Made by a program: the position numbers and the translations under genes
Assembly: GCA_022705425.1 (NCBI GenBank)
Contig: JAKJEM010000001.1
Span: 104,253 to 168,252, forward strand
Source of the DNA: Planctomycetota bacterium
Lineage (GTDB): Bacteria > Planctomycetota > Brocadiia > CAIUPP01
DNA length: 64,000 nt
Direction: 5' to 3'
Shown here: one piece after another, positions 1 to 64,000 of the stretch
How positions within the stretch are numbered: the stretch's first letter is position 1
Layout: every line of letters begins with the position of its first letter
The notes under the pieces: model-generated
The model's input: the letters and a program-made list of their open reading frames with translations, nothing else
What the model was told of the DNA's origin: nothing
The model's database searches: none

Positions 1-162
1 AGCCCCGCCTTCGGCGCGGGTATGGCGCTGCCGCCGGAATGGCCGGACCCGTTGCGCCAGGAGGGCGCGGCCCGGCCCGACATCGGCCCGCTGCCGTCCG
101 GCGCGCCGGTGTGGGGCGTCGGCGTGAAGGGACGATACAACCCCTTCCGCGAATGCCGTTGA
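1..162 (+). CDS. 3' fragment (C-terminus) of a secreted right-handed beta-helix protein; paralog of the two genes downstream
   Basis: Frame +1 reads ...PEWPDPLRQEGAARPDIGPLPSG... to a TGA stop at 160-162. The same C-terminal motif (DWPDPLR...PDIGA(F/L)PAG) ends the 1088-3004 and 4754-6679 ORFs. The 5' end lies outside the window. Confidence 0.5.
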   Translation, partial: SPAFGAGMALPPEWPDPLRQEGAARPDIGPLPSGAPVWGVGVKGRYNPFRECR

Positions 163-189
163 CCGATCCACCATGAAACGAGGCCAGAC

Positions 190-975
190 ATGAGCCATAC
201 CACATGCCCGCGCTCTTCCCTGTGCGCGTTGCTCGTTCTGTCGGGGATTCTGGCGGGGCCGGGCGTCCTGTCGTCGCCGGCCGCCGACGCGCCCGCGCGC
301 CCGCAGGCCGTCGTAATCGAGGGGTATCCCGCCTTCGAAGCCCCCATCTTCTCCTACCTCATGCGGCATCGCGGCGTCAAGGTGCGCAATGTCGAGCGCG
401 TCTGGCTTCCGACAGAGGAGTACGCCGCCTACTCCGTGGTCATCGTCACCGGCGACCTCGCCCGCGCCAAGGTCCAGCCCACAGTCTATTCGCCGGATGA
501 CCTGCGCAATGTCAAGGCCTTCCTGGAAAAGGGGGGCACGCTGCTCCTGACGCGCGGGAATGCCGCGCTCTTCAACTCCCCCGAGGGACAACTCTTTCTG
601 CAGGAGACGATGGGCACAGCCCCGAAAGTGCTGAAGGATGCCAGGAACGACGTGGCGATCGTCAGGAAGGACCACCCCTGGGTGCGGCACCTGGACCCGA
701 ACCGCGCCCGTCCCTGGTTGAATGAGAACGCTTCCGGGCGGCTGCCGGCCGGCAAGGCCGAGCGGATTCTCGGGACGCCTTCCGGCCATGCCATCCTGGC
801 GCGCGCGCCTGTGGGCAAGGGGCAGATCATCTACATCGGCTGGGACATTGCGCGCTCACTGCCCGAAGGCCGAAGGCCCTCCACCGCTGAGGACGAACGA
901 ACGTACGACGAGCAGGCGCGCATCTTGACGGCCATCTTGGACGGACTCTTCCCCAGGCCCCAGGAGGGGCGGTAG
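190..975 (+). CDS. secreted hypothetical protein with an N-terminal signal peptide
   Basis: ATG at 190 is followed by a hydrophobic signal-like stretch (LCALLVLSGILAGPGVLSSPAADA). Third-codon positions are GC-rich. No family confidently recognised. Confidence 0.5.
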   Translation: MSHTTCPRSSLCALLVLSGILAGPGVLSSPAADAPARPQAVVIEGYPAFEAPIFSYLMRHRGVKVRNVERVWLPTEEYAAYSVVIVTGDLARAKVQPTVYSPDDLRNVKAFLEKGGTLLLTRGNAALFNSPEGQLFLQETMGTAPKVLKDARNDVAIVRKDHPWVRHLDPNRARPWLNENASGRLPAGKAERILGTPSGHAILARAPVGKGQIIYIGWDIARSLPEGRRPSTAEDERTYDEQARILTAILDGLFPRPQEGR

Positions 976-1087
976 TCCGGAGGCAGCGCACACATGAACG
1001 GGACATGCGCGGTGCGGGGGTCATTGCCGGCTGCGGCGATCCTCGCCGTCTGCCTCTCCGGCGTCACGGCGGCTCCCGCCCGCGCCA

Positions 1088-3004
1088 TTGCAGCCGATGC
1101 GCCCGCTCCCGGCGGCCTTTGACCGTCCGATGGGGGAGGGCCCGGCCTTTTTTGCAGACCCCGCGAAGGGGGACGACGCGGCCTCCGGCGCGGCGAACGC
1201 CCCCTGGAAGACGGTCTCGCGCGCTCTGAAATCCCTCAAGGCCGGCGACACCCTCTACTTGCGCGCGGGGACGTACTACGAACGCATCGAGTGCGCGCTG
1301 AAGGGCGTCCCCGATGCCCCGATCACCCTCCGCGCCTATCCGGGGGAGCGGGTCATTCTGGACGCCGGATATCGCGAGTTTGTCGAGGACCCCGCCAACG
1401 CCTGGGAGCCCCTCCCCGGCGGCGCGCCGGGGGAGTATCGTTCCCGCAAGACGTATCCGGACCTCGGCCTGACTACCGCGCCGCGTCACGGCGTCTATGT
1501 GATGGGCAACTTCGCCGACTCGATGGTCCCCCTGCACGGCTACTTCAACCTGCTCGACCTGCGTTCGGACAACTCCCTGGCGAACCTGGACAACAACATG
1601 ACCTCGGCGGCGGGGCTGTACTGCGGGCCGGGGCTCTGGTACGACGCGCGCGTTGTGGGCGGCCAGACCTACGGCACGAAACGCATCCATATCCGCCTGG
1701 CCCCCACCCGCTGGCCCGCCCTGGGCGCGGCGAACTACGCCGGCGAGAGCGACCCGCGCAAGCTGCCGCTGGTCCTCGGCGGGCCGAGTCCGGCGCTGGA
1801 ACTGCGCGGCGCGGCGCACGTGCGCGTGCAGGACATCGTCCTGCGCGGCTCGCGCGACGCCACCCTGGCCCTGCGCGGGTGCGACGGCGTCGAGCTCGAC
1901 GGCCTGACGGCCTACGGCGGCGCGCCCGCACTGCTCCTGCTCGGCAACCGGAATGTGCGCATCGTTCACAGCGCCTTCCGCGGGGTTTCGCCCCCCTGGT
2001 CTTCGCGCTACGCCGAGAAGTACCGCGGCGTGTCCACCTATCTGCTGGAAACCGGCGGCGGACGCGCCGACAACGACGCCATCGAGATCGCCTGGTGCGA
2101 GTTCACCGACTGCCACGACGGGCTCGAAATCCACGGCGTCAAGCGCCTCGACTTTCACCACAACCTCGTGGACAACTTCAACGACGACGGCATCGAACCG
2201 GGACCCAAGCGGGCCGAGCGGCGCGTCCTGATTCGCCAGAACCTCATCTCGCGCTGCCTGCTGACCTTTTCCCTTCACGGCGATAGGGGTCCCGGCCCGA
2301 TCGTCGAAAGCGCGCCGGGCAGCGGGGTGTACATCTTCCGCAACGTGATTGACCTGCGCCCGCCGATCCGCAAGACGCCGCCGCGCACGGCGGACGGCGC
2401 CGAGGAGGCCGGGCAGATCAGCACTTTGTGTTCCGATCACGGCAGCCCCATCTGGCCCAATTACTTCTTCTACCAGAACACGGTGCTCGCCGGTCCTCCC
2501 CCCTGGCGGGCGCACTACGCCTTCGGTTTCGGGGCGCGCGGGACGCTGGGGAACCGGCGCGGCGTCTTCAACAATATCTTTGTCACGATGGAGGGCCTGC
2601 CCGGCCTGGCCGTGACGCCGGCGGAAGGCTACCAGATGGACGGGAACCTCCATTGGAGCGTAGCCGAAGGGGCGAAGGCCCCGGCGAACTTCTTCGAGAA
2701 GTTCCGCAAGTCGAAGGCGTTCGAGGACAGCCGGAAGTCGTACCCGCCGGGCTGGATGGCGAACGACCTCTTCGCCGACCCGAAGTTTGTCGCCCTCGAT
2801 CCGGACTGGCGCGGCGCAATGGACCTGCGCCTGCGCCAGGGCAGTCCGGCCGTCGGCGCAGGAGTCGCGATCCCGGAGGACTGGCCCGATCCGCTGCGCG
2901 CCGCCGGACGACCGGACATCGGCGCCTTTCCGGCGGGAACGGAGGCATTTGCCGTGGGCGTGCGCGGGCGGGTTCCCGTCGCGCCGCGTCCCCTTGTCCC
3001 GTAG
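1088..3004 (+). CDS. secreted right-handed parallel beta-helix repeat protein (pectate-lyase-superfamily-like)
   Basis: 638-aa ORF. Motifs DTLYLRAGTYYE, repeated NxxDDGIE/NNxxxD turns and a HHNL...NDDGIE segment are typical of beta-helix polysaccharide lyase or hydrolase folds. It is paralogous over its full length to 4754-6679. Confidence 0.65.
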   Translation: MQPMRPLPAAFDRPMGEGPAFFADPAKGDDAASGAANAPWKTVSRALKSLKAGDTLYLRAGTYYERIECALKGVPDAPITLRAYPGERVILDAGYREFVEDPANAWEPLPGGAPGEYRSRKTYPDLGLTTAPRHGVYVMGNFADSMVPLHGYFNLLDLRSDNSLANLDNNMTSAAGLYCGPGLWYDARVVGGQTYGTKRIHIRLAPTRWPALGAANYAGESDPRKLPLVLGGPSPALELRGAAHVRVQDIVLRGSRDATLALRGCDGVELDGLTAYGGAPALLLLGNRNVRIVHSAFRGVSPPWSSRYAEKYRGVSTYLLETGGGRADNDAIEIAWCEFTDCHDGLEIHGVKRLDFHHNLVDNFNDDGIEPGPKRAERRVLIRQNLISRCLLTFSLHGDRGPGPIVESAPGSGVYIFRNVIDLRPPIRKTPPRTADGAEEAGQISTLCSDHGSPIWPNYFFYQNTVLAGPPPWRAHYAFGFGARGTLGNRRGVFNNIFVTMEGLPGLAVTPAEGYQMDGNLHWSVAEGAKAPANFFEKFRKSKAFEDSRKSYPPGWMANDLFADPKFVALDPDWRGAMDLRLRQGSPAVGAGVAIPEDWPDPLRAAGRPDIGAFPAGTEAFAVGVRGRVPVAPRPLVP

Positions 3005-3039
3005 TGTGCCCGGCTCTTCCAGACAGGGAGGAAGGACGT

Positions 3040-4733
3040 TGAACCGCCGCGAGACCGTCATCAGCGATCTGTCCATTGCCGCTCCGGCCTCGGCTCTGGC
3101 CGATGCGCCTGCCCCCAACCGCTGGCTGATCCTGCCTTACGAAGGGGAGATCAGCGGCAAGATGCTCTGGAAGCCGGCGCGCGCCAAGGCGCCGGACATC
3201 GCCCTTCCCCTTCCCGCCCTTGGACTCTGCCGCATCTACATCGGTATCTACGGCAGCGGCACCGTGCCCGTCTGGTACAACCTGTACGGCCCCAAGGCCA
3301 CGACGAAGTCGTGGGTCCGGCTGTGCCTGCGCCTGTCCGACCAGGACTGGTTCGACGAGATGACCCCCGACGACTATCCGCAGGAGCCCCGTCTCGGTTA
3401 CATCTCTGAGATGCCCTGGCGCACCGTGGACCTGAAGGGCCAGTCGCTGGTCTTCGCGCCGAACCGGCAGGAGGCCTTCGACGACCTGATGAGCTTCGTC
3501 GCCTACGTGCGCCTCGTTCCGGTGGATCAGGTCGAGACCTGGCCGCCGGAGACCAAGCGCCTGGCTGCGTACTTCGACAGCAACTTCCACGGGCACTTCG
3601 TGGACAGCGCGGCGGGCATCCGCCGCCATCTCATGCGCCTGCGCGAAACGGATGTGGGCACGGTCTTCTGGACCACCTGCCGCGAGGACACCTGCTACTA
3701 CCCCACGCGCGTGGGGAACCGCTTCACCTGGAACGGCGCCACGGGGGTCTATCCCTACTGGGCGGGGCGCGATCTCGAAGGGATGCTCGCCCGGGGCGAG
3801 GACCCGCTGAAGATCGCCTGCGATGTGGTCCACGGGCTGGGCCTCAAGTTCTTTGCCAGCTACCGGCGCATGACCTGTCGGATGCCGCCCTTCATCTTCC
3901 CGCTGCACCCGGAGGCGCTCTTCTTCAAGCGGCGCGATTTGTGGTGCGCCGACGAGACCGGCGCGCCCGTGCCGCACCTGAGCCTGGCGCAGCCGGAGGT
4001 CCGCGCGCGCATGGTGGCCCTTCTGGCCGAGCAGGCGGAGAACTACGACATTGACGGCGTGCATCTCTACTTCTCGCGCGGGATGCCCTTCGTCTTCTTC
4101 GAGGAACCCTTCCTGGCCGAGTTCCGCCGCGCGCACGGGACCGACCCGCGCGGGCTGCCGCTGGACGACCGGCGCGTGTGGGAAGTCCGCAGCCGCTTTG
4201 TGCTGATGCTCCTGCGCGAGCTGCGCGCCGCCCTCGACGCCGCCGGACGCCGTCGCGGCCGGCGTCTCGAAGTCGCCATGCACGTTGCCGCCTCGATGCA
4301 GGCTTCGGCCTTCTACGGACTCGACGCCGCCGCCATGGCCCGCGAGCGGCTGGTGGATATTCTGCTGCCCGATCATGCGCACTTCCTGCCGGAGGCATTG
4401 CCGGACGCCAAGGCGATCTGCGCCACCCCCGAACACGTGGCGGAGTTCGCCGACGCCCTCCGCGGGACGGGCGTCCGCCTGATGCCGGTGTGCGGGCGCG
4501 GGCCGAACTATGCACCCGACAGCATGACGCTCGGCCAGCGCGCGGCGGCCTTCTACCGTGCCGGGGCGGACGGCCTGCACTGGTATTCGACCCCCGTCGG
4601 GGCGCGCATGGGGCATCTGGACGAACTCGACCGCGTGGACGCGCGGGCGTCCGAGGGCCGGCGACTGGTCCGGATACGCTCCTTCGCCGGAATGCGCATT
4701 GACATGAACTACGGCCTGCCGACCTGCGGATAA
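3040..4733 (+). CDS. hypothetical protein, possibly a glycoside-hydrolase-like (GHL10 / TIM-barrel-like) family member
   Basis: TTG start at 3040 is preceded by GGGAGGAAGGA. The segment GVHLYFSRGMPFVFFEEPFLAEFRRAHG...LPLDDRRVWEVRSRFVLMLLRELRAAL resembles glycosyl-hydrolase-like family 10 proteins. It sits between two beta-helix paralogs. The family assignment is tentative. Confidence 0.45.
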
Positions 4734-4753
4734 CTCCGGGAAAGGATACGATC

Positions 4754-6679
4754 ATGAGCGTTACGCACCGCCTTCTCGCCGTCGGCGCAACCCTTCTTGC
4801 CGCCGGCGTCGTCCTCGCCGCGCCCCTCTCCCATCCCCCCTTGCGCACCGCGCCGCCGCCTTCGCAGCGCCCTATGGACGCCGGCCCGGCGCGCTACGCC
4901 GACCCCGTCCGCGGCGACGACGCCGCCGCCGGAACGGCCCAGGCCCCCTGGCGCACCGTCGGACGCGCCCTGCGCGACCTTGCCCCCGGCGATACCCTCT
5001 ACCTGCGCGGCGGCACGTACTACGAAAACGTGTACTGCGCGCTCGTCGGCGCGGAGGGGAAGCCCATCACCCTGCGCTCCTATCCCGGCGAGCAGGCCGT
5101 CCTCGACGGCGGCTGGCGCGAGTTCTTCGAAACGCCCGCCCAGGCGTGGACGCCCGTCGCCGGCAGCGAGGGGGAGTACCGCTCCGTGCGTCCCTATCGC
5201 AACGCCCGCGCCGTTCTCGGCTGGTTCGGCGACTCGATGATCGGGCTGAACACGTACTATCACGCCATGGATCTCCGCGCCAGGGGCGAGCTCTGGCACT
5301 GGCAGGACTGGTCCAAGCAGAAGGAGACCGACGCCGACCCTCTCTACTGCGGTCCCGGCCTGTGGTATGACGAGGGCACCGGCTACATCCACTGCCGCCT
5401 GGCCCACACGAACGTCGAGGGCATCGTCAACTACAAGGGAGAAACCGATCCGCGCAAACTGCCGATGCTCCTCGCGCCCTTCCGTTCGACGCCGCTGACG
5501 GTGGACCGCGCGCGCTGGGTGCGCTTCCAGGACCTCGTCATCCGCGGCGCAGGCTATGACGCCGTCATCCTCGACTATGCCGAGAACGTCGAGTTCGACA
5601 ACGTCACCGTGTGGGCTGGCTCCTACGGCGTGCGCGCCGCGCGCACCGGTCCGCTCAAGGTCACGCGCTGCGGCTTCTACGGCAGCTGCCCGCCCTGGCT
5701 CTTCCGCAGCGACACCAGCAAGCGCGCCTATCCCGGCCGCCCCCAGCGCGACATCACCCGCCTCAACACGCACGCCACCTGGGTCATCGAGTCCGGGCGC
5801 GAGTTCGAGGTCTTCGCCACCCCCGTCAACGACAACTGGGAAATCTCCTACAGCGAGTTCACCGATTCGCATGACGGCCCCTATTTCGGCGGCGTCGGCC
5901 TCCGCTTCCATCACAACCTCGTCCACAACACCGAGGACGACGGTATCTACCTCAGCCAGATGTACCCTCGCCACAGGTATATGCGCGGCGGCGCGGAGGT
6001 CCACATCTATCAGAACTACTTCAGCCGGATCCTGACGGCGCTGGCCTTCGGCGGCCCGGAAGACACGGCCGACAAGGTCTTCGTTTATCGGAACATCTTT
6101 GACTTGCGCGAGCCGGTGCTCACCGGGCGTCCCTCGACCCGGAATCCGAAACTCGCGCAGTCCTCGGGCAAGGTGATGGGCGACCACGGCTCCCCCCCGT
6201 GGCCGGAGATGAACCTCTACCAGAACACCTTCGTTGTGGCGGAGGGGACGCGATACTCGATGGCCCTTCTTTCCGCGTTGAGCAAGGAGCGGCCCCGGCG
6301 CGTGATGAACAACATCTGCGTTAACCTGGAGGCGCTCTTCATCCCGCCGATCAGCGGCGCGCCCGACGCCGTGTTCGCGGTGGACGGCAACCTCTACTGG
6401 TCCCCCAGGGCCGACCCGGCGAAGGGCGCGGCGGACTTGCGCCGACTGCGCAAGGAAGGACAGGACGCCGCCGCCGTGCTGGCCGACCCGCGCTTTGTGA
6501 AGTTCGTTGCGGACCTGACGACGCCGAACGACTACCGCCTTCAGCCCGACAGCCCCGCGATCGGGCGCGGCGTGGAGCTGCCGAAGGACTGGCCCGACCC
6601 GTTGCGCCCGAAGGACGGCAAGCCGGACATCGGCGCGCTGCCGGCCGGCGTCGAGCCGTTTGTCGTGGGGCGGAAGTAG
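4754..6679 (+). CDS. secreted right-handed parallel beta-helix repeat protein (paralog of 1088-3004)
   Basis: Signal peptide MSVTHRLLAVGATLLAAGVVLAAP. Conserved blocks are shared with 1088-3004 (DTLYLRGGTYYEN, YPGEQAVLDGGWREFFE, LYCGPGLWYD, ETDPRKLP, FHHNLVHNTEDDGI, PDIGALPAG). Confidence 0.65.
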   Translation: MSVTHRLLAVGATLLAAGVVLAAPLSHPPLRTAPPPSQRPMDAGPARYADPVRGDDAAAGTAQAPWRTVGRALRDLAPGDTLYLRGGTYYENVYCALVGAEGKPITLRSYPGEQAVLDGGWREFFETPAQAWTPVAGSEGEYRSVRPYRNARAVLGWFGDSMIGLNTYYHAMDLRARGELWHWQDWSKQKETDADPLYCGPGLWYDEGTGYIHCRLAHTNVEGIVNYKGETDPRKLPMLLAPFRSTPLTVDRARWVRFQDLVIRGAGYDAVILDYAENVEFDNVTVWAGSYGVRAARTGPLKVTRCGFYGSCPPWLFRSDTSKRAYPGRPQRDITRLNTHATWVIESGREFEVFATPVNDNWEISYSEFTDSHDGPYFGGVGLRFHHNLVHNTEDDGIYLSQMYPRHRYMRGGAEVHIYQNYFSRILTALAFGGPEDTADKVFVYRNIFDLREPVLTGRPSTRNPKLAQSSGKVMGDHGSPPWPEMNLYQNTFVVAEGTRYSMALLSALSKERPRRVMNNICVNLEALFIPPISGAPDAVFAVDGNLYWSPRADPAKGAADLRRLRKEGQDAAAVLADPRFVKFVADLTTPNDYRLQPDSPAIGRGVELPKDWPDPLRPKDGKPDIGALPAGVEPFVVGRK

Positions 6680-6707
6680 TCCGATGAAGATGAGCCGTTC
6701 CGCGCGC

Positions 6708-7355
6708 TCAGGCGTCGAGCCTCAGATCGTCCACCAGGCGCGTCTGCGGCGTGACCCGCTCCGGCGGCACGCGCGCCGCGCGGGCGATCATCTCAAAGAC
6801 CCGCCGCTCCACGGCCCGGTCGTCCGGCCACAGGTTGAAGAGGCCCGCGACCGTTTCGGCTTTGGGAAAGCCGGGGCTGTACGTGTGGCGCAGCGCGCCG
6901 ACGACCAGGAGCAACCCCGCCAGCCCCGCCACCCAGACGGCCGGACCGGGATGTTTGGTCGTCAGCAGGATGCACAGCGCGCAGACGATTCCGAACATCA
7001 CCGTCCCCGCCAGGTAGCTGCGATGGCTCTGCAACGGCGGCAGTTCCACCCCTTCGCGCGTCAGCAGGTCGTGAACCCGCCGCCAGCGCCGGGCTCGCCC
7101 GTGCCAGGGAAAGAGATCGGCCAGCCGCGTCTCCGGAGCGATAGCCTCCTCGTCCATCCCCGTCTCCGCCGACAGCGCCCGGCGGAAGGCCAGGAAGTCC
7201 TTCTCGCGCGCCGGGTCCGGCGCGGGTCGTCGCAACTCGATCACCGCCCTTGCCACGTCCCCCGCCGTCCGCAGAGTCGCCAGGCGCTCCTCGGGTATCT
7301 TTATCGAGAACTCATCCTCGATGTCCATCAGCATCTCGACGGTATCCAGTCCCAT
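6708..7355 (-). CDS. membrane protein with an N-terminal acyl-carrier-protein-like (phosphopantetheine-attachment-like) domain
   Basis: Start ATG at 7355 is preceded by AGGAGG. The N-terminus MGLDTVEMLMDIEDEFSIKIPEE resembles the ACP DSLDTVELVMxLEEEF motif. It is followed by two predicted TM helices (VMFGIVCALCILLT, AVWVAGLAGLLLVVGAL) and a second ACP-like half at the C-terminus. Confidence 0.4.
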   Translation of the reverse strand: MGLDTVEMLMDIEDEFSIKIPEERLATLRTAGDVARAVIELRRPAPDPAREKDFLAFRRALSAETGMDEEAIAPETRLADLFPWHGRARRWRRVHDLLTREGVELPPLQSHRSYLAGTVMFGIVCALCILLTTKHPGPAVWVAGLAGLLLVVGALRHTYSPGFPKAETVAGLFNLWPDDRAVERRVFEMIARAARVPPERVTPQTRLVDDLRLDA

Positions 7356-7521
7356 GACGCCTCCTGTGTCCCAGACTTCCGCGCTGAAGGGATTATACAC
7401 CATCCACCCTGCGGCGCGAGGGGCCGCCCCGCTCAGTGCGCAGTTGACAGACATTCCCGATCGAAGGTATCGTGTTAGTGTCCTGATTCGGCGCGTTCCA
7501 TCGGAAAAACGAAAGGCAACG

Positions 7522-8463
7522 ATGTCATCACTCTGGCGTGCAGCAGCGGCGGCTCTCCTGCTTACGGCGCCGGCGGCCTTCGGCGACGACGTCGAGATGC
7601 TCAATGGCAGTCGCGTCAGCGGCAAGATCCTCAAAGAGACGCCCGAAAGTATTCTGGTGCGTGTGGGCGAGGAACTGCCGCTGGAGATGACCTTTGCGCG
7701 CGACCGCGTTCATGCGATCACGGTGGACGGCGTGCGACGGGTCATCACCTCGAAGGCGGAAGATGCTCCCGATCCGACTCCGGCGGCGCCCGTGCCCCGC
7801 GCAGCGACCCCCACGGCGTCCCGGCCCGTTTCGGCGCCTCCGGCCACGGCGGCGCGGGCCGTTCCACCCACAACGGCGCGCCCCATTCCCGCGACGCCGT
7901 CGCCCGCGGCCGGCGACCCGGTCGGCTCAATCAAGGACCTTGTCAAGTCCGGCGACATGAAGAAGGCTCAGGCCGCCGTGGATGCCGCCGCCGGAGGCAA
8001 CTACCAGGCGATGGGCGACCGTCTCCGCGACGCGGGTGTGCCGGAAATGGCCCAGTACTGCTACCTTCAGGCGATGGTCCGCGACGGCTTTCCGAACAAG
8101 CGCCCCGCTGCGCGCACGGCCCGCCAGAGCCTGGTGCGGCTCTTCTCCGGAGCCTATGCGCCGGACCTGGCGAAGGTTGCCGACGGCGACTACCGCAGCG
8201 CCTGTCCCGGCTACCTCGGGCTCGTGGGCGTGACCGTGACGGTCAAGGACCGGCGCATCGCGAATGTGAGTGTGCAGTCGAAGGACGACCGGCCCAAGAC
8301 CGCTCTCCAGGACATCCCCAAGGCGATTGTGGCCCAGCAGAGCATCAAAGGCGTTAACGCCGTCACGGGCGCCACGATCACCTCGCACGCCATCTTGTGC
8401 GCCACGGCGGCGGCCCTGAAGAGCGGCGAGAAGGCGTCGAACGCGGCTCCGACCGCGCCTTGA
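7522..8463 (+). CDS. secreted FMN-binding domain protein (NqrC/RnfG-type FMN_bind) with a Pro/Ala-rich linker
   Basis: ATG at 7522 is preceded by AAAGG. Signal peptide MSSLWRAAAAALLLTAPAAFG. The C-terminus VTVTVKDRRIANVSVQ...VNAVTGATITSHAIL carries the FMN_bind signature (S/T-G-A-T-x-T-S). Confidence 0.6.
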   Translation: MSSLWRAAAAALLLTAPAAFGDDVEMLNGSRVSGKILKETPESILVRVGEELPLEMTFARDRVHAITVDGVRRVITSKAEDAPDPTPAAPVPRAATPTASRPVSAPPATAARAVPPTTARPIPATPSPAAGDPVGSIKDLVKSGDMKKAQAAVDAAAGGNYQAMGDRLRDAGVPEMAQYCYLQAMVRDGFPNKRPAARTARQSLVRLFSGAYAPDLAKVADGDYRSACPGYLGLVGVTVTVKDRRIANVSVQSKDDRPKTALQDIPKAIVAQQSIKGVNAVTGATITSHAILCATAAALKSGEKASNAAPTAP

Positions 8464-8553
8464 CCGCCAGTCCGCGCGCCGATACCTTTTCCTTCGTCGT
8501 CGCATCGTCTGCAATCCATCCCCCGACCGACCCTTTCGCCGGGAGGCGCGCCC

Positions 8554-10101
8554 TTGGGCGAGCACGCGCCGGAATCCTCCGTTGCGCCGGAGTCTCTTCT
8601 CCGCGTCGTCTTTGATGCCGCACCGATCGGCCTGGTCCTTTCCGACCTTCAGGGCCGCCTCCTTCTCTGCAACGCGGCGCTATGCCGGATGCTCGGCTAC
8701 TCCGCCGAAGAACTGGCGCGGCTGGGCGTTGCGGATGTCACGCATCCCGAGGACGCCTCGGCCACCCTGGCGCACGTGCGCCGTCTGCGGGCGGGGGAAT
8801 GCGACCGTTTCGAGGTGGACAAGCGCTACGTCCGGAAGGACAAGGGGGAGTTTCGCGGCCGGCTGACGGCCTGCCTCATTCGCGACGCCGCCGGGCGTCC
8901 GCAGTATGTTCTGGGCCTGATCGAGGACATCACCGACCGCGTCCAGGCCGAAGAGGACCGCCGCGTCGCCCTGCGAAACCTTCAGGACCTCCAGTCCATC
9001 ATCAACCGCAGTCCGGTCGTCGTCTTCCTCTGGCGCGTGGCCGAAGGCTGGCCGGTGGAGTATGTTTCCGACAGCGTGCGGCAGTTCGGCTACAGCGCGG
9101 AGGACTTCACCTCGGGGCGCGTGTCGTGGACGGCGGTGACGCATCCGGAGGACGTGCCGCGTCTCGAGGCGGAGGTGGCCGACTACATCCAGCGCGGCGT
9201 GCGCGAGTTCCGCCAGGAATACCGGCTCATCCGTCGCGACGGCGAGGCGCGCTGGGTGGAGGACCGCACCCGGGCCCTCTGCGACGCGCTCGGGCACGTC
9301 ACGCACTTCCAGGGCGTCATCTTCGACGTGACGGCGCAGCGCCAGGCGGCGGCGGACCTGCGCGCGTCGCGCGAGGAACTGCGCGCCCTGTCGCAGCGCA
9401 TGGACCAGATGCGCGAGGAGGAGCGCACGCGCCTCGCCCGCGAGATTCACGATGAACTCGGCCACGTCCTCACCGCCGTCAAGCTCGACGTCGCCTGGCT
9501 GATGCGCCACTTCGCCCGCGGGAAGGAGGCCCTCTCCGACTCCCACGTCATGGGACGCACGCAGATCGTCCTCGACACCCTCGACCGGGCCATCCACTTC
9601 ACGCGCGATCTTTCCAGCCGTCTGCGGCCCGGAATTCTCGACCACCTCGGCATCATCCCCACGCTGGAATGGCTGGTGCAGGACTTCCAGGCGCGCTCCG
9701 GCCTGAACTGCGAGTTCCAGTGCGCCATGCCGGAGTGCGCCCTCGGGTCGGCGGAGTCCACCGCCCTCTTCCGCATCGGCCAGGAACTGCTGACGAACGT
9801 GGCGCGGCACGCCTTCGCCACGCGCGTCGTTATGCGCCTGCGGCTGGTCGAGGGGGGCCTGCTGATGGAAGTCACGGACAACGGACGCGGCATCTCCCGC
9901 GAGCAGGGCGAATCCCCCAACTCGCTGGGGCTGGCGGGCATACGCGAACGGGTGCGCGCCCTGGGGGGAGAGTTCCGTATCACCGGGCAGGCCGGACGTT
10001 CGACGAGAGCCCGCGTATGGATTCCCTTGCCGGCGCCCGACGCGGCGGCGGACGCCGGAGACGCGCCACCCGCCGGACCCTCCGAGGCGAGTGTGGGATG
10101 A
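8554..10101 (+). CDS. sensor histidine kinase with two PAS domains, HisKA_3-type (NarX/DegS-like) H-box and HATPase domain
   Basis: TTG start is preceded by GGGAGG. PAS-like segments lie in the N-terminal half. The H-box is EIHDELGHVLTAVKLD. The ATPase region is DNGRGIS...GLAGIRERVRALGG. Confidence 0.8.
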   Translation: MGEHAPESSVAPESLLRVVFDAAPIGLVLSDLQGRLLLCNAALCRMLGYSAEELARLGVADVTHPEDASATLAHVRRLRAGECDRFEVDKRYVRKDKGEFRGRLTACLIRDAAGRPQYVLGLIEDITDRVQAEEDRRVALRNLQDLQSIINRSPVVVFLWRVAEGWPVEYVSDSVRQFGYSAEDFTSGRVSWTAVTHPEDVPRLEAEVADYIQRGVREFRQEYRLIRRDGEARWVEDRTRALCDALGHVTHFQGVIFDVTAQRQAAADLRASREELRALSQRMDQMREEERTRLAREIHDELGHVLTAVKLDVAWLMRHFARGKEALSDSHVMGRTQIVLDTLDRAIHFTRDLSSRLRPGILDHLGIIPTLEWLVQDFQARSGLNCEFQCAMPECALGSAESTALFRIGQELLTNVARHAFATRVVMRLRLVEGGLLMEVTDNGRGISREQGESPNSLGLAGIRERVRALGGEFRITGQAGRSTRARVWIPLPAPDAAADAGDAPPAGPSEASVG

Positions 10102-10173
10102 TTGCCATCACCCGTCTCGCTGCTGTATGATCCCCCGCACGTGCCGGAACCGCGTGTCCCATGAGTCCCCGCC

Positions 10174-10803
10174 ATGCGCATCCTGATCGTTGACGATCAC
10201 GCTGTCGTCCGTCGCGGACTGAGGGAAATCCTGGTCGAGGAGTTCCCCGGCGCCCACGTGGGCGAGGCCGCCTCCGTCGCCGAGGCGGTCGGTATGACCC
10301 GCGCCGGAAGATGGGACCTGGTCATTCTCGATCTCAACTTGCCGGGGGGCAGCGGTCTCGACGCGCTCAAGGAGATCAAGCAGCTCCAACCCCGCCTGCC
10401 CGTGCTGGTGCTGAGCATCTATCCCGAAGACCAGTACGCCGTGCGCGTCCTCGAAGCCGGCGCCAGCGGCTACCTGACCAAGGAAATGGCCCCGGCCGGG
10501 CTCGTTGAGGCCGCGCGCAAGTCCCTCGCCGGCGGGCGCTACGTCAGCCCCGCCCTGGCCGAGCGTCTGGCGCTGCGCTTGGCGCCGGGGCGGAGGGACG
10601 CGCCGCACGAGACCCTTTCCGACCGCGAGTTCCAGGTGTTGCGGATGATTGCCTCGGGCAGGACGGTCGGGCAGATTGCGCAGGAACTCGGCCTCAGCGT
10701 CAAGACCGTCAGCACCTATCGGACGCGGCTGCTCGACAAGATGGGGTTGAAGAACAACGCCGAGCTGACGCGCTACGCCTTCGCCAACCGGGTCATCACC
10801 TGA
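10174..10803 (+). CDS. NarL/FixJ (LuxR)-family response regulator
   Basis: REC motifs MRILIVDDHAVVRRGL...DLVILDLNLPGGSGLD. C-terminal LuxR-type HTH ...DREFQVLRMIASGRTVGQIAQELGLSVKTVSTYRTRLLDKMG. Cognate partner of the HisKA_3 kinase upstream. Confidence 0.85.
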   Translation: MRILIVDDHAVVRRGLREILVEEFPGAHVGEAASVAEAVGMTRAGRWDLVILDLNLPGGSGLDALKEIKQLQPRLPVLVLSIYPEDQYAVRVLEAGASGYLTKEMAPAGLVEAARKSLAGGRYVSPALAERLALRLAPGRRDAPHETLSDREFQVLRMIASGRTVGQIAQELGLSVKTVSTYRTRLLDKMGLKNNAELTRYAFANRVIT

Positions 10804-10825
10804 CCCGCCCAGGCGTGTAGGACAA

Positions 10826-12271
10826 ATGCCTACAGCCTGTCGGACATATCCTGCTTGTGAATCGCTGAGGTCCACCTATAATACCCTAACCTCATGGCTG
10901 GCGGGTTACATTCGACTCCGAAGCCGGCCGTACCCGGAGCATTACGGCGCAGAACCCATGCCGCGTCGCGCGCGCACAAAGGCCGTTCGCGAGAAGGGCG
11001 GGGTCGGCAACGGCTTCGCCCTCGACGAGCACATCCTCTCCAGCATCCAGGACGGCATCAGCGTTCTGGACAGGGATCTGACCGTCCGCAAGGTCAACCC
11101 GACGATGGAGCGCTGGTACGCGCACCGGATGCCTCTTGTCGGCAAGAGGTGCTACGAAGCATACCACGGGCGCACGCGCCGGTGCGGGGTATGCCCCAGC
11201 GTGCAGACCCTGCGGACGGGCGAAGCCGCGCGCGAGGAGGCGCCCTTGCGCGGTACGGGGGCGAACCGCCGCGGTTGGCTCGAACTCTTCAGCTTCCCCC
11301 TTCTCGACGAGGCCGGGCAGGTGTCGGGGGTGATCGAGTACGTGCGCGACATCACCGCCCGCCGGCGGGCCGAGGAGGCGCTTCGGGAATCGGAGGAACG
11401 CTATCACGCGCTCTTCGACCAGGTGGCGGAGTCCATCGTGCTGGTGGACCCGCAGACGCTGCGTATTGTGGAGTTCAACGAGCGCGCGCATCGGACGCTG
11501 AACTACTCGCGGCAGGAGTTCGCGGCGCTGCGCCTGACCCATCTCGCGCCGGAGGGCGGGGCGGACCTTCTCGCCGGGCACGTGCGGGCCGCGGCCGAGT
11601 CGGGGGAGCAGTCCTTCGAAACGCGCGTCCGCACACTCGGCGGAGCGGTGCGGCATGTCCGCGCCGGCGCCCGCGCCGTGACCCTCCGGGGCCGGCGTTT
11701 CGTCCTGTGCGTCTGGCATGACGTGACCGACCTGAAACGCCGCCACGACGCCCTGGAAAATCTCTCGCTCACCGACGAACTGACGGGGCTGCACAACCGG
11801 CGGGGGTTCACGGCGCTGGCGGAGCAGCAGTTGCGGATCGCCAAGCGCCAGCGTTTCGCGGCGGTCCTGGTCTTCATAGACGTGGATAAGCTCAAGCGCG
11901 TTAACGATGCGCTGGGGCATGCCGCCGGGGATCGGGCGTTGCAGGGGGTGGCGCAGGTCCTGCGGCACACCTTCCGCGAGTCCGATGTGGTTGCGCGTCT
12001 GGGGGGCGACGAATTCGCCGCATTGACGTCGCTGCGCCGCGACGGCGAGGGCGGGCGGCGCATCCTTCAGCGGTTGGCGGAGAACCTTCGCCGCGAGAAT
12101 CGCACCCGTCCTCCCGAGGCGCGCATCGCCTTCAGCGCCGGCGGCGCGCTGTGGCGACCGGCCCGCCCCGTGTTGCTGGCCGACCTTCTGGCCGAAGCCG
12201 ACCGCGCCATGTACCGTGTCAAGCGGCGCAAGGCCCGCGCCGCCGCGCGCCTGAAGGCGGCCCGCGATTGA
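10826..12271 (+). CDS. PAS-domain diguanylate cyclase (GGDEF)
   Basis: PAS/PAC-like N-terminal half. GGDEF domain with RRGF...LGGDEFAAL. The true start may be the internal Met at 10958. Confidence 0.7.
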   Translation: MPTACRTYPACESLRSTYNTLTSWLAGYIRLRSRPYPEHYGAEPMPRRARTKAVREKGGVGNGFALDEHILSSIQDGISVLDRDLTVRKVNPTMERWYAHRMPLVGKRCYEAYHGRTRRCGVCPSVQTLRTGEAAREEAPLRGTGANRRGWLELFSFPLLDEAGQVSGVIEYVRDITARRRAEEALRESEERYHALFDQVAESIVLVDPQTLRIVEFNERAHRTLNYSRQEFAALRLTHLAPEGGADLLAGHVRAAAESGEQSFETRVRTLGGAVRHVRAGARAVTLRGRRFVLCVWHDVTDLKRRHDALENLSLTDELTGLHNRRGFTALAEQQLRIAKRQRFAAVLVFIDVDKLKRVNDALGHAAGDRALQGVAQVLRHTFRESDVVARLGGDEFAALTSLRRDGEGGRRILQRLAENLRRENRTRPPEARIAFSAGGALWRPARPVLLADLLAEADRAMYRVKRRKARAAARLKAARD

Positions 12272-12345
12272 CACCGCGCAGCGGTGCGATATACTTCCCG
12301 TAGACCGGTCTGTTCCGGGTACTTGACGCGGGAGGGGAACGTCCG

Positions 12346-14715
<2,370 letters not shown>

Positions 14716-14736
14716 GCCCGTTCAGGAGGAGACGCC

Positions 14737-15177
<441 letters not shown>

Positions 15178-15189
15178 CCAGGGAGAAAC

Positions 15190-16113
15190 ATGCCCCGCCT
15201 TCTGATTGTGGACGACTCCGACGGCGATCGCGATCTCGCGCGCGAGGCCCTCGAGAGCGACGACGTGCAGTTGGCCTTCGCTGAAACAGCCGAACAGGCC
15301 CTTGCGTTGATCGAGCGCCAGCCGCCGGACCTGGTGGTGACCGACCTGCGGATGCCGGGGATGAACGGCCTCGAACTGGTGCAGAAGATCGCCGAGATGG
15401 ATCCGGCAATCCCCGTTGTGCTCATGACGGGCCTGGGTACCGAGGACATCGCCTCGGAGGCGTTGCGGGCGGGGGCGGCCAGCTATGTGCCCAAGCGCTA
15501 CATCCTGCGCGACCTGCGCCCCACCGTGGCCAAAGTCCTGCACGCCGCCCAGGGAGGGCGCGCGCTCGAGGCGCTGGCGCGCGGCGCGGAGAGCATCGAG
15601 CTGCGCTACCGCTTGCGCACCGATCCGGGCATCGTCCAGCCCCTGATCGGGGAGTTGCAGTCCTTTCTGATCCCCATGGGGTTGTGCGATCGCTCGACCT
15701 GCACGCTCGTGGGCATCGCGCTCACCGAAGCGGTGCAGAACGCCCTGTACCACGGGAACCTGGAACTCGTCTCGCGTCTGGAGTGCGCCAACCCCGACGA
15801 GTACGCGCTCACCGCCCGCCGCCGCTTCCGCGAAGCGCCCTACCGCCATCGTTGCGTGGACGTCGCGGCCCGATTCTCGTCCGCCGAGGCGGTTTATGTC
15901 TTTCGCGACGAGGGCAAGGGGTTCGACCCCGCTCGCGTTCCCGATCCCACCGCGCCGGAGAACATCGAGCGTTGCAGCGGACGCGGACTGCTCCTGATGC
16001 GGACCTTCATGGACGAGGTGCGCTACAACGCCGTGGGCAACGAGGTCACCCTCGTCAAGCGGAGGGCAACCCCCGCGTCCGGGCAAGAGGACGCCGTTCC
16101 CGCGCCCGCGTAG
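15190..16113 (+). CDS. response-regulator receiver fused to an RsbW/SpoIIAB-like anti-sigma-factor serine kinase (HATPase_c_2) domain
   Basis: N-terminal REC (LLIVDDSDGDRDL...LVVTDLRMPGMNGLEL). C-terminus GIALTEAVQNALYHGN...FRDEGKGFDP...GRGLLLMRTFMDEVRYN matches the GHKL anti-sigma regulatory kinase family. Confidence 0.6.
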   Translation: MPRLLIVDDSDGDRDLAREALESDDVQLAFAETAEQALALIERQPPDLVVTDLRMPGMNGLELVQKIAEMDPAIPVVLMTGLGTEDIASEALRAGAASYVPKRYILRDLRPTVAKVLHAAQGGRALEALARGAESIELRYRLRTDPGIVQPLIGELQSFLIPMGLCDRSTCTLVGIALTEAVQNALYHGNLELVSRLECANPDEYALTARRRFREAPYRHRCVDVAARFSSAEAVYVFRDEGKGFDPARVPDPTAPENIERCSGRGLLLMRTFMDEVRYNAVGNEVTLVKRRATPASGQEDAVPAPA

Positions 16114-16137
16114 GGTCGCCGGGTGTTGCGGACGGAC

Positions 16138-16572
16138 TCAGCGCAGAACCTGGCGACACCCGAGGATGGCGTTGCGCGCGCTCTCCGGGGGCTCCAGCGT
16201 CAGGATCGGTTTGTAGCGGAAGAACCCCGGCACAGGCATCAGCCGCACATAGTGCGGCCGGCCCGCTTCCACCGACACCGGCAACACCGCCGTCGGCTCT
16301 CCCGCGCGCGATGCCTTGAACGTCGCGACTCCCGGCGTCACGAAGAGGGGAACGTAACTGCCGTCGGCCAGGGTCACCGTTCCCACGCCTTCCACCGCGA
16401 CCTCGAAGTCCACGGCATACTCGACGTTCAGGTGCGGTCGGAAGAGGTAAACCACAGCCTTTCCGGCGGGAACATCGCGCGCTTCCGTGAATGTGGCGCC
16501 GAGTGGAATGCTCGAGCATCCCGCCAGGACCGCCGCCGTCAGCATCGCCGCCACCGCGCCGATCATCCGCAT
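16138..16572 (-). CDS. hypothetical lipoprotein
   Basis: AAGGAG RBS. Lipobox MRMIGAVAAMLTAAVLAGCSS. Confidence 0.5.
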   Translation of the reverse strand: MRMIGAVAAMLTAAVLAGCSSIPLGATFTEARDVPAGKAVVYLFRPHLNVEYAVDFEVAVEGVGTVTLADGSYVPLFVTPGVATFKASRAGEPTAVLPVSVEAGRPHYVRLMPVPGFFRYKPILTLEPPESARNAILGCRQVLR

Positions 16573-16614
16573 GGCTTGCTCCTTTCCGATGAACCCGCCG
16601 GATCCGCCGCCGCC

Positions 16615-17649
16615 CTACCGGGGCGCCTCCGACACTTCAGCCAGCAACTCCGCCGTCAGGCGCTTGCCCTGCGCCGTTGCTTCCGCGAGGGCGGCAACGG
16701 CCTTGTCCCGCGCGGCGGACGCCGCGTCAAGACCCTTCTGAAGTTCTTCCCGCCGCCGCGCCTGCGCAGTGGTGTCAATCCGTTCCTGCGTTCGCGTCGT
16801 CGTGACGATGTAGCGCCGCCCCTGGCACTGGGGGCATATCTGCGTGATGACAAGCGGCACGGTGTAGGTGTCGTACGCGCCGTCGCCGATGCTGTGCACG
16901 CCGATGATATGCTGCTGGTCCGCGTTCTGGGGCAGGCTGTTGCTCACCGTCGTGATGCGCCCGGCGCCCCAGCAGCGCGGACAGACGGCGCGTTCCTCGT
17001 GGGTCACGGTGCGGATCGGGTTGTTGATGGCCGCCGTCAGCGATGCGATCTCCTGGGCGGCCTGAGCGATCTCGGCGGTGCGGCGCGCGTGTTCGGCCCG
17101 GGCGGATTGTTCGCGCTCCTCCACCTGGCGGAGGGCGTCCACCGTGTCGGCGGCGCGCGCCGTCCAGGCGTCCGTCGCCTGAAGGGCCTTGAGCCGGTCG
17201 AGCGCCAGCCGCGCGGCCGAAGTCTCTGCGTGCGCCATAGCCATGCGCAGCGTGGCGCGCGCCGTGGCGGCGTCGCCCCCGGTCGCGGCGCGCCGCAGTT
17301 CGCGCCGCCCTGCGCCGTCGAGCATCTGCGCGAAGCACCACTCCGCCAACTTCAGATGGCCCGCCGCGTCGTCCGACGCCAGCGCCGCCGCGCGCGTTTC
17401 ATACGCGCCGCGCTGCTCCTCGGTCGTTACGATCTTCGCCACGTCCTTCCGGGCCAGCTTCGTCAGCTTGTGGTCCGTTCCTACCACCCACACCGCGTCG
17501 TCCGATTCCGAGAAGACGTTCAGGACCGTCTCCACGCGTCCGTCCTTGAAGGTGATGACCCCTGCGGCCAGAGGCGCCGCCAGGAGGAAGACTCCAAGGA
17601 TCCCCGCCGCCGTCCACTGCGCCCCTGCATCGCGACCTTCGATTCGCAT
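16615..17649 (-). CDS. hypothetical membrane-anchored coiled-coil protein with a C-terminal CxxC...CxxC zinc ribbon
   Basis: ATG at 17649 is preceded by GGGAGGAG. N-terminal TM (ILGVFLLAAPLAAGV). Ala/Arg-rich coiled coil. CPRCWGAGRI...CPQCQGRRYI. Confidence 0.45.
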   Translation of the reverse strand: MRIEGRDAGAQWTAAGILGVFLLAAPLAAGVITFKDGRVETVLNVFSESDDAVWVVGTDHKLTKLARKDVAKIVTTEEQRGAYETRAAALASDDAAGHLKLAEWCFAQMLDGAGRRELRRAATGGDAATARATLRMAMAHAETSAARLALDRLKALQATDAWTARAADTVDALRQVEEREQSARAEHARRTAEIAQAAQEIASLTAAINNPIRTVTHEERAVCPRCWGAGRITTVSNSLPQNADQQHIIGVHSIGDGAYDTYTVPLVITQICPQCQGRRYIVTTTRTQERIDTTAQARRREELQKGLDAASAARDKAVAALAEATAQGKRLTAELLAEVSEAPR

Positions 17650-17873
17650 CGCCGGTCTCCTCCCAGTCGTCCATGCGCCCGATTGAGCCATAGTCTAACC
17701 CGGCCCATTCGCGCACCGCAAGCGTTTCGTGAATGAGCCGGGCGGGCGATTGCGCCCCCCGCGCCGCCTCCTTGCCGAACCCGCGGGGCGACTTGTCATC
17801 CGCCTCGCTGCCGGGTATCTTCCTGGTCGTGAGCCGGCAGAACCGGACGCACTTGCTCCACGAAAGGACGACG

Positions 17874-18956
17874 ATGTTCTCTAAGCGTTACTGGCTCTGT
17901 GTCGGGACATACACCCTTCGCGGCGCTCGGGGGATCGCCTTGGCAGCCTTTGATGCCGTCGCCGGCGAGATCGGGCCGTTCGCCTTCGCCGCCGAACTCC
18001 CGAACCCCACCTTCCAGGCGCTCCATCCCAACGGCCGCGTCCTCTACTCCGTCAGCGAGGTTCGCGACGCCGCCGGACGCCGCGGCGGCGCGATCCACGC
18101 CTTTGCCGTGAACTGCGCCACCGGCGCCCTGACCTTCCTCAACAGCCGTCCCTCCGAAGGCGCGGGGCCCTGTCACGTTTCCGTGGACGGCGCAGGCCGC
18201 TATGTGATGGCCGCCAATTACGCCTCCGGCAGCGCGGTCGTCTTTCCCATCGAGGCCGAAGGAAGGATCGGCCCGGCCTCGGGCGTGGCGCAGCACGCGG
18301 GCTCCGGGCCGAATCCCGACCGCCAGAAGGGGCCGCACGCGCACTCCATCACGCCAGACCCCAAAGGCCGCCTGGCCCTGGTGGCGGACTTGGGGCTCGA
18401 CCGCGTGATGCTCTATCGGCTCGATGACCCGCCGGGGGGGCTGACGCCGGCCGACCCGCCGAGCGTCGCCGTGCCCCCCGGCCACGGCCCGCGCCATGTC
18501 GCCTTCCATCCCGCCCTGCCCTGGGTTTACGTCGTTAACGAAATGGGCAACAGCGTCACCGCCTTCTCGATCCAAGGACCGGGTGAACTGCTGCGCGCGG
18601 AGCAGACGCTCTCCACCCTGCCGCCCGGCTTCGCCGAGGACAACACCGGCGCGGACATCCACGTGCATCCCAACGGGCGCTTCCTCTACGCCTCCAATCG
18701 CGGCCACGACAGCCTTGCGCTCTTCCGCATCGGCCCCGACGGACGCCTGACGCCGGGGGGCTGGTATCCGACGCAGGGCCGGTGTCCGCGGAACTTCGCC
18801 CTGGACCCTGCCGGGCGCTGGCTGCTGGCGGCCCATCAGGAGAGCGATTCGATCGTCCTCTTCCGCGTGGACCCCGCCACCGGCGCCCTGAGTCCGTCCG
18901 GACGCGCTGTCGAAATCTCGATGCCGGTCTGTCTGACCTTGATCCCCGCCCCGTAG
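17874..18956 (+). CDS. 6-phosphogluconolactonase-like beta-propeller (Lactonase / YbhE family)
   Basis: ATG at 17874 is preceded by AAAGGA. The N-terminus YWLCVGTYT...GIALAAFDAVAGEI...LHPNGRVLYSVSEV and the repeated ...PNGRFLYASNRGHDSLALFR blades are typical of the 7-bladed lactonase family. Confidence 0.65.
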   Translation: MFSKRYWLCVGTYTLRGARGIALAAFDAVAGEIGPFAFAAELPNPTFQALHPNGRVLYSVSEVRDAAGRRGGAIHAFAVNCATGALTFLNSRPSEGAGPCHVSVDGAGRYVMAANYASGSAVVFPIEAEGRIGPASGVAQHAGSGPNPDRQKGPHAHSITPDPKGRLALVADLGLDRVMLYRLDDPPGGLTPADPPSVAVPPGHGPRHVAFHPALPWVYVVNEMGNSVTAFSIQGPGELLRAEQTLSTLPPGFAEDNTGADIHVHPNGRFLYASNRGHDSLALFRIGPDGRLTPGGWYPTQGRCPRNFALDPAGRWLLAAHQESDSIVLFRVDPATGALSPSGRAVEISMPVCLTLIPAP

Positions 18957-18992
18957 CCGGGGCGTTCATCCCCGCTGGAGGAAGCCCGCGCC

Positions 18993-20261
18993 ATGACATG
19001 GAAAATCCCCAAGACCGAACGGACGCGCCTGCGCACCCTCGCCCGCAAGCAGGCCGAGGCCGCCGCCCTGCCCGTCATGGCCGAGCGCCGGCGCATGTGG
19101 TACGACCTCAACGACGGCGTCGCCGGCGTCCGCCCGCCGGTGGTCATCGAAACGCAGACCTTCGACCGCGACTTCATGCCCGAGAGCGTTTACCGCTGCG
19201 CCTCGAAGACCGGACGCGCCATCGAGCGCCAACTGCTGCGCAACGTGCGCGAGCACGAACTGATTGACGACGACCGCGTCACACCCGACTCTTACGCCCT
19301 CGGATGGTTCGTCTCGATAGACGCCCTCGGCGTCGCCATCCCGCGCGACAGGGTCAAAGACGCGCAGGGCGTCCTCACCGGCTATCGCTTCCTCCACCCG
19401 ATCAAGGACATCCGGCGCGACCTGGACCTCGTCAAACCCCCCGTCTGCTCCGTGGACCGCGAGGGCACGCTCGCCTACAAGGCCTTCCTGGAGGACCTCT
19501 TCGGCGACATCCTTCCCGTGCGGCTCGCCGGGAGCGTGTACGGGCGTCTGATGCTCACGCACACCGTCGTCGAACTCATGGGCATGGAGGCCTTCTTCAT
19601 GGCCATGTACGACGCCCCCGATGAAGCGCACCGCCTGATGGCCCGCCTGCGCGACAACGCCCTGGCCGTCATGCGCTGGGCCGAGGCCGAGGGCCTGCTC
19701 GTCCTCAACAACGAAAATGACGTCAGCTTCGGATCGAGCTTCAACTTCACCCGCCGCCTTCCCGCGCCCGGCTACACCGGCGGCCCCGCGCGCCTCTGCG
19801 ACATGTGGGGCGGCGCCAACTCGCAGGAGACCGTCGGCGTCTCGCGCGAGATGTTCCACGAGTTCTGCTTCCCGTACTATCGCGACGTCTGCGCCCCCCT
19901 CGGCCTGCTCTATTACGGCTGCTGCGAACCGGCCCATCCCTTCTGGGACGACCTGAGCCGACTCCCGCACCTGAAGAAGATCTCCATCTCGCGCTGGTGC
20001 GACCAGGCCTTCATGGCCGAGGCCCTGCGCGGCACGGGCATCGTCTTCTCCCGCAAGCCCGATCCCAACTTCCTCTCCGTGGACGCCGTCCTCAACGAAG
20101 ACGCCTGGGCTGCGCACATCCGTGAAACACTCGACCTCACGCGCGGCCTGCCCGTCGAGTTCATCATCCGCGACGTTTACACCATCCACGCGAATATCGA
20201 GAACGCCCGCCGGGCGGTGGACATTGCGCGGCGCGAGATTGACCGCCGCCATCGTCCATGA
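18993..20261 (+). CDS. hypothetical protein, possibly uroporphyrinogen-decarboxylase (URO-D)-like fold
   Basis: 422-aa ORF with GC-rich third-codon positions. The ...LGLLYYGCCEPAHPFWDDL... region is loosely reminiscent of the URO-D/MtaA family. Assignment not confirmed. Confidence 0.35.
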   Translation: MTWKIPKTERTRLRTLARKQAEAAALPVMAERRRMWYDLNDGVAGVRPPVVIETQTFDRDFMPESVYRCASKTGRAIERQLLRNVREHELIDDDRVTPDSYALGWFVSIDALGVAIPRDRVKDAQGVLTGYRFLHPIKDIRRDLDLVKPPVCSVDREGTLAYKAFLEDLFGDILPVRLAGSVYGRLMLTHTVVELMGMEAFFMAMYDAPDEAHRLMARLRDNALAVMRWAEAEGLLVLNNENDVSFGSSFNFTRRLPAPGYTGGPARLCDMWGGANSQETVGVSREMFHEFCFPYYRDVCAPLGLLYYGCCEPAHPFWDDLSRLPHLKKISISRWCDQAFMAEALRGTGIVFSRKPDPNFLSVDAVLNEDAWAAHIRETLDLTRGLPVEFIIRDVYTIHANIENARRAVDIARREIDRRHRP

Positions 20262-20869
20262 CACGCCGTTCCTTCGACGGCCCTTCGGCGCGCACGGAGG
20301 GCCGTCTCCCTGGCCGGAGGCCGATCGTGAGTGTCCTGGACGTCATCGCCCGACGTGTAAGTTGCCGCGCCTACCGGCCCGATCCGATCCCCCAGGGCGA
20401 CATCGAGCGCCTCCTCGACGCCGCGCGGCTGGCGCCTTCGGCCTGCAACAAGCAGCCGTGGCGGCTGGCCGTGGCGCGGGAGGCGGCGACACGCGCGCGC
20501 ATCGTGCGCGAAGGCTTCCTTCCCGGCCTGCGCATGGACTGGGCGCTCGATGCGCCCGTGCATGTGGTCCTTGGGATCGAGCGCGCCCTGGCGACGCATC
20601 GCCTCGCCGTCCTCTTCTCCGGCGTGGACTATCCCTGGCTGGACATCGGCATCGCCGGGGAGCACCTCGTTCTAGCCGCGGAGGAACTCGGCATCGGCAG
20701 TTGCTGGATCGGCTGGATTGCGCCGCGGCCCCTGGCCCGCCTGATCGGTTGGCCGCGCGCCGTCCGCCCCGTTGCCGTCATCACCCTGGGCTATCCGCGC
20801 GACCCCGGCGCGGCTTCGCCCCCGGCCGGGCGGCGCAAGGCCCTGGCGGAAATCGTCCGGTGGTTGTGA
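20258..20869 (+). CDS. nitroreductase family protein
   Basis: VLDVIARRVSCRAYRPDPIPQGDIERLLDAARLAPSACNKQPWRLAVA is a typical nitroreductase N-terminus. The start overlaps the previous stop (ATGA). A later GTG start is possible. Confidence 0.7.
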   Translation: MTRRSFDGPSARTEGRLPGRRPIVSVLDVIARRVSCRAYRPDPIPQGDIERLLDAARLAPSACNKQPWRLAVAREAATRARIVREGFLPGLRMDWALDAPVHVVLGIERALATHRLAVLFSGVDYPWLDIGIAGEHLVLAAEELGIGSCWIGWIAPRPLARLIGWPRAVRPVAVITLGYPRDPGAASPPAGRRKALAEIVRWL

Positions 20870-20897
20870 GCCTCGTGCGCATCCGGTTCCGCCGGCG

Positions 20898-20952
20898 GAG
20901 AAGGTGGGCCCTGCTGGATTCGAACCAGCGACCAAGGGATTATGAGTCCCCC
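20898..20952. repeat. 55-bp direct repeat, left copy (attL-like): partial duplicate of the 3' end of tRNA-Met(CAT)
   Basis: Positions 20898-20952 are identical to 54338-54392, which contain the 3' ~50 nt of the tRNA gene at 54343-54418. The tRNA 5' half is absent here, as expected for an attachment-site duplicate created by integration. Confidence 0.7.
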
Positions 20953-21149
20953 CCATCGGCTAATGGTGGCAAGGCTCCCGCGAGTGTCTTACCGCGCAGC
21001 TTACCGCCGGCACTGCCCGAAGACCTCTCCCAAGTGGTGAAGTCCTGGCCCAATCTGCCCGCATCCGTCCGCGCCGGGATCGTGGCGATGGTGAAGGCGA
21101 TCCGGCCATGACATCCATGCGGACGATGCGCCACGGGTCGGTGCGTCCG

Positions 21150-23096
21150 CTATGCGGGCGTAACAGGCTGGGGGCCGCCATCGAGTCGGTTGAGTGCGGC
21201 CGCCAGTTCTGTCCGCGCCGCATCAACTTTGCCCGCGTCAACGTACTTCTCAAGGGTCCTATCCACCTCCGCCATGATCGCTTCGAGTTCCGGCAAGCCG
21301 AGGAAGGAGTACTTCTCGCCGTGCGTCTGCTTGTGCCACCGGTCCTGCGCCGCCGACGCCTTGTTGGAGATCAGGCACAAGTGCGCCTGCAACTCCACCA
21401 TCCGGTTGGATAGAGCGTGCTCCGCCCTGGGGGTGAGGTCCCCAGAGGCTTCCTGTTGGAGTAACTCGGCCTCCGTCGCGGCGAGCATGTTCTCCGCCCG
21501 CTCACGTAGCGCGCAGGCGTGCGCCAAATGCTCCAGGGCATTGGTAACGCCGGGGTCGTTCTTGTACCTGGCCCTGATGTCGGCCAAAGAACTCCACAAT
21601 CGCGCCGACCACAGTCCGGTCGTGGGCGGCCTGCCGCCCGGCTTACGACGGTTCCCCGCGCCACCCGGGCGGTGCTTCGTTCCGGCCCCATGCACCGCGC
21701 AGACAGCGGAACCCGTGTTGGCCCAACGACCGCACCGCGTCCCCGTCGCCTTGCACCTGGCCTGGCATCGCTGTTGTCCCGTGGGTACTCCCGCGACGCA
21801 CGGGCGGGCCTTGCCTCCGTTGAGCGGCAGCCTTTCCATGAGGGTTTCCACGACTCGATCCTTTCCATGAGGGTATCCCGACGAGGCTGGACGAACGAAC
21901 GGAAACGCTTCTCGTTGCATGGATTCCTTATGAAGCACGGGAACCGTCCGAATCAAGAAGTGCCGGTAAATCGCGCATGGGCAGGCCGAACCGTGGGGGA
22001 TGGGCACTTGGAGAGTCCGGTTGTCGCCGGCGACCAGGAAAGCAGCTGTCGCAGAGGCGGCGTGGTGGGTTCTGGGCGCGGCGGGCGACACCGAAACCGT
22101 GAACTCCGGGGCGGCGCTTTGCTGCCAGCGGTTCACGACGGGGTTGGTCGGGGCTGGTTTGAGGACCATCCCAGGAAAGAGGGAGAGTTGGCCCTTGCAG
22201 AGCGCGTCGAGTGTGCTTTGCCGGACGACGAGGGACTTGACAAGGGGACGATTCGGGGGTACAGTCCCTGTGGGTGAAGACGAATCGCGACCGTCGCTAC
22301 GAGCGTTGTGCGACTGGACGCCCTCTCCGGGTGTCATGCTCGCGCGGTTGGCTCCGCCTTCACCCTTTTTTCGTTTGTAGATGGTTTGCAGCGCCAGGTG
22401 GCGGCGCTTGGAGCGGACCTCTTCCCCGACGATGACATAGTCCCCGGCGTCCATCTCGTACTCGACCATCGGAGGCATTCCGCGCTTCTGTGAGACGCGG
22501 ACGATGTTCTCAGGGCGCGTGACTTCGCCGATGTGCCTGAAGTCGTCGACGGTGATCGGCACCTGTCCCCTTGGCTCTTCGGTCTCGGGAGTTCCGTGGT
22601 TTCGCATGCTGTGCCGGATTCCATACGAGTCGATGACGTGCTGATAGCCGGCAACGTCAATGCCGGTCTTTTCCTTGAAGGCGCGCGCCTCTACGTCGTT
22701 GACGATGCGATAGACGATGCCGCGGCGCGGCGCGCCAGGCTGGTCGACGGAGTACTGATAGAGGTCCTCGATGGCATGGATAGCTTCGGTGGGGTCGCCG
22801 GCTACCGACACAAGGCCACGCGCCAGATTCCCATCGCCGTAGATCGGGCCATCTTCCGCGACGCCGACGGTGTCGCGCTCGACGCGGATGGCATCTGGCG
22901 CGGACTGGGGCGGGTTGCGGGGCATGACGAGGACGATCTCCCCTGCTCCGGCGGCGTCATGGCAGGGGAACCAACCGAAGAGTAAGACCTTTCGGGGGGC
23001 AGAGCGGGGACTCCCGAAAGACCCCCACAGCCGTGAAGGACTCGTCGACGTCTGGCCCCCGAGTCCTTCACTCCTCTGCGGGTCGGCGGGCCGCAT
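21150..23096 (-). CDS. large hypothetical protein (first gene inside the island); an N-terminal region may be a phage/ICE polyvalent-protein-type nuclease-like domain
   Basis: 648-aa ORF with GC-rich third-codon positions (for example ATG GTC GAG TAC GAG ATG GAC GCC GGG GAC TAT). The IVYRIVNDVEARAFKEKTGIDVAGYQHVIDSYGIRHSMRNHG block and a Cys/Gly-rich C..C...C..HGAG segment are present. No confident family. Confidence 0.4.
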   Translation of the reverse strand: MRPADPQRSEGLGGQTSTSPSRLWGSFGSPRSAPRKVLLFGWFPCHDAAGAGEIVLVMPRNPPQSAPDAIRVERDTVGVAEDGPIYGDGNLARGLVSVAGDPTEAIHAIEDLYQYSVDQPGAPRRGIVYRIVNDVEARAFKEKTGIDVAGYQHVIDSYGIRHSMRNHGTPETEEPRGQVPITVDDFRHIGEVTRPENIVRVSQKRGMPPMVEYEMDAGDYVIVGEEVRSKRRHLALQTIYKRKKGEGGANRASMTPGEGVQSHNARSDGRDSSSPTGTVPPNRPLVKSLVVRQSTLDALCKGQLSLFPGMVLKPAPTNPVVNRWQQSAAPEFTVSVSPAAPRTHHAASATAAFLVAGDNRTLQVPIPHGSACPCAIYRHFLIRTVPVLHKESMQREAFPFVRPASSGYPHGKDRVVETLMERLPLNGGKARPCVAGVPTGQQRCQARCKATGTRCGRWANTGSAVCAVHGAGTKHRPGGAGNRRKPGGRPPTTGLWSARLWSSLADIRARYKNDPGVTNALEHLAHACALRERAENMLAATEAELLQQEASGDLTPRAEHALSNRMVELQAHLCLISNKASAAQDRWHKQTHGEKYSFLGLPELEAIMAEVDRTLEKYVDAGKVDAARTELAAALNRLDGGPQPVTPA

Positions 23097-23404
23097 CGGG
23101 CATGGTCGGAAGGAAAAGGCCGCCGTGGTTTCGCCTGTGTTCCCGTTCTTGGGAGTCCCCAGGACAGCCCAAGGTCAGCGTTGTCCGAACCCTGCCCGGC
23201 AAAGGCAATCATGAAGTATCTCAAGACCGACATCTCGTCAAGTTCCTCGTCGTCCGCCAGGGCATAATTCTTGCGGGGGCGATGACAGCAGCTTGCGGCT
23301 GTCAGGGGTGGGTGGTAAAGTGTTCCGGCTTGCACAGCTTGCATGTCCGCATGCCGTTACCGGATCCCGGATCAACGACGAGGCCAAGCCCAGGAGCCTG
23401 CTGA

Positions 23405-26400
23405 ATGACCGCCGCCGTTGCGCCTGCGCTGTTGTTGCCTGAAGTCGGTCAAGCCGTCATCATACGCAACCGTCTCGCCCTGGTGCGGACCGTCGAGCCG
23501 TACGACACGCGCGACCGCACCGGCCGCCTGAATCTCGTGGAAGTCGAGTACCTCGACGACTTCCGCCACCCCTTGAGCGATCACGTGCTCTGGGAGATGG
23601 AACCCCAGAAGCAAATCATCGGCAAGACCTCGCTGCCCGGAGTGGATGCCAACCGCCCCGATCACCCCGCCGCCCTGCAAGCCTTCGTCAATGCCCACCG
23701 CTGGACGCGCCTGAACCGTCTGCGCGGCAGCGAGAGCGTCGAGGAAGAGCCCCTTCTGGGGGTGTGGAACTCCGCCATTCAAGTCCACTCCTACCAGTTG
23801 GAGCCGGTCCTGCGCGCGCTCGACATGCCCCGCGTCAGCCTCATGCTCGCCGACGGCGTGGGCTTGGGCAAGACCATCCAGGCCGGGCTGGTCCTCGAAG
23901 AACTGCTCCTCCGCCGTCGCATCCGGCGCATCCTGGTCCTGTGCCCGGCCATGCTCCAGCGCCAGTGGCAACTGGAGCTTCGGCGCAAGTTCAGCCTGGA
24001 GTTCCAGATCGTTGATTCCGACTCCACCTTCGACATGCGCCGCCGCCTGGGGATAGACACTAACCCCTGGAAAGCCCACCCCCGCATCATCACCTCGATG
24101 GACTACCTGCGCATGCCCGACGTGTTGCAGCAGTTCCTGCAGGCCTCCGGGGCCGATGCCATCCCCGGCAGCGGGCGCGTCGCACCCCACGGCCCGTGGG
24201 ACCTGCTCATTGTGGACGAGGCACACCACTTCGCCCCGCAGAGCGGCGGGCGGGCCAGCCAGCGCACACGCATGCTCCGGGAAATCCGCTTCCTCTTCGA
24301 GCACCGCATCTTCGCCTCCGCCACGCCCCACAACGGCAAGACCGTCTGCTTTACCGGCCTTCTGGAACTCCTCGATCCCGTCCGTTTCCAGATGACCGTC
24401 GAGATGTCGGAGCGCGATCACAGGCACCTGGGCGAAGTCCGCGTGCGGCGGCTCAAGGACGACATCAACAAGGTCTCGCTCCAGCCGCCCTTCGCCGAGC
24501 AACTCCCGCCGGTCGAACTGCCCCTGGCCCTCAACCCGAAGGAAGCCGCCCTTTATGACGCGCTGCGCGAGTACCGCCACAAGGGCGAGGCGGAATTGGC
24601 CTCCGGCAGCCCTTCCGAACGCTGGCTGGGCCGCTTCATCCACTCGTTGTTAACCAAGCGCCTCCTGTCCTGTCCCTATGCCTTTGCCCGCACCTGGTGG
24701 CGGCATGTCGAAGGCGGATCGGGGTCGGTGACCGGCGACCTGGCGGTCATGGCGCGCATCTCGGCCGAGAAGGCCGAGGACGAAGCGCGCAATGACGAGG
24801 AAAAGGCCGCCTATGAGGAAGACGCCGCGCGCTACGGCGGGGCCTGGCTGCGCGCCAGGGGCAAGGCGCTGGCCGCCTCGCAGTCGAAACTCGCCGCCGC
24901 CCTCGAAGCGATGGGCATGGGCCGCAACGCCATCGAGGGCGAGGCCCATCTGGCCGCCCTTGCGCGCAAGTCCGACTCCAAGACCGACGCCCTCGTGCGC
25001 TGGATCAAGGCCCACCTCTTCCAGAACGGCGCGCTGCGCGACGATGAGCGCCTCATCGTCTTCACCGAGTACAAGGAAACGCTCCTTTACCTGACCGAGC
25101 GCCTCCAGCAGGAGGGCTTCGACGAGAACACCCTGCGCCTGCTCTACGGCGGCATGGACACAGGCGATTTCGAGCAGGTCAAGAACGAGTTCGAGGACCG
25201 CGACGCCCCGGTGCGGCTGCTCCTGGCCACCGACGCCGCCTCCGAAGGCATCAACTTGCAGGACTGGTGCCGCTGGATCATCCATTACGATATCCCGTGG
25301 TCGCCCTCGAAAATCCTCCAGCGCAACGGCCGCGTCTCGCGCCACGGCCAGGTGCGCGACGTGAGCATCCATTACTTCCGCTGCAATCAGGAAGAGGACC
25401 TGGAGTTCCTCTGCAAGGTCGCCCAGAAGGTGGATCAGATCCGCGACGACCTCGGCAGCGTCGAGCGCGTCTTCAGCGCCGCCATCGAAAGCCACTTCAG
25501 CGGGCGCAAGGTCCGCCAGAGCGACCTCGACCTGTGGGTCGAGCAGGAATTGGCCGCCAGCCAGGAAAAGAAGGACCTCGGCCGTAACGCCGAGGAGGAC
25601 ACGCGCCGCCTCACCGAGCGCGCCAGCCGATTGCTGGAAGTCACCGATGCGCGTCTGCGCATCTCGCCCGAGGCGCTCGTGGGCCTGCTGGAAACCGCCC
25701 TGCGCGTCGAGGGCGGCGGCGCGCTCGAACCCATCCCCAACAGGCCCGGTTTTTACCGTCTGGCCCCGCCCCCGCGCTGGGAGCGCCTGGTCAGGGAAAC
25801 GCTCACCGTCGGCCCGCGCACCGACCGCATGGAACTCGTCTTCGACTCCGCCCTCGTGGAAGAGGAACACAACCACCGGCGCGTCCTCAAGCTCAAGAAG
25901 CACCAGGTCCTCATGCGCTTGAGCCATCCCGTCATGCGCCAGGCCATGGCCGCGCTCTGTCGCCAGTTGCATGACCCGGCCTCGACAGAGCCCATCTTCC
26001 GCTGGACGGTGGCGGCACTGCACAAGCCGAACTTCGAGGCGCTGATGGCCTTCTTCTACACCGTCACCGCCGTCAACGACCTCCGCGAACCCCTCCACGA
26101 CGAGGTGATGACGGAGGTCTTCCGCGTCGAAGGCGACCGGCTCGCCCCCGTGGAGCGCTCCTTCCGCGAGATGGTCCTCCACGCCGACCTCCTGGCCGTC
26201 CGCTCGCCGGAGCGGCGCGACAAGCTCTGGCAGACCTTCCGCCTGCGCTGGCCGCGCCATCGCGAGGCGCTGGAGCGGTTCCAGAAGGCCCAGGAGAAAG
26301 GTTGGATGGCCGATTTGCAGAAGCGCGCCGATGCCGCCTGCAAGCGCGAGACCGACAGCGCCGCGCAGAGCTACGACTCGCGCCTCAGGGAACTGGCCGA

Positions 26401-26704
26401 GCGCACGCGCGAGCGCGAGATGCGCAGACTGGCCGAGTCGCTCCTTTCCGCCAAAGCCGCCACGATGCAGGCCGCCATCTTCCCCGAGCTGCAGGAGGAC
26501 AAGAAGGCCGGCCTCCAGGCCCTCGAAGAGCAGATCGGCATCCTGAGCCGCGACGTGGAGCTCACGCGCGCGCTCCTCCTGCGCGAGCGCGACTACCGCC
26601 TCAAGCAGCTCCTGCCCGCCCGCTTTGCCCTGCGCGAGGTGCGCGTGCTGCCCCTGGCCGTTGAGTACATCGTCCCGGCCATGCCGGAGGATACCCGTTT
26701 GTGA
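23405..26704 (+). CDS. SNF2-family helicase, DISARM DrmD-like
   Basis: AGGAGC RBS. Walker A LADGVGLGKTIQ. DEAHH box (LLIVDEAHHF). SNF2_N layout. Helicase-C region LIVFTEYKETL...LLATDAASEGINLQ...QRNGRVSRHGQ. Confidence 0.75.
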   Translation: MTAAVAPALLLPEVGQAVIIRNRLALVRTVEPYDTRDRTGRLNLVEVEYLDDFRHPLSDHVLWEMEPQKQIIGKTSLPGVDANRPDHPAALQAFVNAHRWTRLNRLRGSESVEEEPLLGVWNSAIQVHSYQLEPVLRALDMPRVSLMLADGVGLGKTIQAGLVLEELLLRRRIRRILVLCPAMLQRQWQLELRRKFSLEFQIVDSDSTFDMRRRLGIDTNPWKAHPRIITSMDYLRMPDVLQQFLQASGADAIPGSGRVAPHGPWDLLIVDEAHHFAPQSGGRASQRTRMLREIRFLFEHRIFASATPHNGKTVCFTGLLELLDPVRFQMTVEMSERDHRHLGEVRVRRLKDDINKVSLQPPFAEQLPPVELPLALNPKEAALYDALREYRHKGEAELASGSPSERWLGRFIHSLLTKRLLSCPYAFARTWWRHVEGGSGSVTGDLAVMARISAEKAEDEARNDEEKAAYEEDAARYGGAWLRARGKALAASQSKLAAALEAMGMGRNAIEGEAHLAALARKSDSKTDALVRWIKAHLFQNGALRDDERLIVFTEYKETLLYLTERLQQEGFDENTLRLLYGGMDTGDFEQVKNEFEDRDAPVRLLLATDAASEGINLQDWCRWIIHYDIPWSPSKILQRNGRVSRHGQVRDVSIHYFRCNQEEDLEFLCKVAQKVDQIRDDLGSVERVFSAAIESHFSGRKVRQSDLDLWVEQELAASQEKKDLGRNAEEDTRRLTERASRLLEVTDARLRISPEALVGLLETALRVEGGGALEPIPNRPGFYRLAPPPRWERLVRETLTVGPRTDRMELVFDSALVEEEHNHRRVLKLKKHQVLMRLSHPVMRQAMAALCRQLHDPASTEPIFRWTVAALHKPNFEALMAFFYTVTAVNDLREPLHDEVMTEVFRVEGDRLAPVERSFREMVLHADLLAVRSPERRDKLWQTFRLRWPRHREALERFQKAQEKGWMADLQKRADAACKRETDSAAQSYDSRLRELAERTREREMRRLAESLLSAKAATMQAAIFPELQEDKKAGLQALEEQIGILSRDVELTRALLLRERDYRLKQLLPARFALREVRVLPLAVEYIVPAMPEDTRL

Positions 26705-26748
26705 GACAGTCGTGGATTCAGTTGAGCCCCGAACGCAAGGAGCACAGT

Positions 26749-27075
26749 ATGACAAGGACTTCCGATCTTCACTACAGCGCAACTGTGCATACCAATGACA
26801 TCGCGGTCTTGCATTGTCTGCGCGGCTTGGCTGAGTATGCTGAAGAGTCCCATCTCAAGCACGTTGCGTGGGGAGGCACGACACGAGACTATTGGGAGAA
26901 GCACGGTCATTGGGTCAAGTTCCATTTTTCCTCCACACGCTGTCGAGAATGCTTCAAGAACGAGGCGGCACGGCTTCTACCTTCAGGTAGCTGGAACTGG
27001 GTCAAGATGAAGGATGACGATCCTCCTGCGAAGGAAGAAGAGCGCAAGCTCAAGCCACCTCCTGACTTGGAGTAG
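26749..27075 (+). CDS. small hypothetical protein (108 aa) between the SNF2 helicase and the methyltransferase; markedly lower GC
   Basis: AAGGAG RBS is 7 nt upstream of ATG 26749. About 52% GC, against much higher GC in the flanking genes. No recognisable domain. Confidence 0.45.
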   Translation: MTRTSDLHYSATVHTNDIAVLHCLRGLAEYAEESHLKHVAWGGTTRDYWEKHGHWVKFHFSSTRCRECFKNEAARLLPSGSWNWVKMKDDDPPAKEEERKLKPPPDLE

Positions 27076-27087
27076 GACAGGCTGGTT

Positions 27088-30000
27088 GTGAACAAGAAGA
27101 ACGAAACGCTCGGCACCCTCCATGCGTGGTGGTCGCGCCTGCGCCATCAGGGGCTGCTGCTCTCGCCGGTCGTCTTCCTCGACGACGACCGCTTCCCGTG
27201 GCTTTCGGACGCCCCCGCCGCCCCGGACTGGAACGCCCGGCGCAAGCTCAAAGACGCCTGGACGCGCTTTCTCGCCCAGGTGGACAGCGGCGACGAGCGC
27301 GCCCCCGAGGAAGACGCCGTCCTGACCTGGACCGATGCCCTCACCGGCTTCCTCGGCATCCCGTCAGGCCAGGTGGCCAGGCAGGGCCACATCCCCGGCA
27401 GGCTCACCGCCGCGATCCGCATCGGCTCGCGCACCGAGACGATCCGCCCGCACCGCGTCGTCTTTGCCGACGCCGCGCAGGAGGTCCCCGCCCTTCTGGT
27501 CATGGCCGATACCTCGCCCCACGTGGGCCGGGGACGCGGCCGCACCGCCTATGCGCGCTTTGTCGAGCTCCTGCGCGCCACGGGCCGGCGTCTGGGTCTG
27601 TTGACGAACGGCTCGCAGTTCCGGCTGATCTACGCCGGGTTGGATTTCGAGTCCTGGTGCGAATGGGACGCCGACCGCTGGTTCACCGATGCCGAAGGGG
27701 CCGAGGAACTGAATGGGCTGCGCCGGTTGATCGGCCCGAAGGCCCTGGAAGCCTCGAAAGACGGCGTGCCGGCGCTTCTGGCGGCCGTGGAAGATTCGCG
27801 CAAGCGCCAGGCCGATCTCTCCAACGTCCTGCGCGAGAATGTCCGCCAGGCGGTCGAACTGCTCCTGGAGGAGGTCTCCGCCGCCCATCGCACCCACCCG
27901 GCGCTCTTCAGGGAGTTGGCCGCCGGCCCCGACGGCACATCGCTCCATGACGCCGAAGCGCAGGAGGCCATGCTCCAGGCCGGCGTGCGCGTGGTGATGC
28001 GCCTGGTTGTCTGTCTCTTTGCCGAGAGCCGCAAGCTCCTGCCGGTGGACGATCCCATCTACGCCCAATCCTACGGCGTGCGCGCCCTCTACGAGCTCCT
28101 CGACAGCGCCGCGCGCGCCGAGGGCGGCACGCGCGCTCTCGCCGACCGGCGCATGGCCTGGCCCAGGCTCATGGCCCTCTTCCGCCTCGTCCACGCCGGA
28201 TCGGCCCACGGCAGCTTCCCCGTGCCCGCCTACGGCGGCGCGCTCTTCCGTCCGGGTGAAGACGCCCACGAGGACCCCGTCTCGCGCGCACTGTACCTCC
28301 TGGAGCACGCCGTCCCCGTGCGCGACGAGGCGATCCTGCTCGTCCTGCAAAAGCTCCTCCGCGGGCCGCTGCCGGTCGTGCGCGGGCGGACCCGGACCTT
28401 CGTCGAAGGCCCCGTGGACTACACCAACCTGCGCACGGAGTTCATCGGCCTGATCTACGAAGGCCTGCTCGACTACCGCCTCAAGCGCGCCTCGGAGGAG
28501 TCCGGCCCGCAGGTCTTCCTCAACATCGGACGCGAACCCGTCCTGCCGCTGCGCCGTCTCGAGGCGATGCTCCACACCGACCGCAACGGCCTGAAGGACC
28601 TCCTGACCACGCTGCGCAAGGAGAAGGTCGCCGCGTCGGTCTCCTCCGATGAAGAACCCGAAGCCGAGGAAGCCGATTCGTCCGACGCGGCCGAGCCGCC
28701 CGATTCGGAGGAACCCGTCCTCCAGGACGCCTCGCCCGTCGTCACCACCACCAGCGCCCCCGACTACCTCGACGCCGACGCCCGCGCCCGGCAGTGGGCG
28801 CGCGAGGCGGCGCTGCTGCTGGGGCTTGTCGGCCGGAAGCGAAAGGGCGAGCCGGAGACGGAGTACCGCAAGCGCGTGGACGACGAGGCCGACCGCCTGA
28901 TCAAGCGCGTCGTGCCGGTGGGCGATTTCTACCTCGTGCGCGCGGGCAATACGCGCAAGGGCACCGGCACCTTCTACACCCGCCCGCAACTGGCCGTGCC
29001 CACCGCCCACCGCACCTTGCAGCCCCTCTGCTACGACAAAGCCCCCGACGGCCATCTCATCCCGAAGACGCCGCAGGAAATCCTCGCCCTCAAGGTCTGC
29101 GATCCCGCCTGCGGCAGCGCCTCCTTCCTCGTGGCCGCCCTGCATTATCTGACCGACGCGCTTTACGCCGCCCTCGTCGTCCACGCCGATATCGAAAACC
29201 CGCGCCGGGCCGGACAGGCCACCCTCCCCCTCGGCCGCAGGCGCACCGGCAAGGGCGAGGAGGAACTCCTGCCCTTCCCGCCCGACGACCCGCAGCGCGG
29301 CGAAAGCTTCACCGACGTGGTCAAGGCCCTCCTGCGCCGTCACGTGGTCGAACGCTGCATCTACGGCGTGGACATCAACCCGCTGGCGGTCGAGTTCGCG
29401 CGCGTGTCCCTCTGGATCGAAACCTTCGACAAGGACCTGCCCTTCTCCTTCCTCGACCACAAGGTCAAGGTCGGCAACGCCCTCGTCGGCTGCTGGCTGC
29501 GCCACATGCTCGACTATCCCCTCAAGGCCTGGGAGCGCAACGGCGGCGACGACCCCGACGCCCGGACCAGCGGCCCGCGCACCGAGCGCATCGAGACCTT
29601 CCTGAAAGGCCCCGTGGAAGCCAACGGCCGCCGCAGCGGCGACGGCATCATCAAACAGGAAATGCGCCGGATCATCGCCGGCCACTTCGCCGGGCATCTG
29701 TTCGGCGGGGAGGCCACGCCGGAGCAACTCCTCGTCGGCGCGCGCAAGTTCCACGAGACGATGCATGAAGTGTCGGTGCGTTCTCCCGAGCTGAAGGAGA
29801 AGATGTACGCGCACTTCGAGCACGGCCCGGCCCTCCAGCGCCTCAAACGCGCCATGGACGAATGGTGCGCCGTCTGGTTCTGGCCCATGGACGAGGAATC
29901 GGCCAGGCACGCGCCCACGCCGGAAACCTTCCACGCCTCCGATGTGGCCCATCCGCCGTCGTCCGGTGTGGCGCAGCCGCCGTTGTCCGGTGTGGCGCAG

Positions 30001-32364
30001 CCGCCCTCGGCTGCGGAATCCAGAGAGCAGACAGTGCCCTTGTCCGATGTGGCGCATCCGCCGTTGTCCGGTGTGGCGCATCCGCCGTTGTCCGATGTGG
30101 CGCAGCCGCCCTCGGCTGCGGAATCCAGAGAGCAGACCGCCTCACAGCCGGGGGCGGCTGTGCCACACACGGCCACGCCACAGCCGGGGGCGGCTGTGCC
30201 ACACACGACCCCCCGCGAAAGCCTCATCGCCCGCCTTCGCCGCGACCTCCGTTTCTTCCACTGGGAACTCGAATTCCCCGACGTCTTCACCCCTGCGCGC
30301 AGCGGCTTCGACGCGGTCCTCGGCAACCCGCCGTGGGAGACAGTTCAGCAGGAGAGCATGGAGTTTTTCTCGGAGTTTGATCCGCTCTACAGGACCTATG
30401 ACAAGCAGTCAGCACTCCGAAGACAGCAGGAGCTCTTCCGCGCCCTGCCTGAAGTGCGACGCTTGTGGCTCGACTATTGCGGGCGGTTCGCCTCCATGAA
30501 TAACTGGGTCCGCAATGCAGCGAATCCGTTCAACATGGTCTTGGATCGAGGCAGGAAGGGTGAACAGCTTGCCAGCGACTGGGCGTGTGAAAGGAAGAAG
30601 CGCATCGGCTATGCGCTGCCCGATGTACCCTTCCGTTGGCAGGGTTCGGGCAAGAATTACACTTACAAACTCTTCCTTGAGATGTCTCACGCCTTGATCC
30701 ACGACACGGGCCGCCTCGGCCTGATCGTTCCCTCCGGCCTTTACACCGACGCCGGCACCCGGGACCTGCGCACCCTCTTCCTGGAGCAGGGCACGTGGGA
30801 GTGGCTCTTCAGCTTCGAGAACCGGCGCAAGATTTTCGACATTGACAGCCGCTTCAAGTTCGCCCCGACGATTGTGGATCGGCGGCGCACCGGCGCGCCG
30901 ATGCAGGCCGCCTTCATGGTCCACGACGTCGCCGCCTGGGAGCGTCCCGACCCGCCCGTCTTCCCCTTCGACACGAGCCTCATCCCCCTCTTCTCCCCGC
31001 GCAGCAAATCCCTGCCCGAAGTCCGCACCCGGCGCGACCTCGACATCTGCCGCAAGATCTACGAGCACTCCATCCGCATCGGCGATAACGCCCCCGGATG
31101 GGAGATCACCTACGCCCAAGAATTCAACATGACGAGTGACTCCCGGCTCTTCCCCCCGCGCGAGAAGTGGGAGGCGAAGGGCTACAAGCCGGATGTCTTC
31201 GGGCGGTGGATCGGGCCGGAGGGGGATGTGGCGCTGCCGTTGTATCAGGGGACCATGCTTGGCCAACTGAACTTCAGTGAGCAAGGATTTGCATCCGGTA
31301 GCGGCCGAAGCAATCACTGGGAGATCATTCCCTGTGATAGATCGATAGTCCTGCCCAAGTACATGATCGGTGCCTCAGCCGCGCCCAGCAAGTCAAAGAT
31401 GTCTTGCGCGAAACTGGCCTTTCGTGACATCACCAACGCCACGAACGAACGAACATTCATAGGTGCAGTCCTGTGCGGTCTGCCCTGCGGGAACACCGCG
31501 CCCGTTCTCGTACCCAAGCAGCGGCCTCTCCGGAGAGCACTCCTCTTCTCTGCCGCGCTTTGCACCTTGACGAGTGACTACGCGGCGCGAATGAGAATTG
31601 GCGGAACGCATCTGAACTTCTTCATCGCGCAGGACATGCCAGTGCCGTTCGGGAACATCCCACAGGGTGCGGAAGTCTGTCTGGTGAGAATCGCCGCGTG
31701 CCTCAACTTCATCCACCGCCGTTTCGCCCCCGAATGGCTGCGGCTTCGCGCGCTCTATCCGGAGTTGGGGAAGCGGGAGTGGAAGTACTGGTGGGCGGTG
31801 ACGGAGGCGGACCGGCTGCGGCTGCGGGTGGAGATTGACGCGCTGTGCGCGGAGCTGTACGGGCTGGAGCCCGACGACTTCGACTGGATCGTGCGCGACG
31901 ACCCGAGCGACCCGAAGGGCTTCTGGCGCGTGGACAAGGAGCTGCCCTACCGCGAGCGCCTCACCGGCCTCGCCGCCGCCGCCTTCCGCGCCCTGAAGGC
32001 CGGCCAATGGTCCGCCGACTCCGCCGCCGCCCTTTCCAACGACGACTTCTTTGCCCTTCTCGGCATCCCCGAACTCACCAGCGAGCGCGCCGCAAAGGCC
32101 AAGGGCCTCTCCGAGCCGTTGATCCGCAAGCGCAAGGGCTGCCACCTCTGGCAGCCCGAAAAGTTCCCCGCCGCCGACCCGCGCCACGGCTGGACCTGGT
32201 CCCACTGCCACGCCGACGCCGTCGCGCTGCTGGGGAGCGAGGAGGCGGTGAAGGATTACGTTGAGGGCAAGACGCCGCCGGTGGCCGAGCCGGAAAAAGC
32301 CCGTAAGACCAAGCGGAAAGCCAAGATACACCCCGATCAGGCCGGGCTCTTCCGGGAGTCCTAG
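27088..32364 (+). CDS. N6-adenine DNA methyltransferase (gamma-class, Eco57I/PglX/DrmMI-like), 1758 aa
   Basis: Motif I is VCDPACGSASFLVAALHYL. Motif IV is VLGNPPWE. The N-terminal region is PglX/type-IIL-like. A C-terminal TaqI_C-like region is present. An in-frame tandem-repeat insert lies between motifs I and IV. Confidence 0.8.
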   Translation: MNKKNETLGTLHAWWSRLRHQGLLLSPVVFLDDDRFPWLSDAPAAPDWNARRKLKDAWTRFLAQVDSGDERAPEEDAVLTWTDALTGFLGIPSGQVARQGHIPGRLTAAIRIGSRTETIRPHRVVFADAAQEVPALLVMADTSPHVGRGRGRTAYARFVELLRATGRRLGLLTNGSQFRLIYAGLDFESWCEWDADRWFTDAEGAEELNGLRRLIGPKALEASKDGVPALLAAVEDSRKRQADLSNVLRENVRQAVELLLEEVSAAHRTHPALFRELAAGPDGTSLHDAEAQEAMLQAGVRVVMRLVVCLFAESRKLLPVDDPIYAQSYGVRALYELLDSAARAEGGTRALADRRMAWPRLMALFRLVHAGSAHGSFPVPAYGGALFRPGEDAHEDPVSRALYLLEHAVPVRDEAILLVLQKLLRGPLPVVRGRTRTFVEGPVDYTNLRTEFIGLIYEGLLDYRLKRASEESGPQVFLNIGREPVLPLRRLEAMLHTDRNGLKDLLTTLRKEKVAASVSSDEEPEAEEADSSDAAEPPDSEEPVLQDASPVVTTTSAPDYLDADARARQWAREAALLLGLVGRKRKGEPETEYRKRVDDEADRLIKRVVPVGDFYLVRAGNTRKGTGTFYTRPQLAVPTAHRTLQPLCYDKAPDGHLIPKTPQEILALKVCDPACGSASFLVAALHYLTDALYAALVVHADIENPRRAGQATLPLGRRRTGKGEEELLPFPPDDPQRGESFTDVVKALLRRHVVERCIYGVDINPLAVEFARVSLWIETFDKDLPFSFLDHKVKVGNALVGCWLRHMLDYPLKAWERNGGDDPDARTSGPRTERIETFLKGPVEANGRRSGDGIIKQEMRRIIAGHFAGHLFGGEATPEQLLVGARKFHETMHEVSVRSPELKEKMYAHFEHGPALQRLKRAMDEWCAVWFWPMDEESARHAPTPETFHASDVAHPPSSGVAQPPLSGVAQPPSAAESREQTVPLSDVAHPPLSGVAHPPLSDVAQPPSAAESREQTASQPGAAVPHTATPQPGAAVPHTTPRESLIARLRRDLRFFHWELEFPDVFTPARSGFDAVLGNPPWETVQQESMEFFSEFDPLYRTYDKQSALRRQQELFRALPEVRRLWLDYCGRFASMNNWVRNAANPFNMVLDRGRKGEQLASDWACERKKRIGYALPDVPFRWQGSGKNYTYKLFLEMSHALIHDTGRLGLIVPSGLYTDAGTRDLRTLFLEQGTWEWLFSFENRRKIFDIDSRFKFAPTIVDRRRTGAPMQAAFMVHDVAAWERPDPPVFPFDTSLIPLFSPRSKSLPEVRTRRDLDICRKIYEHSIRIGDNAPGWEITYAQEFNMTSDSRLFPPREKWEAKGYKPDVFGRWIGPEGDVALPLYQGTMLGQLNFSEQGFASGSGRSNHWEIIPCDRSIVLPKYMIGASAAPSKSKMSCAKLAFRDITNATNERTFIGAVLCGLPCGNTAPVLVPKQRPLRRALLFSAALCTLTSDYAARMRIGGTHLNFFIAQDMPVPFGNIPQGAEVCLVRIAACLNFIHRRFAPEWLRLRALYPELGKREWKYWWAVTEADRLRLRVEIDALCAELYGLEPDDFDWIVRDDPSDPKGFWRVDKELPYRERLTGLAAAAFRALKAGQWSADSAAALSNDDFFALLGIPELTSERAAKAKGLSEPLIRKRKGCHLWQPEKFPAADPRHGWTWSHCHADAVALLGSEEAVKDYVEGKTPPVAEPEKARKTKRKAKIHPDQAGLFRES
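29938..30210 (+). repeat. in-frame tandem repeat block (21-nt units plus larger ~36-90-nt units) inside the methyltransferase gene
   Basis: Repeated tccgRtgtggcgcaKccgccg units, the duplicated cagccgccctcggctgcggaatccagagagcaga block, and the duplicated cagccgggggcggctgtgccacacacg block. They encode SDVAHPP/SGVAQPP/.../PQPGAAVPHT repeats. Confidence 0.8.
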
Positions 32365-32409
32365 GCCATGTGCGGACAGCGCGCGGCAGAAAATCGCTGT
32401 GTGGGCTTC

Positions 32410-32438
32410 TTGACAAAAGGCTATCATATGATAGTATT
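32410..32438 (+). promoter_or_regulatory. putative sigma70-like promoter with a 14-bp perfect palindrome operator upstream of the mqsR-like gene
   Basis: TTGACA (32410-32415), a 16-17-nt spacer, then TAGTAT/AGTATT. The perfect palindrome CTATCATATGATAG (32421-32434) overlaps the spacer and -10. GGAG RBS lies 6 nt before ATG 32454. Confidence 0.35.
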
Positions 32439-32453
32439 ACCTTGGAGCGGGGC

Positions 32454-32834
32454 ATGCCGGTGGCCAGTCGAGCACAGGTAGCTGCGTTCCTTCACGTCTT
32501 CAAGAGCTGCTTCAGGCTCGATCGCTTCTCTGTCAAAGACAGACAGAAGAACCGGCAAGCCCTCATTGCCCTGGCGATGGACCCTGCGGAGCGCCGGGAT
32601 GCGCTTCTCGGTCTCCAGCCGGACGATTACGTTGCCGGGCCCAAGCCGGACGATACGGACGACACCAGGGAAGTCTGGGAGTTCGGCAGGACCATCGGGA
32701 CGACAGAGGTTTACATCAAAGTGCGCGTGGTCCAGGATCCGAAGAAGAAGAATGTCCACCACGCGGTGGTGTGGTCATTCCATCCGGCCGAGTTCCGAAT
32801 GAAGTATCCGCTGAGAGGAGGGAGTGGGTCATGA
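32454..32834 (+). CDS. mqsR: MqsR-family toxin (type II TA ribonuclease toxin, RelE/MqsR fold)
   Basis: The C-terminus ...EVYIKVRVVQDPKKKNVHHAVVWSFHPAE matches the MqsR C-terminal signature (QVYLKITVIHD...LIVSFKEK). The toxin-first gene order matches mqsRA. GC is low. Confidence 0.55.
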   Translation: MPVASRAQVAAFLHVFKSCFRLDRFSVKDRQKNRQALIALAMDPAERRDALLGLQPDDYVAGPKPDDTDDTREVWEFGRTIGTTEVYIKVRVVQDPKKKNVHHAVVWSFHPAEFRMKYPLRGGSGS

Positions 32835-33853
32835 AGGTTTTCTGCCCCACCTGTGAGGAGTACCGGGAGACCCGGACGGTTGAACGGAAGGAATCGTACA
32901 AGGTGCGCGGCCGGAAGGTCATCGTGCCGGTGACCGTCACGGCGTGCGTGAAGTGCGGGGAGGCCGTGGGAGGCGACGAGAAGGATAAGGAGGTGCTGGC
33001 GGCTGTCTATGCCGAATACCGGCGTCAGAATGATCTCCTGTCCCCCGATCAGATACAGGAAATCCGCCGCCGCTATCGTCTGAGCCAGCGGTCCTTCGCC
33101 GTGCTGCTCGGAATGAGTGAGGCGACGATCAACCGGTATGAACAGGGCGCGCTACAGGAGCCGTCCCATGACACCGCCATCCGCGCTTGCCAAGACCCGG
33201 CATTCGTTCGAGGACTCCTTGAAAGGCGCGGCAACCAGTTGACCGAGTGGCAACGGAAACGGACGGAGGACGCCCTTGCGGGGCAGGCAGTGCCTGAGTC
33301 TCGCTGGGTGGACATCGCAGGCAACGTCAATCTGCTGGCCATGAGCAATGAAGTATCCGTTCAGACCGGGTTCCGCCGGTTCGACTTTCGGCGTTTTGCA
33401 GCCGTGGTCAACTGGTTCTGCTGCGACTTCGGCGGCGTCTCCAGGACGGTTATCAACAAGCTGCTCTTCTATGCGGACTTCTTGAATTTCAAGACGGCGA
33501 CTGTATCGCTGACGGGGAGTCCCTACCGGAGGCTCCAATACGGCCCGGTACCGTCCGATTACGACTTCCTGCTGGGCCAGATGGAGGCACAGGGTCTCAT
33601 CGTGTGCAGGGAAGTCGGCTATCCCACCGGCTATACAGGATTCGAATACAAGCCGGGCTCCCGAGCCGGCGCTGTTGAGGTGACGTTCACCGATCACGAG
33701 AAAAGGGTGCTTGCCAGAGTTGCGAAGGCATTCAAGGGTATGACGGCAAAGGCCATCTCGGACCGGTCACATCGGGAATCGGCTTGGCGAAATACTCCCG
33801 ACAAGCAGTTGATCTCCTACCAGGAGGCTTCCACGCTGTCTCTGAATCTGTGA
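32831..33853 (+). CDS. antitoxin: MqsA-like (N-terminal Zn-ribbon plus XRE HTH) fused to a C-terminal Panacea (DUF4065/SocA-like) domain
   Basis: ATGA overlap with the toxin stop. MKVFCPTCEEY...CVKCGE (CxxC...CxxC). Then ...LSQRSFAVLLGMSEATINRYEQG (HTH_XRE). Then ...VINKLLFYADFLNF...YRRLQYGPVPSDYDFLLGQ (Panacea/DUF4065 signature). Confidence 0.6.
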   Translation: MKVFCPTCEEYRETRTVERKESYKVRGRKVIVPVTVTACVKCGEAVGGDEKDKEVLAAVYAEYRRQNDLLSPDQIQEIRRRYRLSQRSFAVLLGMSEATINRYEQGALQEPSHDTAIRACQDPAFVRGLLERRGNQLTEWQRKRTEDALAGQAVPESRWVDIAGNVNLLAMSNEVSVQTGFRRFDFRRFAAVVNWFCCDFGGVSRTVINKLLFYADFLNFKTATVSLTGSPYRRLQYGPVPSDYDFLLGQMEAQGLIVCREVGYPTGYTGFEYKPGSRAGAVEVTFTDHEKRVLARVAKAFKGMTAKAISDRSHRESAWRNTPDKQLISYQEASTLSLNL

Positions 33854-33865
33854 GGGCGCATCGGC

Positions 33866-36800
33866 GTGCCGATTAATCCTGTCCATTTCGCCCACAACGT
33901 CTGCGACGAATTCCTGCGGTACATCTTCTCCGCCTTCCCGCTGACCGACCCCGACCTGGCGGCGCAGGCGCGGAAGATGTTCGAGCGGCCCTCGTCGCTG
34001 GGCATTCCGCTGGTGCAGGGACCGTATGTGTCGCTGTCCAGGGCCTTTGCCCAGGGCGACCCGGTCGCCGATCTCGCGGCGCGCGGGATGTTGCATCCGG
34101 TCATGCCGGGGCTGATCGGCTACCCCACCCTGTGGGTTCATCAGCAGCGCGTCTTTGAAGCGGTGCGCCGGGGCGAGCACGTGCTGGTGGCTACGGGCAC
34201 CGGCTCGGGCAAGACGGAGGCCTTTCTCCACCCCATTGTGGACGACCTGCTGCGCCAGCGCGATCAGGGGGTGACGGCGGGCCTGTCGGCGGTGCTGGTC
34301 TATCCCATGAACGCCCTGGCCAACGACCAGTTGGAGCGCCTGCGCGACATGCTGGCGGGGACAGGCGTCACCTTCGGACAGTGGGTGGGCACCACGCCGG
34401 ACAAGGAGCGGGACGTCGCCATCGAGCAATTCCCGTCCTCCTCCCGGCAGGCCTATCTGGCGGAGCGCAAGAAGCGCAAGGACGCGGCGCTCGGCGAGAA
34501 CCGTGCGGCGCGGCCCATCGCGCCGCTGGAGGAGTGCCGCAGCGAGGAGGATATTCGCGCGCGGAAGCCGCGCATCCTCATCACGAACTACCGCCAGCTT
34601 GAGATTCTGACCACGCGTTGGCCGGATGTCTCCCTCTTCGCCGGGGCACCGCTGAAGTACCTGGTCTTCGACGAGGCGCACACCTACGAAGGCGCGGTCG
34701 GGGCCGAGGTCGCCTGTCTCATCCGGCGCGTCCGCGCCCTGGCGGGCAAGACTCCGGATGAAGTGACCTGCATCGGCACTTCCGCCACCCTGGCCGACCC
34801 CGACAAGGCCAAGGGCGACCATGAGGCGGCGGCCAAGCGTTTCGCCTCGCGGTTTTTCGGCGTGGACGAGGACAAGGTCACCCTCGTGGGCGAATCGTAC
34901 GTGGCGCGCGAGTGGCCTGGGGGGCGCATCAAGACGGCCCCGCCGCTGGGCGATGGAATGGAACGGGTGAACCGGCTCCTCAAGGCCATGTCCGATCCGG
35001 TGGATCTCCCCGCGCTCAAGGCCGTGATCGAGGAACTGACCGGCCAGATGATTGACCTGGGCGAGGACTGGGCGCGATCGCTCTTCCAGCACCTCCTGGC
35101 CAATGAGTACGTCTATCAGACCACGCAGGTTCTGAGCGAACCGAAGCTTCTCTCCGACGCCGCGTGGCAGACCTCGCAACGCCTGGCCCCGGACCGACTG
35201 GAGCGGGGCGCGCGCGCCGACGGCGAACTGCTCGCCTATTTGCTCCTGGGCGCAGCCGCCCGGCAGGAGGGCGAGGCGCTTCTGCGCCCGAAGGTGCATT
35301 TCTTCATCCGCGGCCTGGATGAGATGACCGTGGCACTCGACGGCGACCCCGACGCCCTTCAGGTGCGGCTCTTCATGTCCCTGGCCGAAGCGCGCGGAGC
35401 CTGCCCCAACCGCCGGGACGACGCCTTCCTCCCCGTCCTCACCTGCCGCAACTGCGGCCAGCACTTCTTCGAGCGCCACTTTCAGAACCTCGAACTCTCC
35501 GCCGGTTCCCAGGGCGACCTGAAGGACTTTGCCTGCGGCAACGCCACGGAGGGCGGCGATGGGCAATCCAATGCCGTCTGGCCCACCGCACCGGAGGGCG
35601 GGGGAACGCGCCTGGTGATGACCAACCGCCTTCTGGAGGAGGCCGACGGGCAGGGGGGAGCCAAGACGGCGCGATGGCCCCGTGGACATGTCTGCCGTCA
35701 GTGCGGCGCGTTGCACCGCAATCCCGGCGACGCCTGCAGCGCCGACGGCTGCGGCCACAAGGCCCCGCTCCTGCCGCTGTTGGCCTTCGGCAAGGAACTG
35801 AGTTCCTGCCCGTCCTGCGGCACACTGAGTTTTCGCATCGGCGGACGGGTGATCGAGCCGGCCCGAAGAGTTCAGGCGGTCACCGTCGCCGACGTGCATA
35901 TTCTCGCCCAGGCGATGATCAACGCCGCGCCCAGGGACCATAAGAAGCTCATCATCTTCGCCGACAGCCGCCAGGATGCGGCCTTCCAGGCGGGCTGGAT
36001 GCAGGACCACGCCCGGCGCATCCGCCTGCGCCACATGATGCACGATGCCATCACCAACGCGCCGGGACCGGTCAAGCTCGACGAGATCGTAGATCGCCTC
36101 ATGGGAGTCTTCCGCAAGGACCGCAGCCTGATTGACGCGCTGCTTCCGGAGTTGACCGGCGAGGAGGCTCAGGCGGTCTTCGGGCACAACGTCTGGGTAC
36201 CCGTTCACCGCGCGCTGCGGTACATGGTCTTGCGCGAGTTCACGACCGGCGTGCGCCGCACCGACTGCCTGGAGGCCATGGGCCTGGCGCAGGTCTCTTA
36301 CGAGAGACTGACGCCGGAGAATCCGGACGTGCAGGAATGGGCTTCGGTTGTCGGCATCACTCCCGCCGATGCGGTCAACGCCATCTCCCTCATCCTGGAC
36401 ATCTGGCGACGCAACCGAATCCTCTTCGTGGAGAAGGAGCCGATCTTCTCTCAGTTCCACGCCCGGGACAATGAGTACATCCAGGTCGGCTTGTTGGCGC
36501 TGCGCGACTTCCGCCCGGAAGGTCTTCTCCTGAAGGCCGGTGAGCAGGACAAGTACGCGCGCGGCGTGAAGGCTCCGCGCGGACAGTCGGCGGTGCAGGC
36601 GCTCCTCAAGAAGTGGACGCCGGACTCCGGCAAGGTGGACCTCGACGCCGCCATCGGTCTGCTTTGGGAGTTATTGACGGAACGTATCAAGCTCCTGTCC
36701 AAGGTCGTCTTGCGTTCACAGAAGGACACCCCGCTCGGGGGCGACGTATGGCAGGTCAATGCCGATACGGTGCGTGTCGCGAAGAGCAACCAACGCGCGC

Positions 36801-39238
36801 GCTGCAAGACCTGTCAGCGCATCACGACGCGCCCGGCTCCCCGGTCAGCCTGCACGCGTCATCACTGCCCCGGCAGTACCGTGACGCTGGAGCCGGACAA
36901 GGACAACTATGACGTGTGGCTTATGCGGCGGCCATTCGTCATGGTCAGCGCCGAGGAACACACGGCCCAGGTACCCGGCGAGGTTCGCCTCAAGGTCGAG
37001 CAGGATTTCAAGTCGCGCAAGGGCCGGACCAACTGCCTTGTGGCCACCCCGACGCTGGAAATGGGCGTCAACATCGGCGACCTGGACATGGTCCTCATGC
37101 GCAACGTTCCGCCGCGCGCGAGCAATTACTGGCAGCGTGCCGGACGCGCGGGCCGCGAAGAGCACATGGCGGTCGTCGTGACGTACTGCCGGCGCTCGCC
37201 GCATGACCGCTATTTCTTTGAAGACCCGCTGCGCCTGCTGGGTGGGGCCATTGAAGCGCCGGTGTTCAACCTCCGCAACCCCCTCATGGTCGGCAAGCAC
37301 ATCCGATCAGCCATCTTGTCGGAACTGCTCCTGCGAGCGCGTGGCAACGGCCCCGATGCGCGGAAGATTCATGACGTCCTTGTCCCGTGCTTCCCGACCT
37401 TCATTCGCGACTACCTCCTCGACGAGCAGAACCGCTTCCGCGAGACGCCCCCCGGCGTGGCATCGCTTCAGCATCTCCTCGACACCATGAAAGACCCCCT
37501 GACAGAGCGGCTGCTTCAACTCTTCGCTCAACATTGGCCCGAAGATGCCCGGGAACTCACCACGCGCGCAGCCATTGTTCAGATCGTGGAGGAGACGGCG
37601 GCCGCGCTCGACGGTGTTCTGGGTCGCCTGCATCGCCGTCTGGCGTGGGCGCTGAAGACTCAAGCCGATATCCACCGCAAGAAGGAGGCGGGCCTGATTG
37701 ACCGCGAGGAAGATCAGTTGTTGCGTCGTTGCGACGACTACATCAATCGGATCATGCGCCGCGACAGTTCCACATACACCCTGACGGTGCTGGGCGTGGA
37801 GGGCTTCCTGCCCGGCTACGGCGTCTATGAAGGCGGCGTGGTGGCTTCGGCGAGGGCCGGATTTGCCCGCCATCCAGGCTCACGCTCCTTTGAACTATCG
37901 CGAAGCAACGTCGTGGCTCTTCGCGAGTTCGTGCCGGGCAATCGCCTCTACGCCAATCGGGGCACCTTCTACGTATCGCGCTTCCACCTGGCTGCCGATG
38001 AATCGAGCAAACTGCGCACCTTGCGCGTTGACCCCGAGAAGGGCACGGTCAGTGACCACACCGGCAACGCCGCTTACGGCCAGTCCGCCGCACAGATCAT
38101 TGATGCGTTGCCGCTGACGGACCTGGACCTGACGCACGAGAGCCGGATCAGCGAAGACGAGAGCCTGCGTTTTTCCATGCCCGTGGAGATCGTCGGTCGC
38201 CTGCGCCGCCGATGCCGGGGCGGAAAGGCCTTCAAGATTGGCCAGGTGGAGGCCCACCACCTCAAAGGGCAGGGCATCGAGTTGGTCAACCTGGGCGAAA
38301 CCGGACGCGTCAAACGCAAGGAACTTGGCCACTGGATCTGCTCGATCTGCGGGGCTGCCAAGACGCCCTATGCTGTTCCGGCTGAAATCAATCACTTCAT
38401 CCAAGGGCACAAGGACCGTTGCGGTCGTGAACCCGTCCGCCTGGCTCTGACCGCCCAAGCCGACGTTGACATGATCCAGTTCCATGCCATGGAGAACCCG
38501 GCCAAGGGAATCAACATCGGCGAAGCGCTACGCACCGCCGCAGCGCGCGTCTTGGACATGGGGCCGGAGGACCTCCAGTTGCTCGTGGTGCAGAAGCCCG
38601 ATGACACACTCGACCTCCTGCTCTACGACCCCATGCCCGGTGGTTCGGGCCTGCTCGACCAGATGCTTGGGCGCTGGCCGGAGATTATCACTGCGGCCAG
38701 GAACCTTCTGGCCAACTGCCCACTGGCTTGCGAGGCCGCGTGCTATTGCTGCCTGAAGACTTTCCGCAACCAATCGCACCACGAAGCGCTTGACCGCCAC
38801 AAGGCTTTGGAGTATCTCCAAGCGCTTGACCACACGCCGCAGAGCTATCGTGACATCGGCCCGCAGTTTGAGGAAGAATCGGCCGGTCAAGGGACGCCGT
38901 CGAATACGGCGGAGGCCCGCCTGGAGCGCATTCTGCTCGACCATCACTTCCCCGTGGGGAAGGCCCGCCGGCGGATTACGGCGAGCGCGGGGCTCTCTAC
39001 GGTGCCTGACTGGCTCCACGAGCCGTCCAAGACCGCTGTGTACCTCGACGGCATGAGTCGCAACCTGCACGGCGATCCGAAGACGGCCCAGCGGGATCAA
39101 CTGATCCGGCAGATGCTGGAACTGGACGGGTACAAAGTTGTAGTTGTTCAGTCACGTGACTTGGATGATCCGGAGGCACTGCGACGACACCTGAAGAACA
39201 TCGCTCAGGCTTTGGGCCGAGGGGATCTGATCAGTTGA
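33866..39238 (+). CDS. 1790-aa DEAD/DEAH-box helicase with Cys-rich (DUF1998-like) region and C-terminal DUF559/Vsr-like endonuclease domain; DISARM DrmA/DrmB-like fusion (or DruE-like)
   Basis: GTG start. Walker A VATGTGSGKTEAF. DEAH box (LVFDEAHTYEG). HELICc ...LVATPTLEMGVNIGDLDMVLMRNVPPRASNYWQRAGRAGR. Multiple CxxC clusters (CRQCGALH..., CPSCGTL, CSICGAAK, CPLACEAACYCC). C-terminal ...SKTAVYLDGMSRNLHGDPKTAQRDQLIRQMLELDGYKVVVV resembles DUF559 (AVxxDGxxH...D..RD..L...G). Confidence 0.65.
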   Translation: MPINPVHFAHNVCDEFLRYIFSAFPLTDPDLAAQARKMFERPSSLGIPLVQGPYVSLSRAFAQGDPVADLAARGMLHPVMPGLIGYPTLWVHQQRVFEAVRRGEHVLVATGTGSGKTEAFLHPIVDDLLRQRDQGVTAGLSAVLVYPMNALANDQLERLRDMLAGTGVTFGQWVGTTPDKERDVAIEQFPSSSRQAYLAERKKRKDAALGENRAARPIAPLEECRSEEDIRARKPRILITNYRQLEILTTRWPDVSLFAGAPLKYLVFDEAHTYEGAVGAEVACLIRRVRALAGKTPDEVTCIGTSATLADPDKAKGDHEAAAKRFASRFFGVDEDKVTLVGESYVAREWPGGRIKTAPPLGDGMERVNRLLKAMSDPVDLPALKAVIEELTGQMIDLGEDWARSLFQHLLANEYVYQTTQVLSEPKLLSDAAWQTSQRLAPDRLERGARADGELLAYLLLGAAARQEGEALLRPKVHFFIRGLDEMTVALDGDPDALQVRLFMSLAEARGACPNRRDDAFLPVLTCRNCGQHFFERHFQNLELSAGSQGDLKDFACGNATEGGDGQSNAVWPTAPEGGGTRLVMTNRLLEEADGQGGAKTARWPRGHVCRQCGALHRNPGDACSADGCGHKAPLLPLLAFGKELSSCPSCGTLSFRIGGRVIEPARRVQAVTVADVHILAQAMINAAPRDHKKLIIFADSRQDAAFQAGWMQDHARRIRLRHMMHDAITNAPGPVKLDEIVDRLMGVFRKDRSLIDALLPELTGEEAQAVFGHNVWVPVHRALRYMVLREFTTGVRRTDCLEAMGLAQVSYERLTPENPDVQEWASVVGITPADAVNAISLILDIWRRNRILFVEKEPIFSQFHARDNEYIQVGLLALRDFRPEGLLLKAGEQDKYARGVKAPRGQSAVQALLKKWTPDSGKVDLDAAIGLLWELLTERIKLLSKVVLRSQKDTPLGGDVWQVNADTVRVAKSNQRARCKTCQRITTRPAPRSACTRHHCPGSTVTLEPDKDNYDVWLMRRPFVMVSAEEHTAQVPGEVRLKVEQDFKSRKGRTNCLVATPTLEMGVNIGDLDMVLMRNVPPRASNYWQRAGRAGREEHMAVVVTYCRRSPHDRYFFEDPLRLLGGAIEAPVFNLRNPLMVGKHIRSAILSELLLRARGNGPDARKIHDVLVPCFPTFIRDYLLDEQNRFRETPPGVASLQHLLDTMKDPLTERLLQLFAQHWPEDARELTTRAAIVQIVEETAAALDGVLGRLHRRLAWALKTQADIHRKKEAGLIDREEDQLLRRCDDYINRIMRRDSSTYTLTVLGVEGFLPGYGVYEGGVVASARAGFARHPGSRSFELSRSNVVALREFVPGNRLYANRGTFYVSRFHLAADESSKLRTLRVDPEKGTVSDHTGNAAYGQSAAQIIDALPLTDLDLTHESRISEDESLRFSMPVEIVGRLRRRCRGGKAFKIGQVEAHHLKGQGIELVNLGETGRVKRKELGHWICSICGAAKTPYAVPAEINHFIQGHKDRCGREPVRLALTAQADVDMIQFHAMENPAKGINIGEALRTAAARVLDMGPEDLQLLVVQKPDDTLDLLLYDPMPGGSGLLDQMLGRWPEIITAARNLLANCPLACEAACYCCLKTFRNQSHHEALDRHKALEYLQALDHTPQSYRDIGPQFEEESAGQGTPSNTAEARLERILLDHHFPVGKARRRITASAGLSTVPDWLHEPSKTAVYLDGMSRNLHGDPKTAQRDQLIRQMLELDGYKVVVVQSRDLDDPEALRRHLKNIAQALGRGDLIS

Positions 39239-39436
39239 TGGCGACCACGTTGTGGCTCCCGCTAACGATGGTGCTTTCCATCTCTTCACTTTCGCGTATG
39301 GGGCATCCGTGATCGGGCTGGAACACAGGCCCCGTTGTCGCAACGTCTCAATCGCATTCGCGTTAGCCACTTTGATCCGGTTGGCCATACACATCCTCCT
39401 TTCCCAGAGGATGCTACGGCCCTACCGGCTCCTTCC

Positions 39437-39634
39437 TCAAAGTGGCTGTATTTCAACTGTCCCTACGTGGCTGCATTTGCCCGTCCGCCGACACCACGGG
39501 CAGAACTGGTTCGTCGTGGTCCCGTGCTGCCGGCAGGCCTCCGACACCGGGCTCTCCCCCCGCAATCCCTCCAGGACGATGGACACCTTCTCCGATGCCG
39601 TGAAGGTCCTCCGTCCGCTCCTTTCCAGACGCAT
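39437..39634 (-). pseudogene. remnant of an IS3-family transposase orfA (HTH part), truncated
   Basis: MRLERSGRRTFTASEKVSIVLEGLRGESPVSEACRQHGTTTNQFCPWCRR matches the IS3/IS911 OrfA N-terminus (RRxFTxEfKxxIVLEglrGE.SvxEvcRxhGIsxxxFyxWrrq). It then diverges into a stop. No orfB and no inverted repeats are seen. Confidence 0.4.
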
Positions 39635-39831
39635 CGCGCGGGGGTATATACTGGCCGGGTGCCGCACTCTTGTTCCGCCACCTGCCGCACTCTTACGCCG
39701 GCGTTTGCAGCCAGAGGCAAGCGCACCGCTCTTCACCCCCTCATCTGTCCCACTTCGCGGAGAAGCTACACATATGGCTCCTTGCCGACGCAGAATCCGG
39801 CGGGCACATGGCGCGTGGAAACGCGGCACAG

Positions 39832-41124
39832 TCATGTTCCCGGTCGAAGCTCCTGGATTTCGTCGTCCATCACCCTCTTCACAAGAGCCATGGAAGCCGC
39901 CGCGAATGCGTTGAAGGACTGCTCATCGTTCAGGGCCTGCCGCGCGTCCGCATTCCCCGAGACGGTCATGTGCGCGAGGGCATTCCGGGCGTCGCGGAGC
40001 CGCTCCCACGCCCGACGGTCGGCCGGGTTCAGCTTGTCCAGTTGATCCTTCACCCGGTCGCGCATGCGTTCATTGTACGCGGTCCAATCCCTGCACCCGC
40101 AGTGAACCATCGCGATATGGACCATCACCAGTTCACATAACAGCAGGATGGGTCGCAGCCGCTCCCCGCGCGCAACGAGGTCCTCCACCTTCTTGAACAG
40201 CCGGCGCTCAAGCCCTCCCGGCGTCTGGCTCCAGGCAAACGCGTCGCGGAGTTCCTCTTTGACGGCATTGCGCAATGGGTCCGGGGATGTCTCGGACTCA
40301 AGGTTCTTTCGGGCCTGGCCGGCCGGCCCCTGCGCTTTGGCCATCTGGTTGATCTCTTCAAGAAACGATGCTCTTTCGATTTCCGGCTGCGCCCTGGGGT
40401 ACAGGGCGGCGAGTGACCGGTAATCCCCCGTGAGCCTGTAAGCGGCGCAGGCCGCCGACGTCTGCGCGTAGTGACCGGACAACGACAGATCAACCACGGG
40501 GACCAGGCCATCACCCGTGCGCATGTCGAACGCGCCGTAGTAGATACCCGTCACGCGGGCGTTCCGCAGCCATTGCAGGGGCATCAGCATGAAGGAGGCC
40601 AGCACCGGCAGATGGCGGTAGGAGTGGGTGATGTCGAGGATGATCTCGTCATCTTGCCCTGTGTGCCGCATGAGAACGTTCATCAGTTCATACTGCTCTT
40701 CACGCTCGCGGCAGTCGCCGATGAGTTCCAGCCGGAGGGCCTTGACGCCAAGAACATCGGCCAGGCCGGCCGGCGCTGCGGAAAGGTCTCCCGGGGAGAC
40801 TGTTCCACCCAGGACTCGCGGTTTGATTCGATCAAACCACGGGGCGACTTCGGAGAAGGCCTCATCGCTGGGGTGTCTGTCCCAGAAAGCATCGAGCAGG
40901 GCATCCCAGCCTGAACCGGCCGTGCCGAGAATGAGCCATTTGTCGGGGTGCAGGCCCTTACGGCCAAGGTACTGCCACAAGGCCCAGCCGAACAACGTCG
41001 TCCGGATGCGCTCATCCCGATCGAAGCGGTATGTCGCAGCGCTGTAGCCCGACCGCCCGGCGTCGCCGGCTGCGCCGCGGTCCTGTGCGCGCCCTATGAA
41101 ACTCACAACTACCTTCTTTCCCAC
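39832..41124 (-). CDS. CRISPR-associated CARF-domain protein with a C-terminal HEPN-like Rx4H motif (Csx1/Csm6-like, TM1812-like family)
   Basis: GTG start at 41124. N-terminus KKVVVSFIGRAQD...SAATYRFD is typical of CARF Cas accessory proteins. The C-terminus has RDARNALAHM (R-x4-H). It lies immediately beyond the distal end of the array. Confidence 0.55.
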   Translation of the reverse strand: MGKKVVVSFIGRAQDRGAAGDAGRSGYSAATYRFDRDERIRTTLFGWALWQYLGRKGLHPDKWLILGTAGSGWDALLDAFWDRHPSDEAFSEVAPWFDRIKPRVLGGTVSPGDLSAAPAGLADVLGVKALRLELIGDCREREEQYELMNVLMRHTGQDDEIILDITHSYRHLPVLASFMLMPLQWLRNARVTGIYYGAFDMRTGDGLVPVVDLSLSGHYAQTSAACAAYRLTGDYRSLAALYPRAQPEIERASFLEEINQMAKAQGPAGQARKNLESETSPDPLRNAVKEELRDAFAWSQTPGGLERRLFKKVEDLVARGERLRPILLLCELVMVHIAMVHCGCRDWTAYNERMRDRVKDQLDKLNPADRRAWERLRDARNALAHMTVSGNADARQALNDEQSFNAFAAASMALVKRVMDDEIQELRPGT

Positions 41125-41127
41125 GTC

Positions 41128-43510
41128 AGTGCTCCAATCCTTTTTTCGTCAGGTCAATGCTTCCTACTCCATAACCGCGTCAAAAAAAGCGAACTGAGCA
41201 CGGATGATGTGGGTTTGAGCTTCCAAGAGAGCCATGGGAGAGCTCTTGGTTGTGTTCATTTCTTGCCCCCTGTTAGAAGGATGAGGAGAAGTACAAGACA
41301 GCCCACTGCCACGTATAGTCCAATCACTTCCCACTCCCTTCTTTTCTTGAGAGGGCTTCGTTGGAGCCTCGACCGCATCAGTCTCAATCCCTTTTTCGTC
41401 AGGTCAATGCTTCCTAGATGCAAGTGTGTTGCGGGTGGCCTAAGGTTCACTATGGAGGACGGTTTCAATCCCTTTTTCGTCAGGTCAATGCTTCCTACGG
41501 ATGGCGGTGGACGGGGTTCCGGGCCTCACCTTCTCGAGTTTCAATCCCTTTTTCGTCAGGTCAATGCTTCCTACGGTCGTGGTGTTCCCGGCCCACATGG
41601 GGTTTGATTGCCAGGTTTCAATCCCTTTTTCGTCAGGTCAATGCTTCCTACGATTGAGATTCGACGTCGGTATGGCCCCAAGGTTTATCGGGTTTCAATC
41701 CCTTTTTCGTCAGGTCAATGCTTCCTACTGCTGAACTGGCCAAGGCCGCGACGCAAGGTGTCAAGTTTCAATCCCTTTTTCGTCAGGTCAATGCTTCCTA
41801 CTGATGACGTGCCGGTGTGTGAGCGTGACACTGTGGGCGCGTTTCAATCCCTTTTTCGTCAGGTCAATGCTTCCTACCCACGCGGGCGACTTGCAGGCGA
41901 TACCTGGTGGAGCGATGAAGTGTTTCAATCCCTTTTTCGTCAGGTCAATGCTTCCTACTCAAGCGGAACAGACAGAGCGCGAGAAAGCGGCTGTCAAGGC
42001 GTTTCAATCCCTTTTTCGTCAGGTCAATGCTTCCTACGCGAGATTGAAGCCAGTGACTTCCGCTCCTCAGTCGGTTCCGAGTTTCAATCCCTTTTTCGTC
42101 AGGTCAATGCTTCCTACTTGCCATACATTTTCTTCGACGCGCGCACCGGCTCCTTCTCGTTTCAATCCCTTTTTCGTCAGGTCAATGCTTCCTACGCGTC
42201 GAGATTGAGGCGACTAACGCCGACATTCGACGTGGTTTCAATCCCTTTTTCGTCAGGTCAATGCTTCCTACGTCCGGGAAGTGTGCATCATGCGTATTGT
42301 GGCATGGAAGTTTCAATCCCTTTTTCGTCAGGTCAATGCTTCCTACTGAAGATTATGCGCGATGTGCTTACAATCAAGGCTAAGTTTCAATCCCTTTTTC
42401 GTCAGGTCAATGCTTCCTACGCGGTGACGAGAGGTTACGAGTACAAGGAAGTCGAGGGTTTCAATCCCTTTTTCGTCAGGTCAATGCTTCCTACGTATCT
42501 CCGCTACCGTGCGGAGGACGGTGATACCGAGGCGTTTCAATCCCTTTTTCGTCAGGTCAATGCTTCCTACGGGGGTGTCCATGCCCCCGCTGACGGTCAT
42601 GTACGACGGGTTTCAATCCCTTTTTCGTCAGGTCAATGCTTCCTACGCACCTGTCTGTGCGGACAGGAAGCCCACACGATGTTCCACAAGGTTTCAATCC
42701 CTTTTTCGTCAGGTCAATGCTTCCTACAAGGCTATTTCGTATGGAGGATCGCACAGGACGGCATGAAAGTTTCAATCCCTTTTTCGTCAGGTCAATGCTT
42801 CCTACACAGACAGACGCAGTCGAGGAACCACAGGCGTCTTTTATAGTTTCAATCCCTTTTTCGTCAGGTCAATGCTTCCTACCAGGAAGAACCTTATCGA
42901 AAAAATCAAGGGCTTCTCTTGTTTCAATCCCTTTTTCGTCAGGTCAATGCTTCCTACCAAGAAAATCTCAGAGGCTACTGGGTTCCCCGTTGTCAATGTT
43001 TCAATCCCTTTTTCGTCAGGTCAATGCTTCCTACGGGGGATGGCGCGATAGTTACGAACGGTGGAGCAGCGGCACGTTTCAATCCCTTTTTCGTCAGGTC
43101 AATGCTTCCTACCAGGTTATGACTGCGCCGCCGTTGATGCAGTCAATGAAGAGTTTCAATCCCTTTTTCGTCAGGTCAATGCTTCCTACGGGGTGGTACG
43201 GAGGCCCCGACATCCCAGCCCTGTTCCCCACACCGTTTCAATCCCTTTTTCGTCAGGTCAATGCTTCCTACGGAGCAACCGGGAGTCCCCCTGGCGAGTC
43301 TGCGCGACGGCGCGTTTCAATCCCTTTTTCGTCAGGTCAATGCTTCCTACCGCAGGGATCACAGTAGGAGGGTGAGACGATGGCATATCGTTTCAATCCC
43401 TTTTTCGTCAGGTCAATGCTTCCTACGACTCCGACGTGGGGAGATCGCATGGCTCCGATGGGAGGACGTTGACGTTTCAATCCCTTTTTCGTCAGGTCAA
43501 TGCTTCCTAC
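41128..43510 (-). CRISPR. CRISPR array, about 30 units of a 37-bp repeat GTTTCAATCCCTTTTTCGTCAGGTCAATGCTTCCTAC (plus strand); transcribed from the minus strand
   Basis: There are 28 canonical repeats from 41463 to 43510 with unique 38-45-nt spacers, plus two degenerate distal repeats (41128-41166, 41380-41416). The minus-strand reading ends in ...GGGATTGAAAC, a typical 8-nt 5'-handle ATTGAAAC. cas1-cas2 and the leader are at the high-coordinate end. Confidence 0.95.
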
Positions 43511-43706
43511 TGCACCTCCTTTTCGGTCAATGGCCGCGAGGGCAAAATGCGGCACAGGCCATAATGTCGCCTGGATAGCGTCGCCCTGTGGCCTTCGATC
43601 ACTTGGCGCTGCCGGGCAGCGTCATCCCAACTCCTTGTGCAGCGGTTGGTTGCAGCAGAACCATAATGCGCCGGGTATTGGCGATGCTGGGACATTATGG
43701 ATTCAC
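43511..43706 (-). promoter_or_regulatory. putative CRISPR leader (between cas2 and the first, newest repeat)
   Basis: Non-coding 196 nt between the cas2 stop (43707) and the repeat at 43474-43510. Orientation fits the minus-strand cas operon and the degenerate repeats at the opposite end. Confidence 0.4.
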
Positions 43707-43985
43707 TCAGACCACGATGGCCCGCCGCGTATCCAACCCGGCGTTCTGACCCAGACGAAGGGACTTCCCGACGCAGGTTGCGCAAAGCGGGTAGATGACA
43801 ATGTTGTCTTCATCGGTGTTCATCTCTCGTCTCAGTCGTTCCACCAGCAGGGATAAGTGCCGTTGGTCCAGTTCCGCCTCAAAGACGCTGCGCTGAACAC
43901 GGTCGCCGTAATCGTCCAACGTCCGCGCGACACGCTCGCGCCGTCGGTCGTCCACGACATCATAGGATATGACGTATCGCATCAC
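43707..43985 (-). CDS. cas2: CRISPR-associated endoribonuclease Cas2
   Basis: MMRYVISYDVVDDRRRERVARTLDDYGDRVQRSVFEAELD... is a canonical Cas2. ATGA overlap with cas1. Confidence 0.85.
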   Translation of the reverse strand: MMRYVISYDVVDDRRRERVARTLDDYGDRVQRSVFEAELDQRHLSLLVERLRREMNTDEDNIVIYPLCATCVGKSLRLGQNAGLDTRRAIVV

Positions 43986-44980
43986 GGCATGAACCGATGA
44001 GGCACGTACACCGCGTTCTCCCCGATGGCCTTGGCCAGACGCCCGGCCTGCCGCCGGTAGATTTCCCGGTAGGCGGGACGGTCGCCCGTGGGCGGATCGA
44101 GCGCCGGGCGCGCCAGCCAGTCCTCATAGAGGGTGAAGTAGGTCCTGAGGGCGGCGCGCTTGAGTCGCACGCCGCCTTTCTCCGCCGGCTCGAAATCTTC
44201 CGGCTTCAGAACGCCCTTGTTGTTCATGTAGAGGGTAAGCCGGTCCACCACTGGGTAACGAAACTCTTCCAGCAGGTCCAGCGCCAGTGACGGCCGGCCA
44301 TAGTCCACATCGTGGAGGAACCCGAGATACGGATCGAAGCCGGCGGCGTCGAGGAGACTCTGCAATTCGTTCGCCACCAGCGTGTAGCCCAATGACAAGA
44401 GCGCGTTGACGGGGTCGGTCGGGGGTCTTCGGGCGCGGCCTGGGAACTTCAGCGGCCCCATGCACATCGCGGCGAAGGCGTCGAAGTACGTCTTTGAGGC
44501 GTAACCTTCGATCCCCCGAAGTGTCGCGATGTCGTCCGCCTGCTGCGCTCGCGGAATAGCCGCTTCGAGTTCATCGGCCATGCGTTCCACCGGCGCATCG
44601 CGGTGGTTTGCGCGAAATCTTCGAATGCCTGCCAGACAGTTCAGCAGCTTGCCGGCGACTATGGCGCGCGCAAAGCCCAGCCGCGCCTCCGGCTCCCGGG
44701 CCTTCTCAAATTGCGCCACTCGCAGGAGAATGTTCCTGGCTTTCGCCGGCGTAAGCTGTCCCTTCAGGCGGCCGTCCTGTGTCAGAAATGCCGCCTCGAT
44801 GCCTTCCGCCAGGAGCAGTTCCATTGCCTGTGTCGTGATTTGTGCAATGCCAAAGATGAGAACGGCATCCAGTCTGTGGCACTCCACTTCGGCCAATGGA
44901 ACGCCGTCTTTGGTCACAACAAGGGTTTGCCCTCGTTTCTGGAGCATCGCGCCCTGTTCAGTGACGTAGAGAACGGGCAT
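43982..44980 (-). CDS. cas1: CRISPR-associated integrase Cas1
   Basis: MPVLYVTEQGAMLQKRGQTLVV...LDAVLIFG... is a typical Cas1 (332 aa). Confidence 0.85.
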   Translation of the reverse strand: MPVLYVTEQGAMLQKRGQTLVVTKDGVPLAEVECHRLDAVLIFGIAQITTQAMELLLAEGIEAAFLTQDGRLKGQLTPAKARNILLRVAQFEKAREPEARLGFARAIVAGKLLNCLAGIRRFRANHRDAPVERMADELEAAIPRAQQADDIATLRGIEGYASKTYFDAFAAMCMGPLKFPGRARRPPTDPVNALLSLGYTLVANELQSLLDAAGFDPYLGFLHDVDYGRPSLALDLLEEFRYPVVDRLTLYMNNKGVLKPEDFEPAEKGGVRLKRAALRTYFTLYEDWLARPALDPPTGDRPAYREIYRRQAGRLAKAIGENAVYVPHRFMP

Positions 44981-45949
44981 TCAGCGTCCTCCCGGGACGT
45001 TCGGCGCACCGCTGGCCGCGGGGCCGTCGTCAGGGAAACAAATCGGCAGCGCAAGCGCAAAGGCCATCTGCAAGGCTTCCGGCCGTGCGGGGGCCAGGCC
45101 CGGTACAGCGCGGCCATACCACGGTCGTATCGGCGATGATGCCCTGAAGCAGGACCCGGGCTTGAGAAGCGTGAGAGGCCGCTTGAAGGGATTGTCCGCT
45201 GCGGCAAACTCCTCGCCCAGCTTGCCGTACTTGACCCGAAACGCGTAGTCGCCGTCGGTCGGATCCCCGGACGCGGGGGTGAAATGTGAAAGCGACACGA
45301 ACCCGTTCGCTCCGGGCTGTTCCGCGAGGTCGCTTGATGGCGTCATTCCTTCGTAGTGAAATGCGCCCTTGCCCGTTGATTTCTTCTTTCCGAAACCCGA
45401 TGCCGCCATCGAAGCCCACAACCGGGCGAACCGGTCTTTCCACTCGGGCTCGACGCGGGCATAGAGGGTGAGGATGCCAGCGGTGTCGGCGAGATGGCTC
45501 TCCTCTTCCTCACGCAGTCCCCCCTGTTCGACGGAGGTGTTGGATCGGCGGTCCAAGGTGACATGGAGGCGCGTGACCTGAACCAGCGGCTCCGCCTGCG
45601 CCGGCGGCAACGGAGGCAATCGCCCGGAACAAATGGCCTTGAAGACGCCCTCCGGGAGCCAGGCACGCCGCTTCCATTCACGCGCCAGGGCAAGACGCTT
45701 CTCGGGATCGGGTTCAGCCCTGCCAGCGAGCCGGTAAAGACAGAATGGAGCGGGCAGAAGGCGGCCCGGGAAGGCGTCGCTCAGGACAAAGGGAGGATCG
45801 CCGGCGCGGCATCGTTCCAGGAACCCTTGCAGTGCCGTTTCGCCTTCGATCCGGCCAAGTTCCCAGCAAAGTGATCCGTACAGCGTATCGGACTGCCACG
45901 GTGTCAGGAATGAACCCATGGGCCTGAGAGTGATGCGGTAAAGATTCAC
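44981..45949 (-). CDS. type III RAMP, Csm4/Cmr3-like (Cas5 group)
   Basis: N-terminus MNLYRITLRPMGSFLTPWQSDTLYGSLCW and the Gly-rich loop SGFGKKKSTGKGAF are typical of Csm4-type RAMPs. Sits between csm3 and cas1. Confidence 0.5.
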   Translation of the reverse strand: MNLYRITLRPMGSFLTPWQSDTLYGSLCWELGRIEGETALQGFLERCRAGDPPFVLSDAFPGRLLPAPFCLYRLAGRAEPDPEKRLALAREWKRRAWLPEGVFKAICSGRLPPLPPAQAEPLVQVTRLHVTLDRRSNTSVEQGGLREEEESHLADTAGILTLYARVEPEWKDRFARLWASMAASGFGKKKSTGKGAFHYEGMTPSSDLAEQPGANGFVSLSHFTPASGDPTDGDYAFRVKYGKLGEEFAAADNPFKRPLTLLKPGSCFRASSPIRPWYGRAVPGLAPARPEALQMAFALALPICFPDDGPAASGAPNVPGGR

Positions 45950-45972
45950 CGTTGTCTCCTTCGCCCGGAGCG

Positions 45973-46638
45973 TCAGGCCGGAAGCGCCCGGATAGCGTCT
46001 GACAGAGGCTTGCCATCGGGGGCGAGAAAGCGCACTTTGCCATACCCGCGCGTGCCGGAGCCGCCCAGGTACTCCTTTTCCAGAAGTTCCATGGCCTCGG
46101 CAAGGCGGGCCAGGTGGGCCTTCACGTCATCGCCCTCGAAAACGCGCAGAACCACCTCGAAACTGAAACGGCTGACCTCGGCGGGAACCCGTTCCTGTTG
46201 CCTCAGAGTTCCCCCGGAGGTCGCGCCCTTGTTGCGGTCCATGGCGATCTCGGTCTTGACCTCGGCAAATGCGCCCGGCAACGCCTCAGTCAGTTTTCGG
46301 GCGCTCTCCTCGTCGAGGGCGCAGTCGCGGAAGATAAGCCGGGTGCATTCCCGGGTATTCCGGACCGCGCCGCAGCCGAACATCTTGCAGATGAAGCAAT
46401 CGCCGCAGGTGCAGGGCTTTCCACTCCTCTGGGAATCAGGCGAGTATTTCTGCTCCAGCAGCGAACGCATCTTCCCCTTGACCGACGACCCGGGCAGATA
46501 CGGCATGCGCGAGACGGGATGGCGAATGATCGGATTATCCGTCTCACCGATGCCGACCGTGTCCTTGGTTCCACCGATACGCATCCCGGTGTCGCAATGC
46601 AGCAGGCCGTTGACGACAACGTGCTTCACAAGCTTCAT
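45973..46638 (-). CDS. csm3: type III Cas7-family backbone subunit Csm3
   Basis: ATG at 46638 is preceded by TAGGAGG. ...IIRHPVSRMPYLPGSSVKGKMRSLLE... is the Csm3 signature. The Zn-knuckle is CTCGDCFICKMFGC. Confidence 0.8.
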   Translation of the reverse strand: MKLVKHVVVNGLLHCDTGMRIGGTKDTVGIGETDNPIIRHPVSRMPYLPGSSVKGKMRSLLEQKYSPDSQRSGKPCTCGDCFICKMFGCGAVRNTRECTRLIFRDCALDEESARKLTEALPGAFAEVKTEIAMDRNKGATSGGTLRQQERVPAEVSRFSFEVVLRVFEGDDVKAHLARLAEAMELLEKEYLGGSGTRGYGKVRFLAPDGKPLSDAIRALPA

Positions 46639-46649
46639 GGGCAAGCCTC

Positions 46650-47240
46650 CTATTTTTCCTTGAGGTAAGCGACAATGCTTGTCAGGTATTCGACGAAACC
46701 ACGGAACTCCTTCACGTCCTTGCAGGCCACGTCCACGTGCTTTGCAATGAACGCGGCAAAGGTGGGCGACTTCATCACCCCCCGTTTCACCTGGTACTCC
46801 ACCTGCCGGGCGAACTTCCAAACGGCTTCCTGAACGATTCCGAAGTCGAGATCCGGCTCCCCCTTCAGCCGCTGCTCAACCGATTTCAGCATGAAGAAGA
46901 GTTGCCGCAACTGGCTTGTCGTCAGGCCTTCCCCCATGCAGAGATCGGTCATCTTTTGCGCCGCCTCCAGGTAGATCGCCCGGCGCAGATGGCCATTTTC
47001 GTAAAAGGAGGCGAACACGCAATCTGGTGGGACGCTGGCTGGCTTGGGCGATAATTCGGCGCGTCCGCCGGCATGGGCAGGCGGCCGGCCAGCGCTCTGG
47101 CCGGCAGGCCGCTGCCCCGGCGACCGTTGAGATTGTTCCCTGCACCCCGGTGTGCAGAATTGATGATGTGCTTCCTTCGCGTCGAACGGTTTTCCGCATT
47201 GACGACAGCTTTTTTGCACGGCCTTCCCTCCTATCTCTGT
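46650..47240 (-). CDS. type III small subunit Csm2 (Cas11) with an N-terminal CxxC...C..C zinc-ribbon-like extension
   Basis: GTG at 47240 is preceded by GGAGGG. The N-terminus is KSCRQCGKPFDAKEAHHQFCTPGC. The C-terminal ~120 aa are alpha-helical (GLTTSQLRQLFFMLKSVEQRL...FARQVEYQVKRG...FVEYLTSIVAYLKEK), typical of Csm2. Confidence 0.5.
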   Translation of the reverse strand, partial: TEIGGKAVQKSCRQCGKPFDAKEAHHQFCTPGCREQSQRSPGQRPAGQSAGRPPAHAGGRAELSPKPASVPPDCVFASFYENGHLRRAIYLEAAQKMTDLCMGEGLTTSQLRQLFFMLKSVEQRLKGEPDLDFGIVQEAVWKFARQVEYQVKRGVMKSPTFAAFIAKHVDVACKDVKEFRGFVEYLTSIVAYLKEK

Positions 47241-49687
47241 GTGTTGAGGGCGTATTCGAGGACAAACCGAAGCCCGTGGAAGGCCGGCTCCTCGACATTC
47301 CTGAAACGGGCAACCCATTGCCGCGCGGCTGACGCCTCCGGGCTCGTGTCCGGCCAGTTGCGGGTGATGTCGTAGGCGAGAAGCGGAATGAACCGGAGAT
47401 TCGCCGTCTCGCCAGTCCGCCGGAATCGAGCCCACATTTCCGCATATGTCAGGAGCCGCCGCGCGGCGGAAACCGTAACAACCCCCGCACTCAGCCAATG
47501 GGCAAGCTTGTCGGCTTCCGCGACCGCCGCCGGGAACCGCTGCCACTTCAGAGTAGTTCCGAAAACATGAATCTGATCGCGGCCCTCAGCCGCGCCGAAT
47601 GCCCGTTCCTCCTTGGCCCGCTCCAAACACCGTTCGACCATCGGCGCGGCGCTGGCCACCGGCGTGCCGGACCCGGCGAGCGCATATCCGGATGAAAAGG
47701 TCAGCCGACCGCACGTAAAGCGCTCGAAGGCTCTGCGAAGTTCGTCGGCCAACTCCACCATCTGACTCCACGGCCCGACGAGAAGGAAGTCGTCGCCGCC
47801 GGAGAAGACGGTGTACGTGTTCGGAAATTCAGTTTCGAGGAGATGGTTCATCCACCCGCCGAAGAACAAATCGAGCATCCGGCTGAGCGTGGCGATTCTC
47901 GAAACGGACCGCATTGGCTCCGGAAAGCCGAAGGCAAACGTTCTGCCGAGATTGTCCACGTCACCCTTGAGCCATGCCAGTGCATTGCGACCTGTTGCGA
48001 GACGGGAGAGGCAAGCGAACGTTTTCGCACCGCCCGGAGCAGGACGCTCGTCGTCGGGAATGACGCAGTTGTCGCGTCCCTGACACTGGCTGCATCCTTC
48101 CGGTCCTGGCCTCGGGATGGTATTCGCGAAGAACCGGTGCCAGACCGGCGCTTGCCGTGCCTGGAAGGGGGCGTCGAAATCATTGATGGCCAGCGCCCAA
48201 GAGGCATCGCCGGGCGGGTAGCCGGACTCCAATACCCCGAATGAGTTCTCGACCGCTTTGAATTCTCCGCGACGTTCATCGTCAAAGATCACGGCCAGCC
48301 GTGCCGTTGTGAGCCTGCGTCCCAGCCGAACGTCCTGATCGCACAATGTGCACGTTCGGCGGGCGCGTTCGTCCTCGTGGGAAGCCGGGAGCTTTCCGCA
48401 GTACTGGCAAGGGCGATAGGTTGCGTTTCCCGGAAGACGCCCCGGCATGAACGCCGTATCGGACCATTGTTCCGCCGGCTGTAGAACGGCGGCAAGGGGC
48501 CTGCGCTTGGCCTGCTGCATCCGCATCTCCAGCCGATCCAGTAGGCGTCCGAAGTTTCCGGCCATGAACTCACTGCCTGACGCGACCACGTGCGCGACAT
48601 TGATATGGACCTGACCGTGCAGGGTGTCGTGAAGCCAACGATCGAGCGAGGCGCGTACTCGGGCAATTCGCTCGGACGCATCGTTGAGGTTGGGCAGAAG
48701 CAGTGTGAACCGTCCGCCGGAACACATGAGCATGTTGACCGGAGTAACGCTGAACGCGCGGAGAAGCCGCATGGCGGCGATTTCGGCGATTAGCCCCAGA
48801 TAGAAGGACCTGGCGCGGAGACGCTTGGCCGTGCCACCCACGCCGACTTCAGCGATGTCAAACAGGTAATCCTGTATGCCGGAAAGATACCCTGCTACCA
48901 CCAGGAAATACGGCGCGGACCGGTCCCGGGCCGCTGTTTCCGTAAGGCACTTGCGCTCCATGCAGGCGGAGTGCAGACACGCCGCCAGCGCCGCCGTCGA
49001 CTTCAGATGGTCATAGAGAGACACATCCGGCAAGTCTATCGTCGATGCCGGAAGACACCACGTGAACCGGTACAGGGCCGTCGTCATCGCAGCCACGAGG
49101 ACGTCGGGAGTCTCCGCCTGAAGGGATTCCGTGACCTTTATGAACCCGGCCAGCAGTTCGGCGTATGACGGCGTGAGCTTCTGCCCGGATTCCTCCTGGG
49201 GGACGGGGAACGTGGCCGCAAGGTCCTCGCCGAGAGGGGCCATCGGGTGGGCGAAACTGCGGCGGCCCCTGCCACCTTCGGCGAGGCTCTCGAACACAGA
49301 CAGCAGTGGCGTAGAGCGCAATCCCCCCGCAGGCACGGGGGTGTCCCCGTCGCTCCCGGGGCGGTCCTGCCCGGCAGACAGGCAGTCCGCCTGTTGGACA
49401 ATGACCTCTTCCACCGAGGACGGCCTGTGGTGGGCCCTTGCGAGCGACGCGACGGTTGCGGCATCCACCCCTGACGGCCAGCGAACCGCAACCATGTCAA
49501 AGAAGGCCTGCGTCCAAAGGGCATGTTCGTGCGTGAAGCGTCCGGACCTCGGGTCCGTGGGGCATACGTATTGCCGCATTCGTTCCGTCCGATCCGGAAG
49601 CGCCTGTCCGGGCGGAACGGCTCGCTGCATGAACTTGCCAACATCATGAAGCAGACCGCCCAGTAGAATCTCGTGTGCGTTAGCCAT
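47231..49687 (-). CDS. cas10: Cas10/Csm1 (HD nuclease plus Palm/cyclase domains)
   Basis: ATG at 49687 is preceded by AGGAGAGG. N-terminal HD motif LLGGLLHDVGKF. GGDD cyclase motif VFSGGDDFLLVGPW. Cys-rich treble-clef CQYCGK...CTLCD. Confidence 0.85.
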   Translation of the reverse strand: MANAHEILLGGLLHDVGKFMQRAVPPGQALPDRTERMRQYVCPTDPRSGRFTHEHALWTQAFFDMVAVRWPSGVDAATVASLARAHHRPSSVEEVIVQQADCLSAGQDRPGSDGDTPVPAGGLRSTPLLSVFESLAEGGRGRRSFAHPMAPLGEDLAATFPVPQEESGQKLTPSYAELLAGFIKVTESLQAETPDVLVAAMTTALYRFTWCLPASTIDLPDVSLYDHLKSTAALAACLHSACMERKCLTETAARDRSAPYFLVVAGYLSGIQDYLFDIAEVGVGGTAKRLRARSFYLGLIAEIAAMRLLRAFSVTPVNMLMCSGGRFTLLLPNLNDASERIARVRASLDRWLHDTLHGQVHINVAHVVASGSEFMAGNFGRLLDRLEMRMQQAKRRPLAAVLQPAEQWSDTAFMPGRLPGNATYRPCQYCGKLPASHEDERARRTCTLCDQDVRLGRRLTTARLAVIFDDERRGEFKAVENSFGVLESGYPPGDASWALAINDFDAPFQARQAPVWHRFFANTIPRPGPEGCSQCQGRDNCVIPDDERPAPGGAKTFACLSRLATGRNALAWLKGDVDNLGRTFAFGFPEPMRSVSRIATLSRMLDLFFGGWMNHLLETEFPNTYTVFSGGDDFLLVGPWSQMVELADELRRAFERFTCGRLTFSSGYALAGSGTPVASAAPMVERCLERAKEERAFGAAEGRDQIHVFGTTLKWQRFPAAVAEADKLAHWLSAGVVTVSAARRLLTYAEMWARFRRTGETANLRFIPLLAYDITRNWPDTSPEASAARQWVARFRNVEEPAFHGLRFVLEYALNTQR

Positions 49688-49737
49688 GTGCCTCTCCTGC
49701 CCAAACGACGGCATTCTACCACACGCTACGGACGGCA

Positions 49738-50691
49738 TTAGAGAATCCGGTATCGCCCAAAGCCGAAAGATGTCGCCTTCCCGACATGCACCCATTCACC
49801 CAAGCGCAGGTACGGGGTAAGGTCGCCCACGTCGCCAGCGTATTCGACCACACCGGCAACCCCACCCATGCGCATTCGTTGCTTCTGGCGCGTGGAGTAT
49901 CGCTCGAATTCTTCCCATCGAATCTCAGTGCGCTTTGTGCTAACTTGTTCCGCCTTGCGGATGAGTCCGCCGAAGTCAGCCTGCAACTCATGGCCACAGT
50001 GAAAAGACGAGAGCGCCGAAAGGCGGCGCAAGAGGTTCCGGACCAGGACGTGAAATGGCAGATCTGACACGTAGTGCCCCTCGGACTTCAGCCGGGCCGG
50101 CGTGTCGAGAACTACCGTGACCGTACCGTTTGTGCCAAGCGGCTTCGACATGTCCGGAACAAAGCGCTGTGCCGTCGCAAGGCGGTTGTGGGAGGAATCG
50201 AATAGTAGCGCTTCTGCGCCGGCCGGACTCTTGTCAACGACACGAATGAGCGCAAACTTGGCGCGTCGTGCACCGATTCCCGCCTTCCCAAGTTCCTGAA
50301 AAGCGAGAACAAAATAGGGCAAATAGTCCGTACCTCGGCCTATGAGTACAAGAGAGAATTCGATATCCGCCCCGACTGCCAGCCGGGCCGGCTGACCCAA
50401 GGGCGGCTCGATAACGAAAGGGTGCGGTACATTGGGATACAGCCGCATCATGGCTGCCCCGTCTGGGAGGGGCGATTCGAAAACGTAGCGGTAGGGACAA
50501 GACGCACGCACCAGGCATTCGGCGCAGACCACGGCCCGGCGAGTGCATACGCACCCTTTGAAGGCGTAGCCGAAAGCCCCACGGAGCGTTGCGCCCAGGA
50601 AGGGTGGAAGTACAGCAGGCTCCAGAAGGCGGAGGGTCAGCCTAACGGCCGAGATCGAGAAGTAGTCCAATCGTCCCCCGGTGCCGCTCAC
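49738..50691 (-). CDS. cas6: Cas6 crRNA endoribonuclease
   Basis: The C-terminal glycine-rich loop GKATSFGFGRYRI is the Cas6 hallmark. The start is uncertain; the ORF is open to 50895, and GTG 50691 is chosen. Confidence 0.7.
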   Translation of the reverse strand: MSGTGGRLDYFSISAVRLTLRLLEPAVLPPFLGATLRGAFGYAFKGCVCTRRAVVCAECLVRASCPYRYVFESPLPDGAAMMRLYPNVPHPFVIEPPLGQPARLAVGADIEFSLVLIGRGTDYLPYFVLAFQELGKAGIGARRAKFALIRVVDKSPAGAEALLFDSSHNRLATAQRFVPDMSKPLGTNGTVTVVLDTPARLKSEGHYVSDLPFHVLVRNLLRRLSALSSFHCGHELQADFGGLIRKAEQVSTKRTEIRWEEFERYSTRQKQRMRMGGVAGVVEYAGDVGDLTPYLRLGEWVHVGKATSFGFGRYRIL

Positions 50692-51471
50692 GGTCTGCCG
50701 CCTTCGGGCAAAGCTATGCGTCACGCTAAGGCTTTTCCACTCTCCGCAAGGAAGATAACAGAGGCGAAGCAGCACAGTCAAGAAGTTCACAACCCCCTTT
50801 CGTATGCAGACACTTGGAAGGAGACCGGGGGGGGGCAGCAGGGCATGAGGCAGGGCGGGGACCGACTTGACCACGGTTTGAGATTGTGCTTGCACCGTCC
50901 GTCACGGTAGTCCCACTTGCCTGCGCGCAAGGCGAATCCGTGGCTCGATCAGAACCGAGAATGACACCTGAGCATTCTCGGGGCAGTAGAACAACGCCAA
51001 TGTGTGTGTGGGTAAGTGCAAGCCACCGTGACACTTACAACACCCTTCATCCGCGATTTACCGGCAAAAGCTAGCCAAGCGACCCACCGGGACTCTATAA
51101 CTAAGACACCCAGGCACGGCGCAACGGTCGCGCCGCATGAGAGGGAAACCCTCATGGATGGACGTGGATTGTGGAAACCCTCATGGATGGTCGGGTGAAC
51201 AGACAGGCGAAAGGCAGGCCCTCAGCTTCGGGCTTGCCACCGGAGAAGCGCCGATGCCGGGCGACGTGCAAGGCGACAGGGAAGGGGCGCAGTCGTTGGC
51301 TACCCCAACCGGCAAAGTTCGGGGACAGCTACGCATGGCAACAGGCCGACTTGGACCGCCTCAGGAGTCTGCCCGTCCGAAGAGGACGCGGGCCGAAGGA
51401 CCGCGAAAAGGGGCGAGGCCATGCCTGACGCGCGTACACCCTTGCCGCAAGTCTCCAGCGACACGGCGCTG

Positions 51472-51672
51472 ATGACCGTGAACGATGTCGCTCGCGTCTT
51501 GGGATGCTCTGTGTCCCACATCTGGCGTTGCCATTCCGCCAACTTGATTCCTGCCCCGGTTCACCTGCTGCGGTTGACCCGGTGGCGGAAATCAGAGATA
51601 GACGATTGGGTGTTGGCCGGTTGCCCGCCTCGTGGAAAATGGTCGTGGGCGCGGGATGGGAGGCGTCCGTGA
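51472..51672 (+). CDS. AlpA-family (prophage CP4-57 regulator-like) HTH transcriptional regulator
   Basis: MTVNDVARVLGCSVSHIWRC...IPAPVHLLRLTRWRKSEIDDWV matches the AlpA pattern (...Rxs.iyR....FP.Pi.lg.r.vaWresdIdaWi). Located near the integrase. Confidence 0.55.
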   Translation: MTVNDVARVLGCSVSHIWRCHSANLIPAPVHLLRLTRWRKSEIDDWVLAGCPPRGKWSWARDGRRP

Positions 51673-51902
51673 TGCACTTCCTCTTGCAGCGCGTGTGGCA
51701 TGGCCGACTGCTGTCCGACCCCGACTATCTTGTGCGGCCGCCCGAGGCACGCAGCGTCCATGCGGACCGGCGTTGGTTCGCAGGAAGGAAAGGTGCGGAC
51801 AGCGACACGGGCATGATCCCTGCGGAACTCGTAGGGTGGCACGGTCGCTGCCCGCGTCGCGTCGCGTCAAGACTGCTCTCGATCTGCCGCGAGACAAACA
51901 GA

Positions 51903-52345
51903 TGATTGACGTGAGGTCGGAGGACGGGAAGGCCACAATCCCGCGATGGTCGGAAGCGCAGAAGACCCGCGCCGACGCTATGCGGCGCGCATATCGGGAG
52001 CGGCAGAAGAACGGCAACAGTGACGTATCTGCGGCGCGACATGTTGCGGGGAAAGTGTACGCGGGAGTCCTGACGCGCCGGGCCGACGGTGGAAGCACGA
52101 ACGCCGACACGGCGGCGGGGCGGGTGGTCTGGGCGGACTTCGACGGGACGGACCCGCGCGAAGCCTTGCGGCGAACAACGGCTGGCCTTCCGGCAGGGGA
52201 TCGGACACCCCGAGTTCGTCGAGTTGGGTGTCAGTGCGCCGAAGCGGAAGGCACAGGCGGACGATTCCGGCCACAGGACGCGGGGATGACGATGGGCTTC
52301 TGCGCGTCCGATAATGTCGCTTATGTAGAAGTGAGCGGAATATAG
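51903..52345 (+). CDS. hypothetical small protein (uncertain)
   Basis: ATG ORF MIDVRSEDGKATIPRWSEAQ... has moderately GC-rich third-codon positions and lies between the alpA-like and xis-like genes. It overlaps antisense ORFs. Low support. Confidence 0.25.
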
Positions 52346-52439
52346 CGGAATATAACGGGGCCCGGCCTTGACAAGGCCGTCGCGATAAGCTATGCTTATC
52401 GCGACGGCGCAGGGAAGGCCAGAGCAGAAAGGGAAGAAC

Positions 52440-52868
52440 ATGGCAAGACGACGGAAGACGCTGCGCAAGGGGGGGCGCGCTGTGGTGCTGCCGGGGCAGG
52501 CCGCCACGGGGGCGTTGTTCCAAGAGACCGCTCCGACGCAACCGGCATTGCCGCCGGGCGTCATAGACTTGGGGGGGGAGCGGTTCTACACGGCGCAAGG
52601 GCTGGCGCATGTCCTGGGCTTGCACGAGAAGACAATCCGGCGCTACCATGCCGACGGCCTGTTGCACGGGAACCGGATCGGGACCGGCGGCGGGCGCTTG
52701 GTGATCTTCTCGCAAGCGGCGGTGCGGGCCTTCCTGACCGGCATTCCCGACACGAGCGCCGGGGGGCGCGCCACGACCCCCGGAACGGGTGAAAGCACCA
52801 TTCCAAGGCGCGCGGACACCGGGACCGGCCCGGTGGCCGTCGGCGGCGCGGTACCGCCCACAAAGTGA
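52440..52868 (+). CDS. excisionase-like / MerR-type HTH DNA-binding protein
   Basis: AGGGAAG RBS. ...FYTAQGLAHVLGLHEKTIRRYHADGLLHGNRIGTGGGRLVIFSQAAVRAFL is typical of the Xis/HTH_17 family. Directly upstream of the integrase. Confidence 0.5.
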   Translation: MARRRKTLRKGGRAVVLPGQAATGALFQETAPTQPALPPGVIDLGGERFYTAQGLAHVLGLHEKTIRRYHADGLLHGNRIGTGGGRLVIFSQAAVRAFLTGIPDTSAGGRATTPGTGESTIPRRADTGTGPVAVGGAVPPTK

Positions 52869-52889
52869 ACCTAAAGCGAAGGAGCGGCC

Positions 52890-54407
52890 ATGCGGGTCTT
52901 TCGACAGAGGTACACGAGCGGGGACGGGCAGACGCGGGAATCGGGGCTGTGGTATGTCTCCGTCCGCGAGTATCGCGCGCGGCAGACGTTCAAGCCGGAG
53001 GGCGCGGCGAGGCCGCCCCGGCCCCGCGAGTGGCGAATACCGGCCTTCTCTGACAGGCGGGTGACGGAGCAGTTCGGGGAGCGGCTGCAACGGCTGGTGG
53101 ACTGCCGCGCCGGCGGCGAGACGCCCGACCGCGAGTTGACGGCCTGGCTTGAGAAGCTGCCGGACGTGATCCGGCAGAGGATCGAGCGGATCGGTCTCTT
53201 GGACGCGCGGCGCGTGGCGGCGGCGAAGCCGCTGGCGGCTCACCTGGAGGACTTCGATGCGGCGCTTCACGCGAAGGGGGGGACCGGAGATCATGCGCGC
53301 AAGACCGCCGCGCGGGCGCGGGCAGTTCTCGAGGGCTGCGGCTTCGTCCGATGGAGCGATATCGCCCCGGCGCGTGTCGAGGTCTTCCTGGCCGGTGAAC
53401 GCCGCTCCAGGGGCGAGGGCAAGCCGGGCGTGAGCATCCAGACAAGCAACTACTACCTGGGGGCCTTCAAGCAGTTCTGCAAGTGGATGGTGACGGAGCG
53501 ACGGGCGAGTGAATCGCCCGTGGCGCACCTGAAGAAGCTGAATGCGGCAACCGACCGACGCAGGAAGCGGCGCGCGCTGTCTGTCGAGGAGTGCCGAAAG
53601 CTGATCGCGGCGGCGCGCAACGGGGTGCCGGTGGCGGGGATGCCCGGCCCGGATCGGGCGATGCTCTACCGCCTGGCCCTTGAGACGGGCTTGCGGTGGA
53701 ATGAACTGCGGACGCTGGCGCGCGGGTGCTTCGCCTTGGATGCCGTGCCGCAGAGCGTGACGGTAAAGGCGGGATATTCGAAGCATCGGCGCGAAGACGT
53801 GATCCCGCTTCGGCCAGAAACGGCGGAGGCGATGCGCGCGTACCTGGGGAACCGCCTGCCGGATACCCCGGCCTTCCCGATGCCTGCATCGGACTACGGC
53901 GCGGAAATGATCGCGCGCGACCTGGCGGCGGCGGGGCTGGCCGTGGAAGACGACGCGGGCAACGTGGCGGACTTCCACGCGCTGCGTCACACCTTCATCA
54001 CGAACCTGGTCAACGGCGGAGTGCTGCCGAAGACGGCACAGGCGCTGGCCCGGCATTCTTCGATTACGCTGACGATGGATCGCTACACGCACCTGACCGT
54101 CGCTTCGCAGACGGCGGCGCTTGACGCGCTGCCGAATCTCTCCCCGCCAGAGGCGACGGCGGCACGCGCGACGGGGACGGATGATGCGAGTGTCTTACCG
54201 CCGTACTTACCGCCGAACATGCGGCAAGAGGGGTTTTCGGGCGACGCGCTGACACAAACAGCGACGCGCGCGACGGAGGGGGCGAATGTGGAGAAAGCCG
54301 CGCCAGCATTGGGAAAGCCGCGCCCGGCAACGGATTCGAGAAGGTGGGCCCTGCTGGATTCGAACCAGCGACCAAGGGATTATGAGTCCCCCGCTCTGAC
54401 CAACTGA
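52890..54407 (+). CDS. int: tyrosine-type site-specific recombinase (phage integrase family)
   Basis: AAGGAG RBS. C-terminal catalytic region ...LRWNELRTLARG...FHALRHTFITNLVNGGVLPKTAQALARHSSITLTMDRYTHL contains the R...HxxR...Y tetrad. The 3' end overlaps the tRNA-Met gene and attR repeat. Confidence 0.85.
   Translation: MRVFRQRYTSGDGQTRESGLWYVSVREYRARQTFKPEGAARPPRPREWRIPAFSDRRVTEQFGERLQRLVDCRAGGETPDRELTAWLEKLPDVIRQRIERIGLLDARRVAAAKPLAAHLEDFDAALHAKGGTGDHARKTAARARAVLEGCGFVRWSDIAPARVEVFLAGERRSRGEGKPGVSIQTSNYYLGAFKQFCKWMVTERRASESPVAHLKKLNAATDRRRKRRALSVEECRKLIAAARNGVPVAGMPGPDRAMLYRLALETGLRWNELRTLARGCFALDAVPQSVTVKAGYSKHRREDVIPLRPETAEAMRAYLGNRLPDTPAFPMPASDYGAEMIARDLAAAGLAVEDDAGNVADFHALRHTFITNLVNGGVLPKTAQALARHSSITLTMDRYTHLTVASQTAALDALPNLSPPEATAARATGTDDASVLPPYLPPNMRQEGFSGDALTQTATRATEGANVEKAAPALGKPRPATDSRRWALLDSNQRPRDYESPALTN
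54338..54392. repeat. 55-bp direct repeat, right copy (attR-like), lying within the 3' part of the intact tRNA-Met
   Basis: Identical to 20898-20952. Confidence 0.7.
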
Positions 54408-54418
54408 GCTAAGGGCCC
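54343..54418 (-). tRNA. tRNA-Met (anticodon CAT; elongator-type, or possibly tRNA-Ile2/lysidine)
   Basis: The minus-strand sequence GGGCCCTTAGCTCAGTTGGTCAGAGCGGGGGACTCATAATCCCTTGGTCGCTGGTTCGAATCCAGCAGGGCCCACC folds as a cloverleaf. It has a 7-bp acceptor stem, a D-arm GCTC/GAGC, the anticodon loop CTCATAA, and a T-arm GCTGG-TTCGAAT-CCAGC. CCA is not fully encoded. Confidence 0.85.
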
Positions 54419-54665
54419 GACCCGACGACATCATAACGTCGCCGCCCGGCTTTTTCCACGAATGGAAGGCGTGGCGTGCAGTGCCTCAGTCTCGTGCTGA
54501 ATGCTTGCGAGGCGGTCTGAAGAGGATGTCTGCGATAGCGCGTGGCGTGGACTTGCGCCGCGGGGCGCGATACAATGCCGCACTGGAACGGGTTCGCCGG
54601 GCGCACGATGCCGCTTCGGCGGCGCAGCGGGCGGGGCCGGCGGGGGTTTTCGCAGGAAGGCGCGC

Positions 54666-57650
<2,985 letters not shown>

Positions 57651-57743
57651 GCCGCTGGAGGTGTCCGCGCGCCCCGGTTGCCCTTTGCCGCCGGATGCTC
57701 TATGCTCCAGGCGCCCGCCCTGTGACCTGGTGAGGGAGATGAC

Positions 57744-59159
57744 ATGGATTCGCGACCGAACTTCCTCGTACTAATGACCGACCAGCAGCGCGGCGATTGT
57801 CTGGGCATCGAGGGGCACCCGGTCCTGATGACCCCAAACATGGACCATATCGCCGGGGCCGGCGTCCGCTTTGCCCGGTGCTACTCGACCTGTCCCTCCT
57901 GCATTGCGGCGCGCCGGTCCCTCCTTTCCGGTCAGTTCCCTTCCACGCACGGGATGATGGGCTATCGCGACAAGGTCGAATGGGACGCCCCGCCCACCCT
58001 TCCCGGTGTGCTGCGCCAGGCCGGCTACCAGACGTGTATCGTCGGGCGCAACATGCACCAGTTCCCGCCCCGCAAGCGCTACGGCTTCGACCACATGGTC
58101 ATCCACGGCCTGGAGAACTCCGACTACGACGAATGGCTGGCGCGCGTGGCGCCGCCGGGCGCCGGCGGCTATTACGGCGCCGGAGTGATGCACAACGACT
58201 GGACGGCCCGCCCCTGGCACATGGAAGAGTCCTTCCACCAGACGAACTGGACGGTGAACGAAGCCCTCAACTTCCTGCGCAAGCGCGATCCGTCTGTGCC
58301 CTTCTTCCTGGTCGTCTCCTTCATCGCCCCCCATCCGCCGCTGATTCCCCCCGCCTTCTACCTGGAACGCTACCTGCGCCTCACCCTGCCCGAGCCGGTG
58401 GTGGGGGACTGGGCCGCGCCGCCGCCGCACGGCGGCCTCGGCGACGACGTCTCCGCCGCCCGGGTCCACCTCCGGGGCGAGGCGCTGCGCTCCTGCCTGG
58501 CCGGATACTACGGCCTCATCAACCACGTGGACGACCAGATCCGCCGCCTGCTCAACCCCGTCAACGGCATCCAGCGCGAGACCGGCGCGAACACCGTCGT
58601 TCTGCTGACCAGCGACCACGGCGAGATGCTGGGCGACCACCACCTCTTCCGCAAGAGCCTGCCCTATGAAGGGGCGGCGCGCATTCCCCTGCTGCTTTCC
58701 GCTCCGGCGCGCTTCGGGATCAAGCCGCGAACGGTGTGCGACCAGCCCGTCTGCCTCGAGGACATCATGCCCACCCTCCTCGACATGGCCGGCGCGCCCA
58801 CCCCCGCGACGGTCGAAGGGCGCAGTCTGCTGCCGCTGATGCGCGGAGAGGCTCCCCCGTGGCGACCCTGGCTGCACATCGAGCACTCCCCCTCGCACCA
58901 CTGCCTCACCGACGGGCGGGAGAAATATGTCTGGTTCGTCCCCGACGGGCGCGAGCAGTTCTTCGACCTCACCACCGACCCCCACGAACGGCGCGACCTC
59001 GCCGCCGACCCGCGCGCCGCCGCCCGCCTGGCCGAGTGGCGACGGAGGATGGTCGAGGAACTGCGCCCGCGGCCCGAAGGCTTCAGCGACGGCGTCCGCC
59101 TCATCCCCGGACGCCCCTATCCTGCCGTGCGCGACACCCGCCCGGCGCCAGGGGCTTAG
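57744..59159 (+). CDS. sulfatase family protein (arylsulfatase-like)
   Basis: LVLMTDQQRGDCLG...STCPSCIAARRSLLSGQFPSTHGM...LLTSDHGEMLGDHHLFRKS is a typical sulfatase N-domain. It is adjacent to an FGE gene. Confidence 0.8.
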   Translation: MDSRPNFLVLMTDQQRGDCLGIEGHPVLMTPNMDHIAGAGVRFARCYSTCPSCIAARRSLLSGQFPSTHGMMGYRDKVEWDAPPTLPGVLRQAGYQTCIVGRNMHQFPPRKRYGFDHMVIHGLENSDYDEWLARVAPPGAGGYYGAGVMHNDWTARPWHMEESFHQTNWTVNEALNFLRKRDPSVPFFLVVSFIAPHPPLIPPAFYLERYLRLTLPEPVVGDWAAPPPHGGLGDDVSAARVHLRGEALRSCLAGYYGLINHVDDQIRRLLNPVNGIQRETGANTVVLLTSDHGEMLGDHHLFRKSLPYEGAARIPLLLSAPARFGIKPRTVCDQPVCLEDIMPTLLDMAGAPTPATVEGRSLLPLMRGEAPPWRPWLHIEHSPSHHCLTDGREKYVWFVPDGREQFFDLTTDPHERRDLAADPRAAARLAEWRRRMVEELRPRPEGFSDGVRLIPGRPYPAVRDTRPAPGA

Positions 59160-59162
59160 CCC

Positions 59163-60002
59163 ATGCCGCCCCCCCTGCATGGTTTTCCCTTTGCCGTCCT
59201 GCCCCAGGTGCGCTCGGTGGGGCTCACCGTCTTCCGCCCGGTCTGGGCGCGCGAAGTCCACACCACCGCAACCTGCGAGATGCTCCATGTCGTCAGCGGG
59301 CGCATGGAACTTGCCCTGGGGCGACGCCGCTTCCGCGCTGCGCCCGGCGACACCCTCCTCATCCCCGCCCGCACCCCCCATCGCGACATCTACGACCTCG
59401 CCGCGGGCCTCAAGGTCTTCATGATCTTCTTCACCTGGGCGCCCGACCAAGCCTTCCACCGGATTGTGGACAACACCGTCCTTCAAGCCATGCCGGGGCA
59501 CCGCCAGGCGGAGATCGCGCGCATCATAGACCGGCTGCGCCACGACGTCGTCGGCGACACCCCCGCCGATCAGGCCGTGGCCTCCTCCCGCGTCCATACC
59601 ATCCTGCTCATCATGCTCCGCGAGGCCCTGCTGCCGCGCCGGCGGACCATCCCGCCCGTTTCCGCCGCCCAGGAGCGCCGTCGCGCCCTCGTGGCCCGCG
59701 CCCGGCGCTACGTCGAGGAGAACTACCACCGCCCCATCTCCCTCGACGACATCGCCCGCGCCCTGGACCTCAGCGCCTTCTACCTCTCCCATCTCTTCAG
59801 CGAGGAGAGCGACTTCACCCTCTTCCACTACCTGACCGTCCTGCGCATGGACAAGGCCAAGGCGCTTCTGGCCTCCGGCCTCAAGGTCGCCGCCGTCGCC
59901 CGGCGCGTCGGCTACGAAGACGGCAGCTACTTCGCGCGCGTCTTCCGCAAATACGCCGGCCTCACCCCCGCCGAATATCGTCGCCGAAAGGGGCGGGGAT
60001 AG
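59163..60002 (+). CDS. AraC-family transcriptional regulator (cupin N-domain plus HTH_AraC)
   Basis: C-terminus ...ISLDDIARALDLSAFYLSHLFSEESDFTLFHYLTVLRMDKAKALL...VAAVARRVGYEDGSYFARVFRKYAGLTPAEYRR. Confidence 0.8.
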   Translation: MPPPLHGFPFAVLPQVRSVGLTVFRPVWAREVHTTATCEMLHVVSGRMELALGRRRFRAAPGDTLLIPARTPHRDIYDLAAGLKVFMIFFTWAPDQAFHRIVDNTVLQAMPGHRQAEIARIIDRLRHDVVGDTPADQAVASSRVHTILLIMLREALLPRRRTIPPVSAAQERRRALVARARRYVEENYHRPISLDDIARALDLSAFYLSHLFSEESDFTLFHYLTVLRMDKAKALLASGLKVAAVARRVGYEDGSYFARVFRKYAGLTPAEYRRRKGRG

Positions 60003-60111
60003 CCGGCCCTCTCCGGCGTGCCGGGCTGAAGCCGCCGCCGGCGGCTTGACAGAAGGGCCTGTCCCGCCTAGACTAACCGCATTACGGCCCTTCCAGTCCC
60101 TGGAGAGTGTC

Positions 60112-61179
60112 ATGGCGCGCATGTCCAAGAGCGCATCTAAAGGCGGCCCCGGTTTCTACGGTCTGATCGTCTTCATCGTCCTTTCCGTGCTGCTCCTGGG
60201 CGGCTATGGGCTGCTGGTGCCCGGTTTCGCCAAGCGCGGCAGCTCGCTCAACCAGTTGCACAAGGACATCAAGGACAACCTGGAAGACAAGCTCAGTCAG
60301 CCCCTCGGCATTCGCGCGCAGGCCGTCGCCAGCGCCTCCGACGCCGCCTACGACGCGGCCTTCTTCGCCAAGGTCGGCGAGTCCGCCCTCAAGGGTGTGC
60401 GCTACGACGACCTCCGCAAGACGGTCGGCTACGTCAGCGACGACCCGATCGCCGAGATCAAGCAGGAACTGGCCGCCCAGACGCCCGCCCAGGAGGACCT
60501 GCGCGCGCACGTCAACAAGCTGAAGGCCGACTTCCAGTTCGAGAAGAACCGCGCCGACACGGCGGACATCAACCGCAAGCAGGCGGAGAAGGCGCGCGAC
60601 GACGCGCAGCAGGCCCTCAAACAGGCCACGGACCGCTACGCCAGCGACCTGGCCGCCGCCGAGAAGGCCAAGCAGGAGCTTATTGCCAAGCAGACGGCGG
60701 CCTTGGAAGAGGCGAAGAAGCGCTGGATGGCCCTCGACGCCGACGTGAAGAAGGGGATCGCCGAAAAGGATGCGATGGCTGCCGGCTTCAAGAAGCAGAT
60801 CGAGGATCTTGAAGGGCGCATCGTTAAGCTCGATGCCACGGCCATGAGCCTGCGCGAGGAACTGGAGCGGAAGAAGCCCGTCGAGGTCCCCACGCTCGAA
60901 GGCAAGATCCTCCAGGTGAACCTGGTGGACGGGGTGGCGGTGATCGGCATCGGGCGGCGCGAGGGCGTCAAGCTCGGCGAGAAGTTCGACGTCATGCGCG
61001 TGGGGCGCGGCGGCCAGCGCGAGAAGAAGGGCGAAATCCAGATCGTTCGCGTGGACGAGTTGATCGCGCGCGCCGACGTCCTTCAGCCGAACCTGGACGA
61101 CCCGATCATGCGCGAGGACCCCGTCGTCCGGCAGAAGCGCATGATTGACCCCGAGGAACTGGCCCGGGAGCGCAAGTAG
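60112..61179 (+). CDS. hypothetical membrane-anchored coiled-coil protein
   Basis: GGAGAG RBS. N-terminal TM (FYGLIVFIVLSVLLLGGYGLLV). The remainder has high coiled-coil propensity. Confidence 0.5.
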   Translation: MARMSKSASKGGPGFYGLIVFIVLSVLLLGGYGLLVPGFAKRGSSLNQLHKDIKDNLEDKLSQPLGIRAQAVASASDAAYDAAFFAKVGESALKGVRYDDLRKTVGYVSDDPIAEIKQELAAQTPAQEDLRAHVNKLKADFQFEKNRADTADINRKQAEKARDDAQQALKQATDRYASDLAAAEKAKQELIAKQTAALEEAKKRWMALDADVKKGIAEKDAMAAGFKKQIEDLEGRIVKLDATAMSLREELERKKPVEVPTLEGKILQVNLVDGVAVIGIGRREGVKLGEKFDVMRVGRGGQREKKGEIQIVRVDELIARADVLQPNLDDPIMREDPVVRQKRMIDPEELARERK

Positions 61180-61183
61180 TCGC

Positions 61184-62452
61184 TCACGCTTCCGGCGGTT
61201 TCGCCCGGCGCGCCCGCAGTGCCGTCCACGCCGTCACCATCCCCAGCGCCGCACAGGGCAGCAGCAGCGGCATCAGCGGCTCGCGGTAGCGCAACATCGC
61301 CAGGAAAACGGTGTGGATGGCCGTGGTGTAGAGGATCAGCGCATCCGCCAGCAAAACGCCCGGCCATGCCGCGCCCGCTTCGCGATGGAGCCGCCACAGT
61401 CCCAGAAGCATGAAGGGAAAGAGGGGCACGTAGGCCAGCGCGTAGATCAGCGCGTGCGACCGCGACACGAACTCGGGGTTCGGGTAGAAGCGCCAAAGGG
61501 TCAGGAAGCGTCGCGCCATCAACTGCGCCGCCTCGCCGGGGTGTTCCAGAAGGTAATCGCGCGCCGTGCGCATCAGCCGCCGGTTCATCTCCACCTCGTC
61601 CAGTCGTTCCTCCGGGTGTGTCTTGACGAAGGACCAGTCCTTCGGGATGTGGAATCCGCGCGGGTCGGCCAGGGAACGCGCGTTGTTCGCCACATAGAAG
61701 CCGTGGCCGGCGTCGGTGGTCGTCGGCACGAAGGCGCGCAGGACGACGGCGTTGCGCACGATCCAGGGGAGCATGGCAAGTGTGACGACGGCGGTGAAGA
61801 GGGCGGCCATGCCCCAGGCGCGGCGTCCGCGCCCGCAGGCCCACCACACCCACAACGCCATCAGCGGCAGGAATCCCGCCAGCATCGAGCGCGTCAGCGT
61901 GGCCAGCCCCGCCGCCGCTCCCCCGAGCGCCGCCCAGCGCCACGCCCCCGTGCGGGCCAGCCGCACCAGGGCGTACACGGCCGCCATGGACAGGAAGATG
62001 AACATCGGCTCCGTCATCAGGTGGACGCTGTGCCAGATCAACGGAGGATAGAGCGCGCAGAGCAGCCCGCCGAGCAGCGCCACGGCGCGGCGGCCGGTCA
62101 GTTCGAGCGCCAGGAGGAAGGCCAGGGCGCAGGTGGCCGCGCCCAGTGCGGCAAAGATCGCGCGTACGGGCGCGTAGGCGCCCCCCGTGATGTCGTAAAT
62201 GCACCCCCACAGGAAGGGAAAGAGCGGGGGGCGGAAGGCATAAGCCCGCTCCAGGCCAAGGGCGGGGTCGTCGTAGGGATTCGGCATCCAGAAACCGCGA
62301 CCGGCGGAAAGATTCTCGGCATACACTCGGTAGGGCTGATCCCAGAAGACGCTGTCGTCGGCCGGCAGCGCCAGCGCCAGGCCCAGCCGCAGCAGCAACG
62401 CCAGACCGAAGACGAGCCCCATGTCCATCCACCGCTGGCGGCGGTCGGTCAT
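61184..62452 (-). CDS. GT-C fold membrane glycosyltransferase (ArnT/PMT, GT39/GT83-like)
   Basis: Multi-TM protein. N-terminal loop ...ALALPADDSVFWDQPYRVYAENL...AYAFRPPLFPFL... resembles 4-amino-4-deoxy-L-arabinose / mannosyltransferase family proteins. Confidence 0.6.
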   Translation of the reverse strand: MTDRRQRWMDMGLVFGLALLLRLGLALALPADDSVFWDQPYRVYAENLSAGRGFWMPNPYDDPALGLERAYAFRPPLFPFLWGCIYDITGGAYAPVRAIFAALGAATCALAFLLALELTGRRAVALLGGLLCALYPPLIWHSVHLMTEPMFIFLSMAAVYALVRLARTGAWRWAALGGAAAGLATLTRSMLAGFLPLMALWVWWACGRGRRAWGMAALFTAVVTLAMLPWIVRNAVVLRAFVPTTTDAGHGFYVANNARSLADPRGFHIPKDWSFVKTHPEERLDEVEMNRRLMRTARDYLLEHPGEAAQLMARRFLTLWRFYPNPEFVSRSHALIYALAYVPLFPFMLLGLWRLHREAGAAWPGVLLADALILYTTAIHTVFLAMLRYREPLMPLLLPCAALGMVTAWTALRARRAKPPEA

Positions 62453-63564
62453 TGTGCGGCCTCCGCCAACGTCCGGCGATAGACCTCGGTGGTGCGCTCG
62501 ACCATGCGCGTCATGGAGAACTCCGTTGCCACGCGCTGCCGGCCCGCTTCGCCGAGGGCGCGGCGGCGCGGCGCATCGCGCAGCAGAGCGGCCAGCGCAT
62601 CAGCCAGGGCGGGGGCGTCGCGCGGAGGGATCAGCAGGCCGGTGCGGCCGTCCTCGACGGCCTCCGGCGTTCCGTTCACCCGCGTGGCCGCCACGGCCCG
62701 GCGGGCGGCCATGGCCTCGAGGACCACATTCGGCAATCCCTCCCACAGCGAGGGCAGCGCCAGAAGGTCGAAGCGCCCCATCAACGCCGGGACATCCAGC
62801 CGCAATCCCAGGAAGCGCACCTGCTCCGCCACTCCCGACGCGCGCGCCAGACGGCGGAGCGCATCCTCCTCCGGTCCCGCCCCGGCGATCCACACCTGGA
62901 AGGGCGGCGCCTTCTGGCGGCGCAGCAGCGCGGCGGCCTCGATCAACCAGGGGAAACCCTTCTGCGGCTCCAGTCGGGCCACAGCGCCGATCACCGCCGC
63001 GTCGGCGCTCTCCGGCACGGGGCCTTGCAGCGGTCGCGCGGCGGCGTCGTCGAACTCCACGAGATCGAAGCCGTTGTGGATGACCTCGATCTTCTTCTCC
63101 GGCAGGCCGATGCGCTCGACGAGAAAGCGGCGCACGGCGTAAGCGTTTGTCAGGATGCGCGCGGTGGGGCGCGTCAGTGCGCGATCGGTCGCCCGGCGCA
63201 GCGGCCCCTTCCACACATCCGCCGCCCGCTCGGAGGCGATGATCACCCGCGTTCCCGCCGCCAGGGCCGCCGCGCGGCCCAGGGTATTCGCCGTCGGCAG
63301 CCAGGTGTGGACGAGGTCCGGGCGGAAGCGCCGTATGAGGGCGACCAGGCGGGGGAGGACGCTCAGGTCCCAGCGTCCGCGCTTATGCAGGACATGGACG
63401 GGAATCGCCGCGCGACGCAGGTCTTCCTCCAGTGGGCCGCCGCGCGTCAGCGCGCAGACCGCCGGCTCGAACTCCCCGCGCGGAAGGCGGCGGCAGAGAT
63501 GCGCCATCTGGCGTTCCGCCCCGGCGGGGTCGAGTGTCGCGATGACGTACAGCACACGCTTCAA
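62449..63564 (-). CDS. glycosyltransferase family 4 (GT-B, RfaG-like)
   Basis: C-terminal motif ...LLALPSLWEGLPNVVLEAMAARRAVAATRVNGTPEAVEDGRTGLLIPP is the GT4 EX7E region. Confidence 0.8.
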   Translation of the reverse strand: MKRVLYVIATLDPAGAERQMAHLCRRLPRGEFEPAVCALTRGGPLEEDLRRAAIPVHVLHKRGRWDLSVLPRLVALIRRFRPDLVHTWLPTANTLGRAAALAAGTRVIIASERAADVWKGPLRRATDRALTRPTARILTNAYAVRRFLVERIGLPEKKIEVIHNGFDLVEFDDAAARPLQGPVPESADAAVIGAVARLEPQKGFPWLIEAAALLRRQKAPPFQVWIAGAGPEEDALRRLARASGVAEQVRFLGLRLDVPALMGRFDLLALPSLWEGLPNVVLEAMAARRAVAATRVNGTPEAVEDGRTGLLIPPRDAPALADALAALLRDAPRRRALGEAGRQRVATEFSMTRMVERTTEVYRRTLAEAAQ

Positions 63565-63616
63565 GGCGCCCTTCCTTCCGAGGGAATCGCACGCGCGGCA
63601 CCCAGGGCGGCGGGAG

Positions 63617-64000
63617 CTACTCCGGTCGTGCCGCCACAGCCATGATCTCGAATTCGTCGAGTTGCAGAGGCGCGCGGTTCCACTGGCCGGCCGTCCCTCC
63701 CCAGAAATGGAGCGGCTTCAGTCCGGCGCGCTCGAAGAGCAGTGTCAACTCCGGCGCGGTGAAGCCCCGCTCGCGCAGGCGCAGTGCCGGCGCGCCGGGT
63801 GCGGGAGGCATGTCCGAGACCTCGGAGAGCGTCAGCGGGTCGAAGGCGCCCGTGGCAACGTCCTCCGGCGTGTGCCCCCGGATGATGCGCATGGCGTTCA
63901 GGACGGTCAGGAGCACGCGCGCGCCCGGCTTCAGGCTCCGCCGGATGTTGCCCAGAATGGCGGCCGGCTGGGCAAGGGCGTCGCCGGAAGTCTCCAACAG
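63617..64000 (-). CDS. class I SAM-dependent methyltransferase, C-terminal part (gene continues beyond the window end)
   Basis: The ORF is open at the window edge. ...GARVLLTVLNAMRII... and the C-terminal region are consistent with a Methyltransf_11/25-like domain. Confidence 0.5.
   Translation of the reverse strand: MLETSGDALAQPAAILGNIRRSLKPGARVLLTVLNAMRIIRGHTPEDVATGAFDPLTLSEVSDMPPAPGAPALRLRERGFTAPELTLLFERAGLKPLHFWGGTAGQWNRAPLQLDEFEIMAVAARPE

Follow-up and report, generated by a model that had tools for sequence, protein, structure and literature searches.

A probable ARMADA type I anti-phage locus on a tRNA-Met-integrated genomic island of a Planctomycetota bacterium

To which family of anti-phage systems does a locus belong that opens like DISARM, with a helicase gene and a methyltransferase gene, and closes with one giant helicase that resembles Druantia? 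The question is raised by a 64,000-nt stretch of a Planctomycetota genome (hereafter the window; contig JAKJEM010000001.1), for which a first-pass annotation had proposed an undescribed variant of DISARM. Our analysis favors another reading, to which we give a probability of roughly 85%: we see here an intact ARMADA type I anti-phage system of three genes, arranged ArmA-ArmB-ArmC and carried by a genomic island integrated at tRNA-Met. As such, it adds an example to an already known system and does not represent a new kind. ARMADA, a relative of DISARM and Druantia first described in 2025 (Bell et al., 2025, bioRxiv 10.1101/2025.09.15.676423; PMC12458937), is defined by three proteins, namely a helicase like BrxHII/RapA, a methyltransferase like PglX, and a YprA-like helicase that ends in a Vsr nuclease, so the architecture that had been taken for new was already published. 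What the analysis shows directly is which genes and domain folds are present, that the motifs are intact, that synteny is conserved and to which clade the locus belongs; the genes and domains concerned are the following:

23405-26704, + strand: armA, SNF2/RapA-type (BrxHII/DrmD-like) helicase, 1099 aa
26749-27075, + strand: 108-aa inserted gene between armA and armB, with AAGGAG before its ATG
27088-32364, + strand: armB, large PglX/DrmMI-like N6-adenine DNA methyltransferase, 1758 aa
33866-39238, + strand: armC, YprA-family DEAD/DEAH helicase-nuclease, 1790 aa
38522-38755, + strand: MZB/DUF1998 zinc-binding domain of ArmC (aa 1553-1630; PF09369, 2.6e-11, 44.5 bits, cut-off 24.2)
38903-39214, + strand: Vsr/DUF559-fold PD-(D/E)xK nuclease domain at the ArmC C-terminus (aa ~1680-1783)

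The coordinates and sizes of the three large genes, and their order (SNF2 helicase, methyltransferase, large helicase), match those first annotated, and the first two genes proved to be DrmD-like and DrmMI-like as proposed. ArmA matches SNF2-rel_dom and Helicase_C in Pfam, carries a Walker A GLGKT at aa 153 and DEAH at aa 271, and scores 688.4 bits against NCBIfam DISARM_DrmD (NF038317), above the equivalog cut-off of 610. In PADLOC it matches DrmD (1.4e-204) and BrxHII (8e-70), with a further match to RapA (2.6e-38), and it is 28% identical to E. coli ArmA (E 1e-45). ArmB matches Eco57I (1.2e-20), MmeI_Mtase and N6_Mtase in Pfam and DrmMI in PADLOC (7.5e-132); its top PADLOC label, 'Type IIG REase-MTase' (REase_MTase_IIG, 5.5e-292), is taken as a family label only. 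Its catalytic NPPW at aa 1080 (nt 30325-30336) aligns with N971 of E. coli ArmB, to which the protein is 23% identical (E 6e-29); a PDB sequence search with ArmB gave no matches.

The 108-aa gene between armA and armB does not belong to the conserved system. With a GC3 of 0.62 it departs from the neighboring genes (0.86-0.89), its single homologue family occurs in an unrelated context, and tblastn gave no match to it among 80 related loci. An ORF at 26701-27075 lies in the armB reading frame and could be taken for an N-terminal extension of armB severed by a stop codon. We rejected this interpretation because the ORF has its own ribosome-binding site and ATG, a low GC3 and no match in the relatives, because its homologue family is found elsewhere, and because armB homologues begin at the same point as armB does here.

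ArmC carries the motifs GSGKT at aa 113, DEAH at aa 269 and QRAGRAGR at aa 1090 and matches DEAD, Helicase_C and MZB in Pfam. It has six CxxC motifs. Four of them (aa 527, 610, 648 and 980) lie where they would be expected for the BrxA-like, beta-barrel zinc module and MarR-like insertions in the helicase core, by which the ARMADA/Druantia lineage is defined and of which only these motifs were observed; one module, at aa 1492, falls within the OB-CON-DUF1998 region, as described for ARMADA type I. The HMM search also bore out the proposed fusion of DUF1998 to the helicase. The first-pass annotation had left a choice between a DrmA/DrmB-like and a DruE-like helicase, and here only the second alternative stands. 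The best PADLOC matches are DruE3 (3.9e-113) and DruE1 (1.6e-107), both aligning along the protein, whereas the PADLOC DrmA model (5.4e-20) is confined to aa ~1039-1126, the Helicase_C core, and the scores with the NCBIfam DrmA models, 17.6 bits for NF038325 and 16.8 bits for NF038326, stay far below the respective cut-offs of 950 and 999.

The proposed DUF559/Vsr-like nuclease at the ArmC C-terminus was upheld by fold but not by HMM. A Pfam search with the C-terminal 181 aa (E <= 1) gave no DUF559 or Vsr match, and when PDB sequences were searched by profile, nothing better than a weak match to 3r3p (E 0.081) emerged. As these searches were insufficient, the domain was settled by a fold search, which returned a Vsr fold with 3hrl as top match (model pLDDT 73.8, moderate confidence). 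The same structure is the top match reported for the type I Vsr domain, which Bell et al. mark as 'active?' (PMC12458937). The Vsr-signature residues D1715, D1728, H1735 and D1744 are invariant among 39 homologues, in contrast to the Vsr domains of Druantia types I and II, which are predicted to be inactive. The absence of a PLD-type DrmC, also claimed earlier, holds: there is no PLDc match in any scanned protein, and no HxKxxxxD motif in ORFs of at least 80 aa at 15-45 kb of the window.

These results bear directly on the idea that the locus is a new class 1 DISARM variant in which one protein combines DrmA and DrmB, and a DUF559/Vsr domain fused to it takes the place of the PLD nuclease DrmC. 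The resemblance to class 1 (DrmD, DrmMI, DrmA, DrmB, DrmC) is real: ArmA passes the DrmD equivalog cut-off, the methyltransferase matches DrmMI, and these two genes are followed, in the class 1 order, by a DUF1998 helicase module and a nuclease. However, the helicase belongs to the Druantia/ARMADA branch and stays far below the DrmA cut-offs, DUF1998 lies within the 1790-aa protein with no separate DrmB, and the nuclease is a fused Vsr-fold domain with no separate PLD protein. The published YprA phylogeny likewise places the ARMADA clade, under that name, with Druantia and apart from DISARM (PMC12458937). Since membership in DrmA, DrmB and DrmC fails in each case, the DISARM reading is already contradicted, and we consider it improbable.

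In favor of ARMADA type I, ArmC matches MBI2806633.1 (P0042; contig JACPPF010000101.1) at 67% identity over 100% coverage. That protein has an entry in Table S1 of Bell et al. as "ARMADA Type I helicase" (PMC12458937), and because this full-length homologue was so classed we assign ArmC to the type I clade; the call is made via the listed homologue and not via a tree of our own. The components correspond as well, namely a BrxHII/RapA-like SNF2 helicase, a PglX-like N6A methyltransferase and a YprA-like DUF1998 helicase with a single C-terminal Vsr-type nuclease. Wherever a related locus extends far enough upstream, its three genes show this order and strand, and this is true across many phyla, so the arrangement is not due to chance. 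The order found here is the one that Bell et al. call 'reversed' and report for archaea and cyanobacteria (PMC12458937), whereas the helicase homologues that we found are mostly named Planctomycetota. A near-identical fragment is present in GCA_029549405.1.

As is the case for ARMADA type I, the locus sits on a tRNA-integrated island, here of 33.5 kb, which it shares with a type III CRISPR-Cas system:

20898-20952, no strand: left att, a 55-bp perfect direct repeat and island boundary, with a weak Rfam tRNA remnant at 20905-20978
52890-54407: tyrosine integrase ORF at the right end of the island
54338-54392, no strand: right att, the other copy of the 55-bp direct repeat, corresponding to the 3' part of tRNA-Met (54343-54418, - strand)

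Immediately downstream of armC, region 39239-39831 has no coding signature. A 220-aa ORF at 39252-39914 was rejected as a gene, having a flat GC content by codon position (0.63/0.58/0.63) and no homologues, and being absent from the protein collection. A 430-aa ORF (39832-41124, - strand) was considered as an ARMADA accessory gene and rejected in favor of a candidate CRISPR-associated accessory gene, because it adjoins the array, contains an R-x4-H motif and gives a weak HEPN match; by our own reading, it may also have a putative CARF-like N-terminus.

Between armB and armC the locus carries a toxin-antitoxin pair, with the following features:

32410-32437, + strand: sigma-70-like promoter, TTGACA-16-TAGTAT with an extended -10 TG, just 5' of the toxin ATG (consensus match only)
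32454-32834, + strand: toxin with an MqsR fold (RelE superfamily), 126 aa, identified by structure search
32831-33853, + strand: antitoxin, 340 aa, with an MqsA-type zinc ribbon, HTH_3 and a C-terminal SocA/Panacea domain

Searches with the toxin in Pfam, NCBIfam (including its MqsR models) and PDB profiles returned nothing, and it was a structure search that resolved it as an MqsR fold. The antitoxin matches SocA_Panacea (7.8e-18), MqsA_antitoxin (2e-12) and HTH_3 in Pfam and scores 94 bits against the MqsA family model TIGR03830 of NCBIfam (cut-off 61.8). An MqsR-fold toxin thus adjoins an MqsA-type zinc-ribbon and HTH antitoxin, as in MqsRA pairs. Compared with known MqsRA and Panacea (PanA/SocA) antitoxins, the antitoxin has an extra C-terminal Panacea domain, the toxin is one that the Pfam and NCBIfam MqsR models miss, and the pair is embedded inside a defense operon.

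The first-pass annotation was right that the toxin-antitoxin module is present but not that such an interruption is atypical. Of 63 relatives, 39 (~60%) carry variable cargo of 0.36-5.2 kb between armB and armC as well, which makes the interruption typical of the clade; this cargo includes DarT/Macro, PemK, BrnT, HepT, HicA, AAA_21/AAA_15 ATPases, PLD, kinases and DUF3800. Given the promoter-like site, the overlap of the toxin stop with the antitoxin ATG (ATGA) and the variable cargo of the relatives, the MqsR/MqsA-Panacea pair would be autonomous cargo with its own promoter, in a junction that serves this family as a cargo hotspot. It is most likely an addiction module or a back-up abortive module and not a core component. 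The MqsR/MqsA-Panacea pair and the 108-aa ORF are the two embedded elements that set this locus apart from ARMADA type I as described.

Could these insertions mean that the locus is a decaying remnant whose defense function has been lost? Such a reading would see an operon split by the 108-aa ORF and the toxin-antitoxin pair, whose promoter may uncouple armC from armAB, and deprived of ArmD. This fourth gene (a RelE-like domain plus a GajB/UvrD-like helicase) is the hallmark of ARMADA type II (PMC12458937), and the E. coli type II system gives broad, non-abortive defense for which all four genes, including ArmD, are essential (PMC12458937; PMC13463889). In the window, tblastn found no trace of E. 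coli ArmD or of the ArmD-like protein of a related locus (L003), so the locus is not of type II. However, an ArmD-like gene follows armC in only 9 of 51 relatives (~18%) and is absent in the other 42. Together with the junction inserts of the relatives, this shows the layout to be the rule in the clade and no evidence of decay. The armA, armB and armC ORFs are also uninterrupted and full length, with coding GC3 (0.82-0.89), and all of the residues matching those whose mutation abolished E. coli ARMADA II defense (Walker A/B of ArmA, NPPW of ArmB and Walker A/B of ArmC) are present. Decay is thus very improbable. Least probable of all is a Druantia-type system (type III-like), with the helicase-nuclease as effector next to unrelated upstream genes. 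In its favor, DruE models are the best PADLOC matches of the helicase, which is about as similar to E. coli DruE as to E. coli ArmC, and some Druantia III-like helicases have a Vsr domain (Bell et al.; PMC12458937). Like DruE (types I-III), the protein is a large YprA-family helicase that combines DUF1998 with Cys-rich zinc modules and ends in a nuclease-fold domain; DruE of Druantia type III, however, bears PLD domains. Against this reading, PADLOC detects no DruH, DruA-D or DruM/F/G homologue among the neighbors, every related locus that reaches far enough upstream has the SNF2 and methyltransferase genes in synteny with the helicase, and the close homologue is classed as ARMADA type I.

With the locus read as ARMADA type I, we infer its substrate, its self/non-self rule, its nuclease activity and any defense phenotype from E. 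coli ARMADA II genetics and from two related systems, DISARM and Druantia III. The E. coli type II system (ArmABCD; NCTC 12900, EDL933 OI-172) is the only experimentally validated relative. It shares the A-B-C order, the Vsr-type nuclease on ArmC and the catalytic motifs (GLGKT/DEAH in ArmA, NPPW in ArmB, GSGKT/DExH in ArmC) with the locus in the window, to whose ArmA, ArmB and ArmC its proteins are just 22-30% identical. It differs in its 2113-aa ArmC, which possesses two Vsr domains and an additional EEP-like domain, and in the RelE-GajB-like ArmD.

On this basis we can offer a rough proposal for how the system might work. ArmB, as an N6-adenine methyltransferase, would mark host DNA and, by analogy with BREX PglX, is probably required for restriction too. 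The SNF2 translocase ArmA would act jointly with ArmC, a YprA-type helicase with several zinc modules and a predicted OB-CON-DUF1998 canopy. ArmC probably gains access to invading DNA that is unmodified by loading where it is single-stranded or forked, intermediates that DruE is also reported to engage, and would then translocate at the expense of ATP. The fused Vsr-type nuclease could then nick or cut the invading DNA, leading to direct, non-abortive clearance of the phage. A more speculative extension, which we think doubtful, is that the armB-armC junction is a dedicated hotspot that repeatedly recruits toxin-antitoxin and defense modules, and that the MqsR-like RNase is functionally coupled to ARMADA and not a mere selfish passenger. 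If so, a block of ArmC might bring the RNase into play as an abortive back-up, in a role like that of the RelE-like domain in type II ArmD.

In summary, the ARMADA idea has been in print since September 2025, and this locus therefore adds only a further example. The first-pass annotation recognized its architecture, in which the DrmD and DrmMI genes of DISARM are joined by a Druantia-like helicase bearing its own Vsr-fold nuclease, from raw sequence alone. Its relatives nevertheless bear on how the family is divided: an ArmD-like gene is a feature that Bell et al. assign to type II, and its occurrence after 'type I' helicases in ~18% of this clade's relatives blurs the distinction between the two types. 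In the literature searched we found no experimental test of ARMADA type I, only of the E. coli type II system, and a compact, intact three-gene locus is thus a reasonable candidate for such a test. Finally, if modules embedded at the armB-armC junction were indeed functionally coupled to ARMADA, this would bear on how layered defense is organized within single operons.

Three large plus-strand ORFs, as claimed in the first-pass annotation, were found in the window, with the following products:

23405-26704, plus strand: armA, 1099 aa, SNF2-rel_dom and Helicase_C domains (Pfam)
27088-32364, plus strand: armB, 1758 aa, Eco57I, MmeI_Mtase and N6_Mtase signatures
33866-39238, plus strand: armC, 1790 aa, DEAD, Helicase_C and MZB (=DUF1998) domains

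Their GC3 values (0.82-0.89) are usual for real genes in this genome of ~69% GC. The armA product scores 688 bits against the NCBIfam DISARM_DrmD equivalog, above the cut-off of 610, while PADLOC matches the armB product, which carries its NPPW motif at aa 1080, to DrmMI (7.5e-132) and to a ‘Type IIG’ model (5.5e-292). In ArmC, MZB spans aa 1553-1630 (2.6e-11), and there are six CxxC motifs. No PLDc match was obtained among the proteins scanned and the HxKxxxxD motif is absent from all ORFs of at least 80 aa in the 15-45 kb interval of the window, upholding the earlier statement that a PLD gene is lacking; the initial observation as a whole (three ORFs, their domains and PLD absence) is thus confirmed.

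The locus had been interpreted as a new class-1 DISARM variant with a DrmA/DrmB-like helicase. PADLOC places ArmC closest to Druantia DruE (DruE3, 3.9e-113; DruE1, 1.6e-107), with matches to its DrmA models confined to the Helicase_C core, and the NCBIfam DrmA models reach only ~17 bits vs cut-offs of 950 and 999. The ArmC homologue P0042 (MBI2806633.1, contig JACPPF010000101.1) is 67% identical to the window helicase across 100% of the latter's length, and is listed as an ‘ARMADA Type I helicase’ in Table S1 of the description of that anti-phage system (Bell et al., 2025; PMC12458937). Because of this match, we assign the locus, from its sequence, to ARMADA type I, with the order ArmA-ArmB-ArmC. 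The earlier interpretation is supported in part: its domain logic holds but its reading as a novel system does not, as the locus is a further example of published ARMADA, already named and with its own position in the YprA phylogeny.

The window proteins are distant from those of the reference E. coli EDL933 armABCD locus (28% identity for ArmA, 23% for ArmB and 22-30% for ArmC), and window ArmC is about equally similar to E. coli DruE and E. coli ArmC. Protection by E. coli ARMADA II is direct and non-abortive and depends on every one of the system's ATPase motifs as well as on the NPPW of ArmB; mutating ArmA Walker A/B, ArmB NPPW or ArmC Walker A/B abolishes it (PMC12458937). Counterparts of all of these defence-critical residues are intact in window ArmA, ArmB and ArmC.

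A scan with one genome per species yielded 80 related loci from Planctomycetota, Cyanobacteria, Myxococcota, Burkholderiales, Bacteroidota and others, and the order ArmA, ArmB, ArmC on a single strand is kept in every one with enough upstream sequence. Of the 51 loci whose sequence extends 2.5 kb or more past ArmC, nine (L003, L022, L027, L043, L047, L053, L057, L068 and L076) encode directly 3' of ArmC a UvrD-family protein of ~700 aa resembling ArmD, the fourth protein of type II, with 33-45% full-length identity to E. coli ArmD. Among these nine is L003, the locus whose helicase is the one assigned to type I by Bell et al. The window shows no trace of ArmD, and the ~590 nt downstream of armC (39239-39831) hold no coding signature, Rfam match or ArmD remnant. 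Since nine of 51 loci have an ArmD-like gene and the window does not, ArmD is optional in the ‘type I’ clade of the window and not exclusive to type II.

The first-pass annotation had also proposed a DUF559/Vsr-type fold at the ArmC C-terminus. The DUF559 HMM check it suggested fails, as Pfam matches the isolated tail to neither DUF559 nor Vsr at thresholds as loose as E <= 1, though the fold call itself was right. The C-terminal 131 aa were compared with 38 homologues in an alignment, and the structure was predicted (pLDDT 73.8; structured core at aa ~1680-1783); below the top match, a structure search returned further PD-(D/E)xK enzymes. The invariant residues (E1683, P1714-D1715, Y1726, D1728-G1729, H1735-G1736, D1744 and R1748) form a pattern, PD...(D)G....H...D, which we take to be the Vsr/DUF559 signature, and it is this pattern together with the structure matches that supports the fold. 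About one fifth of close ArmC homologues (P0007, P0015, P0042 and others, of ~1890-1923 aa) carry ~110 residues beyond the Vsr-like domain; these may form another nuclease-like domain, perhaps a degenerate one.

Small genes and a promoter-like site lie between the large genes:

26749-27075: 108-aa ORF between armA and armB, low GC3 (0.62), good RBS
32410-32437: strong sigma-70-like site (TTGACA-16-TAGTAT), a predicted promoter-like sequence
from 32831, plus strand: antitoxin, 340 aa, with MqsA zinc ribbon, HTH_3 and SocA/Panacea domain

The sole homologue family of the 108-aa ORF (66% identity, 98 aa) has a PIN/MazE pair as its neighbour, in surroundings that are unrelated. The toxin ORF precedes the antitoxin; its most suitable start is the ATG at 32454, which makes the product 126 aa long, and its stop overlaps the antitoxin ATG at 32831. 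Pfam, NCBIfam and PDB-profile searches with it gave no match; of its 72 homologues (~123 aa), two are named MqsR family toxin by NCBI. This toxin-antitoxin interruption had been considered atypical and is in fact normal for the family: of 63 related loci, 24 have armB and armC next to each other (<= 222 nt), whereas in the other 39 the two genes lie 0.36-5.2 kb apart. The inserts are mutually unrelated, with cargo including DarT, Macro, PemK, BrnT, HepT, HicA, AAA_21/AAA_15 ATPases, DUF3800, PLDc_2 (n=2), kinases and one PD-(D/E)xK protein. The junction, which is not mentioned by Bell et al. (PMC12458937), looks like an insertion hotspot for cargo.

The locus resides in a 33.5-kb island (20898-54392; GC 63.6% vs 69-70% in the flanks), which also carries a type III CRISPR-Cas locus:

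20898-20952 and 54338-54392: 55-bp perfect direct repeat, island ends
20905-20978: weak tRNA remnant
21150-23096, minus strand: 648-aa protein with PBECR3 (Barnase/EndoU/ColicinE5-RelE-like nuclease) domain, divergent from armA
39832-41124, minus strand: 430-aa protein beside the CRISPR array, C-terminal R-x4-H motif (RNALAH), weak HEPN_Swt1 match
41131-43510: CRISPR array, 29 copies of the 37-nt repeat GTTTCAATCCCTTTTTCGTCAGGTCAATGCTTCCTAC
43982-50895, minus strand: type III CRISPR-Cas gene set
43982-44980, minus strand: Cas1
45973-46821, minus strand: RAMP protein
46650-47546, minus strand: Csm2-like protein
47231-49795, minus strand: Cas10 with HD domain
49738-50895, minus strand: Cas6-domain protein
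52890-54407: tyrosine integrase ORF, at the tRNA end

The 55-bp direct repeat matches the 3' portion of a tRNA-Met (54343-54418, minus strand), and the island so bounded agrees with the published description of tRNA-integrated elements that carry ARMADA as cargo (PMC12458937). The PBECR3 protein has no counterpart adjoining ARMADA among the 80 related loci. The array (27 perfect copies and two degenerate ones at the low-coordinate end) accounts for the low-GC stretch and spurious ORFs at 41131-43510. The 430-aa protein, with no Pfam model above threshold, may be a HEPN-type, Csx1/Csm6-type accessory RNase, and from its sequence we suspect a CARF-like N-terminus.

No experimental test of ARMADA type I was found in the literature searched. 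In the most likely model, drawn by analogy, ArmB would modify host DNA and have a part in restriction, ArmA and ArmC would translocate on unmodified invading DNA, and the Vsr-type domain of ArmC would cut it. Published work on related systems reports that Druantia III DruE engages ssDNA-containing or forked replication intermediates, and proposes that DISARM DrmAB recognises single-stranded DNA overhangs. Three features retain a modest interest: the apparent hotspot for cargo between armB and armC, the presence of ArmD as an optional gene in a ‘type I’ clade, and the pairing of MqsR with MqsA-Panacea.

Follow-up and report, generated by a model that had tools for sequence, protein, structure and literature searches.

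Introduction

REP/REPIN–RAYT systems, made up of repetitive extragenic palindromic (REP) sequences, their doublets (REPINs) and REP-associated tyrosine transposases (RAYTs), have been characterized in E. coli and Pseudomonas (Nunvar 2010, PMC2817692; Bertels & Rainey 2011, PMC3116915; Ton-Hoang/Messing 2012, PMC3479197), and such systems are described as mostly vertically inherited (RAREFAN preprint). Intragenic REPs carrying a GTAG tag were reported in frame in genes for known proteins, and no functional constraint was concluded (Di Nocera et al. 2013, BMC Genomics 14:522, PMC3733652). The same study describes the REPs GTAG-17 to -20 of Opitutus terrae, of which GTAG-20 has a GTGG head. An N-6 DNA methylase of this species (Oter_3011) carries an in-frame REP at aa 444–496, and ASPIC/UnbV proteins are found among the genes with intragenic REPs (PMC3733652).

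Here, a block of repeats inside a DNA methyltransferase gene of a Planctomycetota bacterium is analysed. The window, that is, the whole stretch of DNA under analysis, comprises 64,000 nt. The block is very probably an intragenic REP cluster, derived from a recent and tolerated REP/REPIN insertion that was amplified by in-frame duplications.

The Host Methyltransferase and Its Neighbourhood

The gene, its insert and its neighbours are located in the window as follows:

23405–26704, plus strand: DrmD-like SNF2 helicase, immediately upstream of the methyltransferase
27088–32364, plus strand: host gene, a single intact ORF for a 1758-aa gamma-class N6-adenine DNA methyltransferase (DrmMI-like/type IIG-like)
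29101–29130, plus strand: motif I (DPACGSASFL), aa 672–681
29938–30213, plus strand: lineage-specific insert, 276 nt or 92 codons, aa 951–1042, from the alignment of 120 homologues
30325–30336, plus strand: motif IV (NPPW), aa 1080–1083
33866–39238, plus strand: 1790-aa DruE/DrmA-like helicase, downstream of the methyltransferase

Pfam and PADLOC searches confirmed the methyltransferase identity given to this one ORF in the first-pass annotation and placed it in the Eco57I/MmeI type. The Pfam Eco57I model matched at 1.2e-20 (74.8 bits, cutoff 25.3), with MmeI_Mtase also matched, and the PADLOC model REase_MTase_IIG (5.5e-292) fitted better than DrmMI (7.5e-132). The order of motifs is that of gamma-class N6-adenine methyltransferases, with motif I (DPACGS, aa 672) followed by an NPP[YFW] motif (NPPW, aa 1080). 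The homologues (n = 590) are typically 1640–1700 aa long, and the nearest solved folds are those of BREX PglX/BrxX, as well as CamA and M.TaqI.

Motifs I and IV had initially been placed near 29100 and 30320, about 400 aa apart, which agrees with their exact starts (29101 and 30325) and a spacing of 408 aa. The usual spacing had been taken as about 150 aa, giving a catalytic core split by an insertion of about 250 aa. However, the distance is overwhelmingly 319 aa in those homologues where the pattern located both motifs (about 100 of 119), and the intervening sequence is conserved and non-repetitive. This 319-aa spacer is the conserved architecture of the family and not an insertion, leaving only about 89 extra residues in the host protein. 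Alignment to the homologues located an insertion point, in a 5-aa loop, but did away with an insertion of 250 aa.

The upstream helicase is a strong DrmD match (1.4e-204), and the pairing of an SNF2 helicase with the methyltransferase is also present at two homologous loci (L001 and L122). For the large downstream helicase, the DruE models fit better than DrmA. Both of the helicases, together with CRISPR-Cas, form a defence island around the methyltransferase. DISARM class 1 is defined by drmMI with drmD, drmA, drmB (DUF1998) and drmC (PLD); no PLD gene was identified in the window.

Position and Predicted Structure of the Insert

In the alignment of 120 homologues, the place of the insert is taken by a variable 5-aa loop that lies between the sequences '...TPxTFH' and 'xxIxxRLxxxxxFFHWELEFPDVF'. 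The loop is retained in 115 of the 120 proteins. The boundaries were set from the protein alignment, MAFFT DNA alignments of the junctions being poor, and the true extra length in the host protein is about 89–92 aa. The insertion is recent, because it is missing from a homologue with 83% identity (P0002, at locus L001), even though genes of the same kinds lie upstream at that locus.

The AlphaFold2 model shows the insert as coil with no secondary structure (pLDDT 26–41), flanked on both sides by confident helices (pLDDT above 90). Its product is thus modelled as a 92-aa disordered loop rich in Pro, Ala, Ser and Gln, located some 37 aa before motif IV. At the nucleic acid level, DNA hairpin folding of the insert gives a dG of −92 kcal/mol (z = −5.4). 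The RNA structure predicted within the ORF reaches −172.6 kcal/mol (301 nt, z −6.5) and could affect expression. The aa 950 loop of these methyltransferases is a permissive site, validated in nature, at which insertions or tags can be placed.

Repeat Units and Layout

The in-frame, near-perfect repeats noticed in the first-pass annotation are real and lie far beyond chance. The short unit, described as 21 nt long and repeated five or six times, does occur in six copies (starting at 29938, 29962, 29986, 30043, 30067 and 30091; 0.02 expected by chance), but its actual period of 24 nt corresponds to the 8-aa repeat S[DG]VA[HQ]PP[SL]. Two longer duplicated blocks of about 36 and 90 nt had also been proposed. 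The 36-nt unit is present in two copies with 97% identity (30143–30214), whereas the other block has a period of 105 nt, with 95 nt matching (1.9 copies, 29938–30137, 95–96% identity).

Reverse-complementing the 24-nt unit together with its tail gives the 36-nt units and, therefore, the region is palindromic as well as tandem. This inverted relation was absent from the earlier description. Altogether, the insert contains four complete 25-nt elements, T-GTGG-CACAGCCG-CCCY-CGGCTGTG, two on each strand, and four truncated copies, arranged as follows:

29938–29985, plus strand: truncated 24-nt units A1 and A2, each with the GTGG head, the 5´ stem half and the first loop bases
29992–30015, plus strand: complete REP unit in A3, GTGG-CGCAGCCG-CCCT-CGGCTGCG, a variant with a single compensated base pair in the stem
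30016–30042, plus strand: spacer/tail GAATCCAGAGAGCAGACAGTGCCCTTG, belonging to the 105-nt duplicated block
30043–30090, plus strand: truncated 24-nt units A4 and A5
30097–30120, plus strand: complete REP unit in A6, a variant identical to that of A3
30121–30142, plus strand: spacer between the plus- and minus-strand REPs, loop of the inner REPIN-like hairpin
30143–30166, minus strand: complete canonical REP unit B1, GTGG-CACAGCCG-CCCC-CGGCTGTG, pairing with A6
30179–30202, minus strand: complete canonical REP unit B2, pairing with A3 in the outer hairpin

The GTGG head is present in all four complete units. Relative to the 24-nt canonical sequence, those on the minus strand carry one mismatch and those on the plus strand two, at mutually compensating positions. 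As in a REPIN, the arms form nested hairpins, A6 with B1 (26-nt gap) and A3 with B2 (161-nt gap). Part of this architecture is purely local, with the four truncated units having no counterpart at other loci. A metagenome scan for other copy numbers of the truncated 24-nt unit returned 15 unrelated single chance matches and no second insertion.

The REP Family and Its RAYT Genes

Judged by its sequence, the unit belongs to a REP family that flanks RAYT genes. The family unit is a REP palindrome of 24–25 nt, in which a GT[AG]G head precedes an 8-bp hairpin stem with a 4-nt loop. Conservation is sharply bounded, running from position −1 to +23 between random flanks. The 22-nt core GTGGCRCAGCCGCCCYCGGCTG was found in at least 120 stretches from about 70 assemblies among the matches listed, mostly Planctomycetota, and also in 22 viral contigs. 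When hairpin matches were collected with no requirement for the head, 204 of 222 carried GTGG and seven GTAG. Compensated stem changes (0–14 per pair) were about as frequent as broken ones (5–15 per pair) in 140 copies outside the ascertaining pattern, with seven matches in the reversed-sequence control.

The family occurs as singles and inverted doublets, 34% of the units having an inverted partner within 70 nt. Dispersed copies were found at 10 or more loci in DATFDL01, at least eight in CAYGWP01, at least seven in JAJRTN01 and three in the complete genome CP050848. The unit-bearing assemblies carry more than 10 phylum labels (including Planctomycetota, Acidobacteriota, Chloroflexota, Hydrogenedentota, Verrucomicrobiota and Sumerlaeota), some of which rest on short MAG contigs, such as L080. 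The family has neither an Rfam model nor a literature match for its sequence: an Rfam scan of 29700–30500 gave only sub-threshold matches to generic, miRNA-like hairpins, and a full-text literature search with the unit sequence gave none.

RAYT genes flanked by REP units (REPtrons) were found at three loci (L006, L080 and L162), the units being inverted variants at L162. They were retrieved by tblastn, initially with an approximate consensus as the query, and the matches were then confirmed by Pfam and NCBIfam. The RAYT of L006 (683–1195) scored 78.8 bits with NCBIfam REP_Tyr_transpos (cutoff 80) and 23.8 with Pfam Y1_Tnp (cutoff 23), while that of L080 (769–1272) scored 81.1 and 20.6, respectively, so that only L006 passes the Pfam cutoff. 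The L006 protein contains the motifs DHVH, WQ and YIxxNP. Among the 120 closest RAYT homologues, 33 have REP-encoded peptides in their terminal extensions, AQPP[SP]A being typical of the N-terminus and TA[EG]GGCA of the C-terminus. When inverted REP pairs 250–3000 nt apart were used as RAYT traps, the genes that they enclosed were for the most part unrelated, among them one for a membrane protein (L022) and phage genes (L140).

As regards activity of the family in the source genome, the window contains no RAYT gene and, with up to six mismatches allowed, no copy of the unit outside the insert.

About 10% of the REP-family matches lie inside long ORFs with coding-like base composition. Confirmed genes with the unit in frame encode CarB (carbamoyl-phosphate synthase), Ddl (D-Ala-D-Ala ligase), lipoate ligase, BcrAD/DUF2229 and an FG-GAP/ASPIC protein, the last with the same layout, two direct units and one inverted unit, as the methyltransferase insert. 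Direct copies followed by an inverted copy, in frame, are found in an independent genome (L110).

Origin of the Insert

The REP/REPIN origin would involve the entry of a REP doublet (a REPIN, with heads outward) into the short variable surface loop of the methyltransferase, presumably by a RAYT acting on single-stranded DNA in the source genome. The gene would have stayed open because all six frames of the unit are free of stop codons and the loop can accommodate additional residues. The cluster would then have grown by local duplications of 24, 105 and 36 nt, possibly through slippage, with selection keeping only in-frame products. Most likely, the insert has no effect, or next to none, on methyltransferase activity.

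Alternatively, the insert could be a selected module, in which a length-variable disordered loop aids a defence methyltransferase by evading Ocr-like inhibitors, by mRNA-hairpin tuning or by in-frame length variation. The location in a defence island and the strong DNA and RNA structures are in line with this proposal, and four homologues (P0032, P0041, P0093 and P0120) carry inserts at exactly this loop. However, those inserts belong to unrelated families of repeats (in P0041, an inverted-repeat element), which in P0041 and P0050 also occupy many other loops, and most homologues keep the 5-aa loop. The REP is also found in frame in unrelated housekeeping enzymes, and no copy-number variants were found in the metagenome scan. 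An anti-anti-restriction adaptation, one of the first suggestions for this locus, finds no specific support. Another, a contingency or phase-variation locus, is excluded in its frameshift form, since 24, 36 and 105 nt, the lengths duplicated inside the ORF, are each divisible by 3, making ON/OFF switching impossible. A selected module is, overall, an improbable explanation.

Even less credit can be given to a purely local origin, in which replication slippage created a novel tandem repeat with no participation of mobile DNA. Tandem, locus-specific features do exist here, namely the truncated 24-nt units and the duplications of 105 and 36 nt, and the window offers no further REP copy. Nevertheless, the four complete units match the RAYT-flanking family at 22–23 of 24 positions, across head, stem and loop, for which the chance expectation is essentially zero, and convergence on 24 nt is implausible. 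In addition, slippage does not make inverted copies, and no sequence like the unit occurs at this site in the 83%-identical homologue. Slippage as the sole cause is effectively refuted. The early idea of a tolerated slippage product therefore holds for the tolerance and for the later amplification by slippage or duplication, but not for the seed, a mobile REP/REPIN.

An assembly artefact is very unlikely too: repeats are a classic source of misassembly, but the block is exactly 276 nt long and in frame, point substitutions between the sub-repeats make it resolvable by short reads, the direct-then-inverted layout recurs in frame in L110, and tandem REP arrays adjoin RAYT genes (P0207).

Other element types were also considered. 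MITEs have terminal inverted repeats and a target-site duplication and derive from insertion sequences with a DDE transposase. On reading the junctions (poor, unscored alignments), no direct duplication was seen, and the family flanks a Y1/HUH gene, not a DDE gene. By inspection, the insert shows no intein-like sequence, no regular spacers of a CRISPR array and no R/L box consensus of an integron attC site; a DGR variable region was likewise set aside.

The REP/REPIN insertion, the preferred explanation, removes the tempting story of a phase-variable or specially adapted defence methyltransferase, and the host gene is best annotated as an intact DrmMI-like methyltransferase whose surface loop carries a passenger of selfish DNA. 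In large high-GC proteins of Planctomycetota, repeat-rich 'insertions' should first be tested for an origin from REPs or other inverted-repeat elements; in practice, one can check for copies in inverted orientation and for a GT[AG]G head.

Comparison with Known Systems

Phase-variable mod and hsdS genes contain contingency repeats with unit lengths of 1–5 nt that shift the reading frame. The insert shares with these loci the presence of tandem repeats in a DNA methyltransferase gene, but its units are of 24, 36 and 105 nt and do not allow a switch-off. Rickettsia palindromic elements (RPEs), reportedly described by Ogata and colleagues in 2000, are said to be selfish palindromes located in frame in functional genes, where they encode surface-exposed peptides. 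RPEs are roughly 100–150 bp long, AT-rich and not known outside Rickettsia. The insert is, similarly, palindromic selfish DNA in frame in a gene; however, its sequence is unrelated and RPEs are not known to have an associated RAYT.

The REPIN–RAYT systems of E. coli and Pseudomonas share with this family the units made of head and hairpin, the inverted doublets forming a long hairpin and the HUH/Y1 transposase flanked by inverted REPs (REPtron), which is usually single-copy there. Unlike the methyltransferase cluster, their REPs are almost entirely extragenic. Moreover, one and the same 25-nt unit is found in this family under many phylum-level labels, with RAYTs that are only 52% identical (L006 vs L080). 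A tentative reading, which we do not yet favour, is that this REP/RAYT family is unusually promiscuous and conserved, spreads horizontally and remodels proteins, keeping essentially one 25-nt hairpin across more than 10 phylum labels and viral contigs, with RAYTs of about 50–70% identity, and colonizing permissive loops in coding genes at an appreciable rate (about 10% of the matches). If true, this would contrast with the lineage-bound, vertically inherited picture from Pseudomonas and enterobacteria, and the occurrence across phyla bears on the debate over whether REPIN–RAYT systems are inherited vertically or horizontally.

The closest resemblance in coding sequences is to the REPs of Di Nocera et al., which share the GT[AG]G head with a hairpin (6–13 bp in theirs), the arrangement in singles, inverted dimers and clusters, and the in-frame location in genes. 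The sequence and peptides of the present family are absent from the supplementary tables of that study (PMC3733652). The differences lie in the stem and loop (CACAGCCG-CCCY), in the truncated tandem units and in the size of the cluster, 92 aa versus their 43–82 aa maximum; under the tentative horizontal-spread reading, it would be the largest protein-embedded REP array described. The REP event in the methyltransferase is, nonetheless, of an already documented type and not a special regulatory device.

Position of the Insert in the Methyltransferase

The repeats are located in a single long ORF matching Eco57I (74.8 bits) and MmeI_Mtase in Pfam, as well as the type IIG REase/MTase (5.5e-292) and DrmMI (7.5e-132) models of PADLOC. 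The ORF and its neighbours are the following (window positions):

23405–26704, upstream of the methyltransferase, DrmD-like SNF2 helicase (PADLOC)
27088–32364, plus strand, methyltransferase ORF holding the repeats, 1758 aa, with motif I (DPACGS) at aa 672 and motif IV (NPPW) at aa 1080
32771–33853, plus strand, 360-aa ORF between the methyltransferase and the large helicase, with MqsA-type zinc-ribbon/HTH antitoxin and SocA/Panacea domains
33866–39238, downstream of the methyltransferase, DruE/DrmA-like helicase (PADLOC)
41375–43524, CRISPR array, 28 repeats of ~37 nt each (GTTTCAATCCCTTTTTCGTCAGGTCAATGCTTCCTAC) spaced 73–84 nt, coinciding with a low-GC stretch at 40–44 kb
43982–44980, minus strand, Cas1 gene (Pfam, 1.2e-90), adjoining the CRISPR array

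The 360-aa product may be a regulator or toxin–antitoxin component within the defence operon; the CRISPR array and Cas1 form one defence island with the methyltransferase and helicase genes.

Motifs I and IV are separated by 408 aa, in agreement with the ~400 aa of the first-pass annotation, which had explained this distance by a ~250-aa insertion into a usual spacing of ~150 aa. However, nearly all of 120 homologues have exactly 319 aa between both motifs, and this spacer is conserved and non-repetitive when they are aligned, so the long spacer reflects the family architecture rather than an insertion. Only aa 951–1042 (nt 29938–30213, 276 nt) are specific to the window protein. They stand in place of a five-residue variable loop, kept short by 115 of the 120 homologues, between "...TPxTFH" and "xxIxxRLxxxxxFFHWELEFPDVF...GNPPW". 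The closest homologue, P0002 (83% identical), has the plain loop, so the insertion is recent. The genes upstream of P0002 in locus L001 are of the same kinds as in the window (PAS kinase, GGDEF and SNF2, then the methyltransferase).

Anatomy of the Repeats

Mapping with Tandem Repeats Finder and a repeat finder confirmed that the repeats are real and far above chance expectation, with six matches to the short unit (0.02 expected) and four to the long-unit core (0 expected). The short copies described in the first-pass annotation, given there as five or six, were recovered, but their period is 24 nt (8 codons; 3.0 and 3.1 copies) instead of 21 nt. Of the two longer blocks, the 36-nt unit was found twice (30143–30214, 97%), whereas the one given as ~90 nt has a 105-nt period (1.9 copies, 95% matches, 29938–30137). 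Read as the reverse complement, the 36-nt units correspond to the 24-nt unit plus its tail, a relationship that had been overlooked. In addition to four tandem truncated copies (head plus 5′ half-stem), the insert comprises these complete units:

29992–30015 and 30097–30120, plus strand, GTGG-CGCAGCCG-CCCT-CGGCTGCG
30143–30166 and 30179–30202, minus strand, GTGG-CACAGCCG-CCCC-CGGCTGTG

Folding predictions give two nested long hairpins on a single strand, with the sixth of the short plus-strand copies pairing with the first minus-strand unit and the third with the second (−92 kcal/mol, z = −5.4 as DNA; −172.6 kcal/mol, z = −6.5 as RNA). Across all six frames, the unit has no stop codon and the whole insert has one.

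A Dispersed REP Family and Its Transposase

An exact scan of the 22-nt core of the unit against one genome per species yielded at least 120 matches. The matches listed come from ~70 assemblies (our own tally from record titles), including contigs of megabase size and a complete genome (CP050848); they comprise ~68 loci in Planctomycetota, 21 in Acidobacteriota, nine in Chloroflexota, eight in Hydrogenedentota, four in Verrucomicrobiota and three in Sumerlaeota, the remainder being single loci in several other groups. Viral contigs gave 22 further matches, on IMG/VR contigs (L124–L145) with REP doublets between phage-like genes, such as those at 2899–2960 and 5091–5155 of L140. These contigs are a possible route for REP spread between phyla.

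The edges of the unit are sharp, with conservation ending at positions −1 (T) and +23 and random flanks. Among 222 hairpins found without a head requirement, 204 carried GTGG and seven GTAG, and for 34% of units there is an inverted partner no more than 70 nt away. This combination of a GT[AG]G head and a palindrome, present as singles and as inverted dimers, is the signature of REP sequences. The insert copies match the dispersed family at 22–23 of 24 nt. In 140 further copies outside the ascertaining pattern (only seven matches in a reversed-sequence control), compensated stem changes were about as frequent as pair-breaking ones.

Direct tandem arrays of the unit were found in a Dehalococcoidia MAG (L083, ~7400–7540, 64-nt period), in a Planctomycetaceae MAG (L023, 5437–5560, 30-nt period) and at the N-terminus of protein P0207, upstream of a RAYT gene (four copies, 27-nt period); array formation thus appears to be a trait of this family. 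In the Hydrogenedentota MAG JAJRTN01 (L020, L034, L051, L085, L090 and L116), the unit repeatedly occurs at "...TTCTTAT|GTGG...", with another small hairpin, unlike the first, after it; on the opposite strand, an ORF beginning "..KKW.I.THL.." starts directly after the unit. This layout points to either a composite element or a gene family whose 5′ end carries a REP.

The family is associated with a RAYT transposase. Two loci carry the gene next to the unit:

L006, 683–1195, 170-aa ORF between arrays of the unit
L080, 769–1272, ORF starting 10 nt past an exact unit and followed by a degenerate inverted unit

These proteins (52% identical) scored 78.8 and 81.1 bits, respectively, with NCBIfam REP_Tyr_transpos (cutoff 80), and 23.8 and 20.6 bits with Pfam Y1_Tnp (cutoff 23). 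Homologues of the L006 protein number more than 2,160, and JGI names many of them "REP element-mobilizing transposase RayT". In 33 of the best 120, ORF extensions translate the unit, typically giving AQPP[SP]A close to the N-terminus and TA[EG]GGCA close to the C-terminus, a pattern that corresponds to a REP(+)–rayT–REP(−) arrangement. The arrangement recurs in a Syntrophales genome (L162), there with a compensated stem variant. Within the 64-kb window, neither a RAYT gene nor any unit beyond the insert was found.

In-Frame Copies and the Permissive Loop

Around 10% of unit matches fall within long ORFs whose base composition is of the coding type. Host proteins confirmed by Pfam include:

L113, 2278–5919, minus strand, carbamoyl-phosphate synthase large chain, REP unit or doublet in frame
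L026, 6911–7933, minus strand, D-Ala-D-Ala ligase, REP unit or doublet in frame
L019, 3470–4366, minus strand, lipoate-protein ligase, REP unit or doublet in frame
L115, BcrAD/DUF2229 protein, REP unit in frame
PQQ, radical-SAM and GGDEF proteins, REP unit in frame
L110, FG-GAP/TPR/ASPIC protein, insert "DVAQPPSAV..DVAQPPSAV..AQPRA"

The first three hosts are essential housekeeping genes. The L110 insert has the layout of the window insert, direct copies first and then an inverted one.

In an AlphaFold2 model of aa 560–1330 of the methyltransferase (51 homologues), the insert is predicted to be disordered (pLDDT 26–41, no secondary structure), with helices above 90 on either side. Two more segments fall below 50, aa 608–635 and 760–796 (model residues 49–76 and 201–237), assigned here to the conserved motif I–IV spacer; they are non-repetitive and kept in homologues.

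Exactly the same loop of homologue P0041 harbours an unrelated inverted-repeat element with (GGTGGTT)n arms (30 nt, 93% complementary). Similar elements occupy several other loops of that gene, and "PTTNHQPP"-type inserts are found at many loops of P0050, P0032, P0016 and P0023. Model and alignments together indicate that the loop is permissive. The (GGTGGTT)n/(AACCACC)n arms constitute a second repeat family, unrelated to the REP, encoding "GGSWLVVG" or "PTTNHQPP" at up to ~8 different loops of orthologous methyltransferases of other Planctomycetota. One arm pair brackets ~555 nt. Examples in L122 (gene 3001–8721) are:

4935–4996/5552–5611, arms
6331–6360/6426–6455, arms
8037–8074, sequence of the second repeat family
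8306–8392, sequence of the second repeat family

Origin of the Insert

Most likely, a REP doublet mobilised by a RAYT on single-stranded DNA entered the loop, where its stop-free sequence and the tolerance of the loop to extra length would have allowed its survival. Later growth would have proceeded by 24-, 105- and 36-nt duplications, presumably by slippage, with only in-frame products persisting.

The first-pass annotation had considered a tolerated slippage product, which fits the tolerant loop and the putative later duplications; slippage alone, however, cannot explain inverted copies matching a dispersed family at 22–23 of 24 nt. A selected or anti-inhibitor role, proposed as an anti-anti-restriction adaptation, is not supported, given that the element is generic and 115 of 120 homologues retain the short loop; a metagenome scan with the truncated 24-nt unit found no length variants, and the insert is probably functionally neutral. 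An assembly artefact is unlikely, since the frame is exact and L110 has a parallel architecture. Phase variation, also suggested earlier, is impossible by frameshift since the unit lengths are divisible by 3.

Comparison with Known REP Systems

GTAG-tagged REPs have been described from eight phyla, Planctomycetes and Verrucomicrobia among them, and Opitutus terrae was noted to have GTGG heads (Di Nocera et al. 2013, PMC3733652). The same study catalogued in-frame intragenic REPs, one of them within an N-6 DNA methylase of O. terrae and several within ASPIC/UnbV proteins, and argued against functional constraint; the phenomenon is thus already known. Quentin et al. 2018 (PMC6006769) reported GTGG-enriched subsets and a patchy tnpA_REP distribution consistent with horizontal transfer. 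The present family had no Rfam model in a scan of the insert region, no entry in the tables of Di Nocera et al. 2013 and no match to the unit sequence in a full-text literature search, and it may be new. Its conservation across many phylum labels is possibly new, as is the size of the methyltransferase cluster, 92 aa compared with up to 82 aa in that catalogue. The observation is real, and its explanation is an ordinary one.

Follow-up and report, generated by a model that had tools for sequence, protein, structure and literature searches.

Does a type III CRISPR-Cas locus that lacks a recognisable csm5 gene represent a reduced form of the system, or one that has lost a gene? An earlier note on this locus left both options standing and described the locus as III-A/III-D-like. 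The first option is borne out, as the same csm5-less module recurs in 13 independent loci, and gene loss is not. The III-A half of the label also stands, because Cas10, Csm2 and the gene order are Csm-type and because csx10, csx19 and further Cas7 paralogues are absent; the III-D half falls for the same reasons. As read from the window, i.e. the whole 64-kb stretch of DNA that was analysed, this CRISPR-Cas locus is of type III-A and is intact by gene content and reduced in composition. It encodes four effector proteins in place of five, the Csm5 cap being the one that is missing, and a Zn ribbon is tethered to its small subunit. Such csm5-less III-A loci form a conserved and apparently undescribed kind, and no description of natural examples was found in the searchable literature.

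Organisation of the locus

The minus strand carries cas6, cas10/csm1, csm2, csm3, csm4, cas1 and cas2, then a leader, a repeat array and a CARF-HEPN gene (Table 1), and all of them are present at or near the places where the earlier note had read them, with the genes identified by HMMs. The intergenic gaps from cas6 through cas2 are, in order, 50, 11, 11, 23, 0, and −4 nt. HMM searches of the window give an effector module of four genes, cas10, csm2, csm3, and csm4, with a single Cas7. Existing Cas profiles type every component as III-A, and the catalytic motifs are all retained, namely the Cas10 HD, the Cas10 GGDD, Csm3 D34, and the HEPN RNxxxH.

Table 1. Features of the csm5-less locus, in positions of the window
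Feature	Position	Strand	Description
cas6	49738..50670	-	~310 aa; longest ORF reaches 50895; PF10040 70 bits; PADLOC Cas6 PDLC01477 340 bits over residues 79-384 of long ORF
cas10/csm1	47231..49687	-	818 aa; HD motif residues 14-15; GGDD residues 630-633; TIGR02578 577 bits; Pfam Csm1_B, Cas10 palm2, HD
csm2 (Cas11)	46650..47219	-	189 aa; GTG 47219 start; PF03750 42 bits, on C-terminal half; TIGR01870 33.6 bits (cutoff 30.6)
csm3 (sole Cas7)	45973..46638	-	221 aa; ATG 46638 start; TIGR02582 200 bits
csm4 (Cas5)	44981..45949	-	322 aa; TIGR01903 94 bits (cutoff 55); PADLOC PDLC01494 'Csm4; III-A, III-D' 228 bits, full length
cas1	43982..44980	-	PF01867 304 bits; TIGR00287 250 bits; abuts csm4 stop codon
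cas2	43707..43985	-	PF09827 80 bits; 4-nt overlap with cas1
Leader	43511..43706	-	196 nt, cas2 to first repeat; assigned by position
CRISPR array	41381..43510	-	27 perfect 37-nt repeats and one degenerate terminal repeat; 27 spacers of 36-47 nt
Orphan degenerate repeat	41131..41167	-	3 mismatches; 213 nt beyond array, 6 nt upstream of CARF start codon
Csx1/Csm6-family CARF-HEPN gene (TIGR02221/Csx2 type)	39832..41124	-	430 aa; TIGR02221 102 bits and DxTHG; PADLOC CARF2--CARF_HEPN 214 bits, full length

The cas10 gene most likely starts at ATG 49687, as in the NCBI gene call. The solved chains closest to its product are all III-A Csm1, and the HD and GGDD motifs previously read in it are both intact. 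Csm3 contains the catalytic Asp34 and a Cys cluster (C76/C78/C81/C84/C89). Among solved structures it matches the Csm3 chain of PDB 4QTS best (162 bits), an entry that we take to be the Csm3-Csm4 complex of M. jannaschii. Both the Asp and the Cys cluster align between the two proteins, D34 falling on the Asp of the conserved GTDNP motif of that chain. The neighbouring product, first described as csm4-like, is identified as a Csm4/Cas5 RAMP by TIGR01903 and PADLOC PDLC01494. Its homologues form 196 clusters, many of them named Csm4 by JGI. The Csm4 of this clade reaches 228 bits on its own PADLOC profile compared with 33-42 bits on the other PADLOC Csm4 profiles. The public Cas profile set already includes one for the Csm4 of this clade, and its curators have therefore met such loci, although the searchable papers do not discuss these features.

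The cas6 gene probably begins at TTG 50670 (310 aa), since within the long ORF the profile match begins at residue 79 and the homologue alignments at residues 79-81. Upstream non-coding sequence probably accounts for the extra 75 codons; within the long ORF there is a sigma-70-like site at 50781-50752. A Csm5 domain concealed in Cas6 was considered and rejected, as the N-terminal part is the usual Cas6 N-domain.

The leader was placed by its position and by the degenerate repeats at the opposite end of the array. About 30 repeats had been estimated; the array itself is upheld, and the count is 28 contiguous repeats (27 perfect, one degenerate) plus one orphan. On the transcribed (minus) strand the repeat reads GTAGGAAGCATTGACCTGACGAAAAAGGGATTGAAAC and ends in ATTGAAAC, in agreement with the earlier reading. 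It is essentially unstructured (MFE −3 kcal/mol), and its 3′ core, AAGGGATTGRRAC, is common to the arrays of related loci. All 27 spacers are unique. A search with all of them concatenated matched none of 50,697 phage records and none of 72,556 plasmids; the three leader-proximal spacers have no exact 28-mer in IMG/VR, and no self-target lies within the window.

The HEPN motif noticed in the CARF protein is R380-N381-x3-H385, which is invariant in a 14-sequence alignment, as are the CARF residues G67, T68, S71, W73, D164, T166, H167, and R170. A phmmer search of the protein against the PDB gives no match. The AF2 model (pLDDT 90) has the Csx1/Csm6 fold over its full length, and Foldseek matches it to Marinitoga Csx1-Crn2 (8Y7G; E 2.6e-12, TMq 0.61), S. 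islandicus Csx1 (6QZT), and T. thermophilus Csm6 (5FSH).

Hidden cas genes were sought in the ORFs at 50.9-52.9 kb and 39.25-39.9 kb, and these have no cas family match. HTH matches alone turn up there, a weak excisionase-like one and one of an IS transposase. An IS fragment lies immediately downstream of the CARF gene.

The missing Csm5 and the modules on Csm2

The reported lack of a recognisable Csm5 is confirmed: against TIGR01899 and the PADLOC Csm5 models, the ORFs of the window yield only a weak cross-hit, which comes from Csm3 itself (E 0.004). With the Csm3 HMM at maximum sensitivity, a search of every ORF in the window detects a single Cas7 gene. In studied III-A systems, Csm5 caps both filaments, binds the crRNA 3′ end, contributes to target affinity, and recruits trimming nucleases, including PNPase and RNase R (PMC10289348).

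The same cas10-csm2-csm3-csm4 set with a single Cas7 is shared by 13 independent loci (L001, L002, L005, L006, L008, L010, L012, L013, L014, L017, L018, L019/L020, and L021) in genomes of ~50% to 66% GC. None of them has a second Cas7-like ORF up to 10 kb either side of the looked-up gene. L006 comes from Ignavibacteriales and L013 from Gemmataceae. Protein identity among the loci is 30-72% and their flanks differ, consisting, where checked, of housekeeping genes, a type I locus, or cOA effectors. L008, for example, has genes for PBP2, RodA, Lgt, and RtcB at its borders, and L018 sits inside a type I locus. Pattern scans based on the Csm2 alignment had returned 2 loci in the genome collection and 5 in metagenomes; contrary to these, an exhaustive Csm2 profile search and a Csm4 search show that the family is not rare. 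A gene set found in 13 independent loci does not result from a one-off gene loss. By the sequences compared, the four-gene composition is a conserved property of the clade rather than damage to the locus, and loci of such composition should not be annotated as incomplete III-A.

The start codon of csm2 is 11 nt past the cas10 stop, with a GGAGG 7 nt upstream. Residues 1-32 of the protein form the Zn ribbon (47124-47219), residues ~33-60 a disordered linker, and the remainder the Csm2 helical domain. An unusual N-terminal CxxC...CxxC module had been proposed; the four-Cys module is there, with the different spacing C5-x2-C8-x13-C22-x3-C26, so that the second pair is CxxxC. All 10 Csm2 orthologues compared, of 38-92% identity, keep C5, C8, G9, C22, and C26, whereas their linkers vary freely. 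In the AF2 model, pLDDT is 70-79 for a small beta/helix module, below 50 for the linker, and above 85 for a helical bundle, whose fold matches III-A Csm2 chains. The Zn ribbon has no significant domain match in Pfam. NCBI and JGI gene calls give Csm2 as 122 aa, cutting off the N-terminal appendage.

The Zn ribbon is one of several modules found at this position, the others belonging to sister lineages. A Csm2 profile search returns 491 representative clusters at E ≤ 1e-3, and among the best 148 of them ~80 have a Zn ribbon and ~19 a cold-shock domain, the latter being the form in L019/L020. Other N-termini of the subfamily are a treble-clef finger or a basic Gly/Arg-rich tract. Pfam supports the alternative modules with 72 bits for CSD and 55-57 bits for zf_Tbcl. 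None of the four kinds of N-terminus occurs in solved Csm2 structures, and no relevant report on a Zn-ribbon or cold-shock Csm2/Cas11, or on a CSD-Cmr6, was found in the searchable literature. In a Gemmataceae-type sub-lineage the extra module is on the Csm4 C-terminus rather than on Csm2. In L013 and L017, Csm2 is without a module and the C-terminus of Csm4 is extended by a conserved stretch of ~100-120 aa. L018 lacks the Zn ribbon as well as the long Csm4 and has a basic N-terminal tract only; an appended folded module is therefore not strictly required.

Proposed assembly and targeting without a cap

It is likely that the locus encodes a type III-A effector of four genes, conserved in its clade without csm5, that acts by Csm targeting and cOA signalling. 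By analogy with studied systems, cleavage by Cas6 8 nt short of the 3′ end of the unstructured repeat would yield crRNAs with a ATTGAAAC 5′ tag. This tag would be held by Csm4 and Cas10, copies of Csm3 would polymerise along the guide, and copies of Csm2 would form a second filament. Pairing with a transcript would lead Csm3 Asp34 to cut the RNA at 6-nt steps and would activate the HD DNase and the GGDD cyclase of Cas10. The cOA produced would switch on the CARF-HEPN RNase encoded beyond the array.

In such a complex, the putative nucleic-acid-binding module tethered to Csm2 could supply the missing grip on the RNA at or near the open end, and filament length would be set without a dedicated cap. 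Compensation for the missing Csm5 cap by the tethered module is a tentative proposal, possible rather than probable. Slightly more doubtful is a wider reading, by which the clade has a distinct four-subunit cOA-signalling effector whose Cas11 took over RNA-end or target capture via interchangeable tethered modules (Zn ribbon, cold-shock domain, treble-clef finger, or RGG-like tract), with Csm4 doing so in one sub-lineage.

A rather unlikely alternative accepts the csm5-less module as real and denies that the Zn ribbon substitutes for Csm5 in RNA binding. The ribbon may instead recruit host nucleases for crRNA 3′ trimming, dock on another protein, or have a regulatory role, and recruitment of PNPase and RNase R is also among the functions of Csm5 (PMC10289348). 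In the fold search, the Zn module matches only YacG, a Zn protein that binds gyrase, and without significance (E 2.7); stand-alone proteins of tandem similar Zn ribbons exist (P0256, P0281, and P0283). Small four-Cys modules often mediate protein contacts, which also favours such roles. Cold-shock domains and Gly/Arg-rich tracts, however, are classic single-stranded nucleic-acid binders, and their presence at the same position of Csm2 argues against this alternative.

Supply of Csm5 in trans, by another type III locus of the same genome, is improbable. Many genomes carry several type III loci, and the window covers 64 kb of a contig of ~325 kb. Such supply would nevertheless need to hold independently in all 13 genomes, and second Cas7-like ORFs are missing from the window and from the surveyed surroundings of the related loci. 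The compensating additions on the Csm2 and Csm4 of the clade also speak against it and suggest adaptation to life without a cap.

It is highly improbable, and largely refuted by the comparative data, that a recent loss of csm5 has left a canonical III-A locus in decay or without function. Characterised canonical III-A complexes do have Csm5, which is important for crRNA maturation and target binding (PMC10289348), an IS fragment adjoins the CARF gene, and no protospacer was found in the phage, plasmid, and IMG/VR searches. Between csm4 and cas1, however, there is neither a gap nor a pseudogene remnant, the genes are intact with their catalytic motifs, 27 repeats are perfect, and the same gene set persists in 13 loci at 30-72% protein identity with different flanks.

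A widespread natural lineage without a cap makes cap-less assembly testable, both in how crRNA length is set and in how target RNA is captured. For RNA-targeting tools, it would offer a smaller Csm effector of four proteins in which Csm3 and Csm2 are of ordinary size. The N-terminal appendages of Cas11 may represent an overlooked functional layer that gene callers cut off. If Cas11 did take over the capture of RNA ends or targets, the complex would be the smallest multi-subunit Csm effector with all three activities and would have a new means of setting complex length and target affinity.

Comparison with known type III systems

A reduced effector of another subtype (III-F, III-D, or III-A2), misread as III-A, is scarcely credible: the top Csm4 and Csm3 profiles are labelled 'III-A, III-D' and the single Cas7 recalls III-F, but Cas10 scores 577 bits on the III-A equivalog, GGDD is kept, the Csm2-type Cas11 that marks the III-A subtype is there, a cOA effector is present, and there is no csx10, csx19, or additional Cas7.

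III-F reportedly has a single Cas7 plus Cas5, Cas11, and Cas10, with an inactive cyclase and no cOA effectors. The present locus resembles it in the reduced effector with one Cas7. It differs in its intact GGDD, the linked CARF-HEPN gene, and proteins that fit Csm (III-A) profiles, and III-F is rejected on these grounds, including the fit of Cas10 to the III-A equivalog. III-D is said to have a Csx10-type Cas5, csx19, and several Cas7 paralogues; it is likewise rejected, as the locus has one Cas7, a Csm4-type Cas5, and no other RAMP ORFs.

The Csm3 chain of 4QTS shares the catalytic Asp and the Cys cluster with the present Csm3, whereas the M. jannaschii Csm system includes Csm5. The CARF protein resembles Csx1/Csm6 RNases in its full-length fold, the CARF DxTHG, and the HEPN R-N-x3-H, and differs in being only 11-15% identical to the solved proteins and in belonging to the TIGR02221/Csx2 family. 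Chain H of PDB 9ARW, a III-B structure, is named 'CSD domain-containing protein Cmr6' by its depositors. It belongs to a different subtype and subunit and, as a lead only, is a possible precedent for a cold-shock-type module at the cap end of a type III complex.

The III-A2 variant (Makarova et al. 2025, PMC12669027) is likewise a reduced III-A lineage, from which one effector subunit is missing and in which cOA signalling is retained. It is defined by the loss of Cas11 (PMC12669027), whereas the present clade retains and elaborates a Csm2-type Cas11 and is without Csm5. The closest likeness is to the canonical III-A systems of S. epidermidis, S. thermophilus, T. onnurineus, L. lactis, and E. 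italicus. The locus has in common with them Cas6, Cas10/Csm1 with HD and GGDD, a Csm2-type Cas11, the catalytic Asp of Csm3, and Csm4, as well as the order cas10-csm2-csm3-csm4, a repeat that ends in ATTGAAAC, and a cOA effector of the CARF-HEPN kind. It differs from them in having no Csm5 cap subunit.

The csm5-less operon and its array

The locus lacks csm5, the gene for the second Cas7-like subunit that caps the canonical III-A complex. Csm5 models gave zero matches among the ORFs of the locus and its flanks, and csm4 runs directly into cas1, leaving no space for a csm5 remnant. A Csm3 (Cas7) HMM was built from twelve members of the clade, that is, of the loci sharing cas10-csm2-csm3-csm4 with a single Cas7. 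Applied at maximum sensitivity to all ORFs of 90 aa or longer from the window and every fetched locus, it found exactly one Cas7 gene per locus, and its other weak RAMP-like matches were Csm4 proteins only. Both searches bear out the missing Csm5 of the earlier note, and all elements of its locus description hold, small corrections aside.

The genes cas6 and cas10 are present and both are shorter than was first given. The cas10 start is most likely ATG 49687 (818 aa, as in the NCBI gene call), and cas6 probably starts at TTG 50670. Read from the DNA, csm2 starts at GTG 47219 with GGAGG 7 nt before it, and csm3 at ATG 46638, again preceded by GGAGG. The operon is tight, with intergenic gaps of 50, 11, 11, 23, 0 and -4 nt. 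Cas10 has its HD motif at residues 14-15 and GGDD at 630-633. Csm3 retains Asp34, the catalytic residue, and its Cys cluster resembles the one in PDB 4QTS, whose Csm3 chain is the best match among solved structures.

The array has 27 spacers of 36-47 nt, all unique; spacer targets were looked for and none were found. The repeat is essentially without secondary structure and ends, at its 3′ side on the transcribed strand, in ATTGAAAC. A count of about 30 repeats is corrected to 28+1. The CARF motifs of the adjacent protein and the HEPN motif proposed for it (R380-N381-x3-H385) are invariant across a 14-sequence alignment, and PADLOC matches it at full length to CARF_HEPN. Its AF2 model (pLDDT 90) matches Csx1/Csm6 RNases, the top match being Marinitoga Csx1-Crn2 (E 2.6e-12), followed by S. 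islandicus Csx1 and T. thermophilus Csm6. The CARF effector may be expressed via array read-through and freed by Cas6 cleavage, and likewise cas6 in the relatives L005, L006, L010 and L012, where it follows the CARF gene. A co-oriented array also stops shortly upstream of the CARF gene in L012 (18 nt) and L006 (48 nt).

Features of the window and of related loci (L handles; positions are those of the fetched stretch)
Feature	Position	Strand	Evidence or remark
tRNA	20905-20978	minus	island edge
DISARM-like DrmD	23405-26704		680 bits
DrmMI/type IIG methylase-nuclease	27088-32364		970 bits
MqsA-HTH/SocA-Panacea antitoxin-like gene	32771-33853
DruE-like helicase	33866-39238		1790 aa, DUF1998/MZB domain; Druantia-like
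ORF starting on CARF gene stop codon	39437-39835		IS3/IS66-type transposase HTH (PF01527), residues 74-117 only
CARF protein gene	39832-41124		TIGR02221/Csx2-type
Orphan degenerate repeat	41131-41167		213 nt past array; ends 6 nt upstream of CARF-HEPN start codon
CRISPR array	41381-43510		27 identical repeats of 37 nt, with a degenerate one at the terminus
Leader			196 nt, after cas2
Cas1 and Cas2		minus	profile searches
Csm4		minus	TIGR01903, 94 bits; PADLOC PDLC01494, 228 bits
Csm3		minus	TIGR02582, 200 bits
Csm2	46650-47219	minus	PF03750 and TIGR01870, above cutoff
Cas10/Csm1		minus	TIGR02578, 577 bits
Cas6		minus	PF10040; PADLOC, 340 bits
Excisionase-like HTH ORF	52392-52868		weak match; near tRNA-Met
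Tyrosine integrase	52890-54407		overlaps tRNA end, by tRNA-Met
tRNA-Met	54343-54418	minus	island edge
Array-end/CARF junction, L012	11406-11425
Array-end/CARF junction, L006	13991-14040
Extended Csm4, L013	8597-9916		proteins P0044-P0120 (with L017)
Extended Csm4, L017	9001-10257
Cas10, Zn ribbon and Csm2 in one ORF, L021	7001-9922		P0216, 973 aa; then csm3, csm4
Module with cold-shock-domain Csm2, L019	225-6324
Module with cold-shock-domain Csm2, L020	268-6406
Four-gene Csm module, L018	5289-18963

Modules appended to Csm2 and Csm4

The N-terminal Cys module described for Csm2 (Cas11) is present, with the motif CxxC-x13-CxxxC and not CxxC...CxxC. Residues C5, C8, G9, C22 and C26 are invariant in ten orthologues of 38-92% identity, among which the linker of 30-45 residues varies freely. 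In the AF2 model, residues 1-32 form a small beta-hairpin/helix module (pLDDT 70-79), followed by a disordered linker (pLDDT < 50) and a confident helical bundle that matches III-A Csm2 subunits of cryo-EM complexes. The full 189-aa protein is found only in the Logan call; the NCBI and JGI calls comprise 122 aa, without Zn ribbon and linker. Such truncated calls may be why the N-terminal modules stayed unremarked.

An exhaustive profile search of 1.84 billion representatives gave 491 Csm2 relatives at E <= 1e-3. Among the best 148 of these 491, about 80 have the four-Cys module, about 28 a basic Gly/Arg-rich tract and about 19 a cold-shock domain, for which P0171 and P0247 score 72 bits on Pfam CSD. 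A treble-clef zf_Tbcl finger (55-57 bits) occurs in some, the Csm2 domain is repeated in tandem in a few, and one is a Cas10-Zn-Csm2 fusion, its context confirmed in L021. This fusion, seen on a single contig only, is possibly a sequencing frameshift. P0256, P0281 and P0283 are stand-alone proteins of 4-7 tandem Zn ribbons of the Csm2-module type (CxxCGKxF...YCSxxC) that lack a Csm2 domain, so the module also occurs apart from Csm2.

In the Gemmataceae-type loci L013 and L017, Csm2 is plain, and it is Csm4 (Cas5) that is extended: by a linker, by a conserved module of some 60 aa (VTVKVLERRDIGGKVQFFVQEEGKPRGVL...VYRNNxDPRNPQYRWDKP) without a match in Pfam, and by a basic tail. Csm4 of this type is 418-487 aa long, the tail being Arg/Gly-rich. 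Cas10 of these relatives is HD-less (524 aa).

The modules appended in the clade are typical single-stranded nucleic-acid binders, and they switch between Csm2 and Csm4 among sub-lineages. For these two reasons the favoured reading, a tentative one, is that they might provide RNA contacts lost along with Csm5. Recruitment of nucleases or docking of proteins is a live alternative. L018 has a basic tract only, so a folded module is not obligatory. A type III-B Cmr6 chain, PDB 9ARW chain H, was deposited under the name 'CSD domain-containing protein Cmr6', and this chain could be a precedent for placing a cold-shock module at a type III cap end; no paper on it was found.

Related loci and genomic setting

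The absence of csm5 is not a one-off loss, because 13 independent loci were reached through Csm2 and Csm4 homologues of the window (L001, L002, L005, L006, L008, L010, L012, L013, L014, L017, L018, L019/L020 and L021). Of the two readings offered in the earlier note, a reduced variant or a locus that lost a gene, this recurrence favours the reduced variant. The sources include Ignavibacteriales (L006) and Gemmataceae (L013), with protein identities to the window of about 30% to 72% and measured G+C of 50% to 66%. All 13 contain cas10-csm2-csm3-csm4, directly followed by cas1-cas2, an array or a cOA effector. The effectors comprise CARF (TIGR02710, APE2256 or TIGR02619 kinds), Csm6_6H, SAVED and TIR-SAVED proteins. 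Unrelated housekeeping genes flank several modules, such as PBP2, RodA, Lgt and RtcB at L008. The Csm4 search gave 196 clusters, and csm5 was absent from all eight further Csm4 contexts inspected. Clade Csm4 has its own profile in a public Cas set, labelled III-A/III-D, so these proteins are familiar to curators; a literature search found no text on natural csm5-less III-A loci.

In L019 and L020, csm2 and csm3 are separated by an inserted SIR2_2-HEAT gene (747 aa), and the gene after csm4 encodes a TIR-SAVED effector. The L018 module, with HD-less Cas10 and a Csm6_6H effector, sits within a type I locus that has GSU0054, Cas3 and GSU0053 genes, behind a WYL regulator; neither cas6 nor an array was seen in the fetched stretch.

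Two tRNA genes bracket the defence island of about 33 kb (20905-54418) in which the locus lies. The window has 66% G+C and host-gene GC3 of about 0.88; GC3 at 39.8-50.9 kb is 0.65-0.77, which fits horizontally acquired DNA. The ORF overlapping the CARF stop codon is probably an IS remnant at a rearrangement boundary. Between cas6 and the excisionase-like ORF, about 1.5 kb (50900-52390) contains several overlapping ORFs, the longest of 279 aa, that match nothing in Pfam, NCBIfam or PADLOC; the region has no Rfam hit either.

Proposed mechanism and classification

Csm chemistry can be inferred for the locus from homology and intact motifs. Processing by Cas6 would give crRNAs with the ATTGAAAC tag, which would be bound by a Cas10-Csm4 foot, with Csm3 as the backbone and Csm2 as the minor filament. 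Pairing with a transcript would lead to Csm3 cleavage and to HD DNase and GGDD cyclase activity, and cOA would switch on the HEPN RNase. The predicted departure from the standard Csm complex is its open end.

Csm5 is present in canonical III-A, whereas the clade lacks it and has an elaborated Cas11. In the 2025 classification, III-A2 is without Cas11 (PMC12669027), a different reduction from that of the clade. The locus is best filed as a III-A system that has an elaborated Cas11 and no Csm5.
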